Virus record (IMG/VR): IMGVR_UViG_3300024999_000091 | Span: 4,256 to 68,255 of that record | Origin: a virus | DNA: 64,000 nucleotides | Strand: one strand, 5' to 3' | The notes under the pieces: model-generated | What the model was told of the DNA's origin: nothing | Seen by the model: the letters and a program-made list of their open reading frames with translations, nothing else | The model's database searches: none | Made by a program: the position numbers and the translations under genes | In this document: positions 1-64,000 of the stretch, in pieces | How positions within the stretch are numbered: position 1 is the first letter of the stretch | How the letters are laid out: every line of letters starts with the position of its first letter

Positions 1-81
1 ACCATGCCGGAGATGAAGAGTCAGGTGATTTGCATGGTGGTGTCGGAACCGGATAAGAAACTGCGTTTCGAGGCTCAATAG
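1..81 (+). CDS. 3' end of SbcC/Rad50-like ATPase (inverted copy of 59665..61632)
   Basis: Reads TMPEMKSQVICMVVSEPDKKLRFEAQ*, identical to the C-terminus of the 655-aa ORF. Confidence 0.9.
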   Translation, partial: TMPEMKSQVICMVVSEPDKKLRFEAQ

Positions 82-114
82 GAAAGTAATATCAATATCT
101 GCGATGGAGCAGAA

Positions 115-471
115 ATGAACACATCTGAATTTAGAAAAGAACTCGTGAAAATAATGCCTGGGTACGAATGGACGGTGCATAGACCGTACTCTGACGTGGG
201 CGGATATCTTTCTGCCACCGGTATACAGAGTAGCGGGTTTAATCGGCTTTCAACTTTACAAGTCGTGAGAAGAGAGAGAAATGAAACTGTCGAATATGAA
301 GTGAAAAGTTCGGGTTTCGGTAAAAACTCCCCATGGCTATCTGAAGCAACAGACGGCACTCTCGCAAGGGCGCTGCGGACGCTTCAAACACACTACGAAC
401 ACAGGGCTTCTTTGCATGCAAGCCACGCCAGAGCACTGGAATCTGCTCGTAAGCCAAAGCCCACAGCCTGA
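115..471 (+). CDS. Hypothetical phage protein (118 aa)
   Basis: GGAG RBS within the conserved leader motif; in operon order. Confidence 0.75.
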   Translation: MNTSEFRKELVKIMPGYEWTVHRPYSDVGGYLSATGIQSSGFNRLSTLQVVRRERNETVEYEVKSSGFGKNSPWLSEATDGTLARALRTLQTHYEHRASLHASHARALESARKPKPTA

Positions 472-478
472 GGTTAAC

Positions 479-703
479 ATGTCTGAAATAAGGTTCACCA
501 CTGACAATATCAAAGACTTCCAGAATGGCTTGGCATACGTCAAGCGGAGCAGGGATAATCGCCGTCAGCCGACAGTACGGATAACTCTGCCAGACGGCAC
601 CAGCACGGCCCTATGCACATCGACCTATAATTACAACATGTCATATGAAATGCAGTGCATAGTGGCACAACGCATAGCTGATTTATGGAATTCTCAACGT
701 TAG
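479..703 (+). CDS. Hypothetical protein (74 aa)
   Basis: GAGGT RBS before ATG 479; avoids overlap with the upstream gene. Confidence 0.6.
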   Translation: MSEIRFTTDNIKDFQNGLAYVKRSRDNRRQPTVRITLPDGTSTALCTSTYNYNMSYEMQCIVAQRIADLWNSQR

Positions 704-710
704 GAAAAGA

Positions 711-1439
711 TTGGTTATAACTGAATATTTGCCAAAACCCATGATCAAAATAACCACAATTGCCTCATCATCATCCGGCAACTGCTACCTCCTCGATAAC
801 GGGAAATCGAAACTTGTTATCGAGGCCGGAATCAGTATTGCGAAGATCAAAGAAGCGATGGGTTTTCAGTTGTCGTCATCTGCTGGGTGCCTGGTCAGTC
901 ACGGCCATGGCGATCATGCGAAGGCGGTAAAGGATATGATGATAGCCGGAGTGGATGTTTTTATGAGCAAAGGTGCCGCAGAACAGATCGGAGCGACCGG
1001 TCACCGCATGAATCACGTCCAGGCGCTGCAGCAATTCACGGTTGGCGGATGGACCGTGCTGCCGTTCGACGTGGTTCATGATGCTGAAGAACCACTTGGA
1101 TTCATTATTGCGTCCGGTGATGAGAAGGTCCTCTTTATAACCGATCTTGCCTATTGCAAGTATCGATTCTCAGGGGTTACGCACCTGATGATCGAGGCGA
1201 ATTTTTGCGAGAAGATCCTCGCCGAGAACGTGGCGTCCGGATTGGTCGAAAAAGAGCGCTGCTGGCGGATTATAAAGAGCCACATGAGCATTCAGCGGGT
1301 AGTAGACCTCCTAAGGCAGATGGATAAAAGCAGGTTGAAGGAAATTCATCTTCTTCATCTCTCGTCGGCGAATAGCCATGAGGCGATGTTTAAGAAATTA
1401 GTTGCAGAAACGACCGGTAAAACAGTTTACGTAGGATAA
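711..1439 (+). CDS. MBL-fold metallo-hydrolase (phage recombination-associated nuclease)
   Basis: SSSGNCY, SHGHGDH (HxHxDH), HDAEEP, TD, EAN, SHMS, HLS motifs. Confidence 0.9.
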   Translation: MVITEYLPKPMIKITTIASSSSGNCYLLDNGKSKLVIEAGISIAKIKEAMGFQLSSSAGCLVSHGHGDHAKAVKDMMIAGVDVFMSKGAAEQIGATGHRMNHVQALQQFTVGGWTVLPFDVVHDAEEPLGFIIASGDEKVLFITDLAYCKYRFSGVTHLMIEANFCEKILAENVASGLVEKERCWRIIKSHMSIQRVVDLLRQMDKSRLKEIHLLHLSSANSHEAMFKKLVAETTGKTVYVG

Positions 1440-1466
1440 TAATTTGTACTAAGTTGTTCAAAAAGT

Positions 1467-1494
1467 TTGACTGTTCTATGTAGTATGGTATTCT
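1467..1494 (+). promoter_or_regulatory. Sigma70-like promoter upstream of replication genes
   Basis: TTGACT-N16-TATTCT with TG extension, in an AT-rich intergenic gap. Confidence 0.5.
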
Positions 1495-1581
1495 TACGCC
1501 ATCGCTTAGCGGATGGCACCCGCGCAGTAAGGGCGATAAACCAGAATTACAGGTGACATGTTGAATAATCGAAACTTTTTT

Positions 1582-1675
1582 AAAATGGCAAGCAGCTGGA
1601 CGTGCCAAACTATTCCACCTTGGGTACCTGTGCCCTTGGAAGGTGGAATAGGTCCAGCTGCTTGCCATTTTTTTT
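1582..1675 (+). ncRNA. Long bulged hairpin ending in a U-run (C4/CI-like antisense RNA or attenuator)
   Basis: AAAATGGCAAGCAGCTGGAC/GTCCAGCTGCTTGCCATTTT 20-bp stem plus CTATTCCACCTT/AAGGTGGAATAG stem, with GTGCCAAA and TTGG bulges. Confidence 0.55.
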
Positions 1676-1685
1676 GGTGAAACCT

Positions 1686-1835
1686 ATGCGAGAAAAAGAT
1701 GACATAGATGATGATTTTGAAGATTGGATAGAAAGATTGCGCGAGTACTCCAAGGAGAAACGAGAAATTTTTGAATCTGGAATGCCTTTCTCGCAGGATG
1801 TTCACGAAGAACTGATTGATAATCATAGGGTGTGA
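1686..1835 (+). CDS. Small acidic hypothetical protein (49 aa)
   Basis: ATG immediately after the hairpin; stop overlaps the replication-gene start (GTGTGA). Confidence 0.45.
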   Translation: MREKDDIDDDFEDWIERLREYSKEKREIFESGMPFSQDVHEELIDNHRV

Positions 1836-2779
1836 CTGTGGGCACATCATCGACAAGATACAGGACAGTGCATTGTCTGATATGGAATGATGATAAATTT
1901 CCTTATATGTCCGACTATGGAAAACTCGTTTTTCTTCACCTCCTCACCACAACGTTTTCATCACCATTCGGTTGCTTTAAGGCGGGGAAAGCATCGCTCC
2001 TTGAAGAGTCTCGAATGAACCTCGAAGGGTTTGGCAAAGGGTTTGCCGAAGGGTTAAAAGCAGGTTTGTTTAAATATGACGAAAGGACCCTTACTATCCT
2101 TCTTCCAAACTTTCTGAAACACAATAAACCGGCAAATCCGAATGTGGTAAAAATGTGGGGAAAACTGTTTTCAGAGTTGCCTGACGGACCATTGAAAAAC
2201 GAGAATTACTTATTAATAAAAGCATGTTGCGAAGGGTTAGGTAAAGGGTTTGCCGAAGGGTTTGCCGAAGGGTTTAGGGAACCATGTCGAAACCATATGC
2301 CAATACAGGAACAGGAACAGGAACAGGAACAGAATAATAACAACCTTTCCGCTTCTGACGAAGACGGTGGAGTAAAAGAGGTTGAAGAAGAGACTTTTTA
2401 CCTTTCAAAGAAAAAACGAAAATTAAAAGGAAAGGTTCTTGAAAATTTCAATCTTTTCTGGGCAGCTTTTGCTTACCCGAAAGCAAAAGCTGAGGCAGCT
2501 GACGCCTGGTTGGACGTATATTCGCAAAATCTCGTCGACGCCATTATAAACGCCGCAAGAATCGAAGCAGCAGAGAGACCGAGAATTATCGCTCAGGGGA
2601 AAACACCAAAGTACGCCCAAGGTTGGTTGTCGGGGAGAAGGTGGGAGGATTCACTCGGGGAAGATGGTAGCAATAAATTATTCGACTGCGAGCGATGCAA
2701 TTACAAACTCAACCACCAAACCACATGCTGGAAAGAGGGCCGTAAAACATGCTCATCATACCAGAAGGTTGAGTTATGA
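1832..2779 (+). CDS. Phage replication initiator / replisome organiser (lambda O-like position)
   Basis: N-terminal IWNDDKF...KLVFLHLLT wHTH-like region, internal iterons, QEQEQE linker, C-terminal FWAAFAYPK...WL..RRWED; coupled to dnaB. Confidence 0.85.
   Translation: MTVGTSSTRYRTVHCLIWNDDKFPYMSDYGKLVFLHLLTTTFSSPFGCFKAGKASLLEESRMNLEGFGKGFAEGLKAGLFKYDERTLTILLPNFLKHNKPANPNVVKMWGKLFSELPDGPLKNENYLLIKACCEGLGKGFAEGFAEGFREPCRNHMPIQEQEQEQEQNNNNLSASDEDGGVKEVEEETFYLSKKKRKLKGKVLENFNLFWAAFAYPKAKAEAADAWLDVYSQNLVDAIINAARIEAAERPRIIAQGKTPKYAQGWLSGRRWEDSLGEDGSNKLFDCERCNYKLNHQTTCWKEGRKTCSSYQKVEL
2024..2332. repeat. Putative replication-origin iterons
   Basis: 12-bp GAAGGGTTTGCC-like repeats at 2024-2055 and 2231-2275, (CAGGAA)4 at 2306-2332, then A-rich sequence. 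Mirrored at about 57414-57722. Confidence 0.7.
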
Positions 2780-4113
2780 ACGCGCCGCACAGTCTTCAAT
2801 CAACAAGAGTCCCGCCGCAGAATATAGAGGCCGAGATGTCTATCATCGGCACATGCATGCTTTACCCAGACGCTGTGACAACCGTAGTCGCAGAGCTTGC
2901 CCCGCAGGATTTTTACAAGACGCATCACCGAAGTATTTTTGAGGCAATTTATTCTCTTTGGCACAAGAGGGTCAACGTCGACCTTGTAACCGTTTCGTCT
3001 TTCCTGAAGGATATTTCGAAACTTGAGGAGGTCGGAGGTTTCGCATACCTGTCATCGCTTTGTGCTGTGGTCCCGATAAGGTCAAGAATAAAAGATTTTT
3101 GCCAGATCGTGAAAGAGAAGGCGAAAGCACGGCAGTTGATCAAGGTCGCCGAAGAAATCGCCGGATCATGCTATGACGGTGCCCCGGTAAATGATCTGGT
3201 GAATGAGTTTGGCCAGGAGATCGTTAATCTGTCCACCGATGACACCGAATATACCAGGGATATCTCCGTCATCACTGATTCGTTACTCAAACACATCACC
3301 GAAATCCATAATGGTGAGAAAGACACGTTTGGGCTTCCAACCGGATTTGCTGATTTCGACAGCCTGATTGGAGGCCTACAAAAAGCAGAGGTGACTATTA
3401 TTGCCGGCCGGCCAGCGATGGGGAAAACCACATTTGTCATGAATATCGCCCATCATGTGGCTAAGGCCGGGACGGGGGTGTTGATTTTCTCAATGGAAAT
3501 GGCATCTGAAAGGCTGGTACAAAAACTCATCTCGACCATCTCTGGCGTGAACACCAAAAAAATGGATCGGGGTTTAATGACGCCTGATCAATTAAAGGCT
3601 GTTCAGGAAGCGGCAATTTTTCTAAAGAAACTGCCAATCACCATTGATGAAAGCTCTGCCCTTGGTATCACCCAAATTCAAGCCAGAGCGAAAATCCAGG
3701 CCATGAGGCGATCTATTGGCCTGGTGGTTGTCGATTATATGCAACTCGGGAAAGCCAAGGCAGTTTCCAGGGAGCAAGAGATTACCGCAATTTCTGCAGG
3801 GCTTAAGGCTTTGTCGAAAGATTTAAATGTGCCGGTCATTGCCCTATCACAGCTTTCCCGGAAATGTGATGAGCGACCGGACAAGAAACCAATGATGTCT
3901 GATCTCCGGGAATCTGGTTCGATTGAACAAGATGCAGGGGTTATTGCCTTCATCTATCGGGATGAGGTGTATAACACGTCAGAAGACAATCCGTTACGAG
4001 GATTGGCTGAAATAATCGTGAGGAAAAACAGATACGGCGATCCTGGAACTGTGAAAATGTTCTTTGATGGGGGCCGGTGTAGGTTCGGCGATATGGTTCA
4101 GGAAATAAACTAG
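2776..4113 (+). CDS. dnaB: Replicative DNA helicase
   Basis: PPQNIEAE, GRPAMGKT (Walker A), SMEM, VVDYMQL, LSQLSR, DLRESGSIEQDA, KNRYG. Confidence 0.97.
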   Translation: MNAPHSLQSTRVPPQNIEAEMSIIGTCMLYPDAVTTVVAELAPQDFYKTHHRSIFEAIYSLWHKRVNVDLVTVSSFLKDISKLEEVGGFAYLSSLCAVVPIRSRIKDFCQIVKEKAKARQLIKVAEEIAGSCYDGAPVNDLVNEFGQEIVNLSTDDTEYTRDISVITDSLLKHITEIHNGEKDTFGLPTGFADFDSLIGGLQKAEVTIIAGRPAMGKTTFVMNIAHHVAKAGTGVLIFSMEMASERLVQKLISTISGVNTKKMDRGLMTPDQLKAVQEAAIFLKKLPITIDESSALGITQIQARAKIQAMRRSIGLVVVDYMQLGKAKAVSREQEITAISAGLKALSKDLNVPVIALSQLSRKCDERPDKKPMMSDLRESGSIEQDAGVIAFIYRDEVYNTSEDNPLRGLAEIIVRKNRYGDPGTVKMFFDGGRCRFGDMVQEIN

Positions 4114-4137
4114 GTGGCGGCCGGTTGTGACCACTAA

Positions 4138-4150
4138 GAAAGTATAATCA
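4138..4150 (+). other. Recombined junction site GAAAGTATAATCA
   Basis: Left flank equals the 55609+ sequence (reverse complement); right flank equals the 63887+ sequence. Confidence 0.85.
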
Positions 4151-4159
4151 GTTTTCGCG

Positions 4160-4885
4160 ATGGAGCAGAATTTGAAAAATTACCTATCGATGGGTTTCGG
4201 CGTAAACTCGGTTGCCCTATACCTGCTGATGCAGGATTTAGAAATGGAGTTTGAGGCGGTGTTTGTTGATCATGGAGGAGATTGGCCTGAGACATACGAG
4301 TACGCCAAATATTTCATTGCTTCAGGCAGGCCCGTGACGATCCTGAAGCCAAATGTCGAAGGCTACGACTCTCTCTATGACTACTCGATCGCAAAACGGA
4401 TAATGCCGAGCAGGATAAAGCGCTGGTGTACAGATAAGTTCAAGGTGAAGGTGTTGTTAAAGAACATTCAAACTCCTTGTTTTCAGCACATCGGCATTGA
4501 CGCTGGGGAGTCCCGCAGAGCCAAAATAGCAACAAGCAAAGGGGTGGAGAACCGCTACCTGTTGATAGAGCACGGTATCGACAGGGATGGTTGCAAGAGA
4601 TTGATAACCGATCATGGCCTCGACGTGCCGAGAAAGAGCGGCTGCTTTTTTTGCCCTTTCCAGCGCAAAGCCCAATGGCAATCACTGCGAAAGGCAAATA
4701 ATGGGCTGTGGTGCAAAGCTGTTGAGATTGAGACAGTGACAAATAAAGGCCGGGACCTCCGGGGTAAAAAACATATTTTTCTCTACCAGAAAGACCGTCC
4801 GCTGCCGTCTTTGATTAACGATAAGCAATCGGCGTTACCAGGGATGGAAGGCATTGGATATCCGCCATGCCAGTGCGGATTATGA
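4160..4885 (+). CDS. PAPS-reductase-like (CysH/PP-loop family) protein; probable start TTG 4172
   Basis: LSMGFGVNS PP-loop variant, VDHGGDWPETY, RWCTDKFK, GIDAGESRR, KSGCFFCP. Confidence 0.8.
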   Translation: MEQNLKNYLSMGFGVNSVALYLLMQDLEMEFEAVFVDHGGDWPETYEYAKYFIASGRPVTILKPNVEGYDSLYDYSIAKRIMPSRIKRWCTDKFKVKVLLKNIQTPCFQHIGIDAGESRRAKIATSKGVENRYLLIEHGIDRDGCKRLITDHGLDVPRKSGCFFCPFQRKAQWQSLRKANNGLWCKAVEIETVTNKGRDLRGKKHIFLYQKDRPLPSLINDKQSALPGMEGIGYPPCQCGL

Positions 4886-4952
4886 GTTGTTAGAAAAAGA
4901 GAGATACTAACTGAGTACATGTCTCACGAAAATTCGAAAATGGAGCAGTTTT

Positions 4953-5099
4953 ATGAAATATAAAATTATTTGTGGTTCCAGTAAAGAATGCGAAGAAGAA
5001 CTCAATAAGCTTGTAGTAAAACACTGGGTCATTGTTCATGGCTTCTCTGTTGTTAATGAAAATGTGACCATATTGGTCGAGCTTAACGAAAGGGTTTGA
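4953..5099 (+). CDS. Small hypothetical protein (48 aa, MKYKIICGSSKECEEELNKL...)
   Basis: Below the ORF-track cut-off; GGAG RBS in the repeated leader; its stop TGA is part of the next motif. Confidence 0.6.
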   Translation: MKYKIICGSSKECEEELNKLVVKHWVIVHGFSVVNENVTILVELNERV

Positions 5100-5137
5100 G
5101 TAGTTGTCTCAATAATTTTCGGAAATGGAGCGGGTTT

Positions 5138-5347
5138 ATGAAAGACGATGAGCGAAAGCTACTTGAAGAGCTACAGCGCCGAGCCAAGGCAAATGAACGC
5201 GCCTATGTTCGCGAGATAGTCTCAGAAATGAAGATTCCGGAGAAGAGGGCAGCCTATATTTGCGGCAAATGGACCGATAAGGGGTGGTATGACTATGGGG
5301 TTAGCGTTTTGGCTGGATGGCTCACCGATGACGGGATGGCCGCATAA
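5138..5347 (+). CDS. Small hypothetical protein (69 aa, wHTH-like)
   Basis: GGAG RBS before ATG 5138; KWTDKGWYDYGVS motif. Confidence 0.7.
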   Translation: MKDDERKLLEELQRRAKANERAYVREIVSEMKIPEKRAAYICGKWTDKGWYDYGVSVLAGWLTDDGMAA

Positions 5348-5412
5348 ATAACTGAGTAGTTGTCTCACAAAAATTCAAGAATGGAGTAGAAAATATTTCA
5401 AAAAGGAAAACC

Positions 5413-5805
5413 ATGAAAAGAAAATTGAACGAACTTGGCCAAAAACTGCATGACGAATTCGAGATTGACCGGCAGATGTTTGGCGGTTGTTCCTGCCATA
5501 TCAGCCCGCCGTGCGGCTTCTGCCTCCATCCAGGAAATCCAAGTAATCTGGAAGAAACACCGGAGGCATGGGAACCGGAAGAGATCGAGATCGTTATTCC
5601 TGTCAATCCTGTTGAATCATCCAATATTCTCGGCGTCGGCTATGATGCAGAAAGCAAAACCATGGCCGTGCAATTCAAGAGTGGCGGGACCTACTATTAC
5701 CCTGAAGTACCGCAGGGCGATTACGACGCTCTCCTGGCTGCCAAGAGTATCGGCAAGCATTACCATTCCCATATTCGGGGGAAATTTTTAGGCAAGAAAA
5801 TCTGA
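5413..5805 (+). CDS. KTSC-domain protein with Cys-rich N-terminus
   Basis: VESSNILGVGYD...VQFKSGGTYYY..VP..Y..LLAAKSIGKHY (KTSC); CSCHISPPCGFC. Confidence 0.85.
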   Translation: MKRKLNELGQKLHDEFEIDRQMFGGCSCHISPPCGFCLHPGNPSNLEETPEAWEPEEIEIVIPVNPVESSNILGVGYDAESKTMAVQFKSGGTYYYPEVPQGDYDALLAAKSIGKHYHSHIRGKFLGKKI

Positions 5806-5847
5806 GTGTCATCAACGGAAAAATCATCAACAAGGAGAACTACCACA

Positions 5848-7005
5848 ATGAAAGGTCAAAAAAGCACAACCACCAAACTGCCGGCGGCAACCGCGGCAAA
5901 TCAAGGCGCCCTGGAAGTAGCTCAAGCGAGCGTCTCCGAGCGGTTCATGAACATGGTCATCAAGGAATTCGGTTCCGGTGTCGGGGAGATCGCCCTGACC
6001 AAGGCGCAGAAACGCCTTGCTCAGAATTACTTCATGGCAATTGATACCGTTCTGAAGGTGGCCGAAGAAAAGCGCCTGAAGAAATCGGAAAAATACCGAG
6101 ACCAGTTGGCGATCACCTGGAACAACGTCAACAAAGAACTCCTCGCTCGAAACGTGGTGGCAGCAGCCAGGATCGGATGGGATCCTCTTGAAAAGAACCA
6201 CGTCCACATGATTCCGTACAAGAACAATACCACTAATCTCTACGACATCGGCTTCATTCCAGGATATCGCGGTCTGGAATTGAAGGCTGAAAAATATTCC
6301 CTCGGTGAGCCGCCTATCGTGATTTGCGAACTGGTCTATTCAAACGACAATTTCCAAATATTCAAGAAAGGTCAGGGCAACGAGGTTGAATCCTATATCT
6401 TCAATGTCGAAAATCCTTTCAACCGCGGCGAGATCGTTGGCGGATTCTATTACCACTCATACAAGGATCCTGCCCGCAACCGGCTCGTCGTGATGTCCTT
6501 GGCCGATATCCTCAAGCGCAAACCGAAGTATGCCAGCACTGAATTTTGGGGCGGGGAAAAGGATGTTTGGGAGAAGAACGAGAAGACCGGGAGGAGCGAA
6601 AAATCCGGCACCGAAAAGGTTGATGGTTGGTTCGATGAAATGTGCCTTAAGACCATCAAGCGGGCGGCCTACGGAAATATCACCATCGACAGCCAGAAGG
6701 TGGACGATAATTACCAATCTCTTCTGCAGAACGAGGTGTCGGTGCGAGATGCTGAGAACCGACAGGAATACGAACAAGAGGCCAATAAGGAAGCGATTGA
6801 CATAACCGCGACAAATGTTGAGGAGTCGAGCGATCAACCGCCACCGGGGAATGTCGATACCAATACCGGCGAGATGAAAGAAGAAGAGCCCCCTCTTCCC
6901 GATGAGCCGACAGGCGGACAAGAAATGTCTTCACAGGAAGCCGACAAAGCCCTCGCCGAGCAGGAAGATAAGCAACCGGCACGAACCGGTCGGGCGCCGT
7001 TCTGA
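5848..7005 (+). CDS. recT: RecT-family ssDNA annealing protein
   Basis: HMIPY, GYRGL, ELVYSND.F, RGEIVGGF, EMCLKTIKR; acidic tail; AAGGAG RBS. Confidence 0.8.
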   Translation: MKGQKSTTTKLPAATAANQGALEVAQASVSERFMNMVIKEFGSGVGEIALTKAQKRLAQNYFMAIDTVLKVAEEKRLKKSEKYRDQLAITWNNVNKELLARNVVAAARIGWDPLEKNHVHMIPYKNNTTNLYDIGFIPGYRGLELKAEKYSLGEPPIVICELVYSNDNFQIFKKGQGNEVESYIFNVENPFNRGEIVGGFYYHSYKDPARNRLVVMSLADILKRKPKYASTEFWGGEKDVWEKNEKTGRSEKSGTEKVDGWFDEMCLKTIKRAAYGNITIDSQKVDDNYQSLLQNEVSVRDAENRQEYEQEANKEAIDITATNVEESSDQPPPGNVDTNTGEMKEEEPPLPDEPTGGQEMSSQEADKALAEQEDKQPARTGRAPF

Positions 7006-7158
7006 TAATCATACAGTTCATTGCGCGTAGCGGCAACGTGGCGCAGTCGTGAGGAGCCGTTGGTAGGATAGACTGAGCGGGATACCAACTGCGCGTGATG
7101 AATTTTCCATATTATAACTGAGTATCACTTTTTAAAATTTCCGAAAATGGAGCGGGAA

Positions 7159-7662
7159 ATGGAGCCGTACATAATACCTGTCGCCCGGTTGGTTCTCAGC
7201 TCTCAGGTTGGGGCGTGGTGTAAAATCCCCTATCCTGGGCACCCGAAAGGTTGCCCAAATTATGGAACGGAAGACCGATGTCCGCCACATGCTCCGCATG
7301 TTTCTGAATATTTCGACACTTCACGACAGCTCTATATTGTTCATTCAGAATTCGATCTATCAGGCCACCAGGAAAGAATGCAAGAAGCACATCCTCAATG
7401 GTCAGATCGCCAGTGTCGGTGCGTTCTCTACTGGCAGCCAAGATCGAGGAAACAACTGAAAGAGCGAGCGGCACAAGCAATGAAATCTCTCGGCCTTGAT
7501 GCTATGGCGTGGGTGCCGGAAGCAATGGGGGTCAATGTTTACGCAACCTGCAAGCTTTCCGGCTTACATCTCGAACAAATACGAAACCTTAAAACATGTC
7601 GGCATGTTGCTCTAATCGGGCATGGCCAAAACAAAACCAAAGGGCAATTGAAATTGTTCTAG
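7159..7662 (+). CDS. DUF2284-like Cys-rich metal-binding protein
   Basis: C...GCPNYG...CPP and PEAMGVNV motifs. Confidence 0.6.
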   Translation: MEPYIIPVARLVLSSQVGAWCKIPYPGHPKGCPNYGTEDRCPPHAPHVSEYFDTSRQLYIVHSEFDLSGHQERMQEAHPQWSDRQCRCVLYWQPRSRKQLKERAAQAMKSLGLDAMAWVPEAMGVNVYATCKLSGLHLEQIRNLKTCRHVALIGHGQNKTKGQLKLF

Positions 7663-7707
7663 AATTTCTGAAAATGGAGCGGAAAAATGACCATTGAGCT
7701 TGGCACG

Positions 7708-7745
7708 AAAAAGCCCGAGAAGGTTGGTCAGGCCTTCCCGGGCTT
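7708..7745 (-). terminator. Intrinsic terminator ending the late/lysis operon
   Basis: AAGCCCG-GAAGG...CCTTC-CGGGCTT hairpin with an A5 run, between convergent operons. Confidence 0.55.
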
Positions 7746-7824
7746 CGGGGGTGGAGAACTGGACACGATCAACAGATCAGGTGTTGGTCGTACTGTAGCC
7801 TTATCGGTAGGTGAATGTCAATAT

Positions 7825-8367
7825 TTAAGTCCGCTCGAACCATCCTGAAAATTCTTCTCTCTCCGGGTTCGATCGCATGAGGTTGATATAATACTCTGCC
7901 TGAAGGTGATTAAGAAGTTTTACCAGTTTCTTAAGTCGCCCAACCATGATACACGTTTTCAGGTTACCGATGGTCATGTCACGGATGTTTCCGGTAAGCG
8001 GCAGGTCCTGGTAGAGCATGCGGTTTCTGTTGAGCAAGTTCATCGCCTCCTGCAGGATCTTTCCGGCGCTCACAGGTGAAATATTCACGGCTGTGTCAAA
8101 GACCTCGATAGCGACATCCCTTGAAAGCGCTGCCAGTCTGTCACCGTTTATTGCATCCCAGAAGTTCATCTTATAAAAGAGCGCCACCATTTCGTTCGGG
8201 ACAGGCTCGCCGCGGTCAACAAGAGCCCACCCCTCCCATTTCGGATGACGATTACGGGCAATGCCCCAAACGGTCTGCCCGCCAGGGTCAAGCTGATGGT
8301 CTGATTCTGGCCCTTCAATCCCTTTGGTATGGGCCAGGGCTATCTGGAAATCCTTGGTGTGGATCAT
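7825..8367 (-). CDS. Endolysin, glycoside hydrolase family 108
   Basis: EG..SD...DPGGQTVWGI, FDTAVN, LQEAMN, F..GWF.R. Confidence 0.9.
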   Translation of the reverse strand: MIHTKDFQIALAHTKGIEGPESDHQLDPGGQTVWGIARNRHPKWEGWALVDRGEPVPNEMVALFYKMNFWDAINGDRLAALSRDVAIEVFDTAVNISPVSAGKILQEAMNLLNRNRMLYQDLPLTGNIRDMTIGNLKTCIMVGRLKKLVKLLNHLQAEYYINLMRSNPEREEFSGWFERT

Positions 8368-8825
8368 TGGTTGGCTTTACCTCTTTCTGAAAGAAGTTGG
8401 CTGACGAGATCATCATGCCTTTTCATGAGTGTGTCAAAGCGCTTTTCTCCCGCATCATGATAGTCCTTGATCATCCCCTTGATTTCGTCAAACTCCCTGG
8501 TCCCAGCGGTGAACTGCGCCTGTTGTGCCACGAATTGCACTTGAATCAACTCATGAAATTTCTTTTGGCTGGCAAGGCAGTCTCCAGGCTCGATACATTC
8601 AATGGCGTCGATATCACCCTGGAGCCTGGTGACATCTTCTTTAAACTCCGCTTTGTTCTCTGTCGCTTCTTTCTTTAAATCGACTACCGCTTTTTCTACG
8701 GTCTTTATGCGATTGTCATATTTTTCTACACTGCGGCCATACCGGAATGCGGAGAGAACCCACCCAAGGATGGCAGACAGCCCTATCCCTCCCCATTTAA
8801 TGACTTCTTTTTCGTCAATGGTCAA
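8364..8825 (-). CDS. Membrane-anchored coiled-coil protein (holin/anti-holin candidate)
   Basis: Single N-terminal TM (WGGIGLSAILGWVLSAF); directly upstream of the lysin. Confidence 0.55.
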   Translation of the reverse strand: MTIDEKEVIKWGGIGLSAILGWVLSAFRYGRSVEKYDNRIKTVEKAVVDLKKEATENKAEFKEDVTRLQGDIDAIECIEPGDCLASQKKFHELIQVQFVAQQAQFTAGTREFDEIKGMIKDYHDAGEKRFDTLMKRHDDLVSQLLSERGKANQ

Positions 8826-9424
8826 AACGCTACCCCTCTCTCGGTAACCCCTGGCAGTCCCAGGCTATTATCATTGTATGCCGTCGGTCCGAGTCGGCGG
8901 TACCGATTCCAGGACCGCCAGCCGAACAAACGAAGAGCGCGGTAAGCCCGGCCGGCGTCTACTGTGGCCCCGTGTTTCTCGATGGTGATGTGGCGAAGGA
9001 GTTGGTCACCAAACTTCTGGCCGCGGCCGATGAAGACTGGCACCAGGTCGCCAAACAGGTAAGGGAATTGCTTAACGAGACGCTCGGAGGCAATGTTGAA
9101 GATCAAGCCTGGCTTCCGCCTGGCGAGCATGTAGCCGTATTGATACCACTGATCGTGCGGCACGGACCCTTCAAGGAGAGTGCCGGTCGGCTCGATGATC
9201 GGCCAGCACGGACGCGGGACACTGGCCCCGTCGATGACGAATCCATCAGGGTGGACCAGTTCTAAACCGTCACCGAACTCTGGATCCTCGTCGAGAGTGA
9301 TTACGTACTCCCCGTAGAGCCGGTACCGTGGCGGAAATCGCCACCTGTAAATTATCTGCTGGAAATAGTTGAGGCCGTGCAGGTTATAAGGTAGCCGTTC
9401 GAGTCGCGGTGTCGGGATGATCAA
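8822..9424 (-). CDS. DUF1353-like protein
   Basis: PDGFVIDGASVPR, HDQWY, YRALRLFG. Confidence 0.8.
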   Translation of the reverse strand: MIIPTPRLERLPYNLHGLNYFQQIIYRWRFPPRYRLYGEYVITLDEDPEFGDGLELVHPDGFVIDGASVPRPCWPIIEPTGTLLEGSVPHDQWYQYGYMLARRKPGLIFNIASERLVKQFPYLFGDLVPVFIGRGQKFGDQLLRHITIEKHGATVDAGRAYRALRLFGWRSWNRYRRLGPTAYNDNSLGLPGVTERGVAF

Positions 9425-9924
9425 GGTATTACCCCTTTCTGCATCGGCAAATATTTTTTGATCGTGTCGAAAAGCAGCTGATAATCACAGTCCAGATCGT
9501 ACCGCTTGCATATCAGCGTCCAGGCCGCGCAGTAATCCGGGACATGATAGAGGTTCGGCGGCAACCACTCATCCGGCCCCTTGGCGCCCTTCGATCTGTT
9601 CACGGCGGCCAGGACCGGCAAAAGGTTATCTTGATCGTTGGCGAAGGCCTCGCGGCGATCAGCTGGCCAATTCTCGGCGCCGTGATCCCATGCCCACTTG
9701 AGAGGGATGATATGGTCTATGTCGGCCTTGCCCGGATCCGTGATCATTTCCCCGGTGTACGGGCAGGCTATGCCGATGTTTATTGCGATTTTGATCGCTT
9801 CTTCCCGGGTGTTCTCGCCATCACGGTCGGCATCTATCCAATGATGAAAACTCTCGCGGGAATAGTCGGCGGCGGCTGCCGGCAGGGAGAAGAAGAGGAT
9901 CAGTGAAAAAATGATATTTTTCAT
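9421..9924 (-). CDS. Secreted HNH (DUF1524-like) nuclease
   Basis: Signal peptide; HWIDADRDG.NTR, DIDHIIPL, FAND..NL, NRSKG.KGPDEWLP. Confidence 0.85.
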   Translation of the reverse strand: MKNIIFSLILFFSLPAAAADYSRESFHHWIDADRDGENTREEAIKIAINIGIACPYTGEMITDPGKADIDHIIPLKWAWDHGAENWPADRREAFANDQDNLLPVLAAVNRSKGAKGPDEWLPPNLYHVPDYCAAWTLICKRYDLDCDYQLLFDTIKKYLPMQKGVIP

Positions 9925-10112
9925 TTCCCGGGCCTGGTGAATAGTTTTTGAGCAAGTCCGCTGAGGCCTTCTCCTGAAGCGATCGACGCAAGAGTTCCGG
10001 CCAGGTACATGAAATTATCGCTCACGGCGACCATGAAACCGTGCTTGTAGCTGATCGCGGCCCAGGTTGCGGCCATGATGATGAGGATTATACAGGCTGT
10101 GATTTTTGCCAT
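9921..10112 (-). CDS. Small membrane protein (holin candidate)
   Basis: Two hydrophobic segments, basic C-terminus; ATG with GAGG upstream. Confidence 0.5.
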   Translation of the reverse strand: MAKITACIILIIMAATWAAISYKHGFMVAVSDNFMYLAGTLASIASGEGLSGLAQKLFTRPGK

Positions 10113-10268
10113 GGTGGCGCCTCGCAATGCTCAACGGTTTTATAATGAGGACATACCTGCTTTTTACCGGTCTTCAGGTTCTTTGATACGCACACGCCTT
10201 GGCAACGCTCCTCTCTCAGTTGTTTGTTGCCGTTCTCGGTGAATGGTTTTGTGCGGATTTCCACCTCA

Positions 10269-10928
10269 TCACCAAAGTGTTTTCTGGCTTGAATCGGTTT
10301 TGGTCGTAGTGTCGCCGCCCTTGTTCAGGCCCATATCCCAATATCCAGACGATTCACCGGCAATGCTGTAGATCGGGTTTTTATTGTTGTCAGACTGATA
10401 GAATACATCCCCGAGCCCGGAGTTGTTGATCGCAACCGAGCTATCGTTCTTCGGGATTTTCGCGGAATCGCCAAACAACCCGAGGCCATATCCCTGAAGC
10501 GCAAGACTTGCGACTGGCACAAGGTTTTTGTCGGCAAAATCGACCATTGTTTTGGGAGGAGCGATGCCATCAGGAGGGGGAGATGTGGGGATTTGCGCGA
10601 CAAGGAGGGTATCAACAAGGTTGGATAGTGTCCGCTCGGTTGGTGTCTGGAGGTCCTTTTGTCGAGCGGTCCCCTGCTCTTTGATGAAATCGATTTTCTT
10701 GGAGGCCATGATATTGAATTTATCAACCCGGCTACCTTCGTATTCGTAAAATTTATTGAGGTTGCCCGATTCGAAAAAAGGCGTTTCGGCAACAGGCTCC
10801 TCGGTAATCGTGCCGGTCACCTTGCCGTTGTCGTCAAGCATTGTCGTTGTCGTTTTTGTCGTCGGAGCGCAGCCGATGAGCAACAGTACGGAGAGAATCA
10901 GGGGGAATATTTTTTTCATAGTTTGCAC
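10269..10928 (-). CDS. Lipoprotein
   Basis: MKKIFPLILSVLLLIGC lipobox. Confidence 0.75.
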   Translation of the reverse strand: MQTMKKIFPLILSVLLLIGCAPTTKTTTTMLDDNGKVTGTITEEPVAETPFFESGNLNKFYEYEGSRVDKFNIMASKKIDFIKEQGTARQKDLQTPTERTLSNLVDTLLVAQIPTSPPPDGIAPPKTMVDFADKNLVPVASLALQGYGLGLFGDSAKIPKNDSSVAINNSGLGDVFYQSDNNKNPIYSIAGESSGYWDMGLNKGGDTTTKTDSSQKTLW

Positions 10929-11065
10929 CTCGAATTTGTTATGTTTTAGGTTAATGGTAGTTTCATATCAGTCACGGTCGCTTCAAAAGTTTTCGCCAAA
11001 GCGCCATGGTTGCCACTGCCATAATCAACATGGAGATAATTATACTGGCGCGCATGAATTGACCA

Positions 11066-12550
11066 TCACTCGGTATAATCAGCCGGATAACACCCAACAT
11101 CGGCCAGCTCCAGCGCAACCAATGGGGAGTCGTACCGGAGCCGCATGTCGCCGTTTTTAACATCAATAAACTTTGGATCGAGATACCTGTCGTTCGTTAC
11201 ATTCGATAAGGCATTCCACTCTTCGATGCTATTGTACGTTACTCCGTTGTATTTCCATGACCCGCCGCCTGCTTCGGAAAAATAAAAATTGTTTTCGAAA
11301 ATTGCTTCAGACCCGGCACTAGAACTAACAAATATAATATCTACCTCAGAATATACTATATTACACTTTAATGCCGCGCCGGTTGTTACTCTTGGAATTT
11401 CGGAACTAGCAATGTATAATCCAGGGTGAACATGGTCCGCATCATTAAAAATCAAATTGTTTTTGTACGCGGAATCCGTAGAGCCCCTGGATAATATAGC
11501 TCCTCCATCGGTGGTTGAGTTTATCACAGTATTAAACTCAAGCACTGATCCAATGGTATTTTTATCGACGACACCATATGCCGATAATGAAAATTCGTTG
11601 AACCGAGCTATCGCTCCAGTGATAGCTCCTAGCAAGAGGCCATGGTTCGCCCTGGTAACTATATTCCCGCAGACAACAACGTTGGCAATCATATTAGGTG
11701 TCGCTGGATATGCATCGTCGCCTACCTGCACTCCATATCCAGCATTCCCAAATGAATCTAAAATATTTGAAACAATATTCACTCTGCCAATTATATTAGC
11801 AGAGTTTTTAATCGAAATAGGAGCGGAAAAACCAGTTCCCCGACAATTAATCGTATTGCAAATAATATCCGCGTTGAAATCGGTATTACCAATACCGACA
11901 GACGCAGACGAAGTGGACAGATCAATAACGTTACCAAATATTTCTGCAAACCCCCCGCCCTTTGAATCGGTTACTGTGATGCACGGATCTCGAAATGGGG
12001 CACCGGGAAAATTCATAGTATTGTTTCTGATTTGACAGAGCCCTGCACCAACATAGCAGGACAAAGCCGCTCCCGCGCTGCCGTCAAAATCACAATTTTT
12101 AATAATAGTATCCGCGCAGGCGGCTTCGAACAAACTGAACAGCGTTGATCCTAAAAATTTACACCCATCAGCTATTGTCGATGACAATCCTGCTTGTATA
12201 TCCAACCCATAACTAGCGAGGCTGTTGGCATCTACTGTTACCCCAACCAGTTCGACACTCAATGTACTCGGATTTGCAATTAATGCCCTTATGCCAGCAG
12301 ATGTTAATTGCACGATTGGCAGGGTATTATTCTCAGAAATAATATCAATTGCCTTTGTTATCGTGTGGGCTGTAGCTGATTGATACGTGCCATCGTTTAC
12401 TACGATAATATCACCGGCGACGGATGCAGATAATGCGCTCGTTATGGTGAGTTTTGGGGTTGACTTTGACGCAGCTTGCGCTCTAGTATTCGCATCGTTT
12501 CCGATAGCATACCCGTTAGTTTCCGACTGGCTGACATATATAGTGGCCAT
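11066..12550 (-). CDS. Right-handed beta-helix protein (tailspike/depolymerase-like)
   Basis: IYVS..GND...TI..AL....GDIIVVNDGTY N-cap, Asn/Ile-rich beta-helix repeats, DPKF...DMRL..DSP C-terminus; visibly AT-richer. Confidence 0.75.
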   Translation of the reverse strand: MATIYVSQSETNGYAIGNDANTRAQAASKSTPKLTITSALSASVAGDIIVVNDGTYQSATAHTITKAIDIISENNTLPIVQLTSAGIRALIANPSTLSVELVGVTVDANSLASYGLDIQAGLSSTIADGCKFLGSTLFSLFEAACADTIIKNCDFDGSAGAALSCYVGAGLCQIRNNTMNFPGAPFRDPCITVTDSKGGGFAEIFGNVIDLSTSSASVGIGNTDFNADIICNTINCRGTGFSAPISIKNSANIIGRVNIVSNILDSFGNAGYGVQVGDDAYPATPNMIANVVVCGNIVTRANHGLLLGAITGAIARFNEFSLSAYGVVDKNTIGSVLEFNTVINSTTDGGAILSRGSTDSAYKNNLIFNDADHVHPGLYIASSEIPRVTTGAALKCNIVYSEVDIIFVSSSAGSEAIFENNFYFSEAGGGSWKYNGVTYNSIEEWNALSNVTNDRYLDPKFIDVKNGDMRLRYDSPLVALELADVGCYPADYTE

Positions 12551-12551
12551 T

Positions 12552-13340
12552 TTATGCCCTCCTTTGAATTGCTATGGGGCTATAGCCGAGCGTTAATAAA
12601 TCAAAGCCATTTGCCGATCTGTAATGCAGAGAATCACCTATTATCAGCCCATCGGGAAGCCGCTTTTGCCCTCGATATGCGTTGTATGCTATCGGGCCAA
12701 CGAGTTCAGCGCATGGATAGAAACCTATCAGCAATCCATCTCTTGCGACCCTGACCCCGCAAACAAAATGACCATTAGATATATCTATTCTGCCAGCAAC
12801 AGTACATGCAGGTTGATTTGTTGTTTGTGCAGTGATGGTATCGGTGGGCAGTATTCCAGGAATTGAAATACAAGTAACCCCATTGCCAAGATAACCGGCC
12901 GGAGTATTGTACAGAGATGCCAAATTGCTTAGGCCAAAATGACGCAAAGCTTTGTTCAGAACCCTCCGAGATGTACCGATGGCATAAAGCACATAACCTT
13001 TGCCGGAAGCGCCTATCAATTCGTAAATATTGAGGAGATTTGATGCTTCGATGTTGATGATTCGCTGTGCGTCACTATAGGGAACGTCAAACTCATCAAA
13101 CAGCAGTGCCCATATTTCAGGGCGCACATTCGGCTTATCCGTGATTGATATGCCGATAACATCGGTCATCACGCCGCCGACATTTATTATCAGCGCTTGT
13201 AAACCATCTCTGGGTATACCGTTTCGAGATGGTTCATTAGAGGAACGAACTGAAGGGCGTTTTGTGCTGCGGACGGTGGGTACGACTCTATTCATGTAGA
13301 CACCACATGATGCGCCGTGGTGTCGGCGTTCGGACACCAC
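12552..13340 (-). CDS. Hypothetical (tail-associated) protein
   Basis: Long ORF in the late operon; true start may be ATG near 13295. Confidence 0.55.
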   Translation of the reverse strand: MVSERRHHGASCGVYMNRVVPTVRSTKRPSVRSSNEPSRNGIPRDGLQALIINVGGVMTDVIGISITDKPNVRPEIWALLFDEFDVPYSDAQRIINIEASNLLNIYELIGASGKGYVLYAIGTSRRVLNKALRHFGLSNLASLYNTPAGYLGNGVTCISIPGILPTDTITAQTTNQPACTVAGRIDISNGHFVCGVRVARDGLLIGFYPCAELVGPIAYNAYRGQKRLPDGLIIGDSLHYRSANGFDLLTLGYSPIAIQRRA

Positions 13341-13364
13341 GGCTTATTGATTGCTGATCGTTCC

Positions 13365-14582
13365 TTAATCCGCAGTTTCTACGTAATAAATCGAGCCGGT
13401 AAAGTATGTCGGAACTCCGGTCGGAGCGCCAAGAACTACCTTGACCCAATCGCCGGCATCGATCGTACCGTTCGTCAATGCCCCGTCATCCTCGGCGCCG
13501 TTGTCGTCTGCAGTGATTGCAGCATCGACAGTCGCGCAGTTTGCACCCGCGGCATCGCACTCCTGGATATCAACCGATATGTCGGTTCCTGCGCCTTCTA
13601 CGATTACATGTATATCGGTAATGGTGATCGCAGTTTGCGCTTTAAAGAGAAACGAATCATCTGCATCGGCAGGGGCCTTGATTGCAAAGTCCTTCTGCTT
13701 TTTGTAGGTCACTACTCTTTTCGCGCCGCCGAAGTAGATAAGCTGATCGGATGTGGTGTCGACCGCAATCTCGCCGGCGGCATCAACCGTTGGAGCCGCA
13801 CCTTGGGGAAGCGCTGCGCTGACAGCGAACACCGGACTTTCAGCCGGAGCCTTCAAGGCCAACTGGTCGAAGACCTTATCTGCACTCCATATGGAAGTCG
13901 TGTCGCCATTGCCCTTTGTGTCATCCAGATCAGTGGCATCTATTTTGAGCGCCAACTCGCTGGTTGATTTGTCCGCGCTCCAGAAATATGTCGTGTCCCC
14001 GACGCCCTTGGTATCATCGAGGGCAGTGAGAGCTACCTTCAGGGCCAGCTGATCAAACACCTTGTCGGCGCTCCAAACGTAAGTAGCATCACCATTCCCT
14101 TTGGTATCGTCCAATACGGTGGCGTCAAGTTTGAGCGCCAACTGGTCAAAAGATTTATCGGCACTCCAGAAGAAGGTGGTATGGCCGTTTCCTTTACTAT
14201 CATCCAAGGCGGTCAGGTTGACCTTCAAGGCAAGTTGGTCGAACACCTTATCCGCACTGTAGAAGTAGGTGGTATCGCCATTTCCTTTCGTGTCGTCAAG
14301 AGCGGTCAGATTCACCTTGAGCGCGAGTTGATCAAAAGATTTGTCAGCGCTCCAGACGTATTCGGTGTGACCATTCCCTTTGGCGTCATCGATTACCGAG
14401 GCCCAACCGAAGGTGCCGACTCCGGTCGCCTGAAGCAGTTGGGTGTCGGCGGTCGGTAGGGCATTGAGCCCGCCATAGGTGACATCAATCAGTCCATTTG
14501 AATCATTATCCTGTTCAAGCGCGTGTACCGGTAAAGCATAGACAAGTAACAAAATTGCGAAAAAAGATACGAAACGTTTCAT
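13365..14582 (-). CDS. Signal-peptide protein with six 31-aa repeats
   Basis: AGGAGG RBS; MKRFVSFFAILLLVYALPVHA signal; LDDTKGNGDTTYxWSADKxFDQLALK repeats. Confidence 0.85.
   Translation of the reverse strand: MKRFVSFFAILLLVYALPVHALEQDNDSNGLIDVTYGGLNALPTADTQLLQATGVGTFGWASVIDDAKGNGHTEYVWSADKSFDQLALKVNLTALDDTKGNGDTTYFYSADKVFDQLALKVNLTALDDSKGNGHTTFFWSADKSFDQLALKLDATVLDDTKGNGDATYVWSADKVFDQLALKVALTALDDTKGVGDTTYFWSADKSTSELALKIDATDLDDTKGNGDTTSIWSADKVFDQLALKAPAESPVFAVSAALPQGAAPTVDAAGEIAVDTTSDQLIYFGGAKRVVTYKKQKDFAIKAPADADDSFLFKAQTAITITDIHVIVEGAGTDISVDIQECDAAGANCATVDAAITADDNGAEDDGALTNGTIDAGDWVKVVLGAPTGVPTYFTGSIYYVETAD
13851..14393 (-). repeat. Six degenerate 93-bp coding tandem repeats
   Basis: 31-aa period in the translation. 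Confidence 0.85.
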
Positions 14583-14611
14583 GACAAATCCTCCTGAGAT
14601 CTATTTTAACC

Positions 14612-14947
14612 CTACCAAGTTGCGGCTACACCACCGATCGTTACATCTTCACCACCCAACGTTACTGCTTCATCAGTCTGCGTTACCCCGCCAGCGTAAA
14701 CTATAGCCCTTCCACTCTCGAGATTACTGTTGAAGCGGTATCGAATTGTGAGGTCATTTACTATGATCGAGAACTGAGTTTGCGATTCAGTGATGGCCCC
14801 CGGGACTTTCTCCCAACTGGTTTCACCAGGCATCTGCGACTCCAGCCATACCTTCCCTGAGAAACTTCCCTTGATCTTTATATCTGTATCACCCAGCGGA
14901 AAGAAACTAGCTGATGGTCTGCCGATACTATCCAAGTAGCCTTTCAT
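14612..14947 (-). CDS. Hypothetical virion-associated protein
   Basis: AAGGGA RBS; operon position. Confidence 0.7.
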   Translation of the reverse strand: MKGYLDSIGRPSASFFPLGDTDIKIKGSFSGKVWLESQMPGETSWEKVPGAITESQTQFSIIVNDLTIRYRFNSNLESGRAIVYAGGVTQTDEAVTLGGEDVTIGGVAATW

Positions 14948-15052
14948 ATCGCTTTTCCCTTTTCTGATTGTTTGGAGTCATCAATAAATTGATACATCTT
15001 TTTTATCCTATTCTTTATCATAATAAAAGCCTATTCTATCGATAGCCTCTTC

Positions 15053-18000
15053 CTATTTGTTCTCACCTACGACATATTTTGAATATCCGATTGACCGGCG
15101 AATGGGGTATTCGGTCTGCCCGGTGGCCGCGTCATAAACACCTTCGAATGTCCGCTGTATTGGTTTTGTTGGGATTCCGGCGAAATAGCCGAAGGTATGA
15201 ACCATTCCGAGAAGCGACTGCTCAAGATATTCATCAGGGGAAATTCGCTCCGTGCCGCCCTGCAGAAATTTAAAGAAATCGCTCACGGTTTCCTTGCTGG
15301 TGCTGAACGCCTCTGACACTGGCGTGAACTCGTCTCCGAAATATCCTTGCCCGGTGATCGCCTGAGAATACCCCTCCATGATGGTTCGGATGATTGGCAG
15401 TCCCTGGAAAGGACCGAGAGCGATACCTTTCGCCTGGTTCTTCAGGAAGCGCTCCTCGTCCTCATCGTCGCCGTCGATAATCATCAAGGCGTCGGCAATG
15501 GCCTGGAAAATAACGGGCAGAAGGACGCCGAAGACAAAAAGCCGTTTGGCCGAATCCTTCGGGTCTGCCCTCATGTTTCTCACAGCCATGAATATCTGCC
15601 GGCTGTAACTGGCCGGCGCCGTCATGAACATGGTGAAGAGTTTCATGATCGGGGTGCCCTGCTGGAACCAACCAAGATCCTTGGCCGCTCCAGACTGTTG
15701 GGACCGCTCGGTTGCCTTCTCGAACTCATCGAGGGCCTGCTGGTCAGCTTCCCGGTGAGACATGCCGCCCGCCTTGAGTTTGTCCAGGTGGTATTTATAG
15801 ACGGCGTACCCACCAGTGAGAACGGAAAACTTGTCACCCAGCTGCACCATCACCATAACGGCATCTCTCCCCCGGCGATGCTGGGCAATTATGTTGTCGC
15901 CGCCCATCTTCATGGCGGCGGCCACGTCCCGCTCGAAGCCCTGCTTATATCTGGACTTCATCATGGTCGACCGGCCGAGAATCCTGGCAACCGTGATCGG
16001 GTGAGCCATGGCATAACCAGTGTGCTTAAACCAATCGGCAACAGGAACGTCAGCCATGTATGCCGGAATGGCGGTCATTTGCTTGAGGAAAACGACGGGG
16101 TTCAGGCCTACCATGGCCCGGGTCACGTTGCCGCGTACTCGGTCCAGAAAGTGCAGATCATCGACAATCTCCCGGTCGCTCTTCACAAATCGATCCTGGA
16201 AGAACCGGATGGTCCGCATGGTCGACCGGCCGTAATGCTGCCGGATGAACTTCTGCACTGTAGGGCTGTTGAAGGTGCCGTTGATCTCCCGGGTGGGAAT
16301 CGCCCACGCCTTGAAGTGGTTCATGTCGGCAATGTGATTAACCAGGATGTCGTTGACGTTCTGCATCTTGAACGGTTTGGTATTTCGCACCCGGGACCGC
16401 AAGGATCCCTTCTTGATGCTGCCGGTCTCTATGCCGGATAGCATGCCCTCCTTCTCCTTGTCTGCCGCCTTGCCGGTCACCTCCCGGCGCCATGGCACAT
16501 AGTTGGCCGTCTTATCCAGATCGATACCGTAAACCTGCCGATACACCTTGTTCGTGTCGTCGTGGAAGTCCTGATAGAAATCGGCAACGAGATAGTCTGC
16601 CCACGCTTTCAGTTTTGGGCCAATCAGCTTTTCAATCTCATCGATGGTCTTGCCGTCGATACCCATGCCCTCGAAGGTCTCGGCCACTACCGGGTTTTCC
16701 ATGTCCCGGCTGATCTGATACCAGTAAGCGGCCTGCAGGGGAGAGATGGTCACGGCCCGCCGTTCCCCCTTGTCGCCGAAAGCGATGTGTACCTTGCCTT
16801 CTACCTGCTGGCCGAGTTTCGCGAAGGTCTTGGCGAGAGCCACGTTGTCTTTGACGCCAAATATCTCCACGGCCTTGTCCATGACCCTCTCATGCGTCTC
16901 CATCTGCATGCGCTCGTAATCCCTGGTGGCCTTGTGAGCGATGCTGCCGAAGTGCTTCACCATCCATGACTGCAGGGTCTTGCCACCTGACTTACGGCTG
17001 ATCTTGTCGAGCATCAACTCCCAACTTTGGATGGAGTTTGCCGTAGCCGAAAGGGCTTCTTTCACCTTGCCGGTGGCGCTCTGTTCCCGGGCAACTCGCT
17101 GGCTCTTCTCAGCGATGGTCTCCGGAACCGGTTCATCTTCGCCGGTAATTTCCTTAATGGCCTTTTCCCGGTTCGCCTTATTGCGCTCCTTCCAGGTTTC
17201 AAATTGTTCCCGCCACGGCGCCCGGCCTTCCTCAAGGACATCGGACATCGACCGGTAAGCTCTCACCACCTCGTCAAAGGTTTGGGCCTCGATACCGCCG
17301 AAGATGGCGAGCAGGTTGCCGAAGGATTCCATATCGGCTATCTGCTCCTCGACCCGCTCCTGCTCCTGGGGAGTTTTGGCCTGCTGTAGCTGATCTTGGA
17401 GAATGAGGTGTTGCTGGTGCAGGCGGTCCTGCTCGAGTTGCAACTCCACCCGGGAGTCCGCCGTCTTGCCGATCTTGAAAGCGATGCCACGGAGATATTT
17501 CAGGTCGCGCTCGAAGGCCGCCCCCCGGCCGCGCCGCACCCTGTCTTTCTTCATCCGCAAAGGGGCAACGGCCTTTTCCAAGCGCTCAATGATCTCGTCT
17601 TTGAGGTATCCGGCCAGGGCCTTATTGCCGTGGATAAGGAAGTTCCGCAGGCGCTTCTGCTGTATCGCCTGATCCTTCACCCGGCTGATCTGCGACAGTT
17701 TGTTGAGCAGTTCCGCCCGGGGTTCCGCCGGAAACTTGTTGACGAAGTTCGCCGCGAACTGCTGTTTGGCCGCCGCCGACTTCAGCGGATCTTTGATTGC
17801 GGCCCGGGCGGCCCGGAATGCCTCGAGTGCTTCGTCAACCTTTTTGGCACCAAACCGATTCTTGGCCACGGCCGGCGATGACACGGCAGCCAGTTTTCGC
17901 ATGATCTCGGCAACCAGTTTCTCTCCGTGGGTCAGGCTTGCGTCGGAAACCACGCCGTCTACCGTGGCGTTCAGGATTGTGGTGTTGCGGGCTTCCTGGT

Positions 18001-21000
18001 AACTGTCGGCGGTAAGGTCTGGACTGCTCTTGCTTTTCAAGAGGACATCGCGCACGTCCTGCCCTTCTTTCAAAAGCCCTTCGGTTTTCAGCATCTTTTC
18101 CATACTGAGCCACGGCGGCCGCACTTTTCGCGCTGCCGGTGGCAAGTTCAGGCGATACTGAACAAGCCTTGCTTCAACCTCTCCGACTCGTCGGTAATAT
18201 GATTCCGGCTCGGAAGCGTCATATCTTGTTCCAGTTGCAAAACCTTCGTGATGCTGAATGATGTGCTGAGTCTCGTGCTGAATAACGCTGCGCTGCACGG
18301 CATGGCTCATCCTTGAGTTCACGAATATCGTCTTCGTGGCCTGATCCAACAACCCTCTTCTGTTCGGACCCAAAGCCCTGAAACTGATTTCGTAATCATT
18401 GAGGAACGGGTAGTTGGCGAACAGTTGACGATGCTTCAAGGCATCGCTGAGTTTTCCCTCCTTCGGTTCTATCGAGGAAAGGCTGTCGTCAATCTCGAAG
18501 CTCCATTGCCCCGGGACGATTTCCCACCATCCGGTTTCCGCCCATATCTCTTCTCTCGGCTGGCCGTCGGCCTTCATCTCTTTGGCCGTGGCCAGTTTGC
18601 CGCGGTCGGCGGCGGTCGCTTTCTCGCCTGCGAAGGAGAAGGAAACACCTTCGCTTTTCCCTGCCGGCGATGAAGTAGCGCGAACTGCTTTTGCGGCCAT
18701 GGCCTTAAAGTCATCGACAGATAGGAAATTGACAAACCGCTTCCCGAACACCCGCAGCATGATCTTCTTGATTGCCGCCATAACCCGGCGAACCGGCCCG
18801 GCTGCCGGAGCGTCCTCGACCATGTAGGCAAGAACCTCGCTCCAGTAGTTCTCCGGTTTCGTGTCGGCTGGCACCCTGGCCATTGCCGCTCTGATTGCCC
18901 GGCCGGTCCTGCCGGTTTCCTTCTGGCGCTTCTCGAGCGAGCCTTCTACCAGTTGATACTCACGATCGGCGAGCAGGAGCTTCCGGAGATGGACGCCTAC
19001 CTCGTGGTTTAGGACATCGGCGTCCCGGCCCGGCTGGATGCCGTCGGCCACCAGCCATACTTTTTCACCGTTGGTAAAGCCCTGGATGGTCTTGCCGTCG
19101 GCTGAATATAGGACTTCGACTATCGAGACGTCTGCGTCATTGAAGATGACGTAGTTGTGGACGGGTCCGCGCGGAACCAGGTCACCCCGTTCCAAGGCAT
19201 CAGCTGCCACGTCTTTCCCTTTTTCCCTTAGATGAGTAACGGCTTTAGGGATATCCTCGACCATCATCAGCATGGCAGATTCGGCATCATTTTTTACATC
19301 GTTACTGCCATCCTTACCGTTGGCCCATTCGAGTTGAAAGTTAACACCACGACTGCTGGCGTCGAGGTATTTGATGCCGCGGATACCGAGGGAGTGGAGG
19401 TATTTGGAGGCGGCTTGGTCGTTCCTGCGATCCCCTTTATCTTTCACATCTCCAAGAGATGACGATATTCGTTCGTATATGCCGCTTCCGGAAAAATCAA
19501 GACCAGTATCTAGTAGTTTCCCTATGATGGCATTATTGTCCCATGCACCGGCATCAAGCGCCGTCCTAACCTTCTTCGACTGTTCCGATAGTGGCTTATC
19601 CCACAGCAGATATTCGTCTTCGGTTGGGGCGAGATCAACCTTGTATAGGTTTCCTGCCGGTTTTCCCCACGCCTTATCAGTCGCATCCCAAAGTTTTTCT
19701 TTATTCTCCTCAATAAAGCCTCTTGCATCGGCGACAGCATAACCTGCTTTTCTTACCGCTACTGCCGAGCGCATACCGGCGGGAGATTCATTTTTAAATT
19801 TAAATATCTCAACAACCAGATTGTGTGGCGCTTCCGGAATCAGGCGCTTGAACTCGTTTATAAAGGCCCCGATCTTTGGTGACAGTGTGGTTCGGTAAAA
19901 ATCTGCCACCTCCTTGTTCCCGGCAAAATAAAGCCCATACCCGTAAGATTGGTTACCTTCACCGCTCCCGATCTTCGATGAAGAAAACTTGTCAACGGTG
20001 TGCGGGGTGCCATGCCATGCGGCAGAATACTTCTTCTCCCCGCGCAGGCCAGCGATAATCTTCCGCGCCTCCTCCTGGTTGCCGACGATAGCCATGGTGC
20101 CCTGCAGGGATTCAAAGACATCGGCACCGAGTTTTGCGCGGAGCTCCTCCTCTACCTGGGCGACTGTGCGGCCGGAAGATTCCCCAGATTTCGAGTATTG
20201 CGTATTATCGTCGGACTGCGCCTGATTGCCCCCGGCAGGCCTTCCGCCGGTCACGGTCAGGATCTTGTGGTTCTTTAATATCCGCTCGAGAACCGCATTG
20301 CCATCGGTACCGGTCGGTATGAAGTTCCTAGTGATGTAGTTGATTCTCTCGGTGAATGCGCCATAGTTCGACAGGATATTGTAATCGCCGTAGCCGGTAC
20401 CTTCTACCTCCATGCGGTTCTCGCCGGCCACGCGCCTCCTGATGATCTTCCACTTGTTGTCGAGGTTGAGTGTCTGCCCGTTCTGCAGGATGGTATCTTG
20501 CGCCTGCTTCGGCGTCATCTCCACGGCCTTTCCTTCGACATCCAGGAGGGCCATAACCTCAGAGATGTGTTCCCCGGCAATCATCCGGCCAAGCATCGTT
20601 TCGGTGCCGGTCTGCACCCGGATAATCTTCGGGTGCCCGACAAGCTTATCCCAGATAGGCAGAAGTGCCCCGGTGATAAGGTGTTCTCTTTGGGTGACGA
20701 TATCAGGAATCGCCTTCAGCGCTTCGTTCCATCTTTCGAGCGCTTCAGCCTTGTCGGTGATAGAGGTGAATTTCTCTTCAAAGCCTTCTTTCTCGACCTT
20801 CCGTATCGCATTCCTGCCGTTTCTGAGAGTGATATGGTCAACGATATTTCCAGCCTCGTTGGTAGAACTGCTTTGACTAACGATCTGCCACGGCATACCG
20901 CTGTGATTGTTCACCACCATTCTTCGTTTTGAATCGAACGGCACCTTCTCAACGCGGTGGTCGACATCCAGTTGCACGTATTCGGTAACGGCGCCTGATC

Positions 21001-24000
21001 GCTGCTCGGTATAGACGGTCTGCTTATCAACAACCCTGATGGCTTTAGCCTTCAAGGTTTCAAGTCCGACATCCAGCGTCCCGTTTTCCTCTGCCCGGGT
21101 GACATTGGCATCGAGATAGGTTGAGAATAGATCGAAGACCTTGTTCTGCATATCGATCTTCATACTGAGAATCCGGTTAAGGAATCTCGGCACGGTCGGA
21201 ATCTGTGTGCTGTTCAGCCCGCCATGCTCGTCAACGAGGTTCGGCAAGCCGAGCTCACGGACCAACATCGACATGTCGATACCATTGACGTTGCCGCGGT
21301 AGACATTGGTGATGAGCTGTTGAACTGCATCAACGGCGTACTCGCTCTCGAGGTTGTCGCGCTCTGAGAAAAGCCCCTGAGAGGATGCCGTGCGCTGTCC
21401 TTCGGTGAGCGCCCCCAACTGTGACAGTTTCCTGGCGATGGAAGAAATAAATCTCTTATGTCCCTTGAGGTCTGTGGTGACTAGGACATACTCAGGGGCA
21501 ACTGCCTGGTTCGATCGATGTGACCGGCCAAGGCCCTGCACCGCGCTATCTGCCCGCCATCCTGCCTGCAAGATGTAATGGCTGCGCTGCCGCTTGTTGA
21601 CGGCCGAGTTGTCGGCGTGATAGCTGGCCCCGGTGCCGCCCGCTTCGGAGAAGATGAGAATCTGCTTCTTGTCGGCCATGAACTGCGCGGCATCGGCAAC
21701 ACCCTTGGTCTTGCTCCATCCCTGCCGTATTTTCCTGGGGCCTGAGCCATCATCAACGGTGACGATCCGCTTCGACCTGCCGGTGACCTCTGCCACCTTG
21801 TCGACACCGAAGACATTGAGGATCTGGTCGAGCGGCGCGTCCGGCACTTTGATGCTGCCGAGTTTATCCAGCAATTCTTCCCGCATGGCAACGGCCTCAC
21901 GGTTCACCACCGGATTTCCATCGGAATCGACGACCGGCCGCGTCCGCTTGTTGCCGTCCTCATCCTCGTATTCCTCGTATTGCTGGATCGGGAAGGAATT
22001 CTCGATCATCTGCATGAGTTGGTCGCGCGGGGTGATATCGACATCCTCAAGCGACTCGGCATTGGCCAGTGCCCGGTTGGTGCTGGCCTCGTTGGTGTTG
22101 GTGATCTGCAGGACAACGGCCTTGCCGTCCTTGATATCCTGCTTGATTGAGGTGATGACCGACGGCATCTGCATGGCCGTCAGCACCTGGTTGAAGAATC
22201 TTTGATGAGATCCCCAGAATGCCGACAAGGCATGGCTCTTGCCGTTGGAATCGGCCTCGGTGATCTGCAGGGCTTCGTCGATGTTTTTCAGGACAAGTTG
22301 CCAGGCCCCGGCGAGCTCATCATAGATTTCGCGCTGCTGGCCGGATAGTTCATGCTCAAGGCGACGATACTTCACCTGATACGCCTTATTCTTGCCGTTG
22401 TAGGCGAGCTTCCTGGCCAGGTAGCTGCCCATGGCCTTCATATCCCGGGCGACGACCTCCATGGCCGCGATGCCGCCCTGCGATATCTTGCCGATGAAAG
22501 CCGTCGCGTTGGCGAATGGCGTACCTTCCCCCCATAAACCGAGACGCTCGGCATAGGCGAGGTTGCTTACTTCGGTGGCTCCGGTTGCCGAGACATAGAC
22601 AATCTTCGCCTTCGGCAATGCCCGCTGCAGATCGAGAGCGGAGAGAGCCATCTGGGAGGGCTTCTTGGTGAACCGGCCTTCCTTAATGGATATGGCATTC
22701 CCCATCTTGTGGGATTCGTCGAAGGCGACAACCCCGTCGAAATCAGGACCGGCCCAATCGATAATTGCCTGGAGGCGGGAAAGCTGCCCTTCTTTTGCTG
22801 CGGAAGAAACGGTTGAGTAGGCGGTGTAAAGCACACCGTCTCTGTTTGGGATGGCCTGGCCGGCCTTCACCGCGCCCTGCTCGATGATCAAATCACCGGA
22901 CCAGCCGATACCATCCATATCACGATTGGCATCCTTGGCAAGGGTCCGATCCTTGCTGATCCATATAGACTTCTTGCGGCCCTGGTTCCAGTTGTCGAAG
23001 AGAATGCCGGCAATCTCCCGGCCCTTGCCGACACCGGTACCGTCGCCGATAAAGAAGCCCCTGGTTTCCCCGTTCGGTAGGGTGTCCTGGTGCGCTTGGC
23101 CGGCGGCGGTAATCGCCTCGAGTTGAACTTCACTCAGTTTGCCGGAGGTGACTGTCTCTTTCGGAATGCTTGGCTGGTATGTGATGTTGGGAAGATTGAC
23201 GGCGGCCATGGCCGCGCTTTCAACGAGGTCGGCGGGGTGAGGCTTCGCCCCCTTGATAACTACGGTTGGTTGGTAGCCTTCAAAGACGGAATCAGCTGAC
23301 TGCTGCTGCTTTTCCTGGCGGGTGGTCTCTAAAGTGTCTGTTCTCGGTACAGGCTCTCCATTCTGTCGAGTATTTTCCAGGCCAACTCCTTGGGCGTTGT
23401 TTTGCTGTCCGCCGTCGACACCGGAATCCCCTCGTCCTGGTTCAGGTCGGTTACCTCCTGCATCCATTCCGCCGGCTTCCACTGCAGCATTTGGCCTATC
23501 CTGTCTTCTACTTCCTGGCTTGTTTGCATCTCCCCGCTGGCCAGTGCCCATGTCAGCAGTTGTTGGAGATACAGCCTGCTGCTGTTTGGCTCCAGTTTCA
23601 GTTGCAGGAGTTTCTTCTTGGCCAGTTGGTTGATTGGTTTCTCGTTGAGCGGTAGCGGTTCTGTCATCTCTCACCCCCTGGAGTAGAGAAATCAGGTCGG
23701 CGTAGTTGTCCACCTTCCCGGTTATTACAGCATTTGTCGTCGGACTCGTTTTGTCAATGACGAGAAGTTGATTATCGAACGTGGTGCCATACTTCCGGTA
23801 TCCCTCGCCATTCATCCCGACATTGGCGCGGACATTATACTTTGCGCTGATAACCTTCCACCATTGCCGGAACATAGGCTTGTCGCTGCCCATTCCCTCG
23901 CCGACGATGGCCACGAGCCGCCCGCCAGGCTCCAATCTTTTCAGCGCCTGCTCGATATGCGCGGCACCAAACTTGGTTTTGTTTTTACTGAGTCTGCCGC

Positions 24001-27000
24001 CGGTTGCCGAGAAAGGAGGATTCATGACGATGACGGTCGGCTTCACTGCGGCCGGCAGGATATTGTCGAGCTGCTCGGCATTCTCGCTGTAGACCGACGT
24101 GAACCCCATTTCTTTTAGCACATCCCGGCGCCGGTCGCTCAATTCGTTCACGGCGATATCTCCGACACCGGCAATCTTGCCGAACACGGCCAAGCCGCCG
24201 ATACCCGCCGACGGCTCAAGATATGAGTCGGTGCGCTTCAGGTTCACAACCCAATTGGCGACATAGGCCAATGGAGGAGGAGTCGAGTACTGCTGGAACT
24301 TGTCCTGCTCTTCTGTTCGCTTGGTCTGCGTCGGGACCAAGGAGAGGATTTGCTCAAGTTCCTTGATTTGCTGAACAGGCTCATTGCTCTTGAATTTGAA
24401 ATTGTCGGCGAGGTATTGGTTGATGCCAAGCTCAAGGGCGTCGTAGGCGTCCTTTGGGGTATATTTCCCCTCGCTTTGTTTTCCGCTGTAGGCTTCATTG
24501 GCCCACTTAAAAAGGTTGTCGGTTCTTATCTTTTTCCCCGACGACAGCCATTCTTTCACGTTGCGGGCAATCTTGGCTGAAGGTGTCCTTGGAGTAGCAG
24601 ATTTGTCACTCGAAACTTCAGCAAGGTGAGCGTCTACTTCCGCCGCGCTACTCATCCCGTCCTTGTCGATCCCCGGCCAGTGCCGAAGGTTCTCATAGGT
24701 GCCGCGAAGAAACGGGCGGAACTCGGTGCCGATGTCGGCGAGAACGGTTTTCGACCAGTCGGCAAACTTGCGGATTCCGGATTCGAAGTAGGCCCCACCG
24801 AGAACAAGAAGGTCCTGCATCAGCTCGGGGTCAAAGCCGGCTGACAAGGTGCCGCGTTTCGCTTTCAGCCTTTCCCGGGCGGCGGCCACGGCGTCGGCGG
24901 TGAAGACTTTGTTGTTGGAAAAAGGATCTGCAGTTGCCCCGGGTGTCGCTTTGGGCGTGAGGTCTTTCAGGATTGATGGAACCACTTTCGGCTGCTCTTC
25001 ACCGAACAGGTACATATGGGCTGAATCAGTATCTGCCTGGTAGAATTTGTCGGCCTTCATGGCCTTCGACAAGGTGACGTTGTAATCGTCGCCCCGCGCT
25101 TCCGCCTCTGCCCGGTAGTTGTCGATGAGCCATTGATTCGACTTCGCCGTATCCCGTTTGGTGGTTCGCTTGGTACTGTACTTCGGGTACGGAGTAGTCT
25201 GCCGGCCGGTGGCCGTGGTGAAGACGTCGCCGGGCATGATCGTCTTGCCGTCTTTCCGGCGGCCGTCTTCGGTGAGAGTGGGCGCTACTCCTCCCGGAAC
25301 TCGTGGCTCTTCGGATACCGGTGCGTTTCCGGCGGCTCCCATTCCAGAAACGGGTCCGGTGCGATCTTCATTTCCTCTTCCTGGACTTCCATTTTCACCG
25401 GCTCCTGTTGTTCCGCCGTCATTGGTCTGCTCCTTGGGTAAATGTTCCTCGCGAATGAACCACCCGTCATCCTTCTTGAAGGTGAATGGGTCGATGGCCT
25501 TGGCCTCTTTCCACTTGAGGTCGGTCTGGACTATGCCGCGGATGGTCTTGCCTTTTTTGGTGGTGTACTCAATGATCTCGGGCGAACTTCCTACGCTGTA
25601 TGTATTAGATATGTTGCCATTAGATGAATTGCCTGGTATGGTAGGTGTATCATCAATTTTACTTAGAGGTTTATTATGGGTATCGGAAGACCGAGTTCCG
25701 GAGGGCACATCAGAAGGTTCCCTCGTCACAACACCAGCTATAGGCTTATCAGTGTTGCTGTCGATGGCATCAGAAGGCAAAGGTTTGAGCACAGGCTCGT
25801 TATGGAGCAGTTCCTTGGCAGAAGGCTTAGGAGGGGTGAGATCGTCCACCATCTTGACGGGGATGGGCTCAACAACTCCATCGATAATCTTTCCCTTATC
25901 ACCCAAGCCGAGCATGTCGACATTCACAGACTCGGGCTTTTGTCCTGGTCTTTGGATGCTGCCGTTTGTCTTCGCGGAGAGGGGTGCTCTTTCGCTGAGA
26001 TCGGCTCTATCGTTGGAGTTTGCGCCGCCTCCATCCAAGCCGCTTTTAAGAGAAGGGGTATTGACACCGGGGGGAGGCCCATCATTTACACTTGGGATTT
26101 CAACTTGGCCGTTCAGCTTTTCCGCGATGGCGTTTCCATTAGAGACATCGCCAAGACTGTTGGCACCGGTTCCAGCACCATAAAGCGTAGTTTCCGCAGG
26201 AGAGGAATTGCTTCGTGATTTCGGGATAGCAACGAATCCATCACGGAACTTCTCGATATCGTAATCTTCAGGGCTATTCCCTTGAGCGGTAATCGCCTTC
26301 TTTATGGAATACCTGTTTTTATATGGCGAACCGTCTTCTTTCTTGACGATGCTTTGCGCGTTTCCGCCGCCCATCAATTCAAATCCTTGGCCAGGGGGAA
26401 GGAGGGGCGTCTCGCCCGCCGACTGCCGGCGCTTCATCTCCTCATCAGCCTGCAGCCTGGCAAAGCCCTTACGCCGCACCTTGACATCCGCCTGGTCCTG
26501 CTCATCCTGCGCCTGGTCGGCGAAGTCGTACATCATGTCGTTGACTTCGCCTGGGTCCACGCCCTGCAGATCCTTCTCCTCGTCGTACTGCGCCTGAATG
26601 CCATGGGGAAGCTCGGGGGAATACGGCTGTTCGCCGCGGGCCTTCGCCTGATTGTATTCGGCGGCTGCTGCCTTCTGCTGCTCCCATTCGTCTTGCATCG
26701 GGCCGGAAGCGTCCACGCCCTGGCCCGGCACCGGAATACCGAGAAACCGGAAAACCCCATCGCTGACCAATCGGTCCTTGGCGTCCTGGGGAACATCCGG
26801 GTCGTTGAAAAACTGCAGGGCGGCGTTCACCCGTTGCCCGCGGTCTTCATCGGTTTCGATGGTGGTGCCGGTGAGGACTCCTGAAAGATCGGCTGCCGCC
26901 ATGATATCTGGTGATTCTGCCGGAACCGCTGGTTGATCGGTCAAACTTTCGGTAAGTATTTTTTCCACCTCACCGCCGAGCGGGTCGGTTTCGAGATCCT

Positions 27001-28150
27001 TACCGCTGTCCATGAAACTGGTGGTAACGTGGAATCCGCCGCCGCCAAGGCCCATGGCCGCGCCGATCAGCCCGCCCTCGGCTGATGCTTCAGGCACTCC
27101 TTGATTCCATGGCTTGCCGGTGGCGAGGTTCATCCACACGGTTTCCTGTGCGCTCTGCGGCATCTCCTCAAGCATTCCCTCGGTGAGTCCGCTGCCAACC
27201 AGGGCTTTGCTGATAGCGCCGACGGTCATCTTCTCGCCGGGTTTTCTCGAGACGCCGGCCAGGAGGGAATCCACATCGGGCAATCCAAGCCTGTTGGCGA
27301 TCTTGCCGCCGAGCAGGGTAAGGAGTCCGGTGCCGGCACCGGCCGCAAGGGACATGCCTGTTTGTGCCAACGTCCTGTCGCCGGTTTCTTGCTGGATACC
27401 TTCGGCTGTCGCGCCTGCGGTGAGCGCACCTTCGCCGACAGCTGATGCGGCAATCCTGCCGGCCGTGGTTGCGCCGATAACCTTAGGGGCAATGGAAGCC
27501 AGGCCCCGGGCAATGCCGCCGGCACCGACGAGTTGGGGTAATGCCCGGGACACGCCGTGGACGATGGAAGACGGATTTTCCACCATCGCCTCAAGTTTGC
27601 CAGTGAAGCCCTTGGCCTGCGCTACTTTCTCGTTTGCCGCCTGCTGGGCCGGGGAATACAGATCGTCAATGACATCGTGCGTCGTCTTCGCGTCGTAGCC
27701 GACATAATCGAGTGCCTTGTCGGTGAGCCCGCCGGTTGCGATACCAGCCAAGCCTTTCACCGCCTCACCGGTATCCACCACGCCGTGGGCGAGGGAAACC
27801 CCGACATCTCCCAAGGTGCCGAGCACGGTTCTTTTCGGTGCTTGCGGAGTTTCGACAGCCGGTTGCGGCTTCCGCTGCTTCAACTCATCGAATATATTTC
27901 CACGCCTGACTGGCTCCTGTTCATTTAAAGCATATGTGGTGGTGCTGCCGCCATCGTCGTTTTCTGTTTTGGTTACGGCGATAGGCGGTCGCGTATCTAC
28001 CTGGCCGAGTGACGATACCTGCGGCGCCAGTTGATCTTGACGGGTAACTGGCGATGGAACAGGCGATACCGATAATGGTTGCTCTGTGGCTTCAGGAGCG
28101 GCGCTGCTCAGTGCTGGTTTATTTTTCAACTCGTCGAAGATAGTTGCCAT
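15053..28150 (-). CDS. Giant DarB-like polyvalent virion protein (MTase, Strawberry-notch-type SF2 helicase, ART-like, metallopeptidase/LPD domains)
   Basis: 4365 aa; LEPSAGIGGL and NPPF; GDGTGVGKG, FDESH, SATGA, QGLGRSHRSNQ; HGTPH...GSGEGNQSYGYGLYF; HEVGVH; HETQH. Confidence 0.9.
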   Translation of the reverse strand: MATIFDELKNKPALSSAAPEATEQPLSVSPVPSPVTRQDQLAPQVSSLGQVDTRPPIAVTKTENDDGGSTTTYALNEQEPVRRGNIFDELKQRKPQPAVETPQAPKRTVLGTLGDVGVSLAHGVVDTGEAVKGLAGIATGGLTDKALDYVGYDAKTTHDVIDDLYSPAQQAANEKVAQAKGFTGKLEAMVENPSSIVHGVSRALPQLVGAGGIARGLASIAPKVIGATTAGRIAASAVGEGALTAGATAEGIQQETGDRTLAQTGMSLAAGAGTGLLTLLGGKIANRLGLPDVDSLLAGVSRKPGEKMTVGAISKALVGSGLTEGMLEEMPQSAQETVWMNLATGKPWNQGVPEASAEGGLIGAAMGLGGGGFHVTTSFMDSGKDLETDPLGGEVEKILTESLTDQPAVPAESPDIMAAADLSGVLTGTTIETDEDRGQRVNAALQFFNDPDVPQDAKDRLVSDGVFRFLGIPVPGQGVDASGPMQDEWEQQKAAAAEYNQAKARGEQPYSPELPHGIQAQYDEEKDLQGVDPGEVNDMMYDFADQAQDEQDQADVKVRRKGFARLQADEEMKRRQSAGETPLLPPGQGFELMGGGNAQSIVKKEDGSPYKNRYSIKKAITAQGNSPEDYDIEKFRDGFVAIPKSRSNSSPAETTLYGAGTGANSLGDVSNGNAIAEKLNGQVEIPSVNDGPPPGVNTPSLKSGLDGGGANSNDRADLSERAPLSAKTNGSIQRPGQKPESVNVDMLGLGDKGKIIDGVVEPIPVKMVDDLTPPKPSAKELLHNEPVLKPLPSDAIDSNTDKPIAGVVTREPSDVPSGTRSSDTHNKPLSKIDDTPTIPGNSSNGNISNTYSVGSSPEIIEYTTKKGKTIRGIVQTDLKWKEAKAIDPFTFKKDDGWFIREEHLPKEQTNDGGTTGAGENGSPGRGNEDRTGPVSGMGAAGNAPVSEEPRVPGGVAPTLTEDGRRKDGKTIMPGDVFTTATGRQTTPYPKYSTKRTTKRDTAKSNQWLIDNYRAEAEARGDDYNVTLSKAMKADKFYQADTDSAHMYLFGEEQPKVVPSILKDLTPKATPGATADPFSNNKVFTADAVAAARERLKAKRGTLSAGFDPELMQDLLVLGGAYFESGIRKFADWSKTVLADIGTEFRPFLRGTYENLRHWPGIDKDGMSSAAEVDAHLAEVSSDKSATPRTPSAKIARNVKEWLSSGKKIRTDNLFKWANEAYSGKQSEGKYTPKDAYDALELGINQYLADNFKFKSNEPVQQIKELEQILSLVPTQTKRTEEQDKFQQYSTPPPLAYVANWVVNLKRTDSYLEPSAGIGGLAVFGKIAGVGDIAVNELSDRRRDVLKEMGFTSVYSENAEQLDNILPAAVKPTVIVMNPPFSATGGRLSKNKTKFGAAHIEQALKRLEPGGRLVAIVGEGMGSDKPMFRQWWKVISAKYNVRANVGMNGEGYRKYGTTFDNQLLVIDKTSPTTNAVITGKVDNYADLISLLQGVRDDRTATAQRETNQPTGQEETPATETGAKQQQAVSPTTADMGTGQRGDANKPGSRRQDRPNAAVEAGGMDAGGNRPEPGRGDSGVDGGQQNNAQGVGLENTRQNGEPVPRTDTLETTRQEKQQQSADSVFEGYQPTVVIKGAKPHPADLVESAAMAAVNLPNITYQPSIPKETVTSGKLSEVQLEAITAAGQAHQDTLPNGETRGFFIGDGTGVGKGREIAGILFDNWNQGRKKSIWISKDRTLAKDANRDMDGIGWSGDLIIEQGAVKAGQAIPNRDGVLYTAYSTVSSAAKEGQLSRLQAIIDWAGPDFDGVVAFDESHKMGNAISIKEGRFTKKPSQMALSALDLQRALPKAKIVYVSATGATEVSNLAYAERLGLWGEGTPFANATAFIGKISQGGIAAMEVVARDMKAMGSYLARKLAYNGKNKAYQVKYRRLEHELSGQQREIYDELAGAWQLVLKNIDEALQITEADSNGKSHALSAFWGSHQRFFNQVLTAMQMPSVITSIKQDIKDGKAVVLQITNTNEASTNRALANAESLEDVDITPRDQLMQMIENSFPIQQYEEYEDEDGNKRTRPVVDSDGNPVVNREAVAMREELLDKLGSIKVPDAPLDQILNVFGVDKVAEVTGRSKRIVTVDDGSGPRKIRQGWSKTKGVADAAQFMADKKQILIFSEAGGTGASYHADNSAVNKRQRSHYILQAGWRADSAVQGLGRSHRSNQAVAPEYVLVTTDLKGHKRFISSIARKLSQLGALTEGQRTASSQGLFSERDNLESEYAVDAVQQLITNVYRGNVNGIDMSMLVRELGLPNLVDEHGGLNSTQIPTVPRFLNRILSMKIDMQNKVFDLFSTYLDANVTRAEENGTLDVGLETLKAKAIRVVDKQTVYTEQRSGAVTEYVQLDVDHRVEKVPFDSKRRMVVNNHSGMPWQIVSQSSSTNEAGNIVDHITLRNGRNAIRKVEKEGFEEKFTSITDKAEALERWNEALKAIPDIVTQREHLITGALLPIWDKLVGHPKIIRVQTGTETMLGRMIAGEHISEVMALLDVEGKAVEMTPKQAQDTILQNGQTLNLDNKWKIIRRRVAGENRMEVEGTGYGDYNILSNYGAFTERINYITRNFIPTGTDGNAVLERILKNHKILTVTGGRPAGGNQAQSDDNTQYSKSGESSGRTVAQVEEELRAKLGADVFESLQGTMAIVGNQEEARKIIAGLRGEKKYSAAWHGTPHTVDKFSSSKIGSGEGNQSYGYGLYFAGNKEVADFYRTTLSPKIGAFINEFKRLIPEAPHNLVVEIFKFKNESPAGMRSAVAVRKAGYAVADARGFIEENKEKLWDATDKAWGKPAGNLYKVDLAPTEDEYLLWDKPLSEQSKKVRTALDAGAWDNNAIIGKLLDTGLDFSGSGIYERISSSLGDVKDKGDRRNDQAASKYLHSLGIRGIKYLDASSRGVNFQLEWANGKDGSNDVKNDAESAMLMMVEDIPKAVTHLREKGKDVAADALERGDLVPRGPVHNYVIFNDADVSIVEVLYSADGKTIQGFTNGEKVWLVADGIQPGRDADVLNHEVGVHLRKLLLADREYQLVEGSLEKRQKETGRTGRAIRAAMARVPADTKPENYWSEVLAYMVEDAPAAGPVRRVMAAIKKIMLRVFGKRFVNFLSVDDFKAMAAKAVRATSSPAGKSEGVSFSFAGEKATAADRGKLATAKEMKADGQPREEIWAETGWWEIVPGQWSFEIDDSLSSIEPKEGKLSDALKHRQLFANYPFLNDYEISFRALGPNRRGLLDQATKTIFVNSRMSHAVQRSVIQHETQHIIQHHEGFATGTRYDASEPESYYRRVGEVEARLVQYRLNLPPAARKVRPPWLSMEKMLKTEGLLKEGQDVRDVLLKSKSSPDLTADSYQEARNTTILNATVDGVVSDASLTHGEKLVAEIMRKLAAVSSPAVAKNRFGAKKVDEALEAFRAARAAIKDPLKSAAAKQQFAANFVNKFPAEPRAELLNKLSQISRVKDQAIQQKRLRNFLIHGNKALAGYLKDEIIERLEKAVAPLRMKKDRVRRGRGAAFERDLKYLRGIAFKIGKTADSRVELQLEQDRLHQQHLILQDQLQQAKTPQEQERVEEQIADMESFGNLLAIFGGIEAQTFDEVVRAYRSMSDVLEEGRAPWREQFETWKERNKANREKAIKEITGEDEPVPETIAEKSQRVAREQSATGKVKEALSATANSIQSWELMLDKISRKSGGKTLQSWMVKHFGSIAHKATRDYERMQMETHERVMDKAVEIFGVKDNVALAKTFAKLGQQVEGKVHIAFGDKGERRAVTISPLQAAYWYQISRDMENPVVAETFEGMGIDGKTIDEIEKLIGPKLKAWADYLVADFYQDFHDDTNKVYRQVYGIDLDKTANYVPWRREVTGKAADKEKEGMLSGIETGSIKKGSLRSRVRNTKPFKMQNVNDILVNHIADMNHFKAWAIPTREINGTFNSPTVQKFIRQHYGRSTMRTIRFFQDRFVKSDREIVDDLHFLDRVRGNVTRAMVGLNPVVFLKQMTAIPAYMADVPVADWFKHTGYAMAHPITVARILGRSTMMKSRYKQGFERDVAAAMKMGGDNIIAQHRRGRDAVMVMVQLGDKFSVLTGGYAVYKYHLDKLKAGGMSHREADQQALDEFEKATERSQQSGAAKDLGWFQQGTPIMKLFTMFMTAPASYSRQIFMAVRNMRADPKDSAKRLFVFGVLLPVIFQAIADALMIIDGDDEDEERFLKNQAKGIALGPFQGLPIIRTIMEGYSQAITGQGYFGDEFTPVSEAFSTSKETVSDFFKFLQGGTERISPDEYLEQSLLGMVHTFGYFAGIPTKPIQRTFEGVYDAATGQTEYPIRRSIGYSKYVVGENK
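23329..23667 (-). CDS. Nested +1-frame gene inside the giant gene (112 aa)
   Basis: AGGGGGTGAGAG before ATG; helical protein-like composition; spans the low-complexity MTase-helicase linker. Confidence 0.5.
   Translation of the reverse strand: MTEPLPLNEKPINQLAKKKLLQLKLEPNSSRLYLQQLLTWALASGEMQTSQEVEDRIGQMLQWKPAEWMQEVTDLNQDEGIPVSTADSKTTPKELAWKILDRMESLYREQTL
25285..25422 (-). CDS. Nested +1-frame small acidic gene (45 aa)
   Basis: AAGGAG 7 nt before ATG; overlaps a G/R/P-rich linker of the giant protein. Confidence 0.4.
   Translation of the reverse strand: MTAEQQEPVKMEVQEEEMKIAPDPFLEWEPPETHRYPKSHEFREE
25676..26218 (+). CDS. HNH endonuclease with two C-terminal HTH-like repeats, nested antisense in the giant gene
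   Basis: EHRLVME..LGR.L...EIVHHLDGDGLNNSIDNL.....EH...H; AGAGGT RBS; TTGCCA-N17-TATGGT at 25614-25642. Confidence 0.85.
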   Translation: MGIGRPSSGGHIRRFPRHNTSYRLISVAVDGIRRQRFEHRLVMEQFLGRRLRRGEIVHHLDGDGLNNSIDNLSLITQAEHVDIHRLGLLSWSLDAAVCLRGEGCSFAEIGSIVGVCAASIQAAFKRRGIDTGGRPIIYTWDFNLAVQLFRDGVSIRDIAKTVGTGSSTIKRSFRRRGIAS

Positions 28151-28202
28151 TCTTTCTTCCTGGTGGATGTTTGTCTGGTCTTAAACCTGCCTCAATAAAG
28201 CA

Positions 28203-29876
28203 TTAATACTCTATTCCATACCGAGATGCGATAGTTGACAACTCATCTTCCATTCCCATTTCCTTCATATATTCCAGTTTGAGCCGGTCTTCCTTTGAAG
28301 GATTGTCCGGATCAAACTCTGGGCTCAGATTGATATCCATACCGCCGTTCGGTGTAACCCACGTACCTGTACCTGGCCTCTGCTTGCCCTTGTTGTCGAA
28401 TTGTGGCGGGACGTAATGCGGTTTATTCAGTTTGTCCTGTTTGTCCTGGTCGGTGTCCTTGTTGGCCAGTGTCTTAAGCTGCGTAGCCAAAACACCTTTC
28501 CGTTTTGGGTCTGTCGCCGGATTGATAAACTCCTCCTGCAGTTTGTTGATCCTATCGATCTGGGCAAGTTTGCCGCGATTGAGGTCGCTCAGCGATCCAC
28601 TTCTCAGGGAGTCGTTCGCGGTATTGGCATCCGCCGCCTTGATGTAGGCTCCTGTTTTCATCTGGTCTACCTGATTCTTTGCGGTGTTGTTCTCGATATC
28701 AGCTGCCAGTTTCCCGCCGGCCAGGGCGGTTGCCGCTTCATTGTTGGCAAGGTCTCTTTCTTGGTTGGCGAGGCCTCGCTCCTTCAGTCCTCTATCTATC
28801 GATTTGTAATAATCACGTCGCGCTGTCGGGTTGCTTGCTGGCGGAGGCTTGCCCGGGCCGCTGGTACTACCACCGTTCGGAGAACTGGCAAGAATCCTGC
28901 CGGCGTTCAACGATGCTCGTTGCCCCTGAGTCATCCCGCCGCCCGCCGCCGCGAGAGAATCAAACCGATTGATCTGCGCCGTCGGTCTGACCGGGTTCTC
29001 GAGAAAAGCTGCCCTCTGCCCGGGAGAAACGGATCGATCAAAAGAGACATCCATATTGCCAACCTGCCGGAGGCTACCGGAGCGCTGCGGCGATGGTAGC
29101 GGCCGGCCGTCAGGACCAACCGGAACTCGGTCAGTGCCGCCGCGGAGAAAACCTGCTTGCTGACGGACGGTTTCTATTCTGGCGGCTTCATCTGCGGTCG
29201 GGACGGCGCCTGATGCCAAGCGCTGGTCAATAGCCGCAAGACTTCCCTTGATTGCTTCATCGTTGGGAGAGAGGTTTATGGTCATCCTTGAGCCTTCTGC
29301 TCCAATAGATCCTACTGGCGGGATTCGTTTTTGCGGAACTACCGAGAGAGGTTGCGGTTGATCTGCCTGCGCCACACCCACCCCAGAGTCGGGCGGCTTG
29401 GGAAGTTGAATCATAGGTTGCTCTGTCTGCGGAGAAAGCGGCGATATGTTTGTCACCTTGCCGTGTTGACTTGCCTCGGTGACCGCTGCTGCCTGCGGAA
29501 GCGGATCGGCCTTGACATCCACGCCGACGCCGCCAACTTTCCTTTCATAGTTCGGTCCCATCGTGGCTGCCAGCGCCTCACGCTCTCCAACCGGAGTCCT
29601 ATTCGCATTTAGAGCCTGGCCAGACATGAAGCGGTTTTGTGACTCTCGACCGGCAAGAACCGGGGCGGCAACTGCCAGCGCACCAGGGGCGATAACATCG
29701 GTCATCAACTTCTTGGCAGGAGTGAGAACACCTATTTCCGCTGCTTTTTGTGCTGGAGCGGTGACTATATCTACGGCCTTTCCTACAGCCGCATTCATAT
29801 TTGACTGCGCTACCTCAGTGGCAGATCCTTTCTTGTAAATATCAACCGACTTTTTCTTGTCTTCAAACAGTGCCAT
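28203..29876 (-). CDS. Probable internal virion/ejection protein
   Basis: GGAGGA RBS; A/G/Q/P-rich; upstream of the giant protein. Confidence 0.65.
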   Translation of the reverse strand: MALFEDKKKSVDIYKKGSATEVAQSNMNAAVGKAVDIVTAPAQKAAEIGVLTPAKKLMTDVIAPGALAVAAPVLAGRESQNRFMSGQALNANRTPVGEREALAATMGPNYERKVGGVGVDVKADPLPQAAAVTEASQHGKVTNISPLSPQTEQPMIQLPKPPDSGVGVAQADQPQPLSVVPQKRIPPVGSIGAEGSRMTINLSPNDEAIKGSLAAIDQRLASGAVPTADEAARIETVRQQAGFLRGGTDRVPVGPDGRPLPSPQRSGSLRQVGNMDVSFDRSVSPGQRAAFLENPVRPTAQINRFDSLAAAGGGMTQGQRASLNAGRILASSPNGGSTSGPGKPPPASNPTARRDYYKSIDRGLKERGLANQERDLANNEAATALAGGKLAADIENNTAKNQVDQMKTGAYIKAADANTANDSLRSGSLSDLNRGKLAQIDRINKLQEEFINPATDPKRKGVLATQLKTLANKDTDQDKQDKLNKPHYVPPQFDNKGKQRPGTGTWVTPNGGMDINLSPEFDPDNPSKEDRLKLEYMKEMGMEDELSTIASRYGIEY

Positions 29877-29887
29877 ATCGCATCCTC

Positions 29888-31258
29888 CTATTCTTCGTTA
29901 AACCCGTGGGTTTCGCTTATACTGTCGCCATGACTCCAATGCTCGCCCCTGTTCTCGCTGGCGGAAGTGCTGTGGCCAATCGACGTATTGACCGCATTCA
30001 AGGCGCTCGCCAAGACCTGGGCGGCGATATTGCTGATGGCGTCAAGAATCTTCTCTCTGAGAGCATTAATGGAAATCGTGCTGTCAAGCAGGGCCTTGAC
30101 CTCCTGAACGGCCTTCTCGAGTTCAAGCCTTGATTTCTCAATCTTCGCCTTCTGGTTCTCGGTGAGGGCATTGTACCAATCGGCCTGCGCCCGAACCTTC
30201 GAGGCATAGACATCGCCGTCTGCTTTATGGGCCTCGACCAGGCTCGACCGCTCTTTGGCGATCTGGTCGGTCTGGGCGATAGCTCCGTCCATCTGCGCCC
30301 TGAAGGAGTCGACCGTCACCTTGTTGTCAGCGGCGTAAGCCTCCATGACTCCGACTTTCGCCCGCAGTTCGGCATCGATCCCCTGCCACTGCGCGATATA
30401 TGCCTTGTTCTTCTCGGCATAGTTTTCAAGGATCAGCTGGGCCGCAGCCTTTTTAGCCTCAAGCGACAGCCTGCCCGAGTTTTGATGGAATTCGCGCAGG
30501 ATCTGTTCGAGTTGCACCGCCCTCTCAATGAGGAAGTTGGTATTGGTCTGAGCAAGTTCAGCCTGTTTGATCGCGATCTCGGCATTGATGACAGTGTTCT
30601 GACGTAACACTTCGGCGGCCATGCGCTGTTCGATCGATCTCAGGGCAAGCTGAGGAAAGGTTATACCGCGAGCGCCTAGTTCTCTCGTTGCCTTGAGGTA
30701 AGCATCCTCATTCTCTACCCGTTGCCGTTCCCTGGCCCTGGTCCATAATCCAGCCTCTACCGCGGCGCCAAGCCCGGTGCCGCCTTCCAGCAACCCATCA
30801 TGCACCTTCGTGAACAGGTCGAGCCACATCTCTGAGGTGTATGGCGTTTCCGAATATCCGAGAACCGGGTTCACATCGGTCGGTTTGACCGGAGTGCTAT
30901 AGTCCAGGGAAATAACCGGCGAAGTCTTCAGAAGCGGGGCGAGAGGGAATACCACCTCCTCGAAACCTGGAAGGGTGAGCGCCCCGGGCGGCGAGATGCT
31001 GTTGAGGCTGATACCGGCTACATCGTCGATAACCACATCACCGATAATGTCCTGCCATCCTGCAGGCATTGCTATAGAGGTCAGGGTGCTGTTCAATTCT
31101 CCCAGATATGCGACTACCTGAGTCTTCATATCCTCGACCAGGGCAAATGTCTGGTCGTACTTCTCGATCAGGACATTGCGCCCACCAGCATAGCCTGCTG
31201 CCATGTCGTCTACATGGTTTTCTGTGACATCAACAAACGTTCCGCTTCCGGCCATCAT
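29888..31258 (-). CDS. Virion protein with coiled-coil C-terminus
   Basis: Long ORF coupled to its neighbours. Confidence 0.7.
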   Translation of the reverse strand: MMAGSGTFVDVTENHVDDMAAGYAGGRNVLIEKYDQTFALVEDMKTQVVAYLGELNSTLTSIAMPAGWQDIIGDVVIDDVAGISLNSISPPGALTLPGFEEVVFPLAPLLKTSPVISLDYSTPVKPTDVNPVLGYSETPYTSEMWLDLFTKVHDGLLEGGTGLGAAVEAGLWTRARERQRVENEDAYLKATRELGARGITFPQLALRSIEQRMAAEVLRQNTVINAEIAIKQAELAQTNTNFLIERAVQLEQILREFHQNSGRLSLEAKKAAAQLILENYAEKNKAYIAQWQGIDAELRAKVGVMEAYAADNKVTVDSFRAQMDGAIAQTDQIAKERSSLVEAHKADGDVYASKVRAQADWYNALTENQKAKIEKSRLELEKAVQEVKALLDSTISINALREKILDAISNIAAQVLASALNAVNTSIGHSTSASENRGEHWSHGDSISETHGFNEE

Positions 31259-33410
31259 GCACCTCTCAATGCTTCGATATCAACTTCTGAGCCATTATAA
31301 AAAAGACGCTCTTTCGCTACACCATCAAAATTGTACTTGACCCTCAACTGTTCTTGATCTTGAGCGAGCAATACCTGCCCGGCAGGTTGTATGTTGCCGC
31401 CTACTGCCAGATTGAGCATACCAACCATCGGCAGTCCGGTTATTCTGTCGATCCTCCCATCAAAAAATACGGAAAAGTTGGCCACAAGACTGAACTTATC
31501 TCCAAGGTGCCTTCTGACCTCCTGGCTTAATTGATCGGTGAAATAGGTATAGAGCGAGAATACCCGGCCCCATTGTGGAAATTCATATGGAACGCCTATT
31601 TGTGCGTACTCTTTATTGCTTGAGTCGGACCAACTGAGATCAGTTTGCGAGGGAAAACCAGGGAACGCATCTGCTTCCCCAAGGTTCCCAGGGTCAACAG
31701 TATTTACGTTAAAATATATCTGGTAAGGCTCGGACGGCGAGAATGTCCATTGTTCAAGCGTTATCGAATTGCCATCTATTTCAAAAAGCTTCAGGCTGAA
31801 ATCGATACTTATAGGAACCAACTCGGTATTTACATTGTCGTTGTCCTCAGTACTTTGAGCAGAGATGACACCACAATCCCATGAAAGAATCAACACGGCC
31901 TTACTGCACGACCAAACAGCATAGCAACCTTTTGATGTTATGGTTCTGTCACTGTAAAAAGTCTCGGTTGTATCAGGAACTTCTAGATATCTAAAAGTTT
32001 CAGTTTTGTCCTTCGATGAAGTTACTTGGGTGGAAAATTCGCCAATTTTATTTAATCCGAAAAAATATTCTGCCTTTGCAGTTCCAGTGAAACTACGATC
32101 AATAACAACATCTCTTTCTTTTGGAGTTACTGTCCCTTCCACCCCCACAAAATCATCTAAATATATTTGATCTGATTCAAACTCATATGATGTGCTGTAA
32201 CTAGATAACATTGTAAAATCGAACTCAGGGTATGACCTGACCGTCATGGTCCCACTGAAAAAGTTTGTTTCATCCTGGCTCTGGATTATCGTTGTTGTCC
32301 TGTCATAATGAACACCCCATTCCTGAGGATCAGGAACACCTGTGGCAGTATGATCCTGCGTCCTGCTGCGAGTTGTCGTTGCACTGGTTGCCGCAACCGC
32401 AACAGCCTGAGAAGTGTTCGTTACTGCGTCAAGGTCGCCGTTCGCGTTCCAATCCGGCGATATTGCAATGCGATGCAGAATGAATTGGTAATGGAGGTCG
32501 CCGCCGTTATCCAGATAGAACCCACCCCAATCGCCACATGAGCCATCACCATAAAATCCTACGACTGCATCCCATCGCAGGGCAAGCATGTCGTAGTAGC
32601 CGGTTATGGTGAAAGAGAAAACCGGACTCTCATCATATATCGGCGACTTCATTTCAAGGCTTCTCGGGCAGATCATCGCAGCCTGATAACTGGCCGTAAG
32701 GCTAACAGATAAATCATCGCCGACCCTGCTTGCATCGTAGTCTTCGGTAAACCCTAGCCTGTATGCGTAGCCATTGAATACCCTAACTGGCCAGCTGGTA
32801 TTCATGGCATCGATTAAGGCGGAAAAACTCGGCAGCATGTATTCCTTTACCGCAACCACCTGGCCCCCGGCGACAACGGGAAGAATTATGCCGGTGTATG
32901 CCTCAGTCCCTCTTGGGTCGCCGCTCAAATCAGGATTCATCGGAGAACAGAGGGTGTACCCGGTAGGCACTCCATCGATAACTTCAGGCGCTTCGGTAAA
33001 CCACGGCGCGTCGTAGGTGGCCCCGGCAATCGGAAAGCCGGTAAGCATGAAGCAGGCGGCAGGTACTGGCGATGCGTGATATCTGCGGTCGAGTCCGATT
33101 ATCAGCCATCTGGCAGGGTCTTCATCGTTCATCGAATCGAGTACCAAAACCTTGTCACCCACACACAGCCACATGGCAGGCGGAATTACGCCTGACGGGA
33201 GCAAACACCCGACGCAGGCTGAATCGATATCGACATCGTTGGTTGCAGTGGATAATTCCGGCATGGTCGGCCCGCTCCACTGCACTGTGGCTGTTGCATG
33301 ATCGGCGGAAATTGAGATGACCAGTGCGCGATAGACGCAGGCATTTTGAAAATTATACTGGACCTTTGCCGGGTAGCAGGCGGTCTTTATATCGGCGGTC
33401 ATCTCGGCAC
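31255..33410 (-). CDS. Hypothetical virion/tail protein
   Basis: Long beta-rich ORF; start uncertain (GGGAGG suggests a start near 33402; the track starts at 33471). Confidence 0.65.
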
Positions 33411-34010
33411 CTCCCTGAATCTCGGCTCGGAATGCGCGATGTGGGAGATGCGGCAACTGACCATCGAACATGCCTCACGGCTCGGCTCGGTGTAGTTTGC
33501 GGTCAGCGGGTCAGGTTCAAAGACTATGAGAACAACTTGCCCCACCTTATAAGGCCTCATCAGCATCGGTAGGACGCCAGAGAGCAGGATATACCGGTAT
33601 GTTCCTTCGAGGTTGCACACCTCGACATCATATGTCCATGTCGGGTCGAAATAGTCGTAGCAGGCCCTACGCCTCGGTCCGACGATTTGGCCAACGGCGA
33701 GATGGCAGTTGCAATAGCATTCCAGATCGACCTTCCCAGCCGGCCCTCCTTTGTGCGGGACATGGATATGAATATGCGACTCACCAAACGATGACCACAC
33801 CTCGATTACCGATCCATCCGTCATTTTCACGGTCTGGTGATCCTGCTGGAATTTATCGAGGCCCATCTTGTGCGCCCTGGCAACCCGCTGCTCGACAAAG
33901 GAAAGGACCGAGTTTGCCCGGCCTATAAGCATCTTGCCCGCGTTGACGTTGCCGGTGATATCCAGGCGCCTTGGTATTTTCCTGAATCCGATCAGTTTGG
34001 TTGCCATCAA
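33399..34010 (-). CDS. Hypothetical virion protein
   Basis: Coupled to neighbours; DGSVIEVWSSFGESHIHI motif. Confidence 0.65.
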   Translation of the reverse strand: MMATKLIGFRKIPRRLDITGNVNAGKMLIGRANSVLSFVEQRVARAHKMGLDKFQQDHQTVKMTDGSVIEVWSSFGESHIHIHVPHKGGPAGKVDLECYCNCHLAVGQIVGPRRRACYDYFDPTWTYDVEVCNLEGTYRYILLSGVLPMLMRPYKVGQVVLIVFEPDPLTANYTEPSREACSMVSCRISHIAHSEPRFREVPR

Positions 34011-35326
34011 TGCACCTGGTTCCGGATATAGCGAAGCGCTGAAGGCAATACTGGAATACTGTCGTCTTTGAATCTGGCGGCAAAGTCCGGGAGTGTTGCT
34101 ATCATGTCAATGCCTTGGTCAACCGGCTCCTCTTCTTCAACGAACGATCCCCTGAACCTTGGCAGTCTTGCGATCATTTGGAAGTTGTAGCCAGCGATAC
34201 TAGAGAACTCAGCCGAGAATACTGGAAGGCTGGCGCTCATCGTAAAGAACTGTTCTCCGCCGATTTCTCCCGCCGCCTTGAATTTTGGCAACGTTGCGAC
34301 CATGCTGAATGGCGAAGAAGTGGTGAAACTTCCCGTCGCAGAAAAACCGGGAAGCTCGGCCTCCATGGTCGAACCAGGTTCAAAAGCAGCATTGAACTCA
34401 GGAAGAACAGCGATAATTCTGTTTGTGGTGTCCCTGATATATCCAGATCCCACGAAGGCCGGAAGGGTCATCACGGCCGTGATATCCAGGGCTCTGAAGA
34501 TTGCCTCGAAACTCGGCAGTGTCGCTTCCAAAGATGCACCAGCGCCGAACTGAGCATCGAACGCAGGCAACTGACACTCAACATCAGAGCCAAGCTGCCC
34601 CTCAACCACAAAGGCGGGGATAGTTGCTACGGCTTCAGATCCAAACTGTGCTTCAGCAACGAACACCGGAAGTACGGCAGAGATAGATAGAAAACTGGTT
34701 ATATGTACAGCTACATCAAAAGCCGGTAGTGACGTATTGAGTTCAGATCCAAGTTCTGCAGAAGTGATGAATTCCGGTAACTCAGCAATCAACCCAATAG
34801 AGTTATCAACTTCGTCATACCAAAATTCAACCTCCCCAATACCAACCCAGCCATTGCCCTGACTAGCGCCTTTGTACATGCTATCAATACGCAAACGTAG
34901 ATAGCATGGGGAGATATCTGTTAAATCAACACGATCAGACCAACTATTCTGGCCGTCAACTTCACCAGAAGTATAACCTGCCCCAGAAAATGTATATGTT
35001 CCGGCTGTAGTTTCTTCTCCTGCAAAAGCCCCTGTAGCTGATGTTAGGATTGTTACATCTTTGACGGTGCCAATCTGGCCGCAATAATAATGCTGCGCCA
35101 ATCTTATGCCAGTTATGACACCGTCAATTCCACGCAGATCATATGTTATCCAGGTTGAAGTACAGGCAAACGGCGTAGTGACCGAGCAGGCCGACAGATC
35201 GGATGCCCAACCAGTAGTAACGTTGCCATCAAATGACAAATTTACAAGGTACGTACCATAATAACTACTGGCAGCAACGGCTAATGCCTTGTTGGTCCCA
35301 GACCCTTGGAATAACTGCTCTGCCAT
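34007..35326 (-). CDS. Tail protein with discoidin (F5/8 type C)-like domain and xLPxF repeats
   Basis: SFDGNVTTGW...WITYDL...YLRLRI...IGEVEF, then about 18-aa LPxF repeats. Confidence 0.7.
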   Translation of the reverse strand: MAEQLFQGSGTNKALAVAASSYYGTYLVNLSFDGNVTTGWASDLSACSVTTPFACTSTWITYDLRGIDGVITGIRLAQHYYCGQIGTVKDVTILTSATGAFAGEETTAGTYTFSGAGYTSGEVDGQNSWSDRVDLTDISPCYLRLRIDSMYKGASQGNGWVGIGEVEFWYDEVDNSIGLIAELPEFITSAELGSELNTSLPAFDVAVHITSFLSISAVLPVFVAEAQFGSEAVATIPAFVVEGQLGSDVECQLPAFDAQFGAGASLEATLPSFEAIFRALDITAVMTLPAFVGSGYIRDTTNRIIAVLPEFNAAFEPGSTMEAELPGFSATGSFTTSSPFSMVATLPKFKAAGEIGGEQFFTMSASLPVFSAEFSSIAGYNFQMIARLPRFRGSFVEEEEPVDQGIDMIATLPDFAARFKDDSIPVLPSALRYIRNQVH

Positions 35327-35335
35327 ATCGCCTCG

Positions 35336-35800
35336 TTATGCAGGGAACTGTACAGATGCTACGTCGATGGTCCGAGTTTCACTGGTCAGCACAGAAGTAT
35401 TTGGCATGATGAACGTTGCACCTGACGATGCTACTGCCCCATCGAATCTACGAGCAACAGTACTTAACCCTTCAACTTGAGCATTATCGTAAACCCTGGC
35501 CCATCCAGCAACCCCATCAGCCAAAATAACGCAGGACCAAACTTCACCAGCCGCCTTGACTACCTTGCCATCAGCATCAAGTTCCCAATTGAGTCCATTT
35601 GTTGCAACTCCAGGAGTGAATGCTCCTGAAGCAAGTGTTATAAGTCCAAGCAATGTGTATCCAGATTCATCGGCATCTGCTGTTGCTGGCTGCGTTCCAT
35701 CAAAAAGAGCAATAACACAGTTTGCAAATATATCTGCAAACGATTCACCGCTCTCTTTCATTATGTCATTTCTACATCCGGTCGAAAAACGAAGTGGCAT
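35336..35800 (-). CDS. Putative tail/structural protein
   Basis: AAGGAG RBS before MPLRFSTG; FDGTQPATAD motif. Confidence 0.7.
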   Translation of the reverse strand: MPLRFSTGCRNDIMKESGESFADIFANCVIALFDGTQPATADADESGYTLLGLITLASGAFTPGVATNGLNWELDADGKVVKAAGEVWSCVILADGVAGWARVYDNAQVEGLSTVARRFDGAVASSGATFIMPNTSVLTSETRTIDVASVQFPA

Positions 35801-35813
35801 GGTACTCTCCTTT

Positions 35814-37202
35814 TCAGCCCATTCCGAGGGCAAGGTTGATTGGTAAAACTGAGAATTGATTCATGGTGCAGTCGGCACCGGCAACGTTTTCAATCTTGAA
35901 TTTCAGGTATCTTCCTTTGCTTCCTGCCCCCCTGGCGGCAAAAGATTTGCGTATCGTCTGCTGTCCAAGTTTCGAATTGGTGGCAGTGATCTGCATCCCA
36001 GCCACATTGTCGGCATACGGGGTAACAAGGAATGCCCCCTGTGAATTGGCCCCGAGGTAGAAATGGTCAGCCCGCTTCTGCCCTTGATATCCGAAGTCTG
36101 ATGTCAGTGTCTCGATATCCATGTCGATATCGACTCCGGCGTAATCGTCTCCCCCAAGGAGATAAAGTCCCGAGCTGCTGCATGCGAGGTAATCCTCTCC
36201 TCTCCGGCAGAAAGAGTTGAACGGGAAGTGACTGCGGTTGGTCGTGGCTTTCCCGGTGATCTCCCCCACTTTCAGCGCGGTCTGTGTGCAGAACGAATCA
36301 TCGAGCGTGGCGATCAGGTCGTAGCCGCGCAAGAGCATCGCCCCGCGGGTGCCGGTTGCCGGATACGCAAGCCTGGCTTTTGTGATATTCAGGAACAACC
36401 CATCTGCTGTTCCCATGCAAACACCCTCGCGACTGAGCCACAGAGAACAAAGCCCGGGTGCCGCCATTCCTATTTCAATCCCCTCGACTTGTTCTGTTGC
36501 AACAGCCCATTCAGTGGCCGGATAGTTGGCAACCTGTTTGGGCGCCATATCATCCAGGCAACTGCCGGCGAGGAACCATATTGATTTCTCATCGCTCAGA
36601 AAAATACCGGCATCGACCGCCACGGCCATGATCAGTCGGCTGGAAAGTGAGAAAGCCTTGCTGCAATCCCATAAACCAAAGTCGCCAAGCTCAGACTCGA
36701 ACAGCGAATTGCCGACTATGCCGAACATCCGGCCGGCGTGGACAACGATCTTCTCGAAATTTGGAATGGATGTTTCGAAGTACCGAGTGGTGATCGGTCC
36801 GTTGTAGGTGCCGACGCCCCAGACATTGGAGACTCCTTCCCTGATAATGCCCTTGTCGGTGCCGTTGACATAGTAGGTCTCGTCGCCGTACTGCTGATAG
36901 CAGATGCGGTCGCCGGTCATCCCCGATCTGATTCCGGACAGGGAGTTGTTCGAGGCTACTTGATAAAGAGATGTCCCTTGAGCGGCAAGACATATCCCCC
37001 CATCACAGAACAGGCTATGACCCACCGTGAGGTCTACTGCCTCGCTGTAGCCATCAGCCCGGACGATCCGCTTACCCTCGCTTATCACCGCATTGACGGC
37101 ATACGCTAGGTCTTCCTTGCCCATTTCGGCCGGATCAACTGCGGTATTCAGCCCAAGGCAATTATCTATTATATCGATCGGTTTCATTTCGATCCGAGCC
37201 AC
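35814..37202 (-). CDS. Tail tubular/nozzle-like protein
   Basis: Beta-propeller-like sequence after the adaptor; GRYLKFKIEN C-terminus. Confidence 0.6.
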   Translation of the reverse strand: MARIEMKPIDIIDNCLGLNTAVDPAEMGKEDLAYAVNAVISEGKRIVRADGYSEAVDLTVGHSLFCDGGICLAAQGTSLYQVASNNSLSGIRSGMTGDRICYQQYGDETYYVNGTDKGIIREGVSNVWGVGTYNGPITTRYFETSIPNFEKIVVHAGRMFGIVGNSLFESELGDFGLWDCSKAFSLSSRLIMAVAVDAGIFLSDEKSIWFLAGSCLDDMAPKQVANYPATEWAVATEQVEGIEIGMAAPGLCSLWLSREGVCMGTADGLFLNITKARLAYPATGTRGAMLLRGYDLIATLDDSFCTQTALKVGEITGKATTNRSHFPFNSFCRRGEDYLACSSSGLYLLGGDDYAGVDIDMDIETLTSDFGYQGQKRADHFYLGANSQGAFLVTPYADNVAGMQITATNSKLGQQTIRKSFAARGAGSKGRYLKFKIENVAGADCTMNQFSVLPINLALGMG

Positions 37203-37876
37203 CCGAGATTTGTCGATGGCCGCAATGGAAACACTTTGCCCTGCTCATCGCAGTAGGCGTCGAGGAGAACGAGTTTCTCCTGAAGCAACTCTTCTTGTTT
37301 TTTGGTATTCACCTTGCTACCCTCCATGCCGTTTTCGATTCTGTTAAAAATCTTTGCACATGTGTCGTGGATGATGGCCCAATCGAAATCATCGTTACCA
37401 TAGGCGCCGTCCGGATTGGACGCCTCTACCGGTGGCTCTGCTTCCGAATCGGATATCACCATGTCGATCGGCAACCGATAATAGGACAGTTGGATGTTCG
37501 TAGCTGCAGACGGAACCTGTTGATAAACCAAAAAACCTTTCTTGGTAGCCACAGCGGCGACATCTCCTGTGTCGAGGTCAAGAACTCCGCTCCGTGACAT
37601 CCGCATCGTCACCACATCCTTAAAGATGTCGAGCGCCGTGCCGTTATCCAGGTTGGCCATGAACAGGTTTTTATGGAAGTCTTCGGGCAACTCAACTTCC
37701 ATCTCGCCCACTTCGGTGATAACGGTATCGAATCCGTCTTTCAGGTCAGGGAGAAAAAGGAGATCGGCGATTCTGCGCTGAGAACGATTGATACGCTTCA
37801 GTATGTCGGCCGGAGTAGCGTATGATGGGTTATCCACGATGTCGATTACTTCGGCTACCAACTCGTCAGCGTTCAT
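37184..37876 (-). CDS. Head-tail adaptor (tail tubular protein A-like)
   Basis: ILKRINRSQ, VELPEDF, LSYYRLP; position after the capsid genes. Confidence 0.65.
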   Translation of the reverse strand: MNADELVAEVIDIVDNPSYATPADILKRINRSQRRIADLLFLPDLKDGFDTVITEVGEMEVELPEDFHKNLFMANLDNGTALDIFKDVVTMRMSRSGVLDLDTGDVAAVATKKGFLVYQQVPSAATNIQLSYYRLPIDMVISDSEAEPPVEASNPDGAYGNDDFDWAIIHDTCAKIFNRIENGMEGSKVNTKKQEELLQEKLVLLDAYCDEQGKVFPLRPSTNLGWLGSK

Positions 37877-37897
37877 GTTTTATCCCCTTGGAAGGAA

Positions 37898-37923
37898 GCG
37901 CATGGCCCCGAAGAGCCATGCGC
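37898..37923. terminator. Hairpin after capsid-adjacent gene
   Basis: GCGCATGGC-cccgaaga-GCCATGCGC. Confidence 0.45.
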
Positions 37924-37944
37924 AGTTGATTGTTACCAGCCGTA

Positions 37945-38367
37945 TCAGCCCGAGGTAGACACGGACTCGATGAGGACAGTCACCTTCTTTCCGGCATTCG
38001 CGATATTGTTGTCATTGATGGTGAGCGTCAGGTCATGCTTACCGGCAACGGTGATCGGCAGGATGAATGCCTCGATGTCCTGGGATGCAACGATATCGTG
38101 AGCGGCACCGAACTCATCGTCGTTGGTGGTCAGTCCGGTTTCTCGACTGAGGAACCCCAGATCGATGTCGGAACCGGCGTTGAATGCGGGGTCGGCTACG
38201 ATTCTCATCCGGTAGTAGGTCTGGTACTCGTTTTTCTTCCTGAGTTTCACCACCGTGCCATCAGCTTCAGAACCGGTGAAGGTGTACTCAACTTTGTCGA
38301 AATTGACGTTGCCCTTATGGGCGTCATGCGCCAAATCTTTGTAACATGCAGCTTCGATCGTAGGCAT
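37945..38367 (-). CDS. Putative capsid decoration/structural protein
   Basis: GGAGG RBS; directly after the major capsid gene. Confidence 0.7.
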   Translation of the reverse strand: MPTIEAACYKDLAHDAHKGNVNFDKVEYTFTGSEADGTVVKLRKKNEYQTYYRMRIVADPAFNAGSDIDLGFLSRETGLTTNDDEFGAAHDIVASQDIEAFILPITVAGKHDLTLTINDNNIANAGKKVTVLIESVSTSG

Positions 38368-38447
38368 TGAAAACCTCCAAAATTTGAACAGTTATAAGGG
38401 AGCCTAGAAATAGACCCCCTTATTTGTGATACGGTTTATGCCGTGGC

Positions 38448-39659
38448 TTATACCAGGGCCGCGTCGAACGCGACAACACCGTAGTCGTTTATCCGGCCGC
38501 TTCCGTCGGCAAACCGGATCTTGGCAAGGCCCATGATCCAGTCCATCCACTGACGCCACCAGGCTTTCTGGTTGTAAAGCTCGCCGTCCATCAGAAAGTT
38601 TCCGAACCCGCCTGGCAGGACCGAGCCGTAAGCCATGGCCAAGGCCTGGCCGCCGAGGATGAAACCGCGCTCGACAGCGACCGGTGCGACCTGGGCCGCT
38701 TCGGTGGCCGCGTCGTCGTCGGCAGAAACCATGATGCTGTCACCGGCAGACCATCCAATGGGCTTCCCGTATTTCCGGAAGAGGATGTTGTCCTTGAGGA
38801 ACATTTCCCCTTTGAACAGCGGGTGATTGAACCCGTTGGTCCGCTTCAGGGCATTAGCTACCTGTGTTTGGAAATCGGTAGCTGCAGCCTCGAAGGTAGA
38901 CCACATTCTCGGAGTGACGAATGCCAGGTACATCGGGTCGCAACCCATGGTATCCACCGTGCCGCCGATACTTACCGGCTGGGGCGGGTGCGGCATCACC
39001 TCGAGCAGCTCCTTGAACTTCCGGGTGTCATCCGGGCCGAAGGTGTCGCCAGCACCGATGGCAACCGTGCCGCCGGCACCGGAGATGGACGTCGCCGCTC
39101 CGCAATACATCTTGCGGTCGAACGTCGGCGCGGTTACCGGATTCACCATAATCTTGGCGTAATCCGCATCGGTGGTCAGCGGGAGAATGCGGTCAGCGGA
39201 GGTGTAGGTGCCGCGGGCGCCGGCCAGATGGTTGACGGCGATCTCGTCGGTGAGGACGCCGTGATACTTGGTGAGCAGCGGCCGGCCGAGTTTCTTATAG
39301 TTGAAGCCAACCTTCTGCTGTTCCATCATCAGCGGAACTTTCACAGCCTTGTGGCACTGGTTGATCTTCATGTCGAAAGTTGCCCGGGAAACGTCTTCCT
39401 CGAAACCATCACGCTTTTCAATTCCCATGGACGGCTTGCCGCTCAGGTCATGGATGATCGTGACGGAAATCTGGTTGCCGTGAGTCTTGCTCAGGTCGTT
39501 GATCTGCACTACCGGCGCAGTCGGGGGAGTTTGCTTCTTGCCGTCGTGGGCGTCGATCATATCCGACGCGGAGGCGGTGAGAAGGTTGGGGAGCGAGTGC
39601 ATCTTGTGGCATTCGCTGAAAACAATCCTGTCGGCTAACATCTGTTTTGAATCGGCCAT
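38448..39659 (-). CDS. Major capsid protein (N4-gp56/DUF4043-like)
   Basis: PVVQINDLSK..G, HLAGARG, HPLFKG, VERGFILGGQALAMAYG, GLAKIRF, DYGVVAFD. Confidence 0.85.
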   Translation of the reverse strand: MADSKQMLADRIVFSECHKMHSLPNLLTASASDMIDAHDGKKQTPPTAPVVQINDLSKTHGNQISVTIIHDLSGKPSMGIEKRDGFEEDVSRATFDMKINQCHKAVKVPLMMEQQKVGFNYKKLGRPLLTKYHGVLTDEIAVNHLAGARGTYTSADRILPLTTDADYAKIMVNPVTAPTFDRKMYCGAATSISGAGGTVAIGAGDTFGPDDTRKFKELLEVMPHPPQPVSIGGTVDTMGCDPMYLAFVTPRMWSTFEAAATDFQTQVANALKRTNGFNHPLFKGEMFLKDNILFRKYGKPIGWSAGDSIMVSADDDAATEAAQVAPVAVERGFILGGQALAMAYGSVLPGGFGNFLMDGELYNQKAWWRQWMDWIMGLAKIRFADGSGRINDYGVVAFDAALV

Positions 39660-39668
39660 GATTTCCTC

Positions 39669-40670
39669 TTAAATATTGAGCGCAATATCGATCTGATCGC
39701 GAACCTTCTGCGGCTGGGCGTTGTAAAACGCCATCTGCTTTGCCGGGTCGGCTATCGCTTGCATCTGATCGAGCGCAGTGTTTCCTGCAGCTGGTGGAGC
39801 CACGCCGGCCGCACCGGTCAGAGAAGCAGGAATTCCTGCCATCTGCGTCGGTGCGCCTGTGGTGGCCGTGGTTACATCGGTCTTCACCGCTTCAACCACC
39901 TTGGCGAAACGGTCGGCGTAGGGGAGTTGTGCGTAAGCAGGATCCGCCAGGAGTTGAGAATCCTTTGCTACCGCTCGGCTCCAAAGGGCCGGGCTATTTT
40001 CCTGCCAGTATGACAGTTCATCGTTGGCGTCTATGGCCTTAAGCAGTTCGGGGTCCACGCCTTCGGCTGGCGCTTGCGCCGGGGCGGGAGCGGCCGGGGC
40101 GGTTGCCGTTGACGGAGCTGCTTGCTGCTTCAGGACAGCAACCGTGGCGGTGAACATATCCGCCAACTCGTCACCGAACTCATCCCTGATAGCCTCAATC
40201 TTCTCGGGCGTAAGGTTTGCCGTGGGGTCTTTGGGAAGACTTACCACGCCCTTATCCTGCAGGGTCTGTCGCAGCTGATCCATTTCCGCCTTGAGAGTAT
40301 TCAGGTCGCCCTCAAGTTGATCGGCCTTCTGAGCCTTTGCCGCGGTCTCTTCGAGTTGCATCCTCAACTGCCGCTTCTCGTGCCGCTCTGCCGCCCATTT
40401 GCTCGGCGGGGCGATGTGCTTGGCCAAGTCTTCGGCCGGGGCCGGGGCTGGCGCTGCAGATGGTTCCGCCGGTGGTACCGCGGCGGCCGGAGTGGCCGAT
40501 GCCGCGGGAACGGGAGGAACAGTCTCGGACGCTACTGCCGGTTGCTGGGGGGCCGCCGGGACTTCCGGTGCCGCTGCCCCTGCTTCGTCGGCTGCAACTG
40601 CGTCTTCGAGCTTCTGCAACTCTTCCATACCCATGGTGCTCAATTTCGATTCATCGATTTCTACTGCCAT
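39669..40670 (-). CDS. Scaffolding protein
   Basis: A/P/E-rich coiled coil between portal and capsid. Confidence 0.75.
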   Translation of the reverse strand: MAVEIDESKLSTMGMEELQKLEDAVAADEAGAAAPEVPAAPQQPAVASETVPPVPAASATPAAAVPPAEPSAAPAPAPAEDLAKHIAPPSKWAAERHEKRQLRMQLEETAAKAQKADQLEGDLNTLKAEMDQLRQTLQDKGVVSLPKDPTANLTPEKIEAIRDEFGDELADMFTATVAVLKQQAAPSTATAPAAPAPAQAPAEGVDPELLKAIDANDELSYWQENSPALWSRAVAKDSQLLADPAYAQLPYADRFAKVVEAVKTDVTTATTGAPTQMAGIPASLTGAAGVAPPAAGNTALDQMQAIADPAKQMAFYNAQPQKVRDQIDIALNI

Positions 40671-40697
40671 ATCACTACTCTCCTTGCCTTTGCATTT

Positions 40698-42812
40698 TTA
40701 CGGTGTTTGCTCACGAGGCATAGTTTGCATCCCCATGCCGGGGAGAGGCTGAACAAGTGCATTGCTCGCCGGTTTCGGTGTTGCTGCTCCTGATGCACCA
40801 GGAGGGAGGCCGCGCCGGGGATCAGCCGGGCGGCCGCCGTTTCCCGCTGGCAGTCCAGGCATTGTGCCGGGGACTCCCAACTTGAATTGTCGAATGAGCT
40901 GCGCTATCTCAAGGCGTTTCTTCATGGCGTCGGCGGTGGCGCTGTTGGCCTGGGCCTTCTTCAGTTCGGTGCCCGCCTCCAATTCTTCCACTTCGGCGAC
41001 GAACTTGCGGATCTCCGCTTGCCGTTGCTCTTCGGCGGCCTGGGCCTGGGCCTGCTCGCTGGCCTCACGCTTGGTTTCGTCTTCCTCGTAGCCGAGTTTC
41101 TTGTTGATCGCCTTGATTGCCTGCTGCTTGTGGGGCATCTCGGAAGATTCCAACCAGAACGGGAGAAGCGTGCCCTTCAGATCGTCTGGCAATTCCTTCA
41201 TGATGGCGCCGATACGCATATGGGTGTGCTGGCGGTATCCGGCCGAGGTGTGAATGTCCTGGATATCCACCTGTGCTCGCATGAGCGACACCCGGTTATC
41301 CATGCCATCATTCAGCACAACCTGTTTTTTCTGCTGGCCGATTTTCTGCGGGATGTTCACGACCGTTCTGCGCGGGCCGATATCGTTGACGATATGGGCA
41401 AAGGCCAGGTCGCCCACATGTTTCCTGGCAGACTGATAGTTCATATTGATTTTGCCGAGAGACTGAGCACCAAGTTCCGCGATAGACTCGACAGCGATGC
41501 CGCTTTGGTCGGTCTCTGAGTTGCCCTGGAAGGTCTGGAAGATTCCGCTTGCGGCGTTTATTTCTTCTCTTGCCCTTTTGCATATCCCCTCCAGTGCGGC
41601 TATCTTCTCCCACTCGCGAATGACCTGGAAATCACGGCCATGCTTCTTGTTGATCAATCCATCGGTCCGGTTGATTTCAAATATCGCTTGGGCATCATTC
41701 ATTCCCTGGAGCGCGTCGTGGTCCTTGACTATCAGCCTCGACCGAAGAATGCGCTGAATCTCGATGACCGCCCGGTTGTACTCCTCCTGGGGACCACGCA
41801 TGCGCCGGATGAGACCGGTGGGAACGTTGCTGCCATCTTCGCGGACACCGACGAATGGGACATATGGGAAATGGTTATGGGGCTCGCGGCTCTGCTCATC
41901 CCAAATGAGATGAGGGCCGAGGAACCACGCTTCGCGGCAGACGTTGATGGGAATCTGGCGGTTCAGCTGCCCGTAGCCGGAGGCGAGCGCGTCCAGGTGG
42001 ATCGGATTGTTCTTGTTGAACTCCATGACCGCGCCGTCATTGGTGAACAATAGGTCGCGCGGTTCGGTGACTTTGTAATAGACCTCGTAGATTCCGACTC
42101 TCGGCCGGCCGCTGTTGTTGTCCAGCACCAGGTCTATCGGGTCGGTGTATTCGTTCTGGGCGGCAAACCAATCAACGGTCGGACCTTCTTCGGCAATATC
42201 GACCGTGCGCCAATCGGAATAGGTGAAATCCACCAGATCGTGATATTCCTTGCCGAGAAACGCCTTGGCCATGTCCTTGTCGAGGAATTTCCGGCGGGCG
42301 AGCCACCGGCAGTCACGACGCAGATCGTTACTCCGCGCCCTGATGTCCCAGAATATTTCATCACGGTGGACATCCTCGATCAGGAGTTTGCCGGCGGCCA
42401 TCGGGTCGGGATTTTTGGTGACATGCACCCATCCGATACCAACTCCTGCCTGAGAACCATATGCTTCGGAGCATGAGGCGTTGGCTTCGGCCAGGCGCAT
42501 CTCGTCATTGAGACGGTGATTGATGGCTTCCGCCATCTCGTCATGCTCTTCGGCCGCGGCCGTGATCATCCAATCAACCCGGTGCTTGGCCTCATACCCG
42601 GTAACGGAATCCATTGCCGGGGCGATGAGGTTTACATGCATCGGGTTTAGACCGAGGCTCTCGATATAGGCAATCTGCTCCTTGCTCCACTGCTTGTTGT
42701 CCCGCCACGCCATGTCGATGGCAGCCTCGCCGCGCCATTGCGGCTGGGAAGCGATATCACTGAGGAGGGAGCGAAGGACCGGATTTGCTTCTGAGAGCCT
42801 TTTGACGATCAT
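40698..42812 (-). CDS. Portal protein (P22-like)
   Basis: QW, NLIAP...V.G.E, G.GW, FPYVPF, GLIRRMRGPQEEYN, SGIAV; follows the terminase. Confidence 0.88.
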   Translation of the reverse strand: MIVKRLSEANPVLRSLLSDIASQPQWRGEAAIDMAWRDNKQWSKEQIAYIESLGLNPMHVNLIAPAMDSVTGYEAKHRVDWMITAAAEEHDEMAEAINHRLNDEMRLAEANASCSEAYGSQAGVGIGWVHVTKNPDPMAAGKLLIEDVHRDEIFWDIRARSNDLRRDCRWLARRKFLDKDMAKAFLGKEYHDLVDFTYSDWRTVDIAEEGPTVDWFAAQNEYTDPIDLVLDNNSGRPRVGIYEVYYKVTEPRDLLFTNDGAVMEFNKNNPIHLDALASGYGQLNRQIPINVCREAWFLGPHLIWDEQSREPHNHFPYVPFVGVREDGSNVPTGLIRRMRGPQEEYNRAVIEIQRILRSRLIVKDHDALQGMNDAQAIFEINRTDGLINKKHGRDFQVIREWEKIAALEGICKRAREEINAASGIFQTFQGNSETDQSGIAVESIAELGAQSLGKINMNYQSARKHVGDLAFAHIVNDIGPRRTVVNIPQKIGQQKKQVVLNDGMDNRVSLMRAQVDIQDIHTSAGYRQHTHMRIGAIMKELPDDLKGTLLPFWLESSEMPHKQQAIKAINKKLGYEEDETKREASEQAQAQAAEEQRQAEIRKFVAEVEELEAGTELKKAQANSATADAMKKRLEIAQLIRQFKLGVPGTMPGLPAGNGGRPADPRRGLPPGASGAATPKPASNALVQPLPGMGMQTMPREQTP

Positions 42813-42817
42813 GGGAT

Positions 42818-43243
42818 TTATCCCCTGTTCTGGAATTGGCCAGTGGCTTTCTGGTAGGTAACGCCGGGCAGGGTGACGACGTTGGACAGCAACTCACCAT
42901 GCAACCTGAATCTCAAGATGCTCATGCGGAACTGGTAGCCGTCGAGTTTGGCCGCCTCGACCTGGAACTCATCGTCCGAAAGGGCATCGACAACTATCCA
43001 ATTGGGATTCTTCGCAACCGGCTGGGCGGCTTCGTCCAGGGTGACATCGGGATATCTGCCTATGTCATCAGGCGGCTCTTCGTTTCCAATCGGTGGCACG
43101 GATGTTTCGACGAGCGCTTCCTCGCGGCTCTCCATCACGTCGTCTTCGATGGGGACTCCAACCTGTGCTTTCTCAGCTATCTCGACGCTTCCCAATGTAT
43201 TGGTCTGCGGCAACGGCTGCGGTGCTTGTTTCCTGGGTGGCAT
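42818..43243 (-). CDS. Hypothetical protein
   Basis: GAGGAG RBS. Confidence 0.65.
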   Translation of the reverse strand: MPPRKQAPQPLPQTNTLGSVEIAEKAQVGVPIEDDVMESREEALVETSVPPIGNEEPPDDIGRYPDVTLDEAAQPVAKNPNWIVVDALSDDEFQVEAAKLDGYQFRMSILRFRLHGELLSNVVTLPGVTYQKATGQFQNRG

Positions 43244-43284
43244 GTTGTTCTCCTCTAAAAATGAAGGTGGATGTTATCTGTGTC

Positions 43285-43566
43285 CTATATGGGAAAGCGG
43301 TTCTCGTATCCGTTGCATTTCAGGATAGCTTCACCGCTTGCCATATGGCCATCTGCGCCTGTATCGACGCTGGTCAGGAGCGAGCCGACAATCGAAGATA
43401 TGCTGGGCAATTTGCATGGCGTCACTTTCGGCAGGTGCGGGTTTCCGGTCTCATGGTCATTCAAGCAATGCAGACAGCTCTGGCATGCCTGGTAGTCAGG
43501 CACGGTGTTGCCTTCCTGTGTCGGGGTGGTTCCGTCCATCCTGGTGATTCTCGCACTCCAAGTCAT
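43285..43566 (-). CDS. Hypothetical Cys-containing protein
   Basis: AGGAG RBS; follows TerL. Confidence 0.55.
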   Translation of the reverse strand: MTWSARITRMDGTTPTQEGNTVPDYQACQSCLHCLNDHETGNPHLPKVTPCKLPSISSIVGSLLTSVDTGADGHMASGEAILKCNGYENRFPI

Positions 43567-43585
43567 GTTATTCTCCTATGTGGGG

Positions 43586-46000
43586 TTAATAAGGAGTAGG
43601 CCGCCGCTCGACATACGAGTTGGTGGCCTTCTCTTCGATAAGTGCCATCAGTCCTTCACCCTCGCCCATCAGCCCGTATTCCAGAGCCTCGACAGGGTGG
43701 GACCATTCGTTTTTGTCGGGAACATCCATAAATTTCTGATCTCCGGCAACCTGTAGGCGCCGGTAACAGAACTTGCCGGACAACCCCTTGCGTATCATCT
43801 TCGCCTTCTTACAGATCAGCAGGCGGGGCCGCCCGTTCATGCCAAGTTGCGTAAGCGGTTGAGCAACCGCCGCTCGACGCTGCAATGTGTCGTTGGTATC
43901 GCACGGCATACAGGGAATGCCATGGAGGTTGAGTATCTGAATAGCTGAGCTCTCAACCTCCTGCCCTGGATGTTGGCCGGCAGGGTCACCCCAACCGATA
44001 AACGAGGCGCCCTTGTAGTTCTGGTTCAGATAGTTCAACAGGTTCGGCGCGAACTTCGAGGCAGACATGGATGTAGCGCAAAACTCATCGAGGCAGAACC
44101 ATGTCCCGCCGATATCCTGGATGATTGCACATGCAGGGGTCCGGCCAAAATCGAAGGAGAGGACAATCGGTGAATCAGGCCGCCAATCGACATCATCTAC
44201 GCAATGGATTGAGTCGTTGTACTCGGGATGGACTGGTTTGCCGTCCATGACGAATCCATACATGTTGGCGAGGTTTACTTTGATCCAATCGTCGCTCTTA
44301 CCCTGCATGCCCCGCTCGTAATAGCGAGGCACCTGTACTTCCAGGTTCTCGCGGTTTTCATGTGCAGGATTAACCACCCACACACCATTGACCTTGTACA
44401 CCCCACCGGGTTGCCGGAAAAACTTCCAATCTGGCAACTTGCCAGCCGGAGCCAATTCTTCTTGGAATCTGTAGAGCCAATGATCTTCGTCGCACTGGTT
44501 TGTGTCGCCGAACATGCCGTGCCAGCTCGGCAATACCTCTCCGAGAATCATTGATGGGTATCGGCCATGCCGAAGATCAGCCATGTCCACAATTTCCTTC
44601 GGCAATTCCTTGGCCTCGCTGAGATAAAACCACGTAGTTTGTTGTCCTCGTAGTTTCCTGATGTGATCTGGGCGATCCAAGGCAATGAATATCATCTCAT
44701 GATGAACAGTAGTTGGATGCGGAACGATCTTTGTCGGAGGCACCTTGAAGCGCATGGTGAATACTGGAGGTTCCTTACTACCTTCCTTCCACACCCCAAT
44801 GTCTCCGAATATGGATTTAAAATCTTTGGCTGTGGTCCCGAGTAATTCTGCGTATGTATTCCTGATCGCAATGCATTTTGTCGGACGTATCCCGCGTCGA
44901 TTAGGTGTCTGCTGCATCATGAGACGAAAGCTCTTGTAGCAGGAGGTGGTGGTTTTTGCCGAATTGCCAGTGATGAAAATGCAGTCGTTATGCCGGGCAA
45001 GGAAAAATGATGTGGGGACGGTGAAGCAATATTTTCTCCCGTTGAGCGCTGGAGCCCTCACGCATTCGGTGGTGTTCCTGATATTTGTGTCATTCTTCCT
45101 GGAATTTAATCCGTGGATATAGACACAGAAGATATCTTTCCATTCAGGTCTTTCAGGGCGAACCTTCCTGGACATTGTTGCTTTTCTACCCGTGGCATGA
45201 GAGGCATACTGGATAAAATCAGCGTCATCTTTATGGGCAGTGAAAAACCGCGTCTCTTCTGTGGTGAATAATCCATCCCAATGAGATAACTCGTCGATAA
45301 TCACGGCCAGTTGATGAGATGAGCATTGCCACCATTGACCGTCGAAATGCTTGCCGTGATATGGTGAACGGAAGAAGTAATTATCCTCTGTCGGCCTACT
45401 CTCGTAGGTTTTTTTCTCGAATAAAACACCATTCGAATTAAGCAGCATTTCCAACCGTTCTTTCTTCCTGGCCTTTCTCAAACCGAAACGACAGTAGTTA
45501 TCATTGCATCTCTCGGGGAAATTCCCATCAGCATGAATAGCAACGGCCAACCTGATCATATCGTCAGACATATCCACCCCCATTCGCGCGGGAGGCGAGA
45601 ACAAGAATGGAATATGCCTGATCGACTTGTGCTTTTCGATATCTCCCGCGAGAGCTACCCGGAACTTGCGGTGATAATCGTAATACGGGACTCGATGCTC
45701 ATCCGAAAGGTTCATCGAGAGCGAATATTCGTTACGGAAATTGATGAGAGTTTCGCAGGGCAGATCGACGTATTGATCTGGTCGCACATGGCTGATATGT
45801 CCTGTGGATGGATCCCACTGAGCAACCGTGTCACCTTCAATGAACTGGTCAATCCGTTTCCAGCCGGTGCCGGTGAAAAACTCGGTATCTCCCGACAGGC
45901 AACCCAGGGGGCCTGTGATGATTGAGTTGGTAGTCCTGTCGTCGTAGTAGGCTTGCAGCACTGGGCCGGGTGGAGTGAATAGATAGCGATGGGTGGTCAT
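43586..46000 (-). CDS. Terminase large subunit with intein
   Basis: Walker A GPLG|SAKTT split by the intein; SEAKE Walker B, DTN, FDFGRTPA, GDPAG, SHPVEALEY. Confidence 0.92.
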   Translation of the reverse strand: MTTHRYLFTPPGPVLQAYYDDRTTNSIITGPLGCLSGDTEFFTGTGWKRIDQFIEGDTVAQWDPSTGHISHVRPDQYVDLPCETLINFRNEYSLSMNLSDEHRVPYYDYHRKFRVALAGDIEKHKSIRHIPFLFSPPARMGVDMSDDMIRLAVAIHADGNFPERCNDNYCRFGLRKARKKERLEMLLNSNGVLFEKKTYESRPTEDNYFFRSPYHGKHFDGQWWQCSSHQLAVIIDELSHWDGLFTTEETRFFTAHKDDADFIQYASHATGRKATMSRKVRPERPEWKDIFCVYIHGLNSRKNDTNIRNTTECVRAPALNGRKYCFTVPTSFFLARHNDCIFITGNSAKTTTSCYKSFRLMMQQTPNRRGIRPTKCIAIRNTYAELLGTTAKDFKSIFGDIGVWKEGSKEPPVFTMRFKVPPTKIVPHPTTVHHEMIFIALDRPDHIRKLRGQQTTWFYLSEAKELPKEIVDMADLRHGRYPSMILGEVLPSWHGMFGDTNQCDEDHWLYRFQEELAPAGKLPDWKFFRQPGGVYKVNGVWVVNPAHENRENLEVQVPRYYERGMQGKSDDWIKVNLANMYGFVMDGKPVHPEYNDSIHCVDDVDWRPDSPIVLSFDFGRTPACAIIQDIGGTWFCLDEFCATSMSASKFAPNLLNYLNQNYKGASFIGWGDPAGQHPGQEVESSAIQILNLHGIPCMPCDTNDTLQRRAAVAQPLTQLGMNGRPRLLICKKAKMIRKGLSGKFCYRRLQVAGDQKFMDVPDKNEWSHPVEALEYGLMGEGEGLMALIEEKATNSYVERRPTPY
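44963..45901 (-). mobile_element. Intein (313 aa) with LAGLIDADG-like core
   Basis: Begins CLSGDTE, ends KYCFTVP...ITGN followed by Ser; AIHADG and SHWDG motifs. Confidence 0.88.
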
Positions 46001-46696
46001 CTATTCATCCTCATCCTGTTGATTCAAAGGGTCTTCTGGTCCGCCTTCGACGTATGCTCCATAGCCAGGATCATGAATAATGACCGTCGGCAGGGCGTCA
46101 TCCTCGCTTCTCTTGTCGTCCAAATTGAATGCCAATCGTTCCAACATCTGCCGCTTATGGCTGGCTCCCGTCAACTGGTTGTAGGCCATACACAGGTCGG
46201 TATCGCAGATGTCAAAATCTTGGGAGATGATCTCCCCTTTATATGAAAAAACTTTGGTAATTTTTCCAGTGAGCAGGCGGGCGGCGAGAGTCTCTTCGAT
46301 CAGTCTGAGTTTCGATAGGTCTTTCCGATGGGAGCGCAAAACGGCAACGCGAGTCTCAGCGGCGAGTTCGATATCTCGCTGTTCAAGCTCATCGTCTGGA
46401 GGTTGACACTCGGTTTCTCTTATGTTGTCAGTTGTCAACTTATCGGCTGGCGGTGTCAACATTCCAACCAATTCACGAGCAGACCGAGCATCTTCCTTGA
46501 TCAGTTTGGCTTGCGCAACCCTTCGTACTTCCGATGAATTATCACGTGCCCACTCGCCTTCTTTAATCTTCTTGTAGAGAGATTGGCGGCTACACCCATG
46601 ACGACGACACAACTCCGCGTCTGTAAACTGAGCAGTGGAATACTCACGTTTGATTGCTGGCCAATCAAATCTATCCCTCCCACTCGGTTTTCCCAT
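46001..46696 (-). CDS. Terminase small subunit
   Basis: N-terminal HTH (DWPAIKREY...ELCRRHGCS...W); immediately upstream of TerL. Confidence 0.75.
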   Translation of the reverse strand: MGKPSGRDRFDWPAIKREYSTAQFTDAELCRRHGCSRQSLYKKIKEGEWARDNSSEVRRVAQAKLIKEDARSARELVGMLTPPADKLTTDNIRETECQPPDDELEQRDIELAAETRVAVLRSHRKDLSKLRLIEETLAARLLTGKITKVFSYKGEIISQDFDICDTDLCMAYNQLTGASHKRQMLERLAFNLDDKRSEDDALPTVIIHDPGYGAYVEGGPEDPLNQQDEDE

Positions 46697-46818
46697 CGCG
46701 ATCTCCTATAACAAAGATATGATTTTCCGCTAATATTATAGGCCAAAACTATTAATCGCAACGTTTTTATATTGGTTCGATAGGCAAAACCGATAACACC
46801 AGTATTTTGCTTTTGTGC

Positions 46819-46846
46819 TTGACATTACCCATTGGGTAATGATACA
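46819..46846 (+). promoter_or_regulatory. Promoter with perfect palindromic operator
   Basis: TTGACA followed by CATTACCCA-T-TGGGTAATG (46823-46841). Confidence 0.65.
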
Positions 46847-46910
46847 AAGAATCATGCAGGAAGTTTTTGAAGGAAAAACAGGACAAAAGATAAACACATA
46901 GGAGAGCCAC

Positions 46911-47138
46911 ATGGACCCGAAGACCATCGAGCAACGCAGGCGCAGAAACCAGGAAATCCTTCAAAAGATGACGATGGCAAAACTCATCTCGGCACAGGAC
47001 CGCCCTTTCACCATCATCTCCCCGCCAGATTGGAATGAGAGTTATATCAAACCTGAGCCGAAACTTTCATGGCGGGAGCGGATCATGATAACCGTCGGCA
47101 TCATTGCGGTGCTGGTGTTCTGCTCGCTGAAAGTTTGA
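46911..47138 (+). CDS. Small membrane protein
   Basis: AGGAG RBS; C-terminal TM. Confidence 0.65.
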   Translation: MDPKTIEQRRRRNQEILQKMTMAKLISAQDRPFTIISPPDWNESYIKPEPKLSWRERIMITVGIIAVLVFCSLKV

Positions 47139-47157
47139 CTATAGATGGGAGGAAACC

Positions 47158-47421
47158 ATGCCACTTGAATTTTGGACCAGCCTCATAAAGACGAACATGC
47201 GGCAAACAGAATCAGCCGAGAAGAGTCTCAAAGCCAACTGCACCAAAGTTAATGATCGTTACTGGATATTCGAGGGTGAAATCGACTGTCTTTCGGAAGA
47301 TGGCGTAAGTTTTAAGGTCGTGTCTGAGGGCTCCGTTCCATGCCTCGGAGGGAAGTCAAAGAAGGCGTTGGTCAAGATATGCCTGGAGAGATTCGGTATA
47401 GACGTTACCAATGAGGGATAA
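47158..47421 (+). CDS. Hypothetical protein
   Basis: GGAGG RBS. Confidence 0.65.
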   Translation: MPLEFWTSLIKTNMRQTESAEKSLKANCTKVNDRYWIFEGEIDCLSEDGVSFKVVSEGSVPCLGGKSKKALVKICLERFGIDVTNEG

Positions 47422-47426
47422 ACCAA

Positions 47427-47711
47427 ATGGACGAAAGAGAAAAGCAGCCTACATTTGGTATGCGCAGCCAATTTGAGAGGGAATGTAAGGGCAAGGAGAT
47501 GGCCGTCGCTGAATTGTTCGAACAAGAAAGGTATGACCCGACTATCAAAAGATTTATCGACATGTGGCAGGCAGGCCTTTTCCCTTCTTTTGAAAATATG
47601 CTCTGCAGTCTAGTGGTGCAACTATCGACCGAGAAGGATACGATTCAGAAATTATTGCTTAACTTTCACAACACTATGCCCAATCCCCTTGTGTTAAGAA
47701 TTGACGATTGA
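47427..47711 (+). CDS. Hypothetical protein
   Basis: GAGGG RBS; operon packing. Confidence 0.6.
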   Translation: MDEREKQPTFGMRSQFERECKGKEMAVAELFEQERYDPTIKRFIDMWQAGLFPSFENMLCSLVVQLSTEKDTIQKLLLNFHNTMPNPLVLRIDD

Positions 47712-47798
47712 TCATTGGACCAAGCCGGGGGCGATGCTCCCCCCGGCGGCAGTCGAGCGGTCAAACATCCAGATCAAAATCAACACGGAGGACGGGCA

Positions 47799-47987
47799 TT
47801 GGAACCAATAAGGGTCGGAGATAAATTCAGGGTTATAAAATCAGGAATGGTGTGGAAGGTTACGAAAGACCTTTGTTTCGGCAAAGTAGATGTTATCTGC
47901 CGGGATAAGCACCTACAGGGTATGAAGCACAAAAAAGACCTGAGAGACACGACAAGATATGAGAGATTGAAAGGAGAAACATTATGA
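47799..47987 (+). CDS. Small basic protein
   Basis: GGAGG before TTG 47799, after a structured leader. Confidence 0.55.
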   Translation: MEPIRVGDKFRVIKSGMVWKVTKDLCFGKVDVICRDKHLQGMKHKKDLRDTTRYERLKGETL

Positions 47988-48247
47988 ACCCCAGAAGCAT
48001 CAAAATCAAAACCACCTGCAACGGCATGACGGTCAACACCACCCTCGCAAGCCCCATCTCGCCCCTTGGCGATGTCCGGGACGCCTCCGTGCAGATCAGG
48101 CAGATCAACAATATTCCGGCAGACGTACCTACCGCATTGGCGATCAGGCTCTTTTCCGGAACCTGCGATATCACCGGGCTGTGCGGGCAGAAAGAGCGGC
48201 TGGAATTCGATTACTCCGAGTTGGGGTATGGGAAAATCATTCGATAA
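47984..48247 (+). CDS. Hypothetical protein
   Basis: AAGGAG RBS. Confidence 0.6.
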   Translation: MNPRSIKIKTTCNGMTVNTTLASPISPLGDVRDASVQIRQINNIPADVPTALAIRLFSGTCDITGLCGQKERLEFDYSELGYGKIIR

Positions 48248-48257
48248 GGAGAGAGTT

Positions 48258-48458
48258 GTGAAAAGAATACTCACAAGAGATGTCACGCCAGAAGAGTGCC
48301 CATGGCTTGATGAAACGATAAAGAAGGGTGCCGTAGTAGTATTTGATTACTCTGATTGCACCTACGGTTGCATTTCTGATTCTGGCAAGGCTGTTTCCAG
48401 GGAAGAGGGGAAAAAGCCTTTTTTCGAGATCCCGCGAAACGCTTTGGGGTTGCAATGA
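48258..48458 (+). CDS. Small phage protein
   Basis: AAGGAG before GTG; ECPWL...TYGCIS...PFFEIP. Confidence 0.6.
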   Translation: MKRILTRDVTPEECPWLDETIKKGAVVVFDYSDCTYGCISDSGKAVSREEGKKPFFEIPRNALGLQ

Positions 48459-48676
48459 TCACCATCAAAGCTATCCGCGCAAAGCTCGGCATATCCCAAG
48501 CGGTCATGGCCAAGCTGCTCGGCACATCCCCGCACCGAGTCAGCGAGATCGAGCGGGGGGCATACGGACGGAAGGAATCAGTGCAGATGCAGGCCCACCT
48601 GGTCGCGCTCGAATCGGCGCACGAGTCCGGCGAGATCGAGGCACTTATCAAAACCATGAAGGAGAATAAGGTATGA
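48455..48676 (+). CDS. XRE-family HTH regulator
   Basis: IKAIRAKLGISQAVMAKLLGTS...VSEIERG. Confidence 0.85.
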   Translation: MITIKAIRAKLGISQAVMAKLLGTSPHRVSEIERGAYGRKESVQMQAHLVALESAHESGEIEALIKTMKENKV

Positions 48677-49353
48677 GAGAAGAAGACCAAAGTAATATTC
48701 AATGGGGAAAGGCGGACACTGAGGACGCCGATCTGCGAGAGAAGCAGGGCGGCCCAATAGTCCACGTATCCGACATGGCAACAACAGGCTGCTCAGTATT
48801 CGACGCGCACTCAATTGTCGAACAGCAGATGATAGACAGCATTGGTCTTTCGGCCTTGGAGTTGAACGCAGTCAACGACAAACTTGAGAATGACGATGGA
48901 CTCACCGCCTGGACCGCCATTATCAGGAAACCCTCCTACATCATCGACGATTACCCTGAGCCCTACCACCTCATCCAGATCGAGGGAGGTAACGCCCAGC
49001 ATGCGGCCGAACTGGCATTGATCGAGGCCATGCGAACCGACGAGAATGAAGGCCGGCAGCCGATCACGCAAGACGATTACGAACTGGTCGTGGTCTTCGC
49101 CGGGCTTCCGGATCCTGCTCTCTGGGGATGGTCGATGGATATGCCAGCGGAAGATAAACCGGAATTCGAGATCATCAAGTCCAGCACCATCGAAGTCTAT
49201 ACCTGCAAGTGTGGCGCCGGGCCCCACCACTTCCTTTGCTGCAATGAAAAAGGAATCGGCGTCTGCCTCCACCGGACCGGCGAGCGGATGCTCTACAAAT
49301 GCGAAATGTGCGGCCACATCGTGGAAATCAACAACGATTCAATCGACGAATAG
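48673..49353 (+). CDS. Hypothetical protein with C-terminal Zn-ribbon
   Basis: CKCG...CEMCG. Confidence 0.65.
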   Translation: MREEDQSNIQWGKADTEDADLREKQGGPIVHVSDMATTGCSVFDAHSIVEQQMIDSIGLSALELNAVNDKLENDDGLTAWTAIIRKPSYIIDDYPEPYHLIQIEGGNAQHAAELALIEAMRTDENEGRQPITQDDYELVVVFAGLPDPALWGWSMDMPAEDKPEFEIIKSSTIEVYTCKCGAGPHHFLCCNEKGIGVCLHRTGERMLYKCEMCGHIVEINNDSIDE

Positions 49354-49362
49354 GAGAACGAT

Positions 49363-49728
49363 ATGAGAAAGGTTATGGTTAGTGCGATGGTTTGGAACAC
49401 AGAAGCAAAGAGAAACCTGAAACAAGAAAAAGGAGAGGCATTATTCCATCAATTTGGCGTCGATCACGAGGAGTTTGATGGCGGACCAGGGAATTACACC
49501 GCGGCAGTAGTCGAATGGCCTGATGGTCAAGTGGAATTGGTCCCTGCTCACCATGTGAGATTCATGGACTCTGCCACGAAAAAGGAAAACGCTCCCCTGA
49601 AAGTTCACCCTATAATGATCGAAGAACTTGAAGATTTGCTTAAAACTATCTCGCACTGCGACATATCGAGGGAATCTGAAGACAACGCCCTGGAAGCAGC
49701 TATCGACTTCCTGAAGCGATTCGTTTGA
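49363..49728 (+). CDS. Hypothetical phage protein
   Basis: AGGAG RBS; FHQFG...GPGNYTAAVVE.PDG motif. Confidence 0.7.
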   Translation: MRKVMVSAMVWNTEAKRNLKQEKGEALFHQFGVDHEEFDGGPGNYTAAVVEWPDGQVELVPAHHVRFMDSATKKENAPLKVHPIMIEELEDLLKTISHCDISRESEDNALEAAIDFLKRFV

Positions 49729-49802
49729 CCATTGGACCACGGCGGGAGAAATCCCGCCTGCAGTCGAGCGGTCAAACATCAACATCAAAAAATGGAGAAC
49801 AC

Positions 49803-49985
49803 ATGAACTCGTGGCAGATCAACCAGCAATATCAGCACCAAATGTTCAAAGCTATGTTCCACTTCGACTTCATTTTATATCGGAGCAGACCGGTAGACGC
49901 GCAGGTAATGTATCGCATCAATTTTCCCGAAGCACTTCACTACGTGACGCAAATGCACGATCTCAAGGAGATGAACAGATGCTGA
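49803..49985 (+). CDS. Small hypothetical protein
   Basis: GGAG RBS after the second copy of the structured leader. Confidence 0.55.
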   Translation: MNSWQINQQYQHQMFKAMFHFDFILYRSRPVDAQVMYRINFPEALHYVTQMHDLKEMNRC

Positions 49986-50200
49986 AGACCAGAAAAGCAA
50001 AGCGCCTCCTGTCGAAATGGGAGCAATCCCACCTGACGGCGGTCGGTATCAACCGGGTTGAAGACTTCGACGAGCGGCTGACCGCGATGGCAACAGATCA
50101 GGCGAAGGCCGAGCGAAGAAGCGAGAATGATGTCCCGGTTGTGGTGGTTGGGTTTTGCCCTACCTGTTGGGGGATTGGCAAGAAGTTGAAAATGATATAG
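49979..50200 (+). CDS. Small hypothetical protein
   Basis: AAGGAG RBS; CPTC. Confidence 0.55.
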   Translation: MLKTRKAKRLLSKWEQSHLTAVGINRVEDFDERLTAMATDQAKAERRSENDVPVVVVGFCPTCWGIGKKLKMI

Positions 50201-50219
50201 AAGAATATCAACCAAGGAA

Positions 50220-50489
50220 ATGAATATGAAAATAACGCACATTACACGGAAAATATCCGGAAATAATTATGACAATATATCGGTCACCGCTGAATTGGCG
50301 GATGGCGATGATCCAGTAAGATGCGCTGTTGACCTTGATGAAAAAGCATATGAAATGCTTCGTAAAATCAAAGAAAACGAAGAGTCAAGGAACAAAAAGG
50401 AAGAGTCAGTCAGAGAGTTGAAAAACAGGATAGAACAACTGCTTTGGCGTATCAATAACGGTGAAGACGTAGGCTATATCCCTTTCTAA
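50220..50489 (+). CDS. Hypothetical protein
   Basis: AAGGA RBS; ends in IPF, like an SSB-type tail. Confidence 0.65.
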   Translation: MNMKITHITRKISGNNYDNISVTAELADGDDPVRCAVDLDEKAYEMLRKIKENEESRNKKEESVRELKNRIEQLLWRINNGEDVGYIPF

Positions 50490-50507
50490 TCCAACTGGAA
50501 CTTCTAC

Positions 50508-50547
50508 AAAAGGCCCCGCTGGTTTCCCGGCAGGGCCTTTCTATTTT
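50508..50547. terminator. Bidirectional terminator
   Basis: AAAGGCCC...GGGCCTTT hairpin between convergent operons. Confidence 0.7.
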
Positions 50548-50717
50548 CAATCCACCAGATATTCTTCAGTCACGAACGCGCACACCACTTCGACAAGTTC
50601 CGCCCTCATCGAATCCACGATCACGGTAGCATGCGGGTGCATGTTGTCGTTCAGCCATTTAATGAGCGGCCGCACGGTTTTCTCGAATTCTTTTCTTTGA
50701 TCTTCGGTGAGTGTCAT
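50547..50717 (-). CDS. Small protein (56 aa), paralog of 55255..55425
   Basis: RPLIKWLNDNMHPHAT shared; GGAGG RBS. Confidence 0.7.
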   Translation of the reverse strand: MTLTEDQRKEFEKTVRPLIKWLNDNMHPHATVIVDSMRAELVEVVCAFVTEEYLVD

Positions 50718-51127
50718 CTTCCATCCTCCGGCAGTACTGGTAATGGTTTTCCGAGAAGCTCAACAACCTTGGCGTAAATCTTCTTGATCGTCGGCCAACT
50801 CACCGGCACCTTCTCGGTAATCGTCTCATCCGCATTCGGAAAAGTCTCACATAAATTACACTCACCGCAGTCGCAGTAATCAGGATTTCGCACCTCGATA
50901 CTCTCGTAGAACTCGCCCATGAGCGCACCTTTGGCACCGTTTTCAGCGGTGAGGCGTAGCGGCATGGCGATCATGTCGGCGGCCGGTGCGCGGCTGTCCC
51001 AGGCGGCTTGCCATGAAATTTTCATGGCTTCGATGTTTGCGTGATCGAATATGTATTCAGATAGGGGGTATTCCCCGGCAAACCACTCTCCAAACGCCTT
51101 CCGGCACTCACTCAATTCTTCATCCAT
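50714..51127 (-). CDS. Hypothetical protein with Cys cluster
   Basis: LTAENGAKGALMGEF...CDCGECNLC...VSWPTIK; start probably at MDEEL. Confidence 0.65.
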   Translation of the reverse strand: MDEELSECRKAFGEWFAGEYPLSEYIFDHANIEAMKISWQAAWDSRAPAADMIAMPLRLTAENGAKGALMGEFYESIEVRNPDYCDCGECNLCETFPNADETITEKVPVSWPTIKKIYAKVVELLGKPLPVLPEDGR

Positions 51128-51185
51128 CACACACCCCTTGTACTCTGAAAATTTTTCCCGAAATGACCAATCACCACACGATTTT

Positions 51186-51374
51186 TTACTCTGCCGCCCC
51201 CCCCATCGATAGGAATTTACCGTCGATATCGAATTCAAACTCGGTGAAGAAACCAGGATATCCTTCAACCTTATCCATTCCTTCATCGCAGATCACCGAT
51301 TTCCCTTCTTCCCTAAAGCCAACTCCGAATTCGCTCAACAATTTTAGCAACTTCTCCTTATCCGTCATGTCCAT
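51186..51374 (-). CDS. Small hypothetical protein
   Basis: AAGG RBS; operon packing. Confidence 0.55.
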   Translation of the reverse strand: MDMTDKEKLLKLLSEFGVGFREEGKSVICDEGMDKVEGYPGFFTEFEFDIDGKFLSMGGAAE

Positions 51375-51564
51375 TTACCTTGTTTTGAAAGGGAGAAACT
51401 ATCTTGATTTCGGTTAAATACAGTTTCCCATTATACTGATAACCAACAACAATTCCACAATACCAACTGAAGCGAAACTTTTTGCCATACTCTTTCGCTT
51501 CAGCGATCACGCAATCAGCGGAGACACAATTTTCAAGCATCTCCTCGGAAAAGAAAGTTTTCAC
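51358..51564 (-). CDS. Small hypothetical protein
   Basis: GGAGGTGAG RBS before GTG. Confidence 0.55.
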   Translation of the reverse strand: MKTFFSEEMLENCVSADCVIAEAKEYGKKFRFSWYCGIVVGYQYNGKLYLTEIKIVSPFQNKVNGHDG

Positions 51565-51573
51565 CTCACCTCC

Positions 51574-52074
51574 TCACGGTCCTTCAAACCGATATACCCC
51601 ACATTCACCTGTCCGGTCACCAGGCTCTAAACGACGGATCGTGCAGAGCCACATAATAGCCGCCACGCACCCGTCATGAATTTTTTCCAGATGAAAACCG
51701 ATTCCCCGCTCTTGATCAAAAGCGCTCGCCAATCCATGATATGCACTCGCGATATACCCGAGCGCCTCCATGGTCTTCCTGGTCTTCTCGCTTCCATCCG
51801 GTTTCCAGGAGACAACCTGCATCTCACTCACAGCCCACTTCCGGCACATCGCCGCGAGCTGCACCAGTTCGATATGGAGGTCGGTATTGCGCTCTGGGGC
51901 ATTTTCCGTGCTTTTGTGGAAGGCCTCAACCACCTCGTAAAACTCCTCGGTGAGCGCGCCGAATGCTTCCCACTTGCTGAGGAAGTGGCCATTGATACGG
52001 ATTGCCCGGGCCAGTTCGGCTTCCACTTCGGCGAGGATTTCTTCCGTGGTGGCTGACAGGTTAATTTTGACCAT
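51574..52074 (-). CDS. MazG-like/all-alpha NTP pyrophosphatase-like protein
   Basis: EAFGALTEEFYEV...ELVQLAAM. Confidence 0.5.
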   Translation of the reverse strand: MVKINLSATTEEILAEVEAELARAIRINGHFLSKWEAFGALTEEFYEVVEAFHKSTENAPERNTDLHIELVQLAAMCRKWAVSEMQVVSWKPDGSEKTRKTMEALGYIASAYHGLASAFDQERGIGFHLEKIHDGCVAAIMWLCTIRRLEPGDRTGECGVYRFEGP

Positions 52075-52861
52075 TCCGCCCCCTGTGCTTCTCGACAACC
52101 GCGTTGATACTGTCCTTCCAGCGGATAATCGGATCGTCATTGTACCTTTCGTAAAGAGCCATTATCTGCCCATCGTTTTGCAACTCCTCAAGCCACTCAA
52201 CTTCTTTCCGGTATTTTCCCGGCACCCGCAACCTGGCCTTGTTCATCTTGCCAATCCATATCGTATCGGTGACAAATTTCCTGATCAACTCGACCAATTT
52301 TACCGTTCCCTCGAAACCTTGGAGCATTGGCTCAATCGAAACTGAGGTGTGATATCCGCCCAAGAATGCACTCACGAGACACGTGTGCCTTTCATTTGGC
52401 TCGGTCGCTCCAGGTTCCCAGAAGAGAGAAATGGAAGGATCAGTGGTTCCCATAGTGAACCGGAAAAGTATTTGGCTCTGGCGCCCCATGAAAGCATCGA
52501 TCATTTTCTCCACACATTCCAGTCGAGGCTTTGAAACGATCAGGAGTTTATTACCGCTTTCAAGAATCAAATTTGCCACTCGAATATAAGCGTCCACATT
52601 GAAAGGCGTGATATCGTGGCTACTGGGGAACATGATAACGCCATCCCTGGCGGGGTAATGCTTGATATCTGCCCGCTTCGTTAACTCCTCCCGCGCCCAA
52701 TCTTCCCTTTTCCTTTGGCCAAACCTGTTGGCATTGCTGGCAGCATAACAATAGAGGCAGTTGTTCGCGCATCCGCGGCATATGTTTTCATTCACCTCGG
52801 CCCATTCGGCCGTACCTGTGCCAACTCTCTTTTTATCGAAATCGTTTCCCATCAAACCCAC
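52061..52861 (-). CDS. Radical SAM protein
   Basis: GCANNCLYCYA (CxxxCxxC), SSHD, SVSIEP. Confidence 0.85.
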   Translation of the reverse strand: MGLMGNDFDKKRVGTGTAEWAEVNENICRGCANNCLYCYAASNANRFGQRKREDWAREELTKRADIKHYPARDGVIMFPSSHDITPFNVDAYIRVANLILESGNKLLIVSKPRLECVEKMIDAFMGRQSQILFRFTMGTTDPSISLFWEPGATEPNERHTCLVSAFLGGYHTSVSIEPMLQGFEGTVKLVELIRKFVTDTIWIGKMNKARLRVPGKYRKEVEWLEELQNDGQIMALYERYNDDPIIRWKDSINAVVEKHRGRNGQN

Positions 52862-53325
52862 CCCCTCGCCTGATAACCTTTCGCGTAAGATTCAGCCTGC
52901 ATGCGACCAAGTTCAGCAGGCGTCAATTTCTTTTTGGCCTTCTTCTTTTCATCCGGTTTTTCCACCTCGACCTTTGGCGGCTCAACTGGGGGAGCGGCGA
53001 ACTGCTTTTGAGCCTCTTCGCTCTTCGTCTTATTCATCGATCGCAAGCGACTGGCGATCCTGCCGGTCGTTTCCGCCACCCGCTGCTTTTTCCTGGCCTT
53101 CACCGGCGCACCCTCGCAAGTGCAATATTTCTTACTCTTCCGGCGCAACTGATCGACCCGCAACACCCGCTCGTGGCCGCACTTGTGCCGGCAGAGCCAT
53201 GTGGTTGGCCGGTTATTGCCGACGGCGACCACAGACAGCACTTCCCAATCACCAAACTTGCTGCCGGAATAGTCCTTGAAATTCGGACCGTCTACTCCTT
53301 TTCCCATTACGTATTGATCAGCCAT
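52852..53325 (-). CDS. Basic protein with N-terminus like AP2/HNH-associated domains
   Basis: G.KFGDWEVL...WLCRHKCG; no catalytic HNH seen. Confidence 0.5.
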   Translation of the reverse strand: MADQYVMGKGVDGPNFKDYSGSKFGDWEVLSVVAVGNNRPTTWLCRHKCGHERVLRVDQLRRKSKKYCTCEGAPVKARKKQRVAETTGRIASRLRSMNKTKSEEAQKQFAAPPVEPPKVEVEKPDEKKKAKKKLTPAELGRMQAESYAKGYQARGWV

Positions 53326-53539
53326 TTGATTTTTCCTTTACCGTTGCGGCATCCGCATCCTTTCTGCGCTGCACAGCTTTTAACACTTCTGCCAAATCAT
53401 CAGTGGTCAAAAGAAAGTCGGCATTATCGTTCTCAGGCGATCGAACGAGAAGCGTGATTTTCTTACCTGGCTTAAAGCATCTCTCAATCTGTCCCAATTT
53501 TTCTTCACAGTAATCTGCTACATCATCCAGTTTGCTCAT
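53318..53539 (-). CDS. Hypothetical protein
   Basis: Coupled ORF. Confidence 0.6.
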   Translation of the reverse strand: MSKLDDVADYCEEKLGQIERCFKPGKKITLLVRSPENDNADFLLTTDDLAEVLKAVQRRKDADAATVKEKSNG

Positions 53540-53967
53540 TTGCCTTCCTCCAGAATCTTTTCGATATCGTTAAGATATTCCAGTAATATTGTTTCCCTTT
53601 CATTGCATTCCCATTCGTAACAAAGAAGAATATCCTCTCTCCAGAATTTCACAGCCGCCCGTATCGCCTCAATCTGACGCTCTACCTGCGTTTTAGCCTG
53701 CGATAGCTCGCAGTTTTCACATTCTACGAGTCGCCGTGCGGCGGAGGTATTCTGTATGATCTTGGTGGATTTATCTTGGTACTCCCAAAAATTTCCGCGA
53801 CCGTCCGTTACTCGATAAAATACACCTGGATTCATGCGGCCTATTCGGCGTTTTTCCTCGACGAATATCCCTTCCTTTAGCGGGTTATTCTCGCTGGCGT
53901 AAATGCCAATAACTTTGTCGCCAAATTTTGGCCGGCGTGTTTTTCCGTTCTGGTTGTCGCTCATCAT
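53536..53967 (-). CDS. Hypothetical protein
   Basis: Coupled ORF. Confidence 0.6.
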   Translation of the reverse strand: MMSDNQNGKTRRPKFGDKVIGIYASENNPLKEGIFVEEKRRIGRMNPGVFYRVTDGRGNFWEYQDKSTKIIQNTSAARRLVECENCELSQAKTQVERQIEAIRAAVKFWREDILLCYEWECNERETILLEYLNDIEKILEEGK

Positions 53968-54431
53968 TTCTTTCTCCCATGTTTTTCAGAAAAAGACATC
54001 CACCCCTTCGGCATCCTTGGGGAATAAACCTCACCACAAGGCTTTATCCCTTTCCACGCCGGATCACAGAACAACCGATAGTGCCACACCTCAAGTTGTT
54101 TTCCTTTGGCGGTATGTGGCGGCTCGATCCACAGCAATCGAACATCGTCGCCAAAAAACGCTTTTGCCAACACCTCGGCCCGGCGAGCAAGGTATCCATC
54201 CTCGAAAGAAATCGACAAATGGTAGCATTGTTCGTAGTCAGGATTTTTCCACCACCCACAAGAATGATATCCAGCATCCCGGGTGAAGATCACCTTGGCT
54301 CGCTGCGGCACGAAGAAACTCCGGCAGGCAATCAGGTAATCGAAGGTGTCGTTCGTCCCATCGAAAGTACCGGTCATCGCCCTGGCTTTGGCGTTTACCA
54401 CCAAGTCTTGAAGGTTGAAATAATCAGTCAT
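53964..54431 (-). CDS. Hypothetical phage protein
   Basis: GYHSCGWWKNPDYEQCYHLSISF motif; coupled. Confidence 0.65.
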   Translation of the reverse strand: MTDYFNLQDLVVNAKARAMTGTFDGTNDTFDYLIACRSFFVPQRAKVIFTRDAGYHSCGWWKNPDYEQCYHLSISFEDGYLARRAEVLAKAFFGDDVRLLWIEPPHTAKGKQLEVWHYRLFCDPAWKGIKPCGEVYSPRMPKGWMSFSEKHGRKK

Positions 54432-54817
54432 GATCCAGCCCCCATAACTTCCGAGTTGTACCGCTCTTCATCTATCCCTCTCAACTCGACGAGAAGTTGC
54501 CCGGCCTGGTTCCCCCATGTCGAAGGGTGAAGGCCATCAGTGTTGCGGATGAGACGGGCGAGGCGGTAGAGGATATTATCCTTCTTCCCTTTCGGCGGCG
54601 TCCACCCGAGTTTGATCAACTGTTTTTTGATCTCTTCTTCCTGTGTGTTCATCACCAACATTGTGATGTTTTCTCGGATACTACCAAGGTGAGAAACGAC
54701 CTCGGAGAAGATCACCTCATCCTTCACTGACGTTTTAATCTCATAACCAGCCGAAAACCTATTTGTCGATTCTTCCTGCTCCGCCCAATACGGCTTGTAC
54801 TGTTTTTGACCACTCAC
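54428..54817 (-). CDS. Hypothetical protein
   Basis: GGAGG RBS; LIKLGWTPP. Confidence 0.6.
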   Translation of the reverse strand: MSGQKQYKPYWAEQEESTNRFSAGYEIKTSVKDEVIFSEVVSHLGSIRENITMLVMNTQEEEIKKQLIKLGWTPPKGKKDNILYRLARLIRNTDGLHPSTWGNQAGQLLVELRGIDEERYNSEVMGAGS

Positions 54818-54955
54818 TCACCCGCCTCCCGATGATTTTAAACAGCGTATACGCCTCTCTAACATCATTATGTAGCTTGCCACGTACGTTCTTGTGCGCG
54901 GCACCTTGTTCTTCCGCCTACAGTCAACCTCGCAAGCACAGAAGGCAAACCAGCC

Positions 54956-55111
54956 TTACGCTTTACCCCTGATATTGCCCTCGATGCACTCAGGGCATTT
55001 CACGAACAACCCAGTGCTCGTTTTTCCGACTTTCGTCTTATGCTTTTCGCAGTACGATTGCCGTCGGTCGAGTTTGTAGCATTTGCCGCAGAAGTCTCTT
55101 GGCTCTCTCAT
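54956..55111 (-). CDS. Small Zn-finger protein
   Basis: CGKC...C...CPEC. Confidence 0.5.
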   Translation of the reverse strand: MREPRDFCGKCYKLDRRQSYCEKHKTKVGKTSTGLFVKCPECIEGNIRGKA

Positions 55112-55147
55112 TTTTCTCTCTGGTTGATGTTCAGTTACTATCGGGCA

Positions 55148-55250
55148 TGAACGGTGACGCGGAATCGAACCGCGCAGCACCCGGCTTCCCCACTGATAGA
55201 ATCAGCGCCAGGCTTTAGGAGTGCATTCTACCTTTCTGCCACACCGTTCA
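55148..55250 (-). ncRNA. tRNA-like element (pseudo-tRNA or tRNA mimic)
   Basis: Acceptor stem TGAACGGTG/CACCGTTCA, D-arm TGGCAGAAAGGTAGAATGC, T-arm CGCGG-TTCGATT-CCGCG; non-canonical anticodon region; no CCA. Confidence 0.6.
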
Positions 55251-55254
55251 TTTT

Positions 55255-55425
55255 TCAGTCTTTCAGGTAGTCTTCTGTGGTGAAAGCGCAAACACCTTCC
55301 ACCAGTTCAGCATGTGTGGTGTCGATGATAATCGTAGCGTGAGGATGCATATTATCGTTCAGCCACTTTATTAAAGGTCGTGATAATTCTTCAAATTCTT
55401 TGCGTTTCTGCTCATTCGTTTTCAT
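55255..55425 (-). CDS. Small protein (56 aa), paralog of 50547..50717
   Basis: MKTNEQKRKEFEELSRPLIKWLNDNMHPHAT...; GGAGG RBS. Confidence 0.7.
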   Translation of the reverse strand: MKTNEQKRKEFEELSRPLIKWLNDNMHPHATIIIDTTHAELVEGVCAFTTEDYLKD

Positions 55426-55582
55426 CTTCGTATACCTCCACCAGTTCGTGATATTCTCTCAGACTCTCGGCAACTTTTTCCGCTGAGTCTTTCGACATCA
55501 GGCCAGTTTTTACCCACTCGCCAAACTCCGGGTTAACCTGCCTCCAGTATTTTACTCGATACTTTTGATTGCGATTTTTCAT
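55412..55582 (-). CDS. Small hypothetical protein (56 aa)
   Basis: AGAGG RBS just downstream of the inversion site; MKNRNQKYRVKYW... Confidence 0.6.
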   Translation of the reverse strand: MKNRNQKYRVKYWRQVNPEFGEWVKTGLMSKDSAEKVAESLREYHELVEVYEDENE

Positions 55583-55595
55583 AGGTGCCTCTGGT

Positions 55596-55608
55596 TGATT
55601 GTACTTTC
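55596..55608 (-). other. Left inversion site GAAAGTACAATCA
   Basis: 12/13 inverted match to 63874..63886; end point of the large inverted repeat. Confidence 0.8.
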
Positions 55609-55632
55609 TTAGTGGTCACAACCGGCCGCCAC

Positions 55633-56970
55633 CTAGTTTATTTCCTGAACCATATCGCCGAACCTACACCGGCCCCCATCAAAGAACATTTTCACAGTTC
55701 CAGGATCGCCGTATCTGTTTTTCCTCACGATTATTTCAGCCAATCCTCGTAACGGATTGTCTTCTGACGTGTTATACACCTCATCCCGATAGATGAAGGC
55801 AATAACCCCTGCATCTTGTTCAATCGAACCAGATTCCCGGAGATCAGACATCATTGGTTTCTTGTCCGGTCGCTCATCACATTTCCGGGAAAGCTGTGAT
55901 AGGGCAATGACCGGCACATTTAAATCTTTCGACAAAGCCTTAAGCCCTGCAGAAATTGCGGTAATCTCTTGCTCCCTGGAAACTGCCTTGGCTTTCCCGA
56001 GTTGCATATAATCGACAACCACCAGGCCAATAGATCGCCTCATGGCCTGGATTTTCGCTCTGGCTTGAATTTGGGTGATACCAAGGGCAGAGCTTTCATC
56101 AATGGTGATTGGCAGTTTCTTTAGAAAAATTGCCGCTTCCTGAACAGCCTTTAATTGATCAGGCGTCATTAAACCCCGATCCATTTTTTTGGTGTTCACG
56201 CCAGAGATGGTCGAGATGAGTTTTTGTACCAGCCTTTCAGATGCCATTTCCATTGAGAAAATCAACACCCCCGTCCCGGCCTTAGCCACATGATGGGCGA
56301 TATTCATGACAAATGTGGTTTTCCCCATCGCTGGCCGGCCGGCAATAATAGTCACCTCTGCTTTTTGTAGGCCTCCAATCAGGCTGTCGAAATCAGCAAA
56401 TCCGGTTGGAAGCCCAAACGTGTCTTTCTCACCATTATGGATTTCGGTGATGTGTTTGAGTAACGAATCAGTGATGACGGAGATATCCCTGGTATATTCG
56501 GTGTCATCGGTGGACAGATTAACGATCTCCTGGCCAAACTCATTCACCAGATCATTTACCGGGGCACCGTCATAGCATGATCCGGCGATTTCTTCGGCGA
56601 CCTTGATCAACTGCCGTGCTTTCGCCTTCTCTTTCACGATCTGGCAAAAATCTTTTATTCTTGACCTTATCGGGACCACAGCACAAAGCGATGACAGGTA
56701 TGCGAAACCTCCGACCTCCTCAAGTTTCGAAATATCCTTCAGGAAAGACGAAACGGTTACAAGGTCGACGTTGACCCTCTTGTGCCAAAGAGAATAAATT
56801 GCCTCAAAAATACTTCGGTGATGCGTCTTGTAAAAATCCTGCGGGGCAAGCTCTGCGACTACGGTTGTCACAGCGTCTGGGTAAAGCATGCATGTGCCGA
56901 TGATAGACATCTCGGCCTCTATATTCTGCGGCGGGACTCTTGTTGATTGAAGACTGTGCGGCGCGTTCAT
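55633..56970 (-). CDS. dnaB: Replicative DNA helicase
   Basis: Identical to 2776..4113. Confidence 0.97.
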   Translation of the reverse strand: MNAPHSLQSTRVPPQNIEAEMSIIGTCMLYPDAVTTVVAELAPQDFYKTHHRSIFEAIYSLWHKRVNVDLVTVSSFLKDISKLEEVGGFAYLSSLCAVVPIRSRIKDFCQIVKEKAKARQLIKVAEEIAGSCYDGAPVNDLVNEFGQEIVNLSTDDTEYTRDISVITDSLLKHITEIHNGEKDTFGLPTGFADFDSLIGGLQKAEVTIIAGRPAMGKTTFVMNIAHHVAKAGTGVLIFSMEMASERLVQKLISTISGVNTKKMDRGLMTPDQLKAVQEAAIFLKKLPITIDESSALGITQIQARAKIQAMRRSIGLVVVDYMQLGKAKAVSREQEITAISAGLKALSKDLNVPVIALSQLSRKCDERPDKKPMMSDLRESGSIEQDAGVIAFIYRDEVYNTSEDNPLRGLAEIIVRKNRYGDPGTVKMFFDGGRCRFGDMVQEIN

Positions 56971-57914
56971 AACTCAACCTTCTGGTATGATGAGCATGTT
57001 TTACGGCCCTCTTTCCAGCATGTGGTTTGGTGGTTGAGTTTGTAATTGCATCGCTCGCAGTCGAATAATTTATTGCTACCATCTTCCCCGAGTGAATCCT
57101 CCCACCTTCTCCCCGACAACCAACCTTGGGCGTACTTTGGTGTTTTCCCCTGAGCGATAATTCTCGGTCTCTCTGCTGCTTCGATTCTTGCGGCGTTTAT
57201 AATGGCGTCGACGAGATTTTGCGAATATACGTCCAACCAGGCGTCAGCTGCCTCAGCTTTTGCTTTCGGGTAAGCAAAAGCTGCCCAGAAAAGATTGAAA
57301 TTTTCAAGAACCTTTCCTTTTAATTTTCGTTTTTTCTTTGAAAGGTAAAAAGTCTCTTCTTCAACCTCTTTTACTCCACCGTCTTCGTCAGAAGCGGAAA
57401 GGTTGTTATTATTCTGTTCCTGTTCCTGTTCCTGTTCCTGTATTGGCATATGGTTTCGACATGGTTCCCTAAACCCTTCGGCAAACCCTTCGGCAAACCC
57501 TTTACCTAACCCTTCGCAACATGCTTTTATTAATAAGTAATTCTCGTTTTTCAATGGTCCGTCAGGCAACTCTGAAAACAGTTTTCCCCACATTTTTACC
57601 ACATTCGGATTTGCCGGTTTATTGTGTTTCAGAAAGTTTGGAAGAAGGATAGTAAGGGTCCTTTCGTCATATTTAAACAAACCTGCTTTTAACCCTTCGG
57701 CAAACCCTTTGCCAAACCCTTCGAGGTTCATTCGAGACTCTTCAAGGAGCGATGCTTTCCCCGCCTTAAAGCAACCGAATGGTGATGAAAACGTTGTGGT
57801 GAGGAGGTGAAGAAAAACGAGTTTTCCATAGTCGGACATATAAGGAAATTTATCATCATTCCATATCAGACAATGCACTGTCCTGTATCTTGTCGATGAT
57901 GTGCCCACAGTCAC
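56967..57914 (-). CDS. Phage replication initiator
   Basis: Identical to 1832..2779. Confidence 0.85.
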   Translation of the reverse strand: MTVGTSSTRYRTVHCLIWNDDKFPYMSDYGKLVFLHLLTTTFSSPFGCFKAGKASLLEESRMNLEGFGKGFAEGLKAGLFKYDERTLTILLPNFLKHNKPANPNVVKMWGKLFSELPDGPLKNENYLLIKACCEGLGKGFAEGFAEGFREPCRNHMPIQEQEQEQEQNNNNLSASDEDGGVKEVEEETFYLSKKKRKLKGKVLENFNLFWAAFAYPKAKAEAADAWLDVYSQNLVDAIINAARIEAAERPRIIAQGKTPKYAQGWLSGRRWEDSLGEDGSNKLFDCERCNYKLNHQTTCWKEGRKTCSSYQKVEL

Positions 57915-58070
57915 ACCCTATGATTATCAATCAGTTCTTCGTGAACATCCTGCGAGAAAGGCATTCCAGATTCAAAAATTTCTCGTTTCTCCTTGGAGTA
58001 CTCGCGCAATCTTTCTATCCAATCTTCAAAATCATCATCTATGTCATCTTTTTCTCGCATAGGTTTCACC

Positions 58071-58164
58071 AAAAAAAATGGCAAGCAGCTGGACCTATTC
58101 CACCTTCCAAGGGCACAGGTACCCAAGGTGGAATAGTTTGGCACGTCCAGCTGCTTGCCATTTT
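58071..58164 (-). ncRNA. C4/CI-like hairpin (copy)
   Basis: Mirror of 1582..1675. Confidence 0.55.
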
Positions 58165-58306
58165 AAAAAAGTTTCGATTATTCAACATGTCACCTGTAAT
58201 TCTGGTTTATCGCCCTTACTGCGCGGGTGCCATCCGCTAAGCGATGGCGTAAGAATACCATACTACATAGAACAGTCAAACTTTTTGAACAACTTAGTAC
58301 AAATTA

Positions 58307-59035
58307 TTATCCTACGTAAACTGTTTTACCGGTCGTTTCTGCAACTAATTTCTTAAACATCGCCTCATGGCTATTCGCCGACGAGAGATGAAGAAGATGA
58401 ATTTCCTTCAACCTGCTTTTATCCATCTGCCTTAGGAGGTCTACTACCCGCTGAATGCTCATGTGGCTCTTTATAATCCGCCAGCAGCGCTCTTTTTCGA
58501 CCAATCCGGACGCCACGTTCTCGGCGAGGATCTTCTCGCAAAAATTCGCCTCGATCATCAGGTGCGTAACCCCTGAGAATCGATACTTGCAATAGGCAAG
58601 ATCGGTTATAAAGAGGACCTTCTCATCACCGGACGCAATAATGAATCCAAGTGGTTCTTCAGCATCATGAACCACGTCGAACGGCAGCACGGTCCATCCG
58701 CCAACCGTGAATTGCTGCAGCGCCTGGACGTGATTCATGCGGTGACCGGTCGCTCCGATCTGTTCTGCGGCACCTTTGCTCATAAAAACATCCACTCCGG
58801 CTATCATCATATCCTTTACCGCCTTCGCATGATCGCCATGGCCGTGACTGACCAGGCACCCAGCAGATGACGACAACTGAAAACCCATCGCTTCTTTGAT
58901 CTTCGCAATACTGATTCCGGCCTCGATAACAAGTTTCGATTTCCCGTTATCGAGGAGGTAGCAGTTGCCGGATGATGATGAGGCAATTGTGGTTATTTTG
59001 ATCATGGGTTTTGGCAAATATTCAGTTATAACCAA
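58307..59035 (-). CDS. MBL-fold metallo-hydrolase
   Basis: Identical to 711..1439. Confidence 0.9.
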   Translation of the reverse strand: MVITEYLPKPMIKITTIASSSSGNCYLLDNGKSKLVIEAGISIAKIKEAMGFQLSSSAGCLVSHGHGDHAKAVKDMMIAGVDVFMSKGAAEQIGATGHRMNHVQALQQFTVGGWTVLPFDVVHDAEEPLGFIIASGDEKVLFITDLAYCKYRFSGVTHLMIEANFCEKILAENVASGLVEKERCWRIIKSHMSIQRVVDLLRQMDKSRLKEIHLLHLSSANSHEAMFKKLVAETTGKTVYVG

Positions 59036-59042
59036 TCTTTTC

Positions 59043-59267
59043 CTAACGTTGAGAATTCCATAAATCAGCTATGCGTTGTGCCACTATGCACTGCATTTCA
59101 TATGACATGTTGTAATTATAGGTCGATGTGCATAGGGCCGTGCTGGTGCCGTCTGGCAGAGTTATCCGTACTGTCGGCTGACGGCGATTATCCCTGCTCC
59201 GCTTGACGTATGCCAAGCCATTCTGGAAGTCTTTGATATTGTCAGTGGTGAACCTTATTTCAGACAT
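59043..59267 (-). CDS. Hypothetical protein
   Basis: Identical to 479..703. Confidence 0.6.
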   Translation of the reverse strand: MSEIRFTTDNIKDFQNGLAYVKRSRDNRRQPTVRITLPDGTSTALCTSTYNYNMSYEMQCIVAQRIADLWNSQR

Positions 59268-59274
59268 GTTAACC

Positions 59275-59631
59275 TCAGGCTGTGGGCTTTGGCTTACGAG
59301 CAGATTCCAGTGCTCTGGCGTGGCTTGCATGCAAAGAAGCCCTGTGTTCGTAGTGTGTTTGAAGCGTCCGCAGCGCCCTTGCGAGAGTGCCGTCTGTTGC
59401 TTCAGATAGCCATGGGGAGTTTTTACCGAAACCCGAACTTTTCACTTCATATTCGACAGTTTCATTTCTCTCTCTTCTCACGACTTGTAAAGTTGAAAGC
59501 CGATTAAACCCGCTACTCTGTATACCGGTGGCAGAAAGATATCCGCCCACGTCAGAGTACGGTCTATGCACCGTCCATTCGTACCCAGGCATTATTTTCA
59601 CGAGTTCTTTTCTAAATTCAGATGTGTTCAT
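59275..59631 (-). CDS. Hypothetical protein
   Basis: Identical to 115..471. Confidence 0.75.
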   Translation of the reverse strand: MNTSEFRKELVKIMPGYEWTVHRPYSDVGGYLSATGIQSSGFNRLSTLQVVRRERNETVEYEVKSSGFGKNSPWLSEATDGTLARALRTLQTHYEHRASLHASHARALESARKPKPTA

Positions 59632-59664
59632 TTCTGCTCCATCGCAGATATTGATATTACTTTC

Positions 59665-61632
59665 CTATTGAGCCTCGAAACGCAGTTTCTTATCCGGTTC
59701 CGACACCACCATGCAAATCACCTGACTCTTCATCTCCGGCATGGTGGTCAGTGATTCTTTCCCATCCACAAATACCATCGGATGGAAGCCGTAGTAGTCG
59801 CCAACCACATCGATGATTTCCAGCCCGGCGTGGATCCTCTTTGCATGGTTGAGAGAATTGTAGGGCACCCCGCAAACTTCGGCTTCGCAAATTGGCTCGA
59901 TACCGCCGTTGATCTGGTTCTTGAATAATCTGAATCGCACTGTGGGGAATCGGCTGTTGATTACGCCTTCCAGCATCTCGCATTTCTTTTTGATCAGGGT
60001 TTCGATAAGGAAGAGGTTGCGCTCAGTTACCTCGAATTTCGCGGCCAGGTCCTTCTCTTCTTGCTTGAGTTCGGCAATTCGCGCATCGTCTTTTTCAGCC
60101 TGATCAATTTGAGCGATTACTTTCTCGGTTTCTTCGATTGATTTTTCGAGCCTGGTTTTTTCGGCTGTCAGTTTCTCTACCAGATCGCGGCTCCCCAACT
60201 TGTTCTTTTCCAGTTCCAGATGGAGGTTGCTCATGGAAAAATCAAGGGCGGTGAGTTCCTGAGTTTTGCCGTCATCATCTTTTGCCTTTTGCAACTCGCC
60301 GGTGACTTCCTGAATGCTTTTTTTGAGGTCGGTAATGGTTTTGCCTGTGGCTTCTATCTCGACGCCATACGCCTTAATTTCGGCATCCAGTTCGGAGATC
60401 CGCTGGTTGTTCGCCTGGCCGGTTTCCACGCACTTGGTCAGTTTTGTGGACTTCTCCAAGTTGAAGGCCTTCTCTGCTGCCTCCAGTTGATCTGCCGGGA
60501 GAACCTGAGAACAATATGGGCAGTGATCTGCCGGGAGAACCTGAGAACAATATGGGCAGTGGTTTCCGGTGAAAACAAGGGCGTCGATAGCGGCATATTC
60601 ATCCCTGAGCTTCTCCGTCACCTCGACGGTGTGCTGCCGGTCGCTGGTGGCTATGCCGAGATTGGTTTTTGCCGTGCTGGTCTTCAGGTTGAGTTTTGGC
60701 TCTTCCTGTTTCAAGTTGTTGAGCCGCTCTTGGATATCCTGGACCTTCTTGTTCTTGGCCTGCAGAATGGTATTTTTCAGCTGAGTGATCTGCAATTCGA
60801 CATCGGCGATCTTCGCCTTGGTCGCCGCCACCCCGCCACCCATTTCCGCCTGGGTGAGTTCGGTGTTTTTGGCCGCCAGCAGGTTTCTTGTCGACGTGAG
60901 AAAATCAGCCTTGGCGCTCTTCTGGCCGGAATCGACATTCTCCGGCCGGCCACGCTGCACCTCGTCAATCCTCGCCGGAATGCCCTCGATCTTGGTATTG
61001 ATTTCTTTCCGCTGCGACATGATGGTCGCCTTGAAGGCTTCCGGATCTTTTCCTTGAAGGAGAGCAGGAAGAGCCGAGAGTTCGGGGAAGGCGTTGATGA
61101 CATCGGCGTCAGTGATGGTGCCGCAGATATTAAGCAGAAGAGTTATCCGCTCCTTCCAGTGCATGGTCTCGTTGAAATAGGTGCAGGATGTGAGCAGTTT
61201 GAATATCTGTTCGCCGGTAGTGATCTCGCCAACCTTAATTTTATAGGCACCTTCGGTGACCGGCGTATCGTCGATATAATATTCTGTCGTGTGCCCCGTC
61301 AATTCCTTTAGGACCGAGCCACGTTGTTTCGTCCACTTCTCAGTCATTACCCTGCAAAGGGAAGTGGTTCCCTGGGAAATTCCATTGGTGAAGACGGCTT
61401 TTACTTCACACTCAACTGGTGCGATTGGGGTCCCAACCATGCCGATCGGTTTGATTGCGAAGTTAGCTTGGTCCAGGCTGTCTTTGCCAAAATAGAGCCA
61501 TTGTACGGCATCGCAGATCGTTGATTTGCCGGTGGCATTGTCACCATAGACGGTCAAGTTCTTGCCGTCCGGGGTAAAAGTAAAATTGGTGAATCCCTTA
61601 AAATTGCGGATTTGTAATTCTATCAACTTCAT
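59665..61632 (-). CDS. SbcC/Rad50-like coiled-coil ATPase
   Basis: RNFKG, GDNATGKST, long coiled coil, CPYC hook, FVDGKES Walker B. Confidence 0.88.
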   Translation of the reverse strand: MKLIELQIRNFKGFTNFTFTPDGKNLTVYGDNATGKSTICDAVQWLYFGKDSLDQANFAIKPIGMVGTPIAPVECEVKAVFTNGISQGTTSLCRVMTEKWTKQRGSVLKELTGHTTEYYIDDTPVTEGAYKIKVGEITTGEQIFKLLTSCTYFNETMHWKERITLLLNICGTITDADVINAFPELSALPALLQGKDPEAFKATIMSQRKEINTKIEGIPARIDEVQRGRPENVDSGQKSAKADFLTSTRNLLAAKNTELTQAEMGGGVAATKAKIADVELQITQLKNTILQAKNKKVQDIQERLNNLKQEEPKLNLKTSTAKTNLGIATSDRQHTVEVTEKLRDEYAAIDALVFTGNHCPYCSQVLPADHCPYCSQVLPADQLEAAEKAFNLEKSTKLTKCVETGQANNQRISELDAEIKAYGVEIEATGKTITDLKKSIQEVTGELQKAKDDDGKTQELTALDFSMSNLHLELEKNKLGSRDLVEKLTAEKTRLEKSIEETEKVIAQIDQAEKDDARIAELKQEEKDLAAKFEVTERNLFLIETLIKKKCEMLEGVINSRFPTVRFRLFKNQINGGIEPICEAEVCGVPYNSLNHAKRIHAGLEIIDVVGDYYGFHPMVFVDGKESLTTMPEMKSQVICMVVSEPDKKLRFEAQ

Positions 61633-61722
61633 GGTAATATTCTCCTTGTGGGTTGGCTCGTCACGCCGTTGCTCCCCGGTCCATTCTCGTTTGGGCCGGG
61701 GAGTTTTTATTTCAGGTTGGCC

Positions 61723-62586
61723 TTATCGAACGTTGATAATTGGTACCTGCAACTCACCCATCGCTTCTTTGATTTTCTCCATCTCGGAGTTGAAGGCATG
61801 GTCCAGAATCTTATGCAGATTCTGCATGACAAAGAAGATTCTCAGGCTGCCGTCCTCGACCGAGAACCGGAGGCTGCACTGAATTTCGTAAGGCTTGGTG
61901 CCGTAGAACGGCGGGACGGTAATGGTGAAAGCAGACCGAAAATCCATGTCTCCCTTCTGCTGCTCACCCTTCACCTCTTCGGAATATGAAACGTTCTGTT
62001 GACCGGTGGCGGTATCGATCGAACTCTCCCATTTCGCCCGCTTCTTGACCTTGAGATTTTGTACCATGGTCAGCATCTCGCCGGCTGGTGGGTCGCTGAT
62101 ACTATCAAGGTTTTCTTCGATGAAATAGGCAATGTCCATTTGCCCCATGTGAACCCTGTTCTTCCCAAGCCATCGCTTGAATTCTTCAGTGGCGACCAGC
62201 TCGAAATTGATACTCCTGTCGCTGTGCCCAGCCTTCTCGCCATTCTCGGCGAAGTTGATGATAGCCTTAAAGGTACGCTCCTCCACGTCAGCTTTGATGA
62301 TGGTGGTGGCCGGGATTAACTCCCGTCTTACCATGAGGACGAAAGAGTCGACGTCGGCAACGGTCACGAGTCCGGTGTTCCGCATCGGCCGGCCGGTTTC
62401 CCTGACTATTCTGCGGTCTTCCATCTCCTCGTTGCGCTTGGCGAGGTCGTGAGTTGCCAACGAACATCCTTCCGGAAGGATGGCATAAAGCATCTCCTTT
62501 TCTTCATTTACTTTCGCCATAGCCAATCCATTCATAAGCAACTCCCTGATCGACTCGGCAGCCGGGATTTTCTCCATTTCTTTCAT
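61723..62586 (-). CDS. YfdQ/DUF2303-family phage protein
   Basis: GH.D...L..TEEF..W.....MGQ..IA.FIEEN...F.ITVPPF.G. Confidence 0.75.
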   Translation of the reverse strand: MKEMEKIPAAESIRELLMNGLAMAKVNEEKEMLYAILPEGCSLATHDLAKRNEEMEDRRIVRETGRPMRNTGLVTVADVDSFVLMVRRELIPATTIIKADVEERTFKAIINFAENGEKAGHSDRSINFELVATEEFKRWLGKNRVHMGQMDIAYFIEENLDSISDPPAGEMLTMVQNLKVKKRAKWESSIDTATGQQNVSYSEEVKGEQQKGDMDFRSAFTITVPPFYGTKPYEIQCSLRFSVEDGSLRIFFVMQNLHKILDHAFNSEMEKIKEAMGELQVPIINVR

Positions 62587-62630
62587 GAAAGTTCTCCTTC
62601 TTGTTGGTGTGTATTTGATTTCTTACTGGA

Positions 62631-63035
62631 TCACTGGACCCTGATTACTTCGCCTGTTTCAGGGTTCACTCTTACAGATTCTTCCTCTCCGTCAACCCTC
62701 ACGGTATCAGCCTTGGTTTTCACCTTCACGGCGTCGCCAAGGGACATCTGCCTGGGGCTCCGGCGGGTGATATTGCCATCCGAATCTGCGAACATCACCG
62801 TAGGCTGTACGGTGAATTGAGGCACCTTCTCTTTAAAGTCATCCTTGATAATTACCTGCATACCTTGTGGGGAGAATGAGAGTTTCAAGATAAGTTCTCC
62901 CTTCTTCCCGGTCTGCACACATGCCGCAGTGATGTTTTTCACTTTCTCGTAAAGTTCCGCCACGCAATCACCGTCTCGCAGCTCTCCAAGAAAAAGAATA
63001 CCGTCAGCGTATGTTGCTCTGTTTTCTTCCTTCAC
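62631..63035 (-). CDS. Hypothetical protein typically paired with DUF2303
   Basis: FLGELRDG...TGKKGELILKL...FADSDGNITRRSPRQMSL; GGAGG RBS before GTG. Confidence 0.7.
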   Translation of the reverse strand: MKEENRATYADGILFLGELRDGDCVAELYEKVKNITAACVQTGKKGELILKLSFSPQGMQVIIKDDFKEKVPQFTVQPTVMFADSDGNITRRSPRQMSLGDAVKVKTKADTVRVDGEEESVRVNPETGEVIRVQ

Positions 63036-63113
63036 TTCTGTTCCTCCATCGGTGAAATCCAACGTTTCGATACGAGCTCGACTTCCTCGGCTCTTCCTTC
63101 AACTCTTCGAGGT

Positions 63114-63473
63114 TCAGCGCCCGCCTCCTGTCGTATCGTTTTCGGCCCATCGCCTAAACTCCTCCTCCATGAACATGAGGGCAATCCCTTTCTTGACCTG
63201 CCCTGTTGAAAATCTGTACAGCCTCCACCCGTTCTGAGCGAGAAGAGCATACTTGATGCAATCACCTTCAAACCCGGTGATTGAGGTATGCCTGCCGCCA
63301 TGGTAAAGGCCGCCCTCCACCTCCAGTGCTACTTTCTGCTCCGGCCACGCGAAGTCGATCCTGTACTTTCTCCCGGGCAGGAATAAAAACTCACGCTCCG
63401 GGATGGGATGTTTGAACGCCCTGATGGCCAGATAAAAACTCTCTTCCGCTTCGGACAATTCCTTGCTCATCAC
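63114..63473 (-). CDS. PD-(D/E)XK endonuclease (DUF559/Vsr-like)
   Basis: PEREF...RKYRIDFAWP..KVALEVEGG...GRH...D..KY...GWRLYRF. Confidence 0.8.
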   Translation of the reverse strand: MMSKELSEAEESFYLAIRAFKHPIPEREFLFLPGRKYRIDFAWPEQKVALEVEGGLYHGGRHTSITGFEGDCIKYALLAQNGWRLYRFSTGQVKKGIALMFMEEEFRRWAENDTTGGGR

Positions 63474-63481
63474 CCTTCCTC

Positions 63482-63682
63482 TCAGGTGAAGAAGTAGTTC
63501 GGCTCAACCCCAAATTCCGCGCACATTTTTTCGAGCGTCGGAACCGAAGGGGTAATCGATCCGTTCTCATACCCGTTCACGACAAAATTGGTTTTCACGC
63601 CGATGCGCTTACCAAATGAGTAAACCGTGAGCTTATGCTTCTCTCTGAGTTTCCGTACTTTTTTCGGCTTAAACTTGAACAT
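63482..63682 (-). CDS. Cro-like HTH regulator
   Basis: LREKHKLT...GKRIGV.....YENG...PS...LEK; GGAGG RBS; first gene of the replication operon. Confidence 0.8.
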   Translation of the reverse strand: MFKFKPKKVRKLREKHKLTVYSFGKRIGVKTNFVVNGYENGSITPSVPTLEKMCAEFGVEPNYFFT

Positions 63683-63699
63683 TTTCCTAACCTCCAATG

Positions 63700-63825
63700 T
63701 AGTATTATGCTACTAGCGAATGAGTATTGTTTAGCACATAATTATTTACTGTGCAAGGGTATTATTGCACTAATGCGTTTTTATAGAAATAGGTTATTGA
63801 CAGTTGGTTTTTGGAATGGTAGTTT
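63700..63825. promoter_or_regulatory. Divergent promoter/operator region
   Basis: Rightward TTGACA-N17-TAGTTT (63797-63825); palindromes GTAGTATTATGCTAC, GCACA..TGTGC, GTGCAA..TTGCAC. Confidence 0.65.
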
Positions 63826-63873
63826 TGTGGGGAATAGTGGTGGGGTGGCAGGCAATAAAGCCCTGCCATATTC

Positions 63874-63886
63874 GAAAGTATAATCA
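63874..63886 (+). other. Right inversion site GAAAGTATAATCA
   Basis: Start of the direct repeat of 4138+; preceded by a TGGCAGG/CCTGCCA hairpin. Confidence 0.8.
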
Positions 63887-64000
63887 GTTTTCGCGATGGA
63901 GCAGAATTTGAAAAATTACCTATCGATGGGTTTCGGCGTAAACTCGGTTGCCCTATACCTGCTGATGCAGGATTTAGAAATGGAGTTTGAGGCGGTGTTT
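63874..64000 (+). repeat. Direct repeat of 4138..4264 (start of the next genome copy; 5' end of the PAPS-reductase-like gene)
   Basis: Identical sequence at an offset of 59,736. Confidence 0.95.

What the first reader, a model, noticed from the sequence alone, without database searches (positions are those of the whole stretch)
25676..26218. Intact HNH endonuclease gene fully nested antisense within the 4365-aa gene
Seen: a canonical HNH motif plus two HTH-like repeats, with its own RBS and a candidate promoter. It lies on the strand opposite the giant ORF in the codon-aligned frame, and both frames stay open for 180 codons. The matching stretch of the giant protein is an S/N/P/G-rich linker. 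Known: homing endonucleases usually avoid gene disruption through introns, inteins or intergenic sites. Inference: here the element is tolerated as an in-frame antisense-encoded linker, a splicing-free way to occupy a gene.
Basis: partly seen in the sequence, partly recalled or inferred. Interest (0 to 1): 0.78.

Follow-up and report, generated by a model that had tools for sequence, protein, structure and literature searches.

The report
Backwards HNH gene inside giant gene
A complete, probably selfish HNH nuclease gene lies backwards, codon for codon, inside a phage's 4,365-codon gene that stays readable across it, so a mobile gene appears to live inside coding DNA without an intron or intein.

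Summary
ORF 25676..26218 (+) is an intact HNH_3 + HTH endonuclease gene (Pfam 7e-12; fold nearest I-HmuI). It lies codon-aligned antisense inside the 4365-aa polyvalent-protein ORF (15053..28150, -).

The layout recurs. I found 11 distinct members of this HNH clade (40-67% identity). All 11 have a stop-free mirror frame, against 4 of 78 other HNH ORFs. Nine of the 11 sit inside longer open frames of 441 to 4365 codons.

Substitutions follow the HNH frame (omega 0.1-0.3 where measurable), not the host frame (omega 0.6-1.3). HNH codon choice also keeps Cys, Trp, Phe and Tyr out of the host-frame peptide: 1 observed against 11 expected here. Two copies whose host gene is split show no such bias. 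This suggests the host is translated straight through.

The nearest giant homologs lack the segment. No intron RNA or intein was detected.

In print I found only the ShiLan "hidden HNH" elements, which lie on the same strand out of frame, so this is a new variant. The scan has already reported the antisense layout in at least 10 other genomes. Expression, cleavage and homing are inferred, not shown.

The parts
25676..26218 (+). HNH endonuclease gene, 180 aa: N-terminal beta-sheet plus HNH core (residues about 1-87), HTH 1 (about 93-126), HTH 2 (about 142-175)
   Evidence: Intact in 11 distinct clade members. omega 0.10-0.30 in the HNH frame in the 9 of 21 pairs where dS could be computed.
25665..25669 (+). 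Shine-Dalgarno-like AGAGG, 6 nt upstream of the HNH ATG; the in-frame stop TAG at 25664-25666 bounds the ORF
   Evidence: sequence. L003 has GGAGG at the same spacing; L002 has no clear SD.
25614..25642 (+). Sigma-70-like candidate promoter TTGCCA-17-TATGGT with TG; weak evidence
   Evidence: 1 site found against 1.0 expected in shuffles. Not conserved in L002 or L003.
15053..28150 (-). Host gene: 4365-aa polyvalent protein. NPPF methylase motif read by eye in the translation; Sno-type helicase at 1637-2365; LPD23; DUF6782/M78 peptidase
   Evidence: Relatives P0003-P0005 carry both flanks of the insert in one protein.
25676..26218 (-). Mirror ('shadow') of the HNH gene read in the host frame: giant residues 645-825. 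Stop-free, 41% S+N+P+G, 1 of 180 residues is Cys/Trp/Phe/Tyr
   Evidence: Modelled as coil with pLDDT < 50. Host-frame omega 0.63-1.32.
26219..26356 (-). Small folded host module (giant residues about 599-644) that ends where the 3' end of the HNH gene begins
   Evidence: AF2, single sequence: pLDDT 83-89, one helix plus a beta hairpin. No Pfam family.
25436..25588 (-). Next conserved host module (giant residues about 855-905, 'KKGKTIRG...FKKDDGWFIRE'), about 30 residues after the mirror
   Evidence: 73% identical in P0005 and 45% over a longer stretch in P0004. Also present in Bordetella phage PHB04 methyltransferase.

Best explanation
A free-standing-type HNH homing endonuclease gene (I-HmuI-like nuclease core plus two HTH DNA-binding units) has inserted backwards and in register into an inter-domain linker of the phage's giant polyvalent-protein gene.

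Nothing is spliced out. The host ribosome reads the reverse complement of the nuclease gene as about 180 extra disordered, hydrophilic residues between two folded modules. The nuclease is made from the opposite strand, from its own start codon and Shine-Dalgarno sequence.

The arrangement works because the nuclease gene never uses TTA, CTA or TCA, whose complements are stops. It also largely avoids A-ending codons whose complements would put Cys, Trp, Phe or Tyr into the host protein.

The element most likely spreads by cutting or nicking nuclease-free alleles in co-infecting relatives and being copied in during repair.

Shown here: an intact HNH gene, purifying selection in its frame, a stop-free and composition-biased host frame, recurrence of the layout, patchy distribution, and absence from the nearest homologs.

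Inferred: transcription and translation of both strands, nuclease activity, target site, and homing.
For: 1. The HNH gene is real. Pfam HNH_3 7.4e-12 and HTH_7 2.4e-6; PHROG 59 9e-17; 325 phage records hit by tblastn. The AF2 model has pLDDT 82 and its best structural match is I-HmuI, Z 8.0.

2. The layout recurs. There are 11 distinct clade members: window, L002, L003, L084 (=L238), L088, L083, L085 (=L243), L241, L242, L244, L245. All 11 have a stop-free codon-aligned mirror frame, against 4 of 78 other HNH ORFs. Fisher p = 4e-11, but the rows are not independent. Nine of the 11 lie inside open frames of 441 to 4365 codons. Pfam scans put polyvalent-protein domains in the hosts of 7 loci besides the window: L002, L003, L084, L085, L088, L244 and L245.

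3. The conserved unit is the HNH gene. Nucleotide similarity among the window, L002 and L003 begins at the HNH ATG, and the flanks are unrelated. Over 125 shared codons and 21 pairs, differences at HNH codon position 3 exceed those at position 1, which exceed those at position 2, in all 21 pairs. HNH-frame amino-acid identity is 0.49-0.67, against 0.20-0.44 in the host frame. HNH-frame omega is 0.10-0.30 in the 9 pairs where dS could be computed and dS is saturated in the other 12. Host-frame omega is 0.63-1.32.

4. The host frame looks translated. Mirror Cys+Trp+Phe+Tyr is 1 of 180 against 11.1 +/- 2.9 expected (1 of 20000 simulations as low). It is below expectation in all 9 read-through copies, with P < 0.05 in 6 of them. 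In the two copies whose host is interrupted it is 34 against 35.5 and 44 against 35.4.

5. It is an insertion. P0003, P0004 and P0005 align to W 360-586 and W 774-1103 in one protein but lack the mirror. They carry an InPase domain plus linker in its place.

6. Distribution is patchy. Only 1 of the 80 best InPase-bearing IMG/VR loci carries the HNH, and that one is L003's own contig.

7. GC drops to 0.47-0.54 over 25450-26350, against 0.57-0.64 in the flanks.

8. A profile of six mirror peptides finds 643 representative proteins at E <= 1e-3 and 60 at E <= 1e-10. Of the best 150, 95 are at least 1000 aa.
Against: - There are no expression data. No RNA run holds the stretch.
- The promoter-like site is at chance level and is not conserved. 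L002 lacks a clear SD.
- The stop-avoidance probability for single loci is modest: 0.03 here and 0.1-0.43 in five GC-richer loci.
- The composition test uses host codon usage as its null, and an incoming gene need not share that usage. Three of the 9 read-through copies are not significant.
- NG86 is biased for overlapping frames and dS is saturated in 12 of 21 pairs.
- No nuclease-free allele of this same phage was seen: no contig joins across the element. No closely related empty site could be aligned at DNA level.
- The window copy is not next to InPase, unlike 6 of the 11 copies, so its target site is unknown.
Confidence: 0.75

Rival explanations
1. Domesticated nuclease. The antisense HNH gene is kept because it serves the phage, for example in packaging with terminase, host DNA attack or competition with other phages. 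It no longer moves as a selfish element.
For: The gene is under purifying selection and intact in all 11 copies. HNH proteins with phage-beneficial roles are known (discussed in PMC11855218, section 4.2, read).
Against: Distribution is patchy: 1 of 80 InPase loci carries it and the nearest giants lack it. It sits in unrelated local contexts in different hosts. There is a GC dip. These are the marks of a mobile insertion.
Confidence: 0.12
2. Decaying relic. The HNH ORF is a recent insertion that is no longer expressed. Only the host linker matters, and both frames are open by inheritance and chance.
For: No promoter above chance. For some GC-rich copies a stop-free mirror is not improbable (P 0.2-0.43).
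Against: Copies are 33-60% diverged at the amino-acid level and synonymous sites are saturated, yet all 11 keep full-length ORFs and the invariant HNH residues. Substitutions follow the HNH frame, not the host frame.
Confidence: 0.06
3. Spliced element. The segment is an intron carrying an antisense endonuclease gene, or is otherwise removed, so the host protein never contains the mirror peptide.
For: Antisense homing endonuclease genes exist inside nuclear group I introns (PMC9548176; search listing and abstract start only).
Against: Rfam gives 0 matches at E <= 1 in 24500-27500. Similarity between copies starts at the HNH ATG, with no conserved flanking RNA core. An intron would not need an open, register-keeping host frame in 9 loci, nor depletion of Cys/Trp/Phe/Tyr in it.
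Confidence: 0.04
4. Two genes or an assembly artefact. The 'giant ORF' is really two genes with the HNH between them, or the junctions are chimeric.
For: In L085 and L241 the host is indeed interrupted at the element.
Against: The window has no stop across the element. Both flanks lie in one protein in P0003-P0005. Independent Logan contigs, including one run from another sample, match both junctions with 0 differences.
Confidence: 0.03

Closest known systems
ShiLan domain and related 'hidden HNH' insertion elements in mycobacteriophage DNA methylase genes (Arsenault, Gosselin, Gogarten 2025, PMC11855218; abstract and sections 1.3 and 4 read)
   Same: A whole HNH gene lies inside a phage protein-coding gene and the host frame has no stops across it. 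No intron or intein signature is found. Distribution among close relatives is disjunct. The insert is predicted to be carried in the host protein as an extra loop.
   Different: There the HNH lies in the third frame of the same strand and must be read from the host transcript. The words antisense, reverse, complement and opposite do not occur in that paper. Here the HNH is on the opposite strand, codon for codon, so each HNH codon fixes one host residue. It also has its own SD, and the host is a polyvalent protein, not a stand-alone methylase.
I-HmuI, intron-encoded HNH nicking homing endonuclease of Bacillus phage SPO1 (PDB 1u3e)
   Same: Best structural match to residues 1-87 (Z 8.0, rmsd 2.9 A, 81 aligned, 27% identity). 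The plan is the same: beta-sheet, then HNH core, then a helical DNA-binding tail.
   Different: I-HmuI sits in a self-splicing group I intron on the sense strand (recalled). Here no intron was found and the gene is antisense. The tail has two resolvase-type HTH units.
Free-standing phage homing endonuclease genes, including those that split a host gene (T4-type seg/mob genes; reviewed in PMC2988022, seen only as a search listing and abstract start; details recalled)
   Same: The gene has its own start signals and a patchy distribution, and sits next to conserved target genes. L085 and L241 look like this classical form, with the host gene interrupted at the element.
   Different: The classical elements lie between genes or break a gene in two. 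In the window and 8 other loci the host frame runs through the element.
Antisense homing endonuclease genes in nuclear rDNA group I introns (PMC9548176; search listing and abstract start only)
   Same: The endonuclease gene is on the strand opposite its host gene.
   Different: Those sit in introns of rRNA genes and are spliced out, so there is no overlap of two protein-coding frames.

Membership tests
HNH endonuclease superfamily (Pfam HNH_3, PF13392) | Profile match above the curated cut-off | tested here: met
   45.1 bits against a cut-off of 24.8, E 7.4e-12, residues 39-81. PHROG 59 E 9e-17.
HNH endonuclease superfamily (Pfam HNH_3, PF13392) | Conserved His/Asn motif residues of the beta-beta-alpha metal finger | tested here: met
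   H58, H59, D61, N66, N67, N71, H80 and H84 are invariant in 7 of 7 aligned clade members. The assignment of catalytic roles is recalled, not tested.
HNH endonuclease superfamily (Pfam HNH_3, PF13392) | Fold like a solved HNH nuclease | tested here: met
   I-HmuI 1u3e: Z 8.0, rmsd 2.9 A, 81 aligned. Foldseek alone gave E 0.12, prob 0.98. A Z of 8 is borderline by the tool's own note, but it is the top row and covers the whole domain.
Homing endonuclease gene (mobile, selfish) | Sporadic presence among homologous host genes | tested here: met
   1 of the 80 best InPase loci carries it. The nearest giants P0003-P0005 lack it.
Homing endonuclease gene (mobile, selfish) | Cleaves or nicks the element-free allele and is copied into it | not testable with these tools
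   Needs enzyme assays and mixed infections.
ShiLan-type hidden HNH insertion element | HNH ORF wholly inside a host ORF that stays open across it, with no splicing signature | tested here: met
   Rfam gives 0 hits. The giant's Pfam list at E <= 0.01 holds six families, none of them an intein domain.
ShiLan-type hidden HNH insertion element | HNH encoded in an alternate frame of the same strand as the host | tested here: not met
   The HNH is on the + strand and the host on the - strand, codon-aligned (plus arithmetic). [quoted passage not shown]
Group I / group II intron with endonuclease ORF | Catalytic RNA core flanking the ORF | tested here: not met
   cmscan of 24500-27500 on both strands finds 0 families at E <= 1. 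A core unlike any Rfam family cannot be excluded.
Intein | Endonuclease is part of the host polypeptide, flanked by Hint splicing blocks | tested here: not met
   The nuclease is read from the opposite strand. The giant's Pfam list at E <= 0.01 holds six families, none of them a Hint or intein domain.
Polyvalent protein (host gene) | Giant multi-domain phage or plasmid protein with LPD modules, methylase and Sno/SNF2-type helicase | tested here: met
   AAA_34 9e-110, Helicase_C_4 2e-84, LPD23 6e-19, DUF6782 3e-7, weak ART-PolyVal. The NPPF methylase motif is seen in the translation.

The most novel reading that the evidence does not exclude
A whole lineage of HNH homing endonuclease genes may have become specialised for antisense life. 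Their codon usage is shaped so that the reverse complement always reads as a harmless disordered linker. That would let them enter inter-domain linkers of giant polyvalent-protein genes without any splicing machinery.

They sit at module boundaries. In 36 of 39 InPase-bearing hits the mirror lies within 72 residues after the InPase domain or within about 40 residues before it. Homing with co-conversion of flanks could therefore be one engine of the rampant module shuffling seen in these proteins.
Probability: 0.35. Interest if true: 0.85.

Novelty: new variant of a known kind. Interest (0 to 1): 0.7.

Why it matters
Homing endonuclease genes are thought to survive inside genes only with the help of introns or inteins, or else by sitting between genes. 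Here a nuclease gene and its host share the same codons on opposite strands, and both appear to be under selection. The nuclease is selected for its sequence. The host frame is selected for having no stops and for a linker-like composition.

This is a compact natural case of dual coding that could be tested directly.

It also exposes an annotation blind spot. Gene callers rarely report an ORF fully nested antisense in a longer one, so such nucleases are largely missing from protein databases. Their mirror image nevertheless shows up in hundreds of giant proteins (643 representative clusters at E <= 1e-3).

One copy lies in the genome of a cultured bacterium, Aromatoleum anaerobium LuFRes1 (L242). 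That makes experiments feasible.

Tried and rejected
- **Close relatives of the giant's insert region in IMG/VR.** The search for related loci with giant residues 461-1200 found none. blastn against phages hit only a 136-nt module in Bordetella phage PHB04.
- **Paralogs in the phage.** The HNH matches only itself.
- **Empty-site alignment downstream of InPase.** I tried it in 5 nuclease-free loci. The sequences after the domain are too variable to define an exact insertion point.
- **Promoter conservation.** None was found.
- **PDB sequence search with the HNH profile.** It returned only designed or HTH repeat proteins and no HNH chain at E <= 0.01.
- **Foldseek on PDB.** No match at E <= 0.001; the VIA second look was needed.
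- **Mirror-peptide scan of IMG/VR.** It returned 4 loci, all already known or identical to L084.
- **Expression.** No RNA holder is listed for the stretch.
- **Nuclease-free allele in the same metagenome.** No contig joins across the element. Cover by contigs proves nothing about absence.
- **First shuffle script.** It timed out and was rewritten.
- **Supplements of papers.** None were opened.
- **Claim that the antisense layout is not in print.** This rests on searches and on the word search in PMC11855218. The library lacks most subscription journals.
- **Origin of the Cys/aromatic test.** The idea came from earlier scan notes (items 3 and 8). I ran it on my own loci.
Full report
**What is there.** The window is bases 4256-68255 of a 68,255-bp IMG/VR virus record. 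ORF 15053..28150 on the minus strand encodes 4365 residues. It is a polyvalent protein: AAA_34 and Helicase_C_4 (Strawberry-notch helicase) at residues 1637-2365, LPD23, a DUF6782/M78 peptidase and a weak ART-PolyVal hit.

ORF 25676..26218 on the plus strand lies wholly inside it and encodes 180 residues. Since 28150-25678 = 3 x 824, the two frames are codon-aligned. Each HNH codon therefore faces exactly one host codon, at giant residues 645-825.

**The antisense ORF is a real HNH endonuclease gene.**
- Pfam HNH_3 scores 45.1 bits against a cut-off of 24.8 (E 7.4e-12), and HTH_7 gives E 2.4e-6.
- PHROG 59 'HNH endonuclease' gives E 9e-17.
- tblastn hits 325 phage records. Eight cover at least 80% of the query, and the best rows include annotated HNH endonucleases of Flavobacterium phages and phiKZ.
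- An AF2 model from a 7-sequence alignment has mean pLDDT 82.1.
- Residues 1-87 of the model superpose on the homing endonuclease I-HmuI (Z 8.0, rmsd 2.9 A, 81 aligned). Residues 88-131 and 136-180 superpose on HTH domains, a phage repressor and Tn3/gamma-delta resolvase, with Z about 6. Foldseek alone was not significant.
- An AGAGG lies 6 nt before the ATG, and an in-frame TAG lies three codons upstream.
- The promoter-like site at 25614-25642 is no better than chance and is not conserved.

**The assembly holds.** Logan contigs of four DNA runs from one groundwater study cover the region. Three of the runs may be the source sample. A 12,644-bp contig is identical over 23930-28700. In run X4, from another sample, contigs are identical over 25163-25894 and 25932-26487, so both junctions are bridged.

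**The layout recurs.** Scans with the HNH protein or alignment covered IMG/VR, JGI metagenomes and GTDB genomes. They gave 11 distinct clade members at 40-67% identity: the window, L002, L003, L084 (=L238), L088, L083, L085 (=L243), L241, L242, L244 and L245.
- In all 11 the codon-aligned antisense frame has no stop across the HNH ORF.
- In 9 of them that frame is part of a longer open frame: 4365, at least 2875, at least 2444, 2373, 604, at least 441 (contig end), 2398, at least 3366 and 3114 codons.
- The other two antisense frames carry 4-11 stops in L002 and L003.
- In L085 and L241 the host is interrupted at the element, yet the mirror frame is still stop-free over 208 and 229 codons.
- Among 78 other HNH ORFs of at least 100 codons from the first scan, 4 have a stop-free mirror and none is nested in a long frame (not de-duplicated).
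- Pfam scans put polyvalent-protein domains (InPase, AAA_34, ART-PolyVal, LPD1, LPD38, ddrB-ParB) in the hosts of 7 of these loci besides the window. The hosts in L083 and L242 gave no Pfam hit, and L241's flanks were not scanned.

**Which frame is conserved.**
- The three giants first compared are almost unalignable over their first 1500 residues except opposite the HNH gene.
- Nucleotide identity rises sharply at the HNH ATG, from about 0.1-0.3 to 0.6-0.7.
- Over 125 shared codons and all 21 pairs, differences are most frequent at HNH codon position 3, then position 1, then position 2.
- HNH-frame amino-acid identity is 0.49-0.67, against 0.20-0.44 in the host frame.
- NG86 gives an HNH-frame omega of 0.10-0.30 in the 9 pairs where dS could be computed; dS is saturated in the other 12. 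Host-frame omega is 0.63-1.32.
- The host-frame similarity is therefore a shadow of the nuclease gene. NG86 is biased for overlapping frames, so the contrast matters more than the values.

**Is the host read through?** Two constraints on HNH codon choice point that way.

First, TTA, CTA and TCA are never used. Under host codon usage the chance of this is as follows:

| Locus | P(stop-free) |
|---|---|
| window | 0.028 |
| L083 | 0.0007 |
| L085 | 0.0002 |
| L241 | 0.003 |
| L088 | 0.10 |
| L245 | 0.11 |
| L084 | 0.18 |
| L242 | 0.22 |
| L003 | 0.24 |
| L244 | 0.39 |
| L002 | 0.43 |

Second, I followed a lead from earlier scan notes and counted Cys, Trp, Phe and Tyr in the mirror. I compared the count with synonymous resampling under host codon usage, with stop-making codons excluded:

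| Locus | Host status | Observed | Expected | Simulations as low (of 20000) |
|---|---|---|---|---|
| window | read-through | 1 | 11.1 +/- 2.9 | 1 |
| L003 | read-through | 1 | 9.2 | 4 |
| L244 | read-through | 4 | 14.5 | 1 |
| L083 | read-through | 10 | 20.6 | 36 |
| L002 | read-through | 4 | 11.8 | 69 |
| L084 | read-through | 6 | 12.3 | 484 |
| L245 | read-through | 7 | 10.6 | 2689 |
| L242 | read-through | 6 | 8.8 | 3684 |
| L088 | read-through | 6 | 8.7 | 3798 |
| L085 | interrupted | 34 | 35.5 | 7884 |
| L241 | interrupted | 44 | 35.4 | 19829 |

All 9 read-through copies fall below expectation, 6 of them with P < 0.05. The two interrupted-host copies show no depletion. The null assumes the HNH gene would otherwise use host codon frequencies.

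The window's mirror is 41% S+N+P+G, against 24% for the giant overall. In a single-sequence AF2 model of giant residues 586-905 it is coil with pLDDT below 50. It lies between a small folded module (residues about 599-645, pLDDT 83-89) and a beta hairpin of the next module.

**It is an insertion.**
- The closest giants in the 5.8-billion-protein collection are P0003, P0004 and P0005. They are 63-78% identical to the window's giant over its C-terminal 1200-1800 residues.
- They align to W 360-586 (P0003, P0004) or W 388-700 (P0005) and to W 774-1067 or W 847-1103 within one protein. They have nothing matching the mirror.
- In its place P0003 has an InPase domain (679-813) and a linker.
- The window's giant has no InPase hit.
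- In 5 other clade members the 3' end of the HNH gene lies 0-25 residues after an InPase domain. In L244 the element lies just before one.
- Of the 80 best InPase loci in IMG/VR, only L003's own contig carries the HNH.
- GC dips over the element.

**Splicing is not supported.** Rfam finds nothing at E <= 1. Pfam finds no intein domain in the giant. An intron would not require the frame properties described above.

**Breadth.** A profile of six mirror peptides, searched against 1.84 billion representative proteins, finds 643 at E <= 1e-3, 60 at E <= 1e-10 and 6 at E <= 1e-30.
- Of the best 150, 95 are at least 1000 aa, 24 are 300-999 aa and 31 are under 300 aa.
- 39 of the 150 carry InPase. In 21 of those the mirror starts between -10 and +60 residues from the InPase end, in 8 more within 72 residues, and in 7 it ends shortly before InPase.
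That they encode antisense HNH genes is an inference from the profile match.

**What is known.**
- The ShiLan domain paper (PMC11855218; abstract and sections 1.3 and 4 read) describes an HNH gene hidden in the third frame of the same strand of a mycobacteriophage methylase gene. That element is read through without splicing and has a disjunct distribution. The paper does not mention an antisense arrangement.
- Antisense endonuclease genes are reported inside nuclear group I introns (PMC9548176; listing and abstract start only).
- Searches found no paper on an antisense, in-register HNH gene inside a phage protein-coding gene.
- This scan has reported the same layout in at least 10 other genomes.
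- I therefore rate this window as a further, well-supported member of a barely described class: a new variant of the published 'hidden HNH' kind.

**Verdict.** Confidence is 0.75 that this is a read-through, splicing-free antisense homing endonuclease insertion. Expression of both strands, nuclease activity and homing remain to be shown.

Noticed in passing
window 711..4113 (+) and 55633..59035 (-): Three ORFs (242, 315 and 445 aa) recur as a mirror-image set at the two ends of the window. The record is classed as having inverted terminal repeats.
   Followed up: no
L085 5998..6534 and L241 1194..1757: Two AT-rich copies of the HNH gene (GC 0.32 and 0.39) sit where the host gene is interrupted. 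They still have a stop-free mirror frame (P 2e-4 and 3e-3 under local codon usage), but the mirror is rich in Phe, Cys and Tyr. I have no explanation. Possibilities are recent escape from a read-through context, a separately translated mirror ORF, or a frameshift junction.
   Followed up: partly
L242 6001..6549 (Aromatoleum anaerobium LuFRes1, 716-kb contig): A clade member (52% identical) is nested antisense in a 2398-codon open frame in the genome of a cultured bacterium, presumably in a prophage or other mobile element. The host protein has no Pfam hit at 1e-4.
   Followed up: partly
window 26219..26356 (-): Giant residues about 599-644 fold confidently in AF2 (pLDDT 83-89, one helix plus a beta hairpin) but match no Pfam family. 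The nearest giants have an InPase domain in this slot instead.
   Followed up: partly
window 25158..26183 (+): A third frame is also open here: a 341-codon TTG-start ORF on the plus strand, in a different frame from the HNH gene. Three of the six frames are therefore open over most of the element. Probably compositional.
   Followed up: no
window 25457..25576: In the same metagenome runs, contigs of other organisms or phages match this host module with 13-18 differences. They then run on into unrelated sequence at 25562/25576, about 100 nt before the HNH start. This fits related giant genes with a different neighbour module.
   Followed up: no

Follow-up and report, generated by a model that had tools for sequence, protein, structure and literature searches.

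The early module and its flanking repeats

The window, the whole stretch of 64,000 nt analysed here, corresponds to bases 4256–68255 of a 68,255-bp IMG/VR record. Its early control and replication module, in the following called segment S, includes a divergent control region and candidate origin repeats at 57.5–57.7 kb, and is flanked by two small accessory cassettes and by short inverted repeats (Table 1). A RecT-family protein is the sole recombination protein recognised in the genome. An inversion with its ends in both divergent arms would, from the gene layout, leave all genes pointing away from the control region.

Table 1. Features of the early module and its surroundings (positions in the window).
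Feature	Position	Strand	Remarks
Assembler-made duplicate of the module's left half, inverted	1–4137	-	Reverse complement of 55609–59745
127-nt block	4138–4264	+	Opens with right site 1; closes the 59,736-bp unit; read as assembler graph node
Cassette p	4160–4885	+	PAPS-reductase-like gene; site 1 to site 2, right arm
Right site 2, GATACTAACTGA	4903–4914	+	Directly after PAPS-reductase stop; heads repeated intergenic cassette; core TAACTGA 4908–4914
RecT-family single-strand annealing protein	5806–7005	+
Left site 2, GATAGTAACTGA	55131–55142	-	Just 5' of small gene's RBS; adjoins tRNA-like stretch; core 55131–55137
Cassette u	55143–55595	-	Two 56-aa genes (55412–55582, 55255–55425); site 2 to site 1, left arm
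Left site 1, GAAAGTACAATCA	55596–55608	-	Between dnaB stop and first 56-aa gene; crossover core 55602–55608
Segment S	55609–63873	-	Early control and replication module, including divergent control region
DnaB	55633–56970		In segment S
DnaD-like initiator with 33-nt direct repeats	56967–57914		In segment S
Metallo-beta-lactamase-fold protein	58307–59035		In segment S
Third look-alike of right site 1	59632–59664	-	27/33 identical, 14-nt perfect run
SMC-like ATPase	59665–61632		In segment S
DUF2303	61723–62586		In segment S
DUF559-like	63114–63473		In segment S
cro-like HTH	63482–63697		In segment S
Right site 1, GAAAGTATAATCA	63874–63886	+	Same as 4138–4150; 5' of PAPS-reductase-like gene; crossover core 63874–63880

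With at most one mismatch, the 13-mer GAAAGTAYAATCA is found three times, at 4138–4150 (+), 55596–55608 (-) and 63874–63886 (+). About 0.09 matches would be expected and three were reached in none of 100 shuffles. The consensus is GAAAGTA(C/T)AATCA. The inverted pair at the ends of segment S had been described before and is present as stated; both copies are intergenic, directly 5' of a start codon, and their similarity ends after 13 nt. At 4138 the dnaB end is fused to the sequence beyond right site 1. Since the flanks differ immediately before GAAAGTA and the junction copy has the T of the right site, the crossover lies inside the 7-nt core, as had also been proposed. The 13-bp inverted repeat itself is not rare: allowing one mismatch, 1,974 inverted 13-mer pairs were counted in the 59.7-kb unit, compared with 1,047–1,117 in three shuffles. 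What exceeds chance is the presence of DNA junctions exactly on the repeat. At the third look-alike of right site 1 no junction was seen in the contigs of X1, X2 or X3. That this better inverted match (27/33) is unused would be odd for a purely homology-driven process and speaks against the reading preferred below, although it would be tolerable if the events were rare one-offs or the product unfit.

A second inversion, nested with the first, has both its junctions in contigs of run X3 at GATA(C/G)TAACTGA (4903–4914 / 55131–55142), and here too the crossover falls within a 7-nt core. The element of about 38 nt headed by site 2 recurs near 5097, 5350 and 7116. Pair 1 measures 13 nt and pair 2 12 nt; both contain a single mismatch and a perfect core of 7 nt. 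The midpoints of the two nearly concentric inversions differ by about 150 bp. Site 1 and site 2 have no convincing motif or arm layout in common; relative to the mismatch, the perfect core lies inward in site 1 and outward in site 2.

Allowing one mismatch in a 12-mer, 64 inverted-repeat loci exist between the two arms. According to our own gene models both arms are intergenic in just two of these, which are the two pairs used; a random draw of two loci would give both about once in 2,016. Because only these two pairs keep all genes intact, their use is explained by selection on living phage and not by chemistry.

Architecture of the record

The opening 8,405 bp of the record are the reverse complement of the closing 8,405 (record bases 1–8405 and 59851–68255), with a single mismatch, the C/T of site 1. 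In the window this appears as identity of 1–4150 with reverse-complemented 55596–59745, and the inverted second copy extends upstream of the window to record base 1. Furthermore, window 4138–4264 is identical to 63874–64000. This 127-nt block occupies record bases 8393–8519 and 68129–68255, has a reversed copy at 1–127, and as an overlap delimits a circular unit of 59,736 bp. As 127 is a typical assembler word size, an end overlap of just this length suggests that this word size was used. The two module copies do not represent separate DNA; they look like one walk through an assembler graph. An overlap of word-size length, circular closure of the unique part and a single non-standard junction (4138) all agree with a terminal duplication that an assembler made in walking across a structural variant; the assembler and its word size, neither of which is on record, are deduced here.

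This layout, which is directly observed, alters the preliminary description in two respects. The module had been regarded as physically captured in both orientations, and the 8,405-bp and 127-nt matches instead indicate one circular unit walked twice. The reciprocal junction, predicted some 4.1 kb before the window begins, is absent from the record. As the first 8,405 bp are the reversed last 8,405, that stretch holds the ordinary module-to-PAPS-reductase junction in reverse, followed by the record end.

Junctions in independent contigs

Junction evidence comes from contigs, not raw reads, and all of it from one run, X3 (about 75x, independent k=31 contigs). X3 is possibly the source library of the record and therefore does not count as independent evidence. 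In its contigs the 4138 junction forms a bridge whose ends coincide exactly with the expected graph nodes; contig 24 (777 nt) matches window 4138–4914. Contigs break at the site cores, with ends at 55137 and 63880 and starts at 55131, 55602 and 63874. In reverse complement, the loose letters at 55596 correspond to 4151–4167, those at 55142 to 4885–4902 and those at 55131 to 4915–4926. With 17+13 and 18+12 letters, each equal to k-1 = 30, two bridges are complete, whereas one pair 2 junction has just 12 loose letters of the 23 expected for a complete bridge. These break points and three junction sequences are direct observations. When the standard genome and the isomers were mixed in a simulation at k=31, six boundaries were predicted in the compared stretch, five of which were observed; at 55608, where a break was predicted, the left-arm contig runs unbroken from 55131 to 55631. 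Thus both products of pair 2 are seen in X3 and only one of pair 1 clearly, its reciprocal being half-indicated. Within the approximately 20 kb compared, inversion-type junctions, i.e. loose ends that map back reversed to the phage, occur only at these sites.

Other assemblies give the standard order. Contigs of X1 and X2 are continuous across both left sites (48975–57443) and across the right site (60532–64000 and 12 kb further), and a separate assembly, L022, is 100% identical to 58872–54729. The second orientation was not seen in one sample at about 13x or in L022. The standard order is the majority.

A count of raw reads spanning the four junctions had been suggested as a check, with misassembly or chimerism as the outcome that would speak against an inversion. 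The contigs support the new junction at 4138, which is thus not a pure invention of the assembler; for the reciprocal junction they give half an indication, and the upstream copy is the ordinary order reversed.

Search for a recombinase

The preliminary description noted that overlap cores of 6–8 bp are typical of tyrosine recombinases. Six-frame searches of the whole record for four families remained negative: PF00589 (tyrosine recombinase, 0 of 1; controls 14 of 14), PF00239 (serine recombinase, 0 of 1; control genomes 12 of 14), PF07508 (large-serine recombinase, 0 of 1) and PF01548 (IS110/Piv-type DEDD recombinase, 0 of 1). Likewise, none of the 36 window proteins scanned is a recombinase of the tyrosine, serine, large-serine or IS110/Piv type. 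This absence is observed directly.

Origin of the rearranged junctions

We consider it probable that the junctions reflect rare in-vivo short-homology rearrangements at two nested repeat pairs, present as minority isomers, in a 59,736-bp unit walked about 1.14 times in the record. A circular or circularly permuted phage genome of this size would have been traversed by a de Bruijn assembler which crossed the 8.3-kb early segment twice, in opposite directions, giving the 8.4-kb "inverted terminal repeat". The double crossing would have been possible because a minority of the molecules in the library carry rearranged junctions. These may arise by rare short-homology recombination in vivo, candidate routes being annealing promoted by the phage RecT or template switching during replication. 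Rearranged genomes could then persist as viable minority isomers because an inversion with intergenic ends keeps the genes intact and pointing away from the promoter. In the simplest single isomer using all four junctions, S would be unflipped and the PAPS-reductase and two-small-gene cassettes would trade sides, in the order dnaB, PAPS reductase, left-arm genes. Every junction has a 7-nt core and RecT is encoded; both products are seen for pair 2 and only one clearly for pair 1. Microhomology is a candidate basis. We infer a polymorphism rather than a programmed switch, and likewise the in-vivo origin, the mechanism and the phasing of the junctions.

The rearranged junctions might instead have formed during library preparation, for instance by MDA template switching at short inverted repeats, and then been misassembled, so that no such genomes exist. 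This appears rather unlikely. All junctions do come from one run, possibly the source library, junction 1 is without a demonstrated reciprocal, the palindromic A'-S'-A layout of the record is as expected of a fold-back, and the genome offers about 2,000 inverted 13-mer pairs of equal quality; chimeras from amplification typically join inverted segments at microhomology. However, both reciprocal junctions of pair 2 are present, if one with 12 of 23 expected letters, five of the six break points predicted for a true reciprocal exchange were observed, inversion-type junctions in 20 kb are confined to these sites, and the pairs used are the only two among 64 that spare all genes. Hardly credible at all is a truly linear 68-kb genome ending in inverted repeats of 8.4 kb, despite the ITR class of the record in IMG/VR and its CheckV completeness of 100%. 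The 127 nt at its ends are found again inside, exactly where the left repeat stops on its inner side, so that the 59,736-bp circle is formed by the unique part together with one repeat. X1 and X2 contigs continue from the module directly over 12 kb of the PAPS-reductase side, and the replication genes belong to the DnaB/DnaD type. The protein-primed polymerase family PF03175 was found in 0 of 1 records, a weak blank since none of the 14 control genomes reached the cut-off either.

A programmed site-specific inversion, driven by a host-encoded or unrecognised recombinase with a 7-bp overlap and acting as a reversible early-programme switch, is improbable. It would account for a crossover held to a 7-nt core at both pairs, for the location of all four sites just 5' of ribosome-binding sites and for the use of the two fully intergenic loci among 64; by the logic of the sequence the exchange would regenerate the sites unchanged, so that re-inversion would be possible. 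Against it stand the negative recombinase searches, the dissimilarity of site 1 and site 2 with the core on opposite sides of the mismatch, the unused look-alike at 59632–59664 and the single orientation in one sample at about 13x. Nor do known enzyme classes fit. No resolvase-family gene of the Gin/Hin/Cin/Pin kind lies in or next to the segment, and similarity extends over only 13 nt, whereas paired serine-invertase sites span about 26 bp and are dyad-symmetric about a 2-bp core. For the tyrosine type (FimB/E, Rci shufflon, Xer-type) no phage-integrase-family domain is encoded, and GAAAGTA(Y)AATCA and GATA(S)TAACTGA do not form one common core with a conserved arm; for the Piv/IS110 type no DEDD transposase-like recombinase gene was found. 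Unlikely, too, are interconverting isomers, in which the intergenic inverted repeats would recombine repeatedly by RecT, fork switching or a host enzyme, flipping the module or swapping the cassettes; if they existed, they would re-wire the promoter-proximal accessory genes and those read after dnaB. The proposal that a flip alters the genes behind dnaB and behind the rightward promoter at 63797 stands as far as gene layout is concerned. That promoter has a perfect TTGACA -35 element, but its -10 matches at only 3 of 6 positions and it was not reported by the promoter scan, whose one match equals the shuffle expectation. Nothing indicates regulated or reversible switching, as had been assumed for an early-programme isomer switch, and the data provide no evidence of a novel kind of genetic switch.

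If the junctions are products of recombination in vivo, they would represent module shuffling in a phage while in progress, at the only two short inverted repeats that spare every gene, located to both sides of a divergent early control region. Such a pattern fits mosaic phage genomes formed by rare short-homology events and filtered by viability. Although labelled a complete ITR genome, the record amounts to a circle of 59.7 kb with 8.4 kb of it passed over twice, and genome length, termini or gene counts taken from it would mislead users.

Comparison with relatives and known systems

A comparison of orientation in related phages had also been proposed. It was possible with 21 loci of PAPS-reductase relatives, all very distant, with one or two genes common to them and the window. 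In one of the 21 (L020) DnaB is directly upstream and co-directional, and in another (L001) a homologue of the left-arm gene 52061–52861 is downstream and co-directional, this gene pair being located between terminase and portal. Each arrangement speaks for the preferred reading with a single example, the distance of the relatives limiting its weight.

Inversion of DNA between inverted sites is known from Mu G/Gin, P1 C/Cin and the Rci shufflons, where the cargo is tail-fibre ends. Two arrangements between inverted sites and exchange in a short core are shared with these systems; here, in contrast, no invertase gene was found, the sites are dissimilar and the cargo is a replication and control module. 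Bacterial chromosomes undergo symmetric inversions around the replication origin. The two inversions resemble these in being nested and near-concentric and in keeping gene orientation relative to the centre, yet they occur in a phage on a scale of 8–10 kb and are centred on a divergent control region, the candidate origin repeats lying elsewhere.

With regard to the record itself, CheckV calls an ITR from at least 20 bp repeated at the contig ends; according to the evaluation given there, the high-quality standard was reached by only 33.2% of its ITR contigs, and the same genome is repeated within some IMG/VR contigs (PMC8116208). As in metagenome contigs with spurious terminal repeats, the repeat here spans to both ends, with a 127-nt overlap and a unique part that circularises. 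Unlike in plain spurious repeats, the walk was enabled by junction words truly present in the reads of one run, so that the artefact reflects heterogeneity that is either true or library-level. Contigs of the ITR type whose repeat stops at a short inverted repeat can serve as a flag for structurally heterogeneous virus populations.

Phage Red, RecT and Erf proteins are described as inverting a promoter between inverted repeats in lambda (PMC3945230). Like the engineered lambda with inverted repeats around PL, the phage studied here has a promoter-bearing early segment between inverted repeats and encodes RecT. The substrates of the assays described for lambda measured 800 bp, far more than the 7-nt perfect cores here, and this speaks against the preferred reading; RecT is a candidate for the role. 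In the PeSL cassettes of T4-type phages, recombination between PeSLs is reported to reshuffle modules (PMC2839356). Similarly, the break points of this phage fall in short repeated intergenic cassettes beside small accessory genes. PeSLs are promoter-plus-terminator units which give insertions, deletions, replacements and mini-circles, whereas the repeats of this phage are inverted, flank a divergent control region and yield inversions.

Structure of the record and gene content

In a self-comparison of the record, contig positions 1-8405 were the reverse complement of 59851-68255 except at a single position, the C/T of site 1, the inverted 13-nt pair that bounds the early control and replication module (S). 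A 127-nt block (A) is located at contig positions 8393-8519 and 68129-68255 and, reversed, at 1-127. With U for the rest, the layout of the record is A' S' A U S A. In the window, the reverse complement of 55596-59745 stands at 1-4150, and 63874-64000 recurs unchanged at 4138-4264. The only non-standard junction within the record is the one from S' to A at window position 4138, here called the first junction. We infer that the 127-nt overlap at both record ends was left at a graph node by a de Bruijn assembler whose word size was 127. The unique part together with one S closes to a circle after 59,736 bp, and a linear genome with hairpin telomeres or protein-primed ends was considered and rejected, partly for this reason. 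IMG/VR classifies the record under 'inverted terminal repeats'. In the available part of the CheckV description, this label stands for at least 20 bp repeated inverted at the contig ends, and just 33.2% of the contigs so labelled were of high quality (PMC8116208).

The 13-mer GAAAGTAYAATCA of site 1 is real: about 0.09 matches are expected, and none of 100 shuffles reached the three found. Direct reading of these three places agrees with the preliminary description in that the dnaB end is joined at 4138 to the sequence following the right site, and in that the crossover is located inside GAAAGTA, since the junction copy has the T of the right site. A reciprocal junction had been predicted 4.1 kb upstream; there, where the inverted copy ends, the record instead shows the standard S-A junction in reverse and then stops. 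The claim that the module was captured both ways round describes an assembly product; what stands of it is the new junction itself, which was found in k=31 contigs of one sequencing run.

The module codes for a cro-like HTH protein, DUF559-like and DUF2303 proteins, an SMC-like ATPase, a metallo-beta-lactamase-fold protein, a DnaD-like initiator and DnaB. On the right arm are a PAPS-reductase-like gene (under the Pfam cut-off) and those for KTSC, RecT and DUF2284; the left arm carries an HNH endonuclease gene besides small unknowns. A rightward promoter suggested at 63797 was not reported by a consensus scan, which gave one hit only (leftward, 63733 to 63704), as many as expected from shuffles (0.9). 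GC skew tracks the coding strand and is uninformative beyond that. In the tRNA-like stretch next to the left copy of site 2, the second inverted pair, ARAGORN found no gene (0 in the window), and the only Rfam match, to an sRNA, stayed below threshold (21.6 bits, cut-off 56.7). At the tandem repeat in the SMC-like ATPase gene, the k=31 contigs are broken in every run. Two genes of 56 aa, one at each end of the left arm, are paralogues in direct repeat, 4.7 kb from each other, and as such a possible deletion substrate.

Positions of sites, contigs and other features in the window
Feature	Position	Remark
Module S	55609-63873	cro-like HTH to DnaB
Site 1 (GAAAGTAYAATCA)	4138-4150 (+); 55596-55608 (-); 63874-63886 (+)	first junction; left site; right site
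Site 2 (GATACTAACTGA)	4903-4914	directly after the PAPS-reductase stop
Site 2, inverted (GATAGTAACTGA)	55131-55142	left copy
Third look-alike of right site 1	59632-59664	
X3 contig 19	end at 55137	
X3 contig 20	55131-55631	
X3 contig 21	start at 55602	
X3 contig 23	end at 63880	
X3 contig 24	start at 63874	777 nt, matches 4138-4914
Recurrent intergenic cassette, ~38 nt	near 4909, 5097, 5350, 7116, 7662	right arm, between small accessory genes
tRNA-like stretch	55148-55250	T-arm-like GGTTCGATTCC; adjoins left site 2
56-aa genes	55255-55425; 50547-50717	same strand, share RPLIKWLNDNMHPHA
CTGTTC simple repeat	57418-57447	
Direct repeats, 33 nt	57484-57516; 57691-57723	DnaD-like initiator gene; 94% identical; candidate origin iterons
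Tandem repeat, ~36 nt	60484-60576	SMC-like ATPase gene
Single 4,365-codon open reading frame	15053-28150 (minus strand)	structural region

Junctions in contigs of public runs

The stretch is present in four public runs (X1-X4) of one study, from three samples, X1 and X2 being from the same one. All were kept as k=31 contigs, three of the four are possible sources of the record, and the comparison covered window positions 44001-64000. In X1/X2 (~13x) one contig spans 48975-57443 and another 60532-64000 plus 12 kb beyond; both follow the standard order and have no branch at any site. In X3 (~75x) contig breaks coincide exactly with the sites. Here, the 17 loose letters before 55596 match, in reverse complement, the sequence directly after the right site, so X3 contains the new junction as a bridge. 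The bridge measures 17+13 = 30 letters, or k-1, which shows that it joins two graph nodes. X4 (~4x) gave one contig of 574 nt which matches 63330-63880 and continues with 23 non-matching letters. L022, a 4,144-nt locus from a separate JGI assembly, is 100% identical to 58872-54729, that is, in standard order across both left sites. All junction evidence comes from one run, X3, possibly the source library of the record.

The same run revealed a second rearrangement, at site 2, the copies of which are nested around the segment bounded by site 1. In reverse complement, the 12 loose letters before 55131 correspond to 4915-4926 and the 18 behind 55142 to 4885-4902. These loose ends represent both reciprocal junctions of an inversion between the two copies, with the exchange inside the 7-nt TAACTGA. 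At one of the junctions there are 12 loose letters instead of the 23 of a full bridge, which indicates that the minority paths are thin.

We simulated k=31 graphs of the standard circle mixed with possible isomers. Six boundaries are predicted in the compared stretch, with contigs ending at 55137, 55608 and 63880 and others beginning at 55131, 55602 and 63874. X3 shows five of these and X1/X2 none; the end predicted at 55608 is the one absent from X3. After 63880, X3 has a second branch. The break at 63880 needs a word with the right end of the module and the core, followed by a base other than T. This fits the reciprocal of the first junction, for which a left-arm contig gave no confirmation.

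Two bridges are complete, one from the left arm to the reversed PAPS-reductase cassette and one from there to the left end of the module. They are adjacent in one arrangement only: left arm, PAPS-reverse, S unflipped, small-genes-reverse, right arm. Such a swapped isomer would be the product of both inversions together; the PAPS-reductase cassette and the two 56-aa genes between the left copies of site 2 and site 1 (55412-55582 and 55255-55425) would trade sides around an unmoved module, and all four junctions would be used at the same low frequency. Its two left junctions would be about 770 nt apart, its two right ones about 470 nt. The break points are matched equally well by two separate single inversions.

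Some run contigs match the phage up to 47991, 48193, 48253, 48421, 50705, 53536 or 57447 and then diverge, with up to 255 or more letters absent from the window; 50705 and 53536 are at gene boundaries. Mosaic relatives of the phage appear to co-occur in the samples. At the CTGTTC repeat the X4 depth is 71, compared with ~4 elsewhere, and a foreign contig branches at 57447; a different and more abundant genome probably has this repeat as well.

Relatives and gene order

Among 50,697 phage records, megablast found no match for 52000-64000. Exact 25-mers of the left-arm end and the module right end had 0 matches in viral_contigs, and that of the module right end 0 in metagenome_contigs, where records of the same or a very near genome are possibly left out. 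A search with DnaB gave no relatives in viral_contigs, and in metagenome_contigs only the identical L022, in standard order, and L023, the latter with 36% identity and no common neighbours. The collections searched contain no close relative with which the orientation of the module could be compared.

The PAPS-reductase-like gene is common to 21 loci; at E < 1e-5, it is the only link to the window for 19 of them. In L020, a distant relative, methylases, a Rep-O-like protein, DnaB and PAPS reductase are co-directional, with PAPS reductase following dnaB. In L001, an 81% identical PAPS-reductase-like gene is followed by a weak radical-SAM-like homologue (61%) of the left-arm gene 52061-52861; the co-directional pair is located at 9932-12438, between large terminase and portal, and the two may work together. 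The gene order of these distant relatives backs the swapped isomer weakly, each with one locus out of 21.

Origin of the junctions

The preliminary description had proposed a dedicated site-specific inversion. A six-frame search of the record for tyrosine, serine, large-serine and IS110-type recombinases found none. The two site pairs differ in their core sequences and have the core on opposite sides of the mismatch. Furthermore, the third look-alike agrees with the right site in 27 of 33 positions, including a 14-nt perfect run, and is crossed unbroken by contigs of X1-X3. A missing recombinase, unlike site pairs and an unused look-alike together are evidence against such a system, and we regard a true switch as quite improbable.

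Inverted 13-mers with at most one mismatch are common, with 1,974 pairs in the 59,736-bp unit. Between the divergent arms 64 comparable inverted-repeat loci were counted, excluding the rows at 4111-4137, which belong to the artefact copy. In only two of them are both arms intergenic, and these are exactly the two used. If both of its ends are intergenic, any inversion across the divergent control region leaves every gene pointing away from that region. Formation of the junctions in vitro is unlikely, if less so than a true switch: selection on living phage explains why just the gene-sparing pairs were used, whereas in-tube chemistry has no reason to prefer them. We therefore favour rare in-vivo short-homology events, the products of which survive as viable minority isomers; they might arise by RecT-assisted annealing or by a replication template switch. 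The observation underlying the preliminary description is partly confirmed and its interpretation partly supported: behind the assembly product there is a real-looking, modest structural polymorphism with a neat selective signature.

The inversion sites belong to recurrent intergenic cassettes. The ~38-nt cassette consists, in this order, of a stop codon, a small dyad, an A/T-rich run and AAATGGAGCRG as ribosome-binding site; its 3' part is common to the right site and the third look-alike. In the left arm, ATCAACCAGAG precedes two starts. These elements recall the PeSL cassettes of T4-type phages, which, in the part of the source available, shuffle modules (PMC2839356). In the accessible text of another study, the phage proteins Red, RecT and Erf flip a lambda promoter that lies between two inverted repeats, though these are 800 bp long (PMC3945230). 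The polymorphism is of a familiar kind, a rearrangement at short repeats, and not a new class of genome switch.

Follow-up and report, generated by a model that had tools for sequence, protein, structure and literature searches.

The window analysed here is a stretch of 64,000 nucleotides, corresponding to bases 4256–68255 of a 68,255-nt IMG/VR record from an uncultured groundwater phage. PHROG matches to a portal, a major head protein and a 4,365-aa DarB-like giant protein identify the carrier as a tailed phage. The giant ORF (window 15053–28150, minus strand) contains DarB-like antirestriction and methyltransferase-like stretches; giant virion proteins of this kind occur in Bcep22-like podophages. 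Near-identity DNA searches with positions 55000–64000 gave no match in phage and plasmid collections. From 63682 down to 55633 all genes lie on the minus strand, in the order HTH_3 Cro/CI-like gene, phrog_503, phrog_204, DUF2303, SbcC-like ATPase, 118-aa gene, 95-aa ORF, metallo-beta-lactamase (MBL)-fold hydrolase, DnaD-like initiator and DnaB. The divergent rightward operon, headed by a leader that we call the right site, comprises a PAPS reductase gene, two small genes, KTSC, a RecT-family gene (5806–7005, plus strand) and DUF2284. The small phrog_503 ORF (63114–63473, minus strand) resembles DUF559 and a restriction-endonuclease-like family in Pfam only weakly and below threshold, and an HNH/GmrSD_C-type nuclease is encoded at 9421–9924 (minus strand); neither is a known recombinase.

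In the centre of the leftward operon, the SbcC-like/AAA_23 ATPase gene (59665–61632, minus strand, 655 aa) is followed by the 118-aa gene (59275–59631, minus strand), which belongs to a viral hypothetical family and for which a protein atlas returned only viral hypothetical clusters. Next come the 95-aa ORF (59043–59330, minus strand), for which public gene callers also use a 74-aa form, and the MBL-fold hydrolase gene (58307–59005, minus strand). The MBL start was set at ATG 59005 by homologue alignment, the alignment beginning at residue 11–14 of the long ORF in 28/28 homologues (tblastn, E ≤ 1e-20). Two repeat regions lie in this operon: an exact, in-frame 36-nt tandem duplication (12 codons) at 60488–60559 within the ATPase gene, where contigs of three well-covered runs break, and 12-nt iteron-like arrays (AACCCTTCGGCA-type) with a (TTCCTG)n run at 57403–57723 within the DnaD-like initiator gene, where contigs break as well. 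The iteron region is probably the replication origin.

The feature under study, the third site, is a 33-nt untranslated leader at 59632–59664 on the minus strand and fills the whole gap between the ATPase stop codon, a TAG that abuts it, and the ATG of the 118-aa gene at 59631. It consists of the junction motif GAAAGTA (59664–59658), an AT-rich spacer, the Shine–Dalgarno sequence GGAG (59640–59637) and a 5-nt spacer before the ATG. Public annotators call the exact 118-aa protein on 6 contigs. The right site (63874–63906, plus strand, with the same sequence at 4138–4170) has the same layout ahead of the PAPS-reductase-like gene. Compared without gaps, the third and right sites are identical at 27/33 positions, in inverted orientation, namely at 1–7 (GAAAGTA), 10–13, 15, 17 and 20–33 (GCGATGGAGCAGAA). 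A sequence-only reading of this DNA had described the third site with this sequence, position, strand and degree of similarity, adjoining the ATPase stop and sharing a 7-bp core with the right site, and all of these points hold. The resemblance is real and far above chance: across both strands of the 59,736-bp genome unit defined below, the second-best ungapped match to the right-site 33-mer is 19/33, and the maximum in each of 60 Markov-1 random genomes was 19–22.

Between the left site and the other two, similarity is confined to the first 13 nt, after which the left site continues into a different Shine–Dalgarno leader. Over these 13 nt, the third site agrees with the left and right sites at 11/13 positions each, and left and right agree at 12/13. 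The 7-mer GAAAGTA alone is unremarkable, with 9 copies in the unit against 7.3 expected, whereas the 13-mer pattern GAAAGTA-NN-ATCA is found solely at the three cassette heads described below. In the 12 nt past the core, identity is 6/12 for right versus third and 5/12 for right versus left, against 7/7 in the core of all three sites; the left flanks differ, and no dyad symmetry is apparent in the sequence surrounding the cores. All three sites lie in untranslated leaders, after a stop codon or promoter region and before the next start codon. Around the Shine–Dalgarno sequence the third and right sites are identical at 14/14 positions, compared with 6/12 in the spacer. The third-site leader is of the type used by the opposite, rightward operon, whereas its neighbours in its own operon use AAGGAGA-type sites. 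RNA folding of four leaders gave no significant structure (z from −0.5 to +0.9), and an Rfam search of the leaders found no family. A simple promoter and terminator scan at the three sites called no sigma-70-type promoter and no true terminator, its sole match there being a 5-bp hairpin around the Shine–Dalgarno sequence (59633–59648). In viral and metagenome contigs other than near-identical records, scans with the leader patterns, with TAACTGA-type linkers and with the 30 nt ending in the right-site core each yielded 0 matches.

The structure of the record itself bears on how many such sites exist. IMG/VR classes the record as having inverted terminal repeats, and self-comparison showed that contig positions 1–8405 are the reverse complement of 59851–68255 with 1 mismatch; in window coordinates, 1–4150 is the reverse complement of 55596–59745. 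Self-comparison also revealed a 127-nt direct repeat at window 4138–4264 and 63874–64000, and the unit that they delimit, window 4138–63873, is 59,736 bp. A second public assembly encoding the same proteins is a contig of 59,863 nt, that is, 59,736 + 127. A linear genome with 8.4-kb terminal inverted repeats was considered and rejected because this other assembly also equals 59,736 + 127 nt, and both contig ends lie exactly 127 nt beyond the branch point. We read the genome as circular or circularly permuted, 59,736 bp in length. The assembler walked this unit once and then the 8.3-kb block 55609–63873 again in reverse, via an extra junction at window 4137|4138, where the reverse complement of 55609 onwards is joined to 63874 onwards. 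The 8.4-kb 'inverted terminal repeat' of the record arose when the assembly passed through a variant junction of the circular genome, and records with such assembly-path repeats can mislead annotation and readers. The block having been walked twice, the apparent second copy of the third site at 82–114 (plus strand), which the earlier reading had counted, is therefore the same DNA counted a second time, an artefact of the assembler's 8,405-nt inverted duplication and no separate locus. The boundary of the inverted copy at 59745, given in that reading, is a mere window edge.

Each of the three sites heads a small cassette. Cassette P (4138–4914, plus strand) consists of GAAAGTA, the leader, the PAPS-reductase-like gene and the motif TAACTGA (4908–4914). 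Cassette Q (55131–55608, minus strand) begins with the GAAAGTA of the left site (55608–55602), contains two 56-aa ORFs and ends in TAACTGA (55137–55131). Cassette T (59664–59022, minus strand) is composed of the GAAAGTA of the third site, the leader, the 118-aa gene, the 95-aa ORF with its stop, 15 nt and TAACTGA. This last motif (59022–59028, minus strand) lies 15 nt past the stop of the 95-aa ORF and before the MBL ATG at 59005; because the MBL start aligns to that ATG, the motif is intergenic. The borders of the three cassettes are alike, with GAAAGTA at the 5' end and TAACTGA 471–770 nt downstream on the same strand, and around each border P and Q are 12/13 and 11/12 identical over 12–13 nt. 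Same-strand pairs of GAAAGTA followed by TAACTGA within 1 kb occur 4 times in the genome, namely at P, Q and T and once inside the ATPase coding sequence, presumably by chance. At least 3 such pairs were found in 2/1000 Markov-1 genomes, in a test that is post hoc, since P and Q were the source of the motifs. Within cassette Q, a GGTTCGATTCC stretch in the 3' untranslated region (window ~55145–55185, minus strand) resembles a tRNA T-arm and may be a tRNA remnant; ARAGORN called no tRNA there. The exact proteins of cassette Q are present on 16 and 14 public contigs, compared with 6–7 for the 118-aa protein, DnaB and the ATPase, an excess that may reflect extra small contigs or more contexts for Q.

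The third and right sites belong to a wider set of intergenic linkers. Directly upstream of five further genes of the rightward operon, ATGGAGC forms the ribosome-binding core, and these five linkers start with TAACTGAGTA, which gives a stop in more than one frame. At window 5349–5359, 4908–4918 and 7115–7125 (plus strand), the linkers read TAACTGAGTA(G), followed by a short TGAG...CTCA inverted repeat and then the ATGGAGC box, and the linker at 5349 closes all three frames with stop codons. An alignment of ten linkers shows a single loose family, with the TAACTGA motif near the 5' end in 5/10.

Rearrangement at these borders can be followed in population data. Contigs built at k = 31 (Logan), which drop rare variants, were available from four runs of one groundwater study, three of them possibly the source of the record, and were placed on window 50000–64000. 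Depths were ~12–14 for X1 and X2, which derive from one sample, 66–97 for X3 and ~4 for X4. In X3, several contig boundaries fall at the left and right sites, with starts at 55602 and 63874 and an end at 63880, and a further contig, 777 nt long, is identical to cassette P (4138–4914). Loose ends at 55131 and 55142 in this run are the reverse complement of window 4915–4926 and 4886–4903. The TAACTGA copies at 4908–4914 (plus strand) and 55131–55137 (minus strand) form a second inverted crossover pair, for which X3 contains both reciprocal junctions as loose ends. Because these two junctions occur together with the extra junction of the contig, we infer that the X3 sample holds molecules with recombined P and Q borders, in the form of nested inversions or a P/Q swap. 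The TAACTGA pair implies inversion of the block formed by Q, the module and P; taken together with the GAAAGTA junction, it implies a P/Q swap. The contigs give no direct view of the reciprocal left/right GAAAGTA junction; the X3 contig end at 63880 fits it, and the X3 contig 55131–55631 runs through 55608, where that junction predicts a break. One X4 contig carries 23 unplaced letters beyond 63880. An 82-aa ORF runs into the right site, and its C-terminus would differ in recombinants; an exact look-up found it absent from a public protein collection.

The third site behaves differently. X1 and X2 contigs covering 50000–57443, 57418–60517 and 60532–64000+ bridge the left, third and right sites, breaking at the iterons and at the 36-nt tandem repeat, and the 3,100-nt contig 57418–60517 spans the third site in X1, X2 and X3 with 0 differences. 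Within 59632–59664, the contigs of X1, X2 and X3 show no joint, loose end or contig break, low-frequency junctions being possible as such contigs drop rare variants. In the fragmentary X4 (depth ~4), ~59340–59636 is uncovered among the contigs listed and one contig ends at 59637, with similar holes in other bins. Recombinants between motif copies are present for the left/right pair and for the TAACTGA pair, in X3 and in the contig itself, and none is seen for the third site. As X3 has joints elsewhere and none here, the visible recombination is not at the third site.

Comparison with relatives points to an older event. A search of viral contigs for related loci with the ATPase and DnaB as queries found none, and the closest relative of the ATPase has an identity of at most 47%. 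The comparison set consisted of 29 IMG/VR loci with ATPase homologues at 27–45% identity. In 28/29 loci an MBL hydrolase (33–53% identity) lies downstream of the ATPase on the same strand, and in 20/29 a RecT homologue directly follows the ATPase, with MBL next in 19 of these 20; the RecT type of the window is found in 7/20 of those loci (31–53% identity). The nearest relative (L001) has the order ATPase, PAPS_reduct, RecT, WYL_2, 106-aa gene, MBL, and annotated phages of Bacillus, Listeria and Aeribacillus carry a canonical ATPase–RecT–MBL hydrolase module. In the window, cassette T stands between ATPase and MBL instead, and the PAPS reductase and RecT are found in the divergent operon, downstream of the right-site leader. 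None of the 29 distant loci has the leader motifs, apart from one chance 13-mer match in L028. A flip of 59665–63873 by recombination between the third and right sites, as the earlier reading had envisaged, would place the ATPase directly upstream of PAPS reductase and onwards to RecT, and so recreate the succession of ATPase, PAPS reductase and RecT known from L001. Because this flip would restore the gene order of relatives, the third and right sites are probably footprints left at the two ends of an old inversion or cassette move. Its direction can be suggested from the gene order of distant relatives, with ATPase identities of 27–45%, and the event would have been of the same kind as the P/Q exchange now visible in one sample.

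Searches for an enzyme that could act at these sites were negative. Neither PF00589 (tyrosine recombinases) nor PF00239 (serine recombinases of the resolvase/invertase family) had any candidate at E ≤ 1 when the whole 68,255-nt contig was searched in six frames, and Pfam on 51 ORFs of the window found no recombinase or transposase above cut-off. The sole transposase-named match was a sub-threshold HTH_Tnp_1 in the ORF at 46001–46696. Ten large structural ORFs were scanned by PHROGs only, 4/10 of which gave no match, and an enzyme that these profiles do not recognise is possible among the scanned ORFs.

We favour the interpretation, at a probability of about 0.6, that the third site is a translation-initiation leader and at the same time the fossil border of cassette shuffling by short-homology recombination. 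On this view, the 33 nt are the untranslated leader of the 118-aa gene, made up of junction motif, AT-rich spacer and Shine–Dalgarno sequence, and they are a copy, since diverged, of the leader preceding the PAPS-reductase gene, the first of the divergent RecT operon. The two leaders belong to the family of intergenic linkers that delimits small cassettes in the two early operons of the phage. The duplicated leader would then record a past cassette move or an inversion, by which PAPS reductase and RecT were parted from the ATPase, and the same event may have brought cassette T between ATPase and MBL. Such linkers may be exchanged via short homology with the aid of the RecT and SbcC-like ATPase of the phage, without a dedicated site-specific recombinase; RecT would be a candidate catalyst of the observed crossovers, whose 7–13 nt of identity fall short of the homologies studied for RecT-type recombination. 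At present, the third site most likely acts just as the translation start of the 118-aa gene, and it is a possible substrate for further rearrangement, none having been observed so far.

The sequence-only reading had proposed a nested, shufflon-like system, with shared leader or ribosome-binding-site ancestry as the fallback. The fallback fits best, the third site being a diverged ribosome-binding leader. The nested system survives in part: related sites, common cassette borders, nested junctions in one sample and the L001-like gene order that the predicted flip would give speak for it, and it is weakened by the lack of a recombinase gene, by the position of the sites outside coding sequence and by the absence of a junction or break at the third site in the X1, X2 and X3 contigs. 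The third site is related to the others and probably marks a past breakpoint; its action as a shufflon-like switch is not demonstrated.

Another explanation of the similarity is selection. Both leaders could bind one regulator, such as a translational repressor, a processing nuclease or a transcription factor, at the 13-mer or at the GCGATGGAGCAGAA run, resulting in co-regulation of the PAPS-reductase and 118-aa genes. The uneven conservation, complete around the Shine–Dalgarno sequence and only 6/12 in the spacer, would be expected on this basis, as would the confinement of GAAAGTA-NN-ATCA to three cassette heads and the use of a leader of the opposite operon's type instead of the AAGGAGA type. 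Against a shared regulator stand the insignificant folding scores, the lack of an Rfam family and the lack of any sigma-70-type promoter or terminator called at the sites. We regard this explanation as rather unlikely; it is compatible with the interpretation of the site as leader and fossil border.

A live multi-site system of inversion or cassette shuffling is improbable on the present evidence. An unrecognised phage or host enzyme would cross over within the GAAAGTA core, with TAACTGA at the 3' borders, and would flip 59665–63873 or exchange T with P or Q. Several features are those of an active partner: the third site has the same core and matches both other sites at 11/13 positions, cassette T carries both border motifs, both orientations would give sensible operons, X3 contains junctions at the other sites, and the layout of variable left flank, 7-bp core and partly kept right arm recalls the sfx sites (PMC11852207). 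These features are outweighed by the unbroken X1, X2 and X3 contigs across the third site with no joint listed there, by the absence of tyrosine or serine recombinases, including among the 51 scanned ORFs, by right arms that agree at only 5–6/12 positions and by the lack of dyad symmetry around the core. Moreover, the crossovers fall in two 7-mers of different sequence, as is more readily expected from microhomology than from the core of one enzyme. Improbable to the same degree is a cassette-sorting system that has several sites and no recombinase gene, with the third site as a live partner. Its borders, GAAAGTA-NN-ATCA at the 5' end and TAACTGA at the 3' end, would be recognised by an enzyme of the host or by some protein of the phage, and the three cassettes P, Q and T, together with the intervening blocks for recombination and replication, would be inverted or swapped between the two divergent early operons; if true, it would rewire which promoter drives which genes.

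The possibility that the resemblance of the sites arose by chance or as a by-product of assembly is practically negligible. In its favour, the contig does have an assembler-made inverted duplication and the 7-mer alone occurs at chance frequency, but 27/33 identities, where none of 60 random genomes exceeded 22, refute chance. Moreover, the two sites are both part of the single-copy 59,736-bp unit, which is found again in the 59,863-nt contig and in independent k = 31 contigs.

If the third site is indeed a leader and a fossil border, modular shuffling at short intergenic linkers would have been caught within one natural population, with cassette borders beside the replication/recombination module exchanged in one of the samples but not in a second one. 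At the third site a fossil of this process would be preserved, the displacement of RecT from its usual slot. The cassette-border system and the within-population rearrangements are of greater interest than the third site itself.

Among known systems, the serine invertase systems (Hin/Gin/Cin/Pin) find no counterpart here, the PF00239 six-frame search having given 0 candidates. R64-type shufflons (Rci, sfx; PMC11852207) share with this locus at least three sites with a variable left flank, a common 7-bp core and a partly common right arm, some sites being inverted so that nested inversions are conceivable. The differences are that neither Rci nor another tyrosine recombinase is present here, that the 12-bp right arm, fully conserved in sfx (PMC11852207), agrees here at 5–6/12 positions, and that sfx sites lie inside a gene with switched C-terminal segments, whereas the sites of the window lie in untranslated leaders and the third of them has no junction in the contigs.

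Relaxed homologous recombination offers a second comparison. Phage RecT/Rad52-like recombinases recombine short, diverged sequences and thereby generate mosaic phages (De Paepe et al. 2014, PMC3945230). The phage encodes RecT and an SbcC-like ATPase/MBL module and its exchanges occur at short imperfect repeats; the substrates studied in PMC3945230 are hundreds of bp long, with longest perfect runs of 49–298 bp, in contrast to 7–14 nt here. Of the canonical ATPase–RecT–MBL module, the locus has the ATPase and the MBL hydrolase, with order and strand preserved, but the RecT slot is taken by the 118-aa/95-aa cassette headed by the third site, and RecT itself lies in the divergent operon.

In their workings, the cassette borders come closest to the PeSL 'mobile regulatory cassettes' described for T4-type phages by Arbiol et al. 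2010 (PMC2839356), a subject on which Comeau et al. 2014 (PMC4122927) reportedly wrote as well. As in PeSLs (PMC2839356), small genes of mostly unknown function are bordered by repeated copies of short conserved intergenic motifs, represented here by the ten aligned linkers and by GAAAGTA and TAACTGA flanking P, Q and T. Recombination between motif copies leads to insertions, replacements and shuffling that distinguish close genomes, and it proceeds without a dedicated recombinase, in PeSLs (PMC2839356) and probably in the present locus too. Three differences are evident. A PeSL is defined by a strong sigma-70 promoter and a terminator stem-loop (PMC2839356), whereas the elements here consist of a stop-rich junction and a Shine–Dalgarno leader, with no promoter or terminator called at the three sites and fold z-scores near 0. 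The carrier here is an unrelated phage of ~60 kb with a giant DarB-like protein, and the crossovers fall in 7-nt identities, the inverted copies giving rise to inversions or cassette swaps across the central module. If the favoured interpretation is true, the PeSL idea would extend beyond T4-type phages, to motifs of the leader type instead of the promoter/terminator type.
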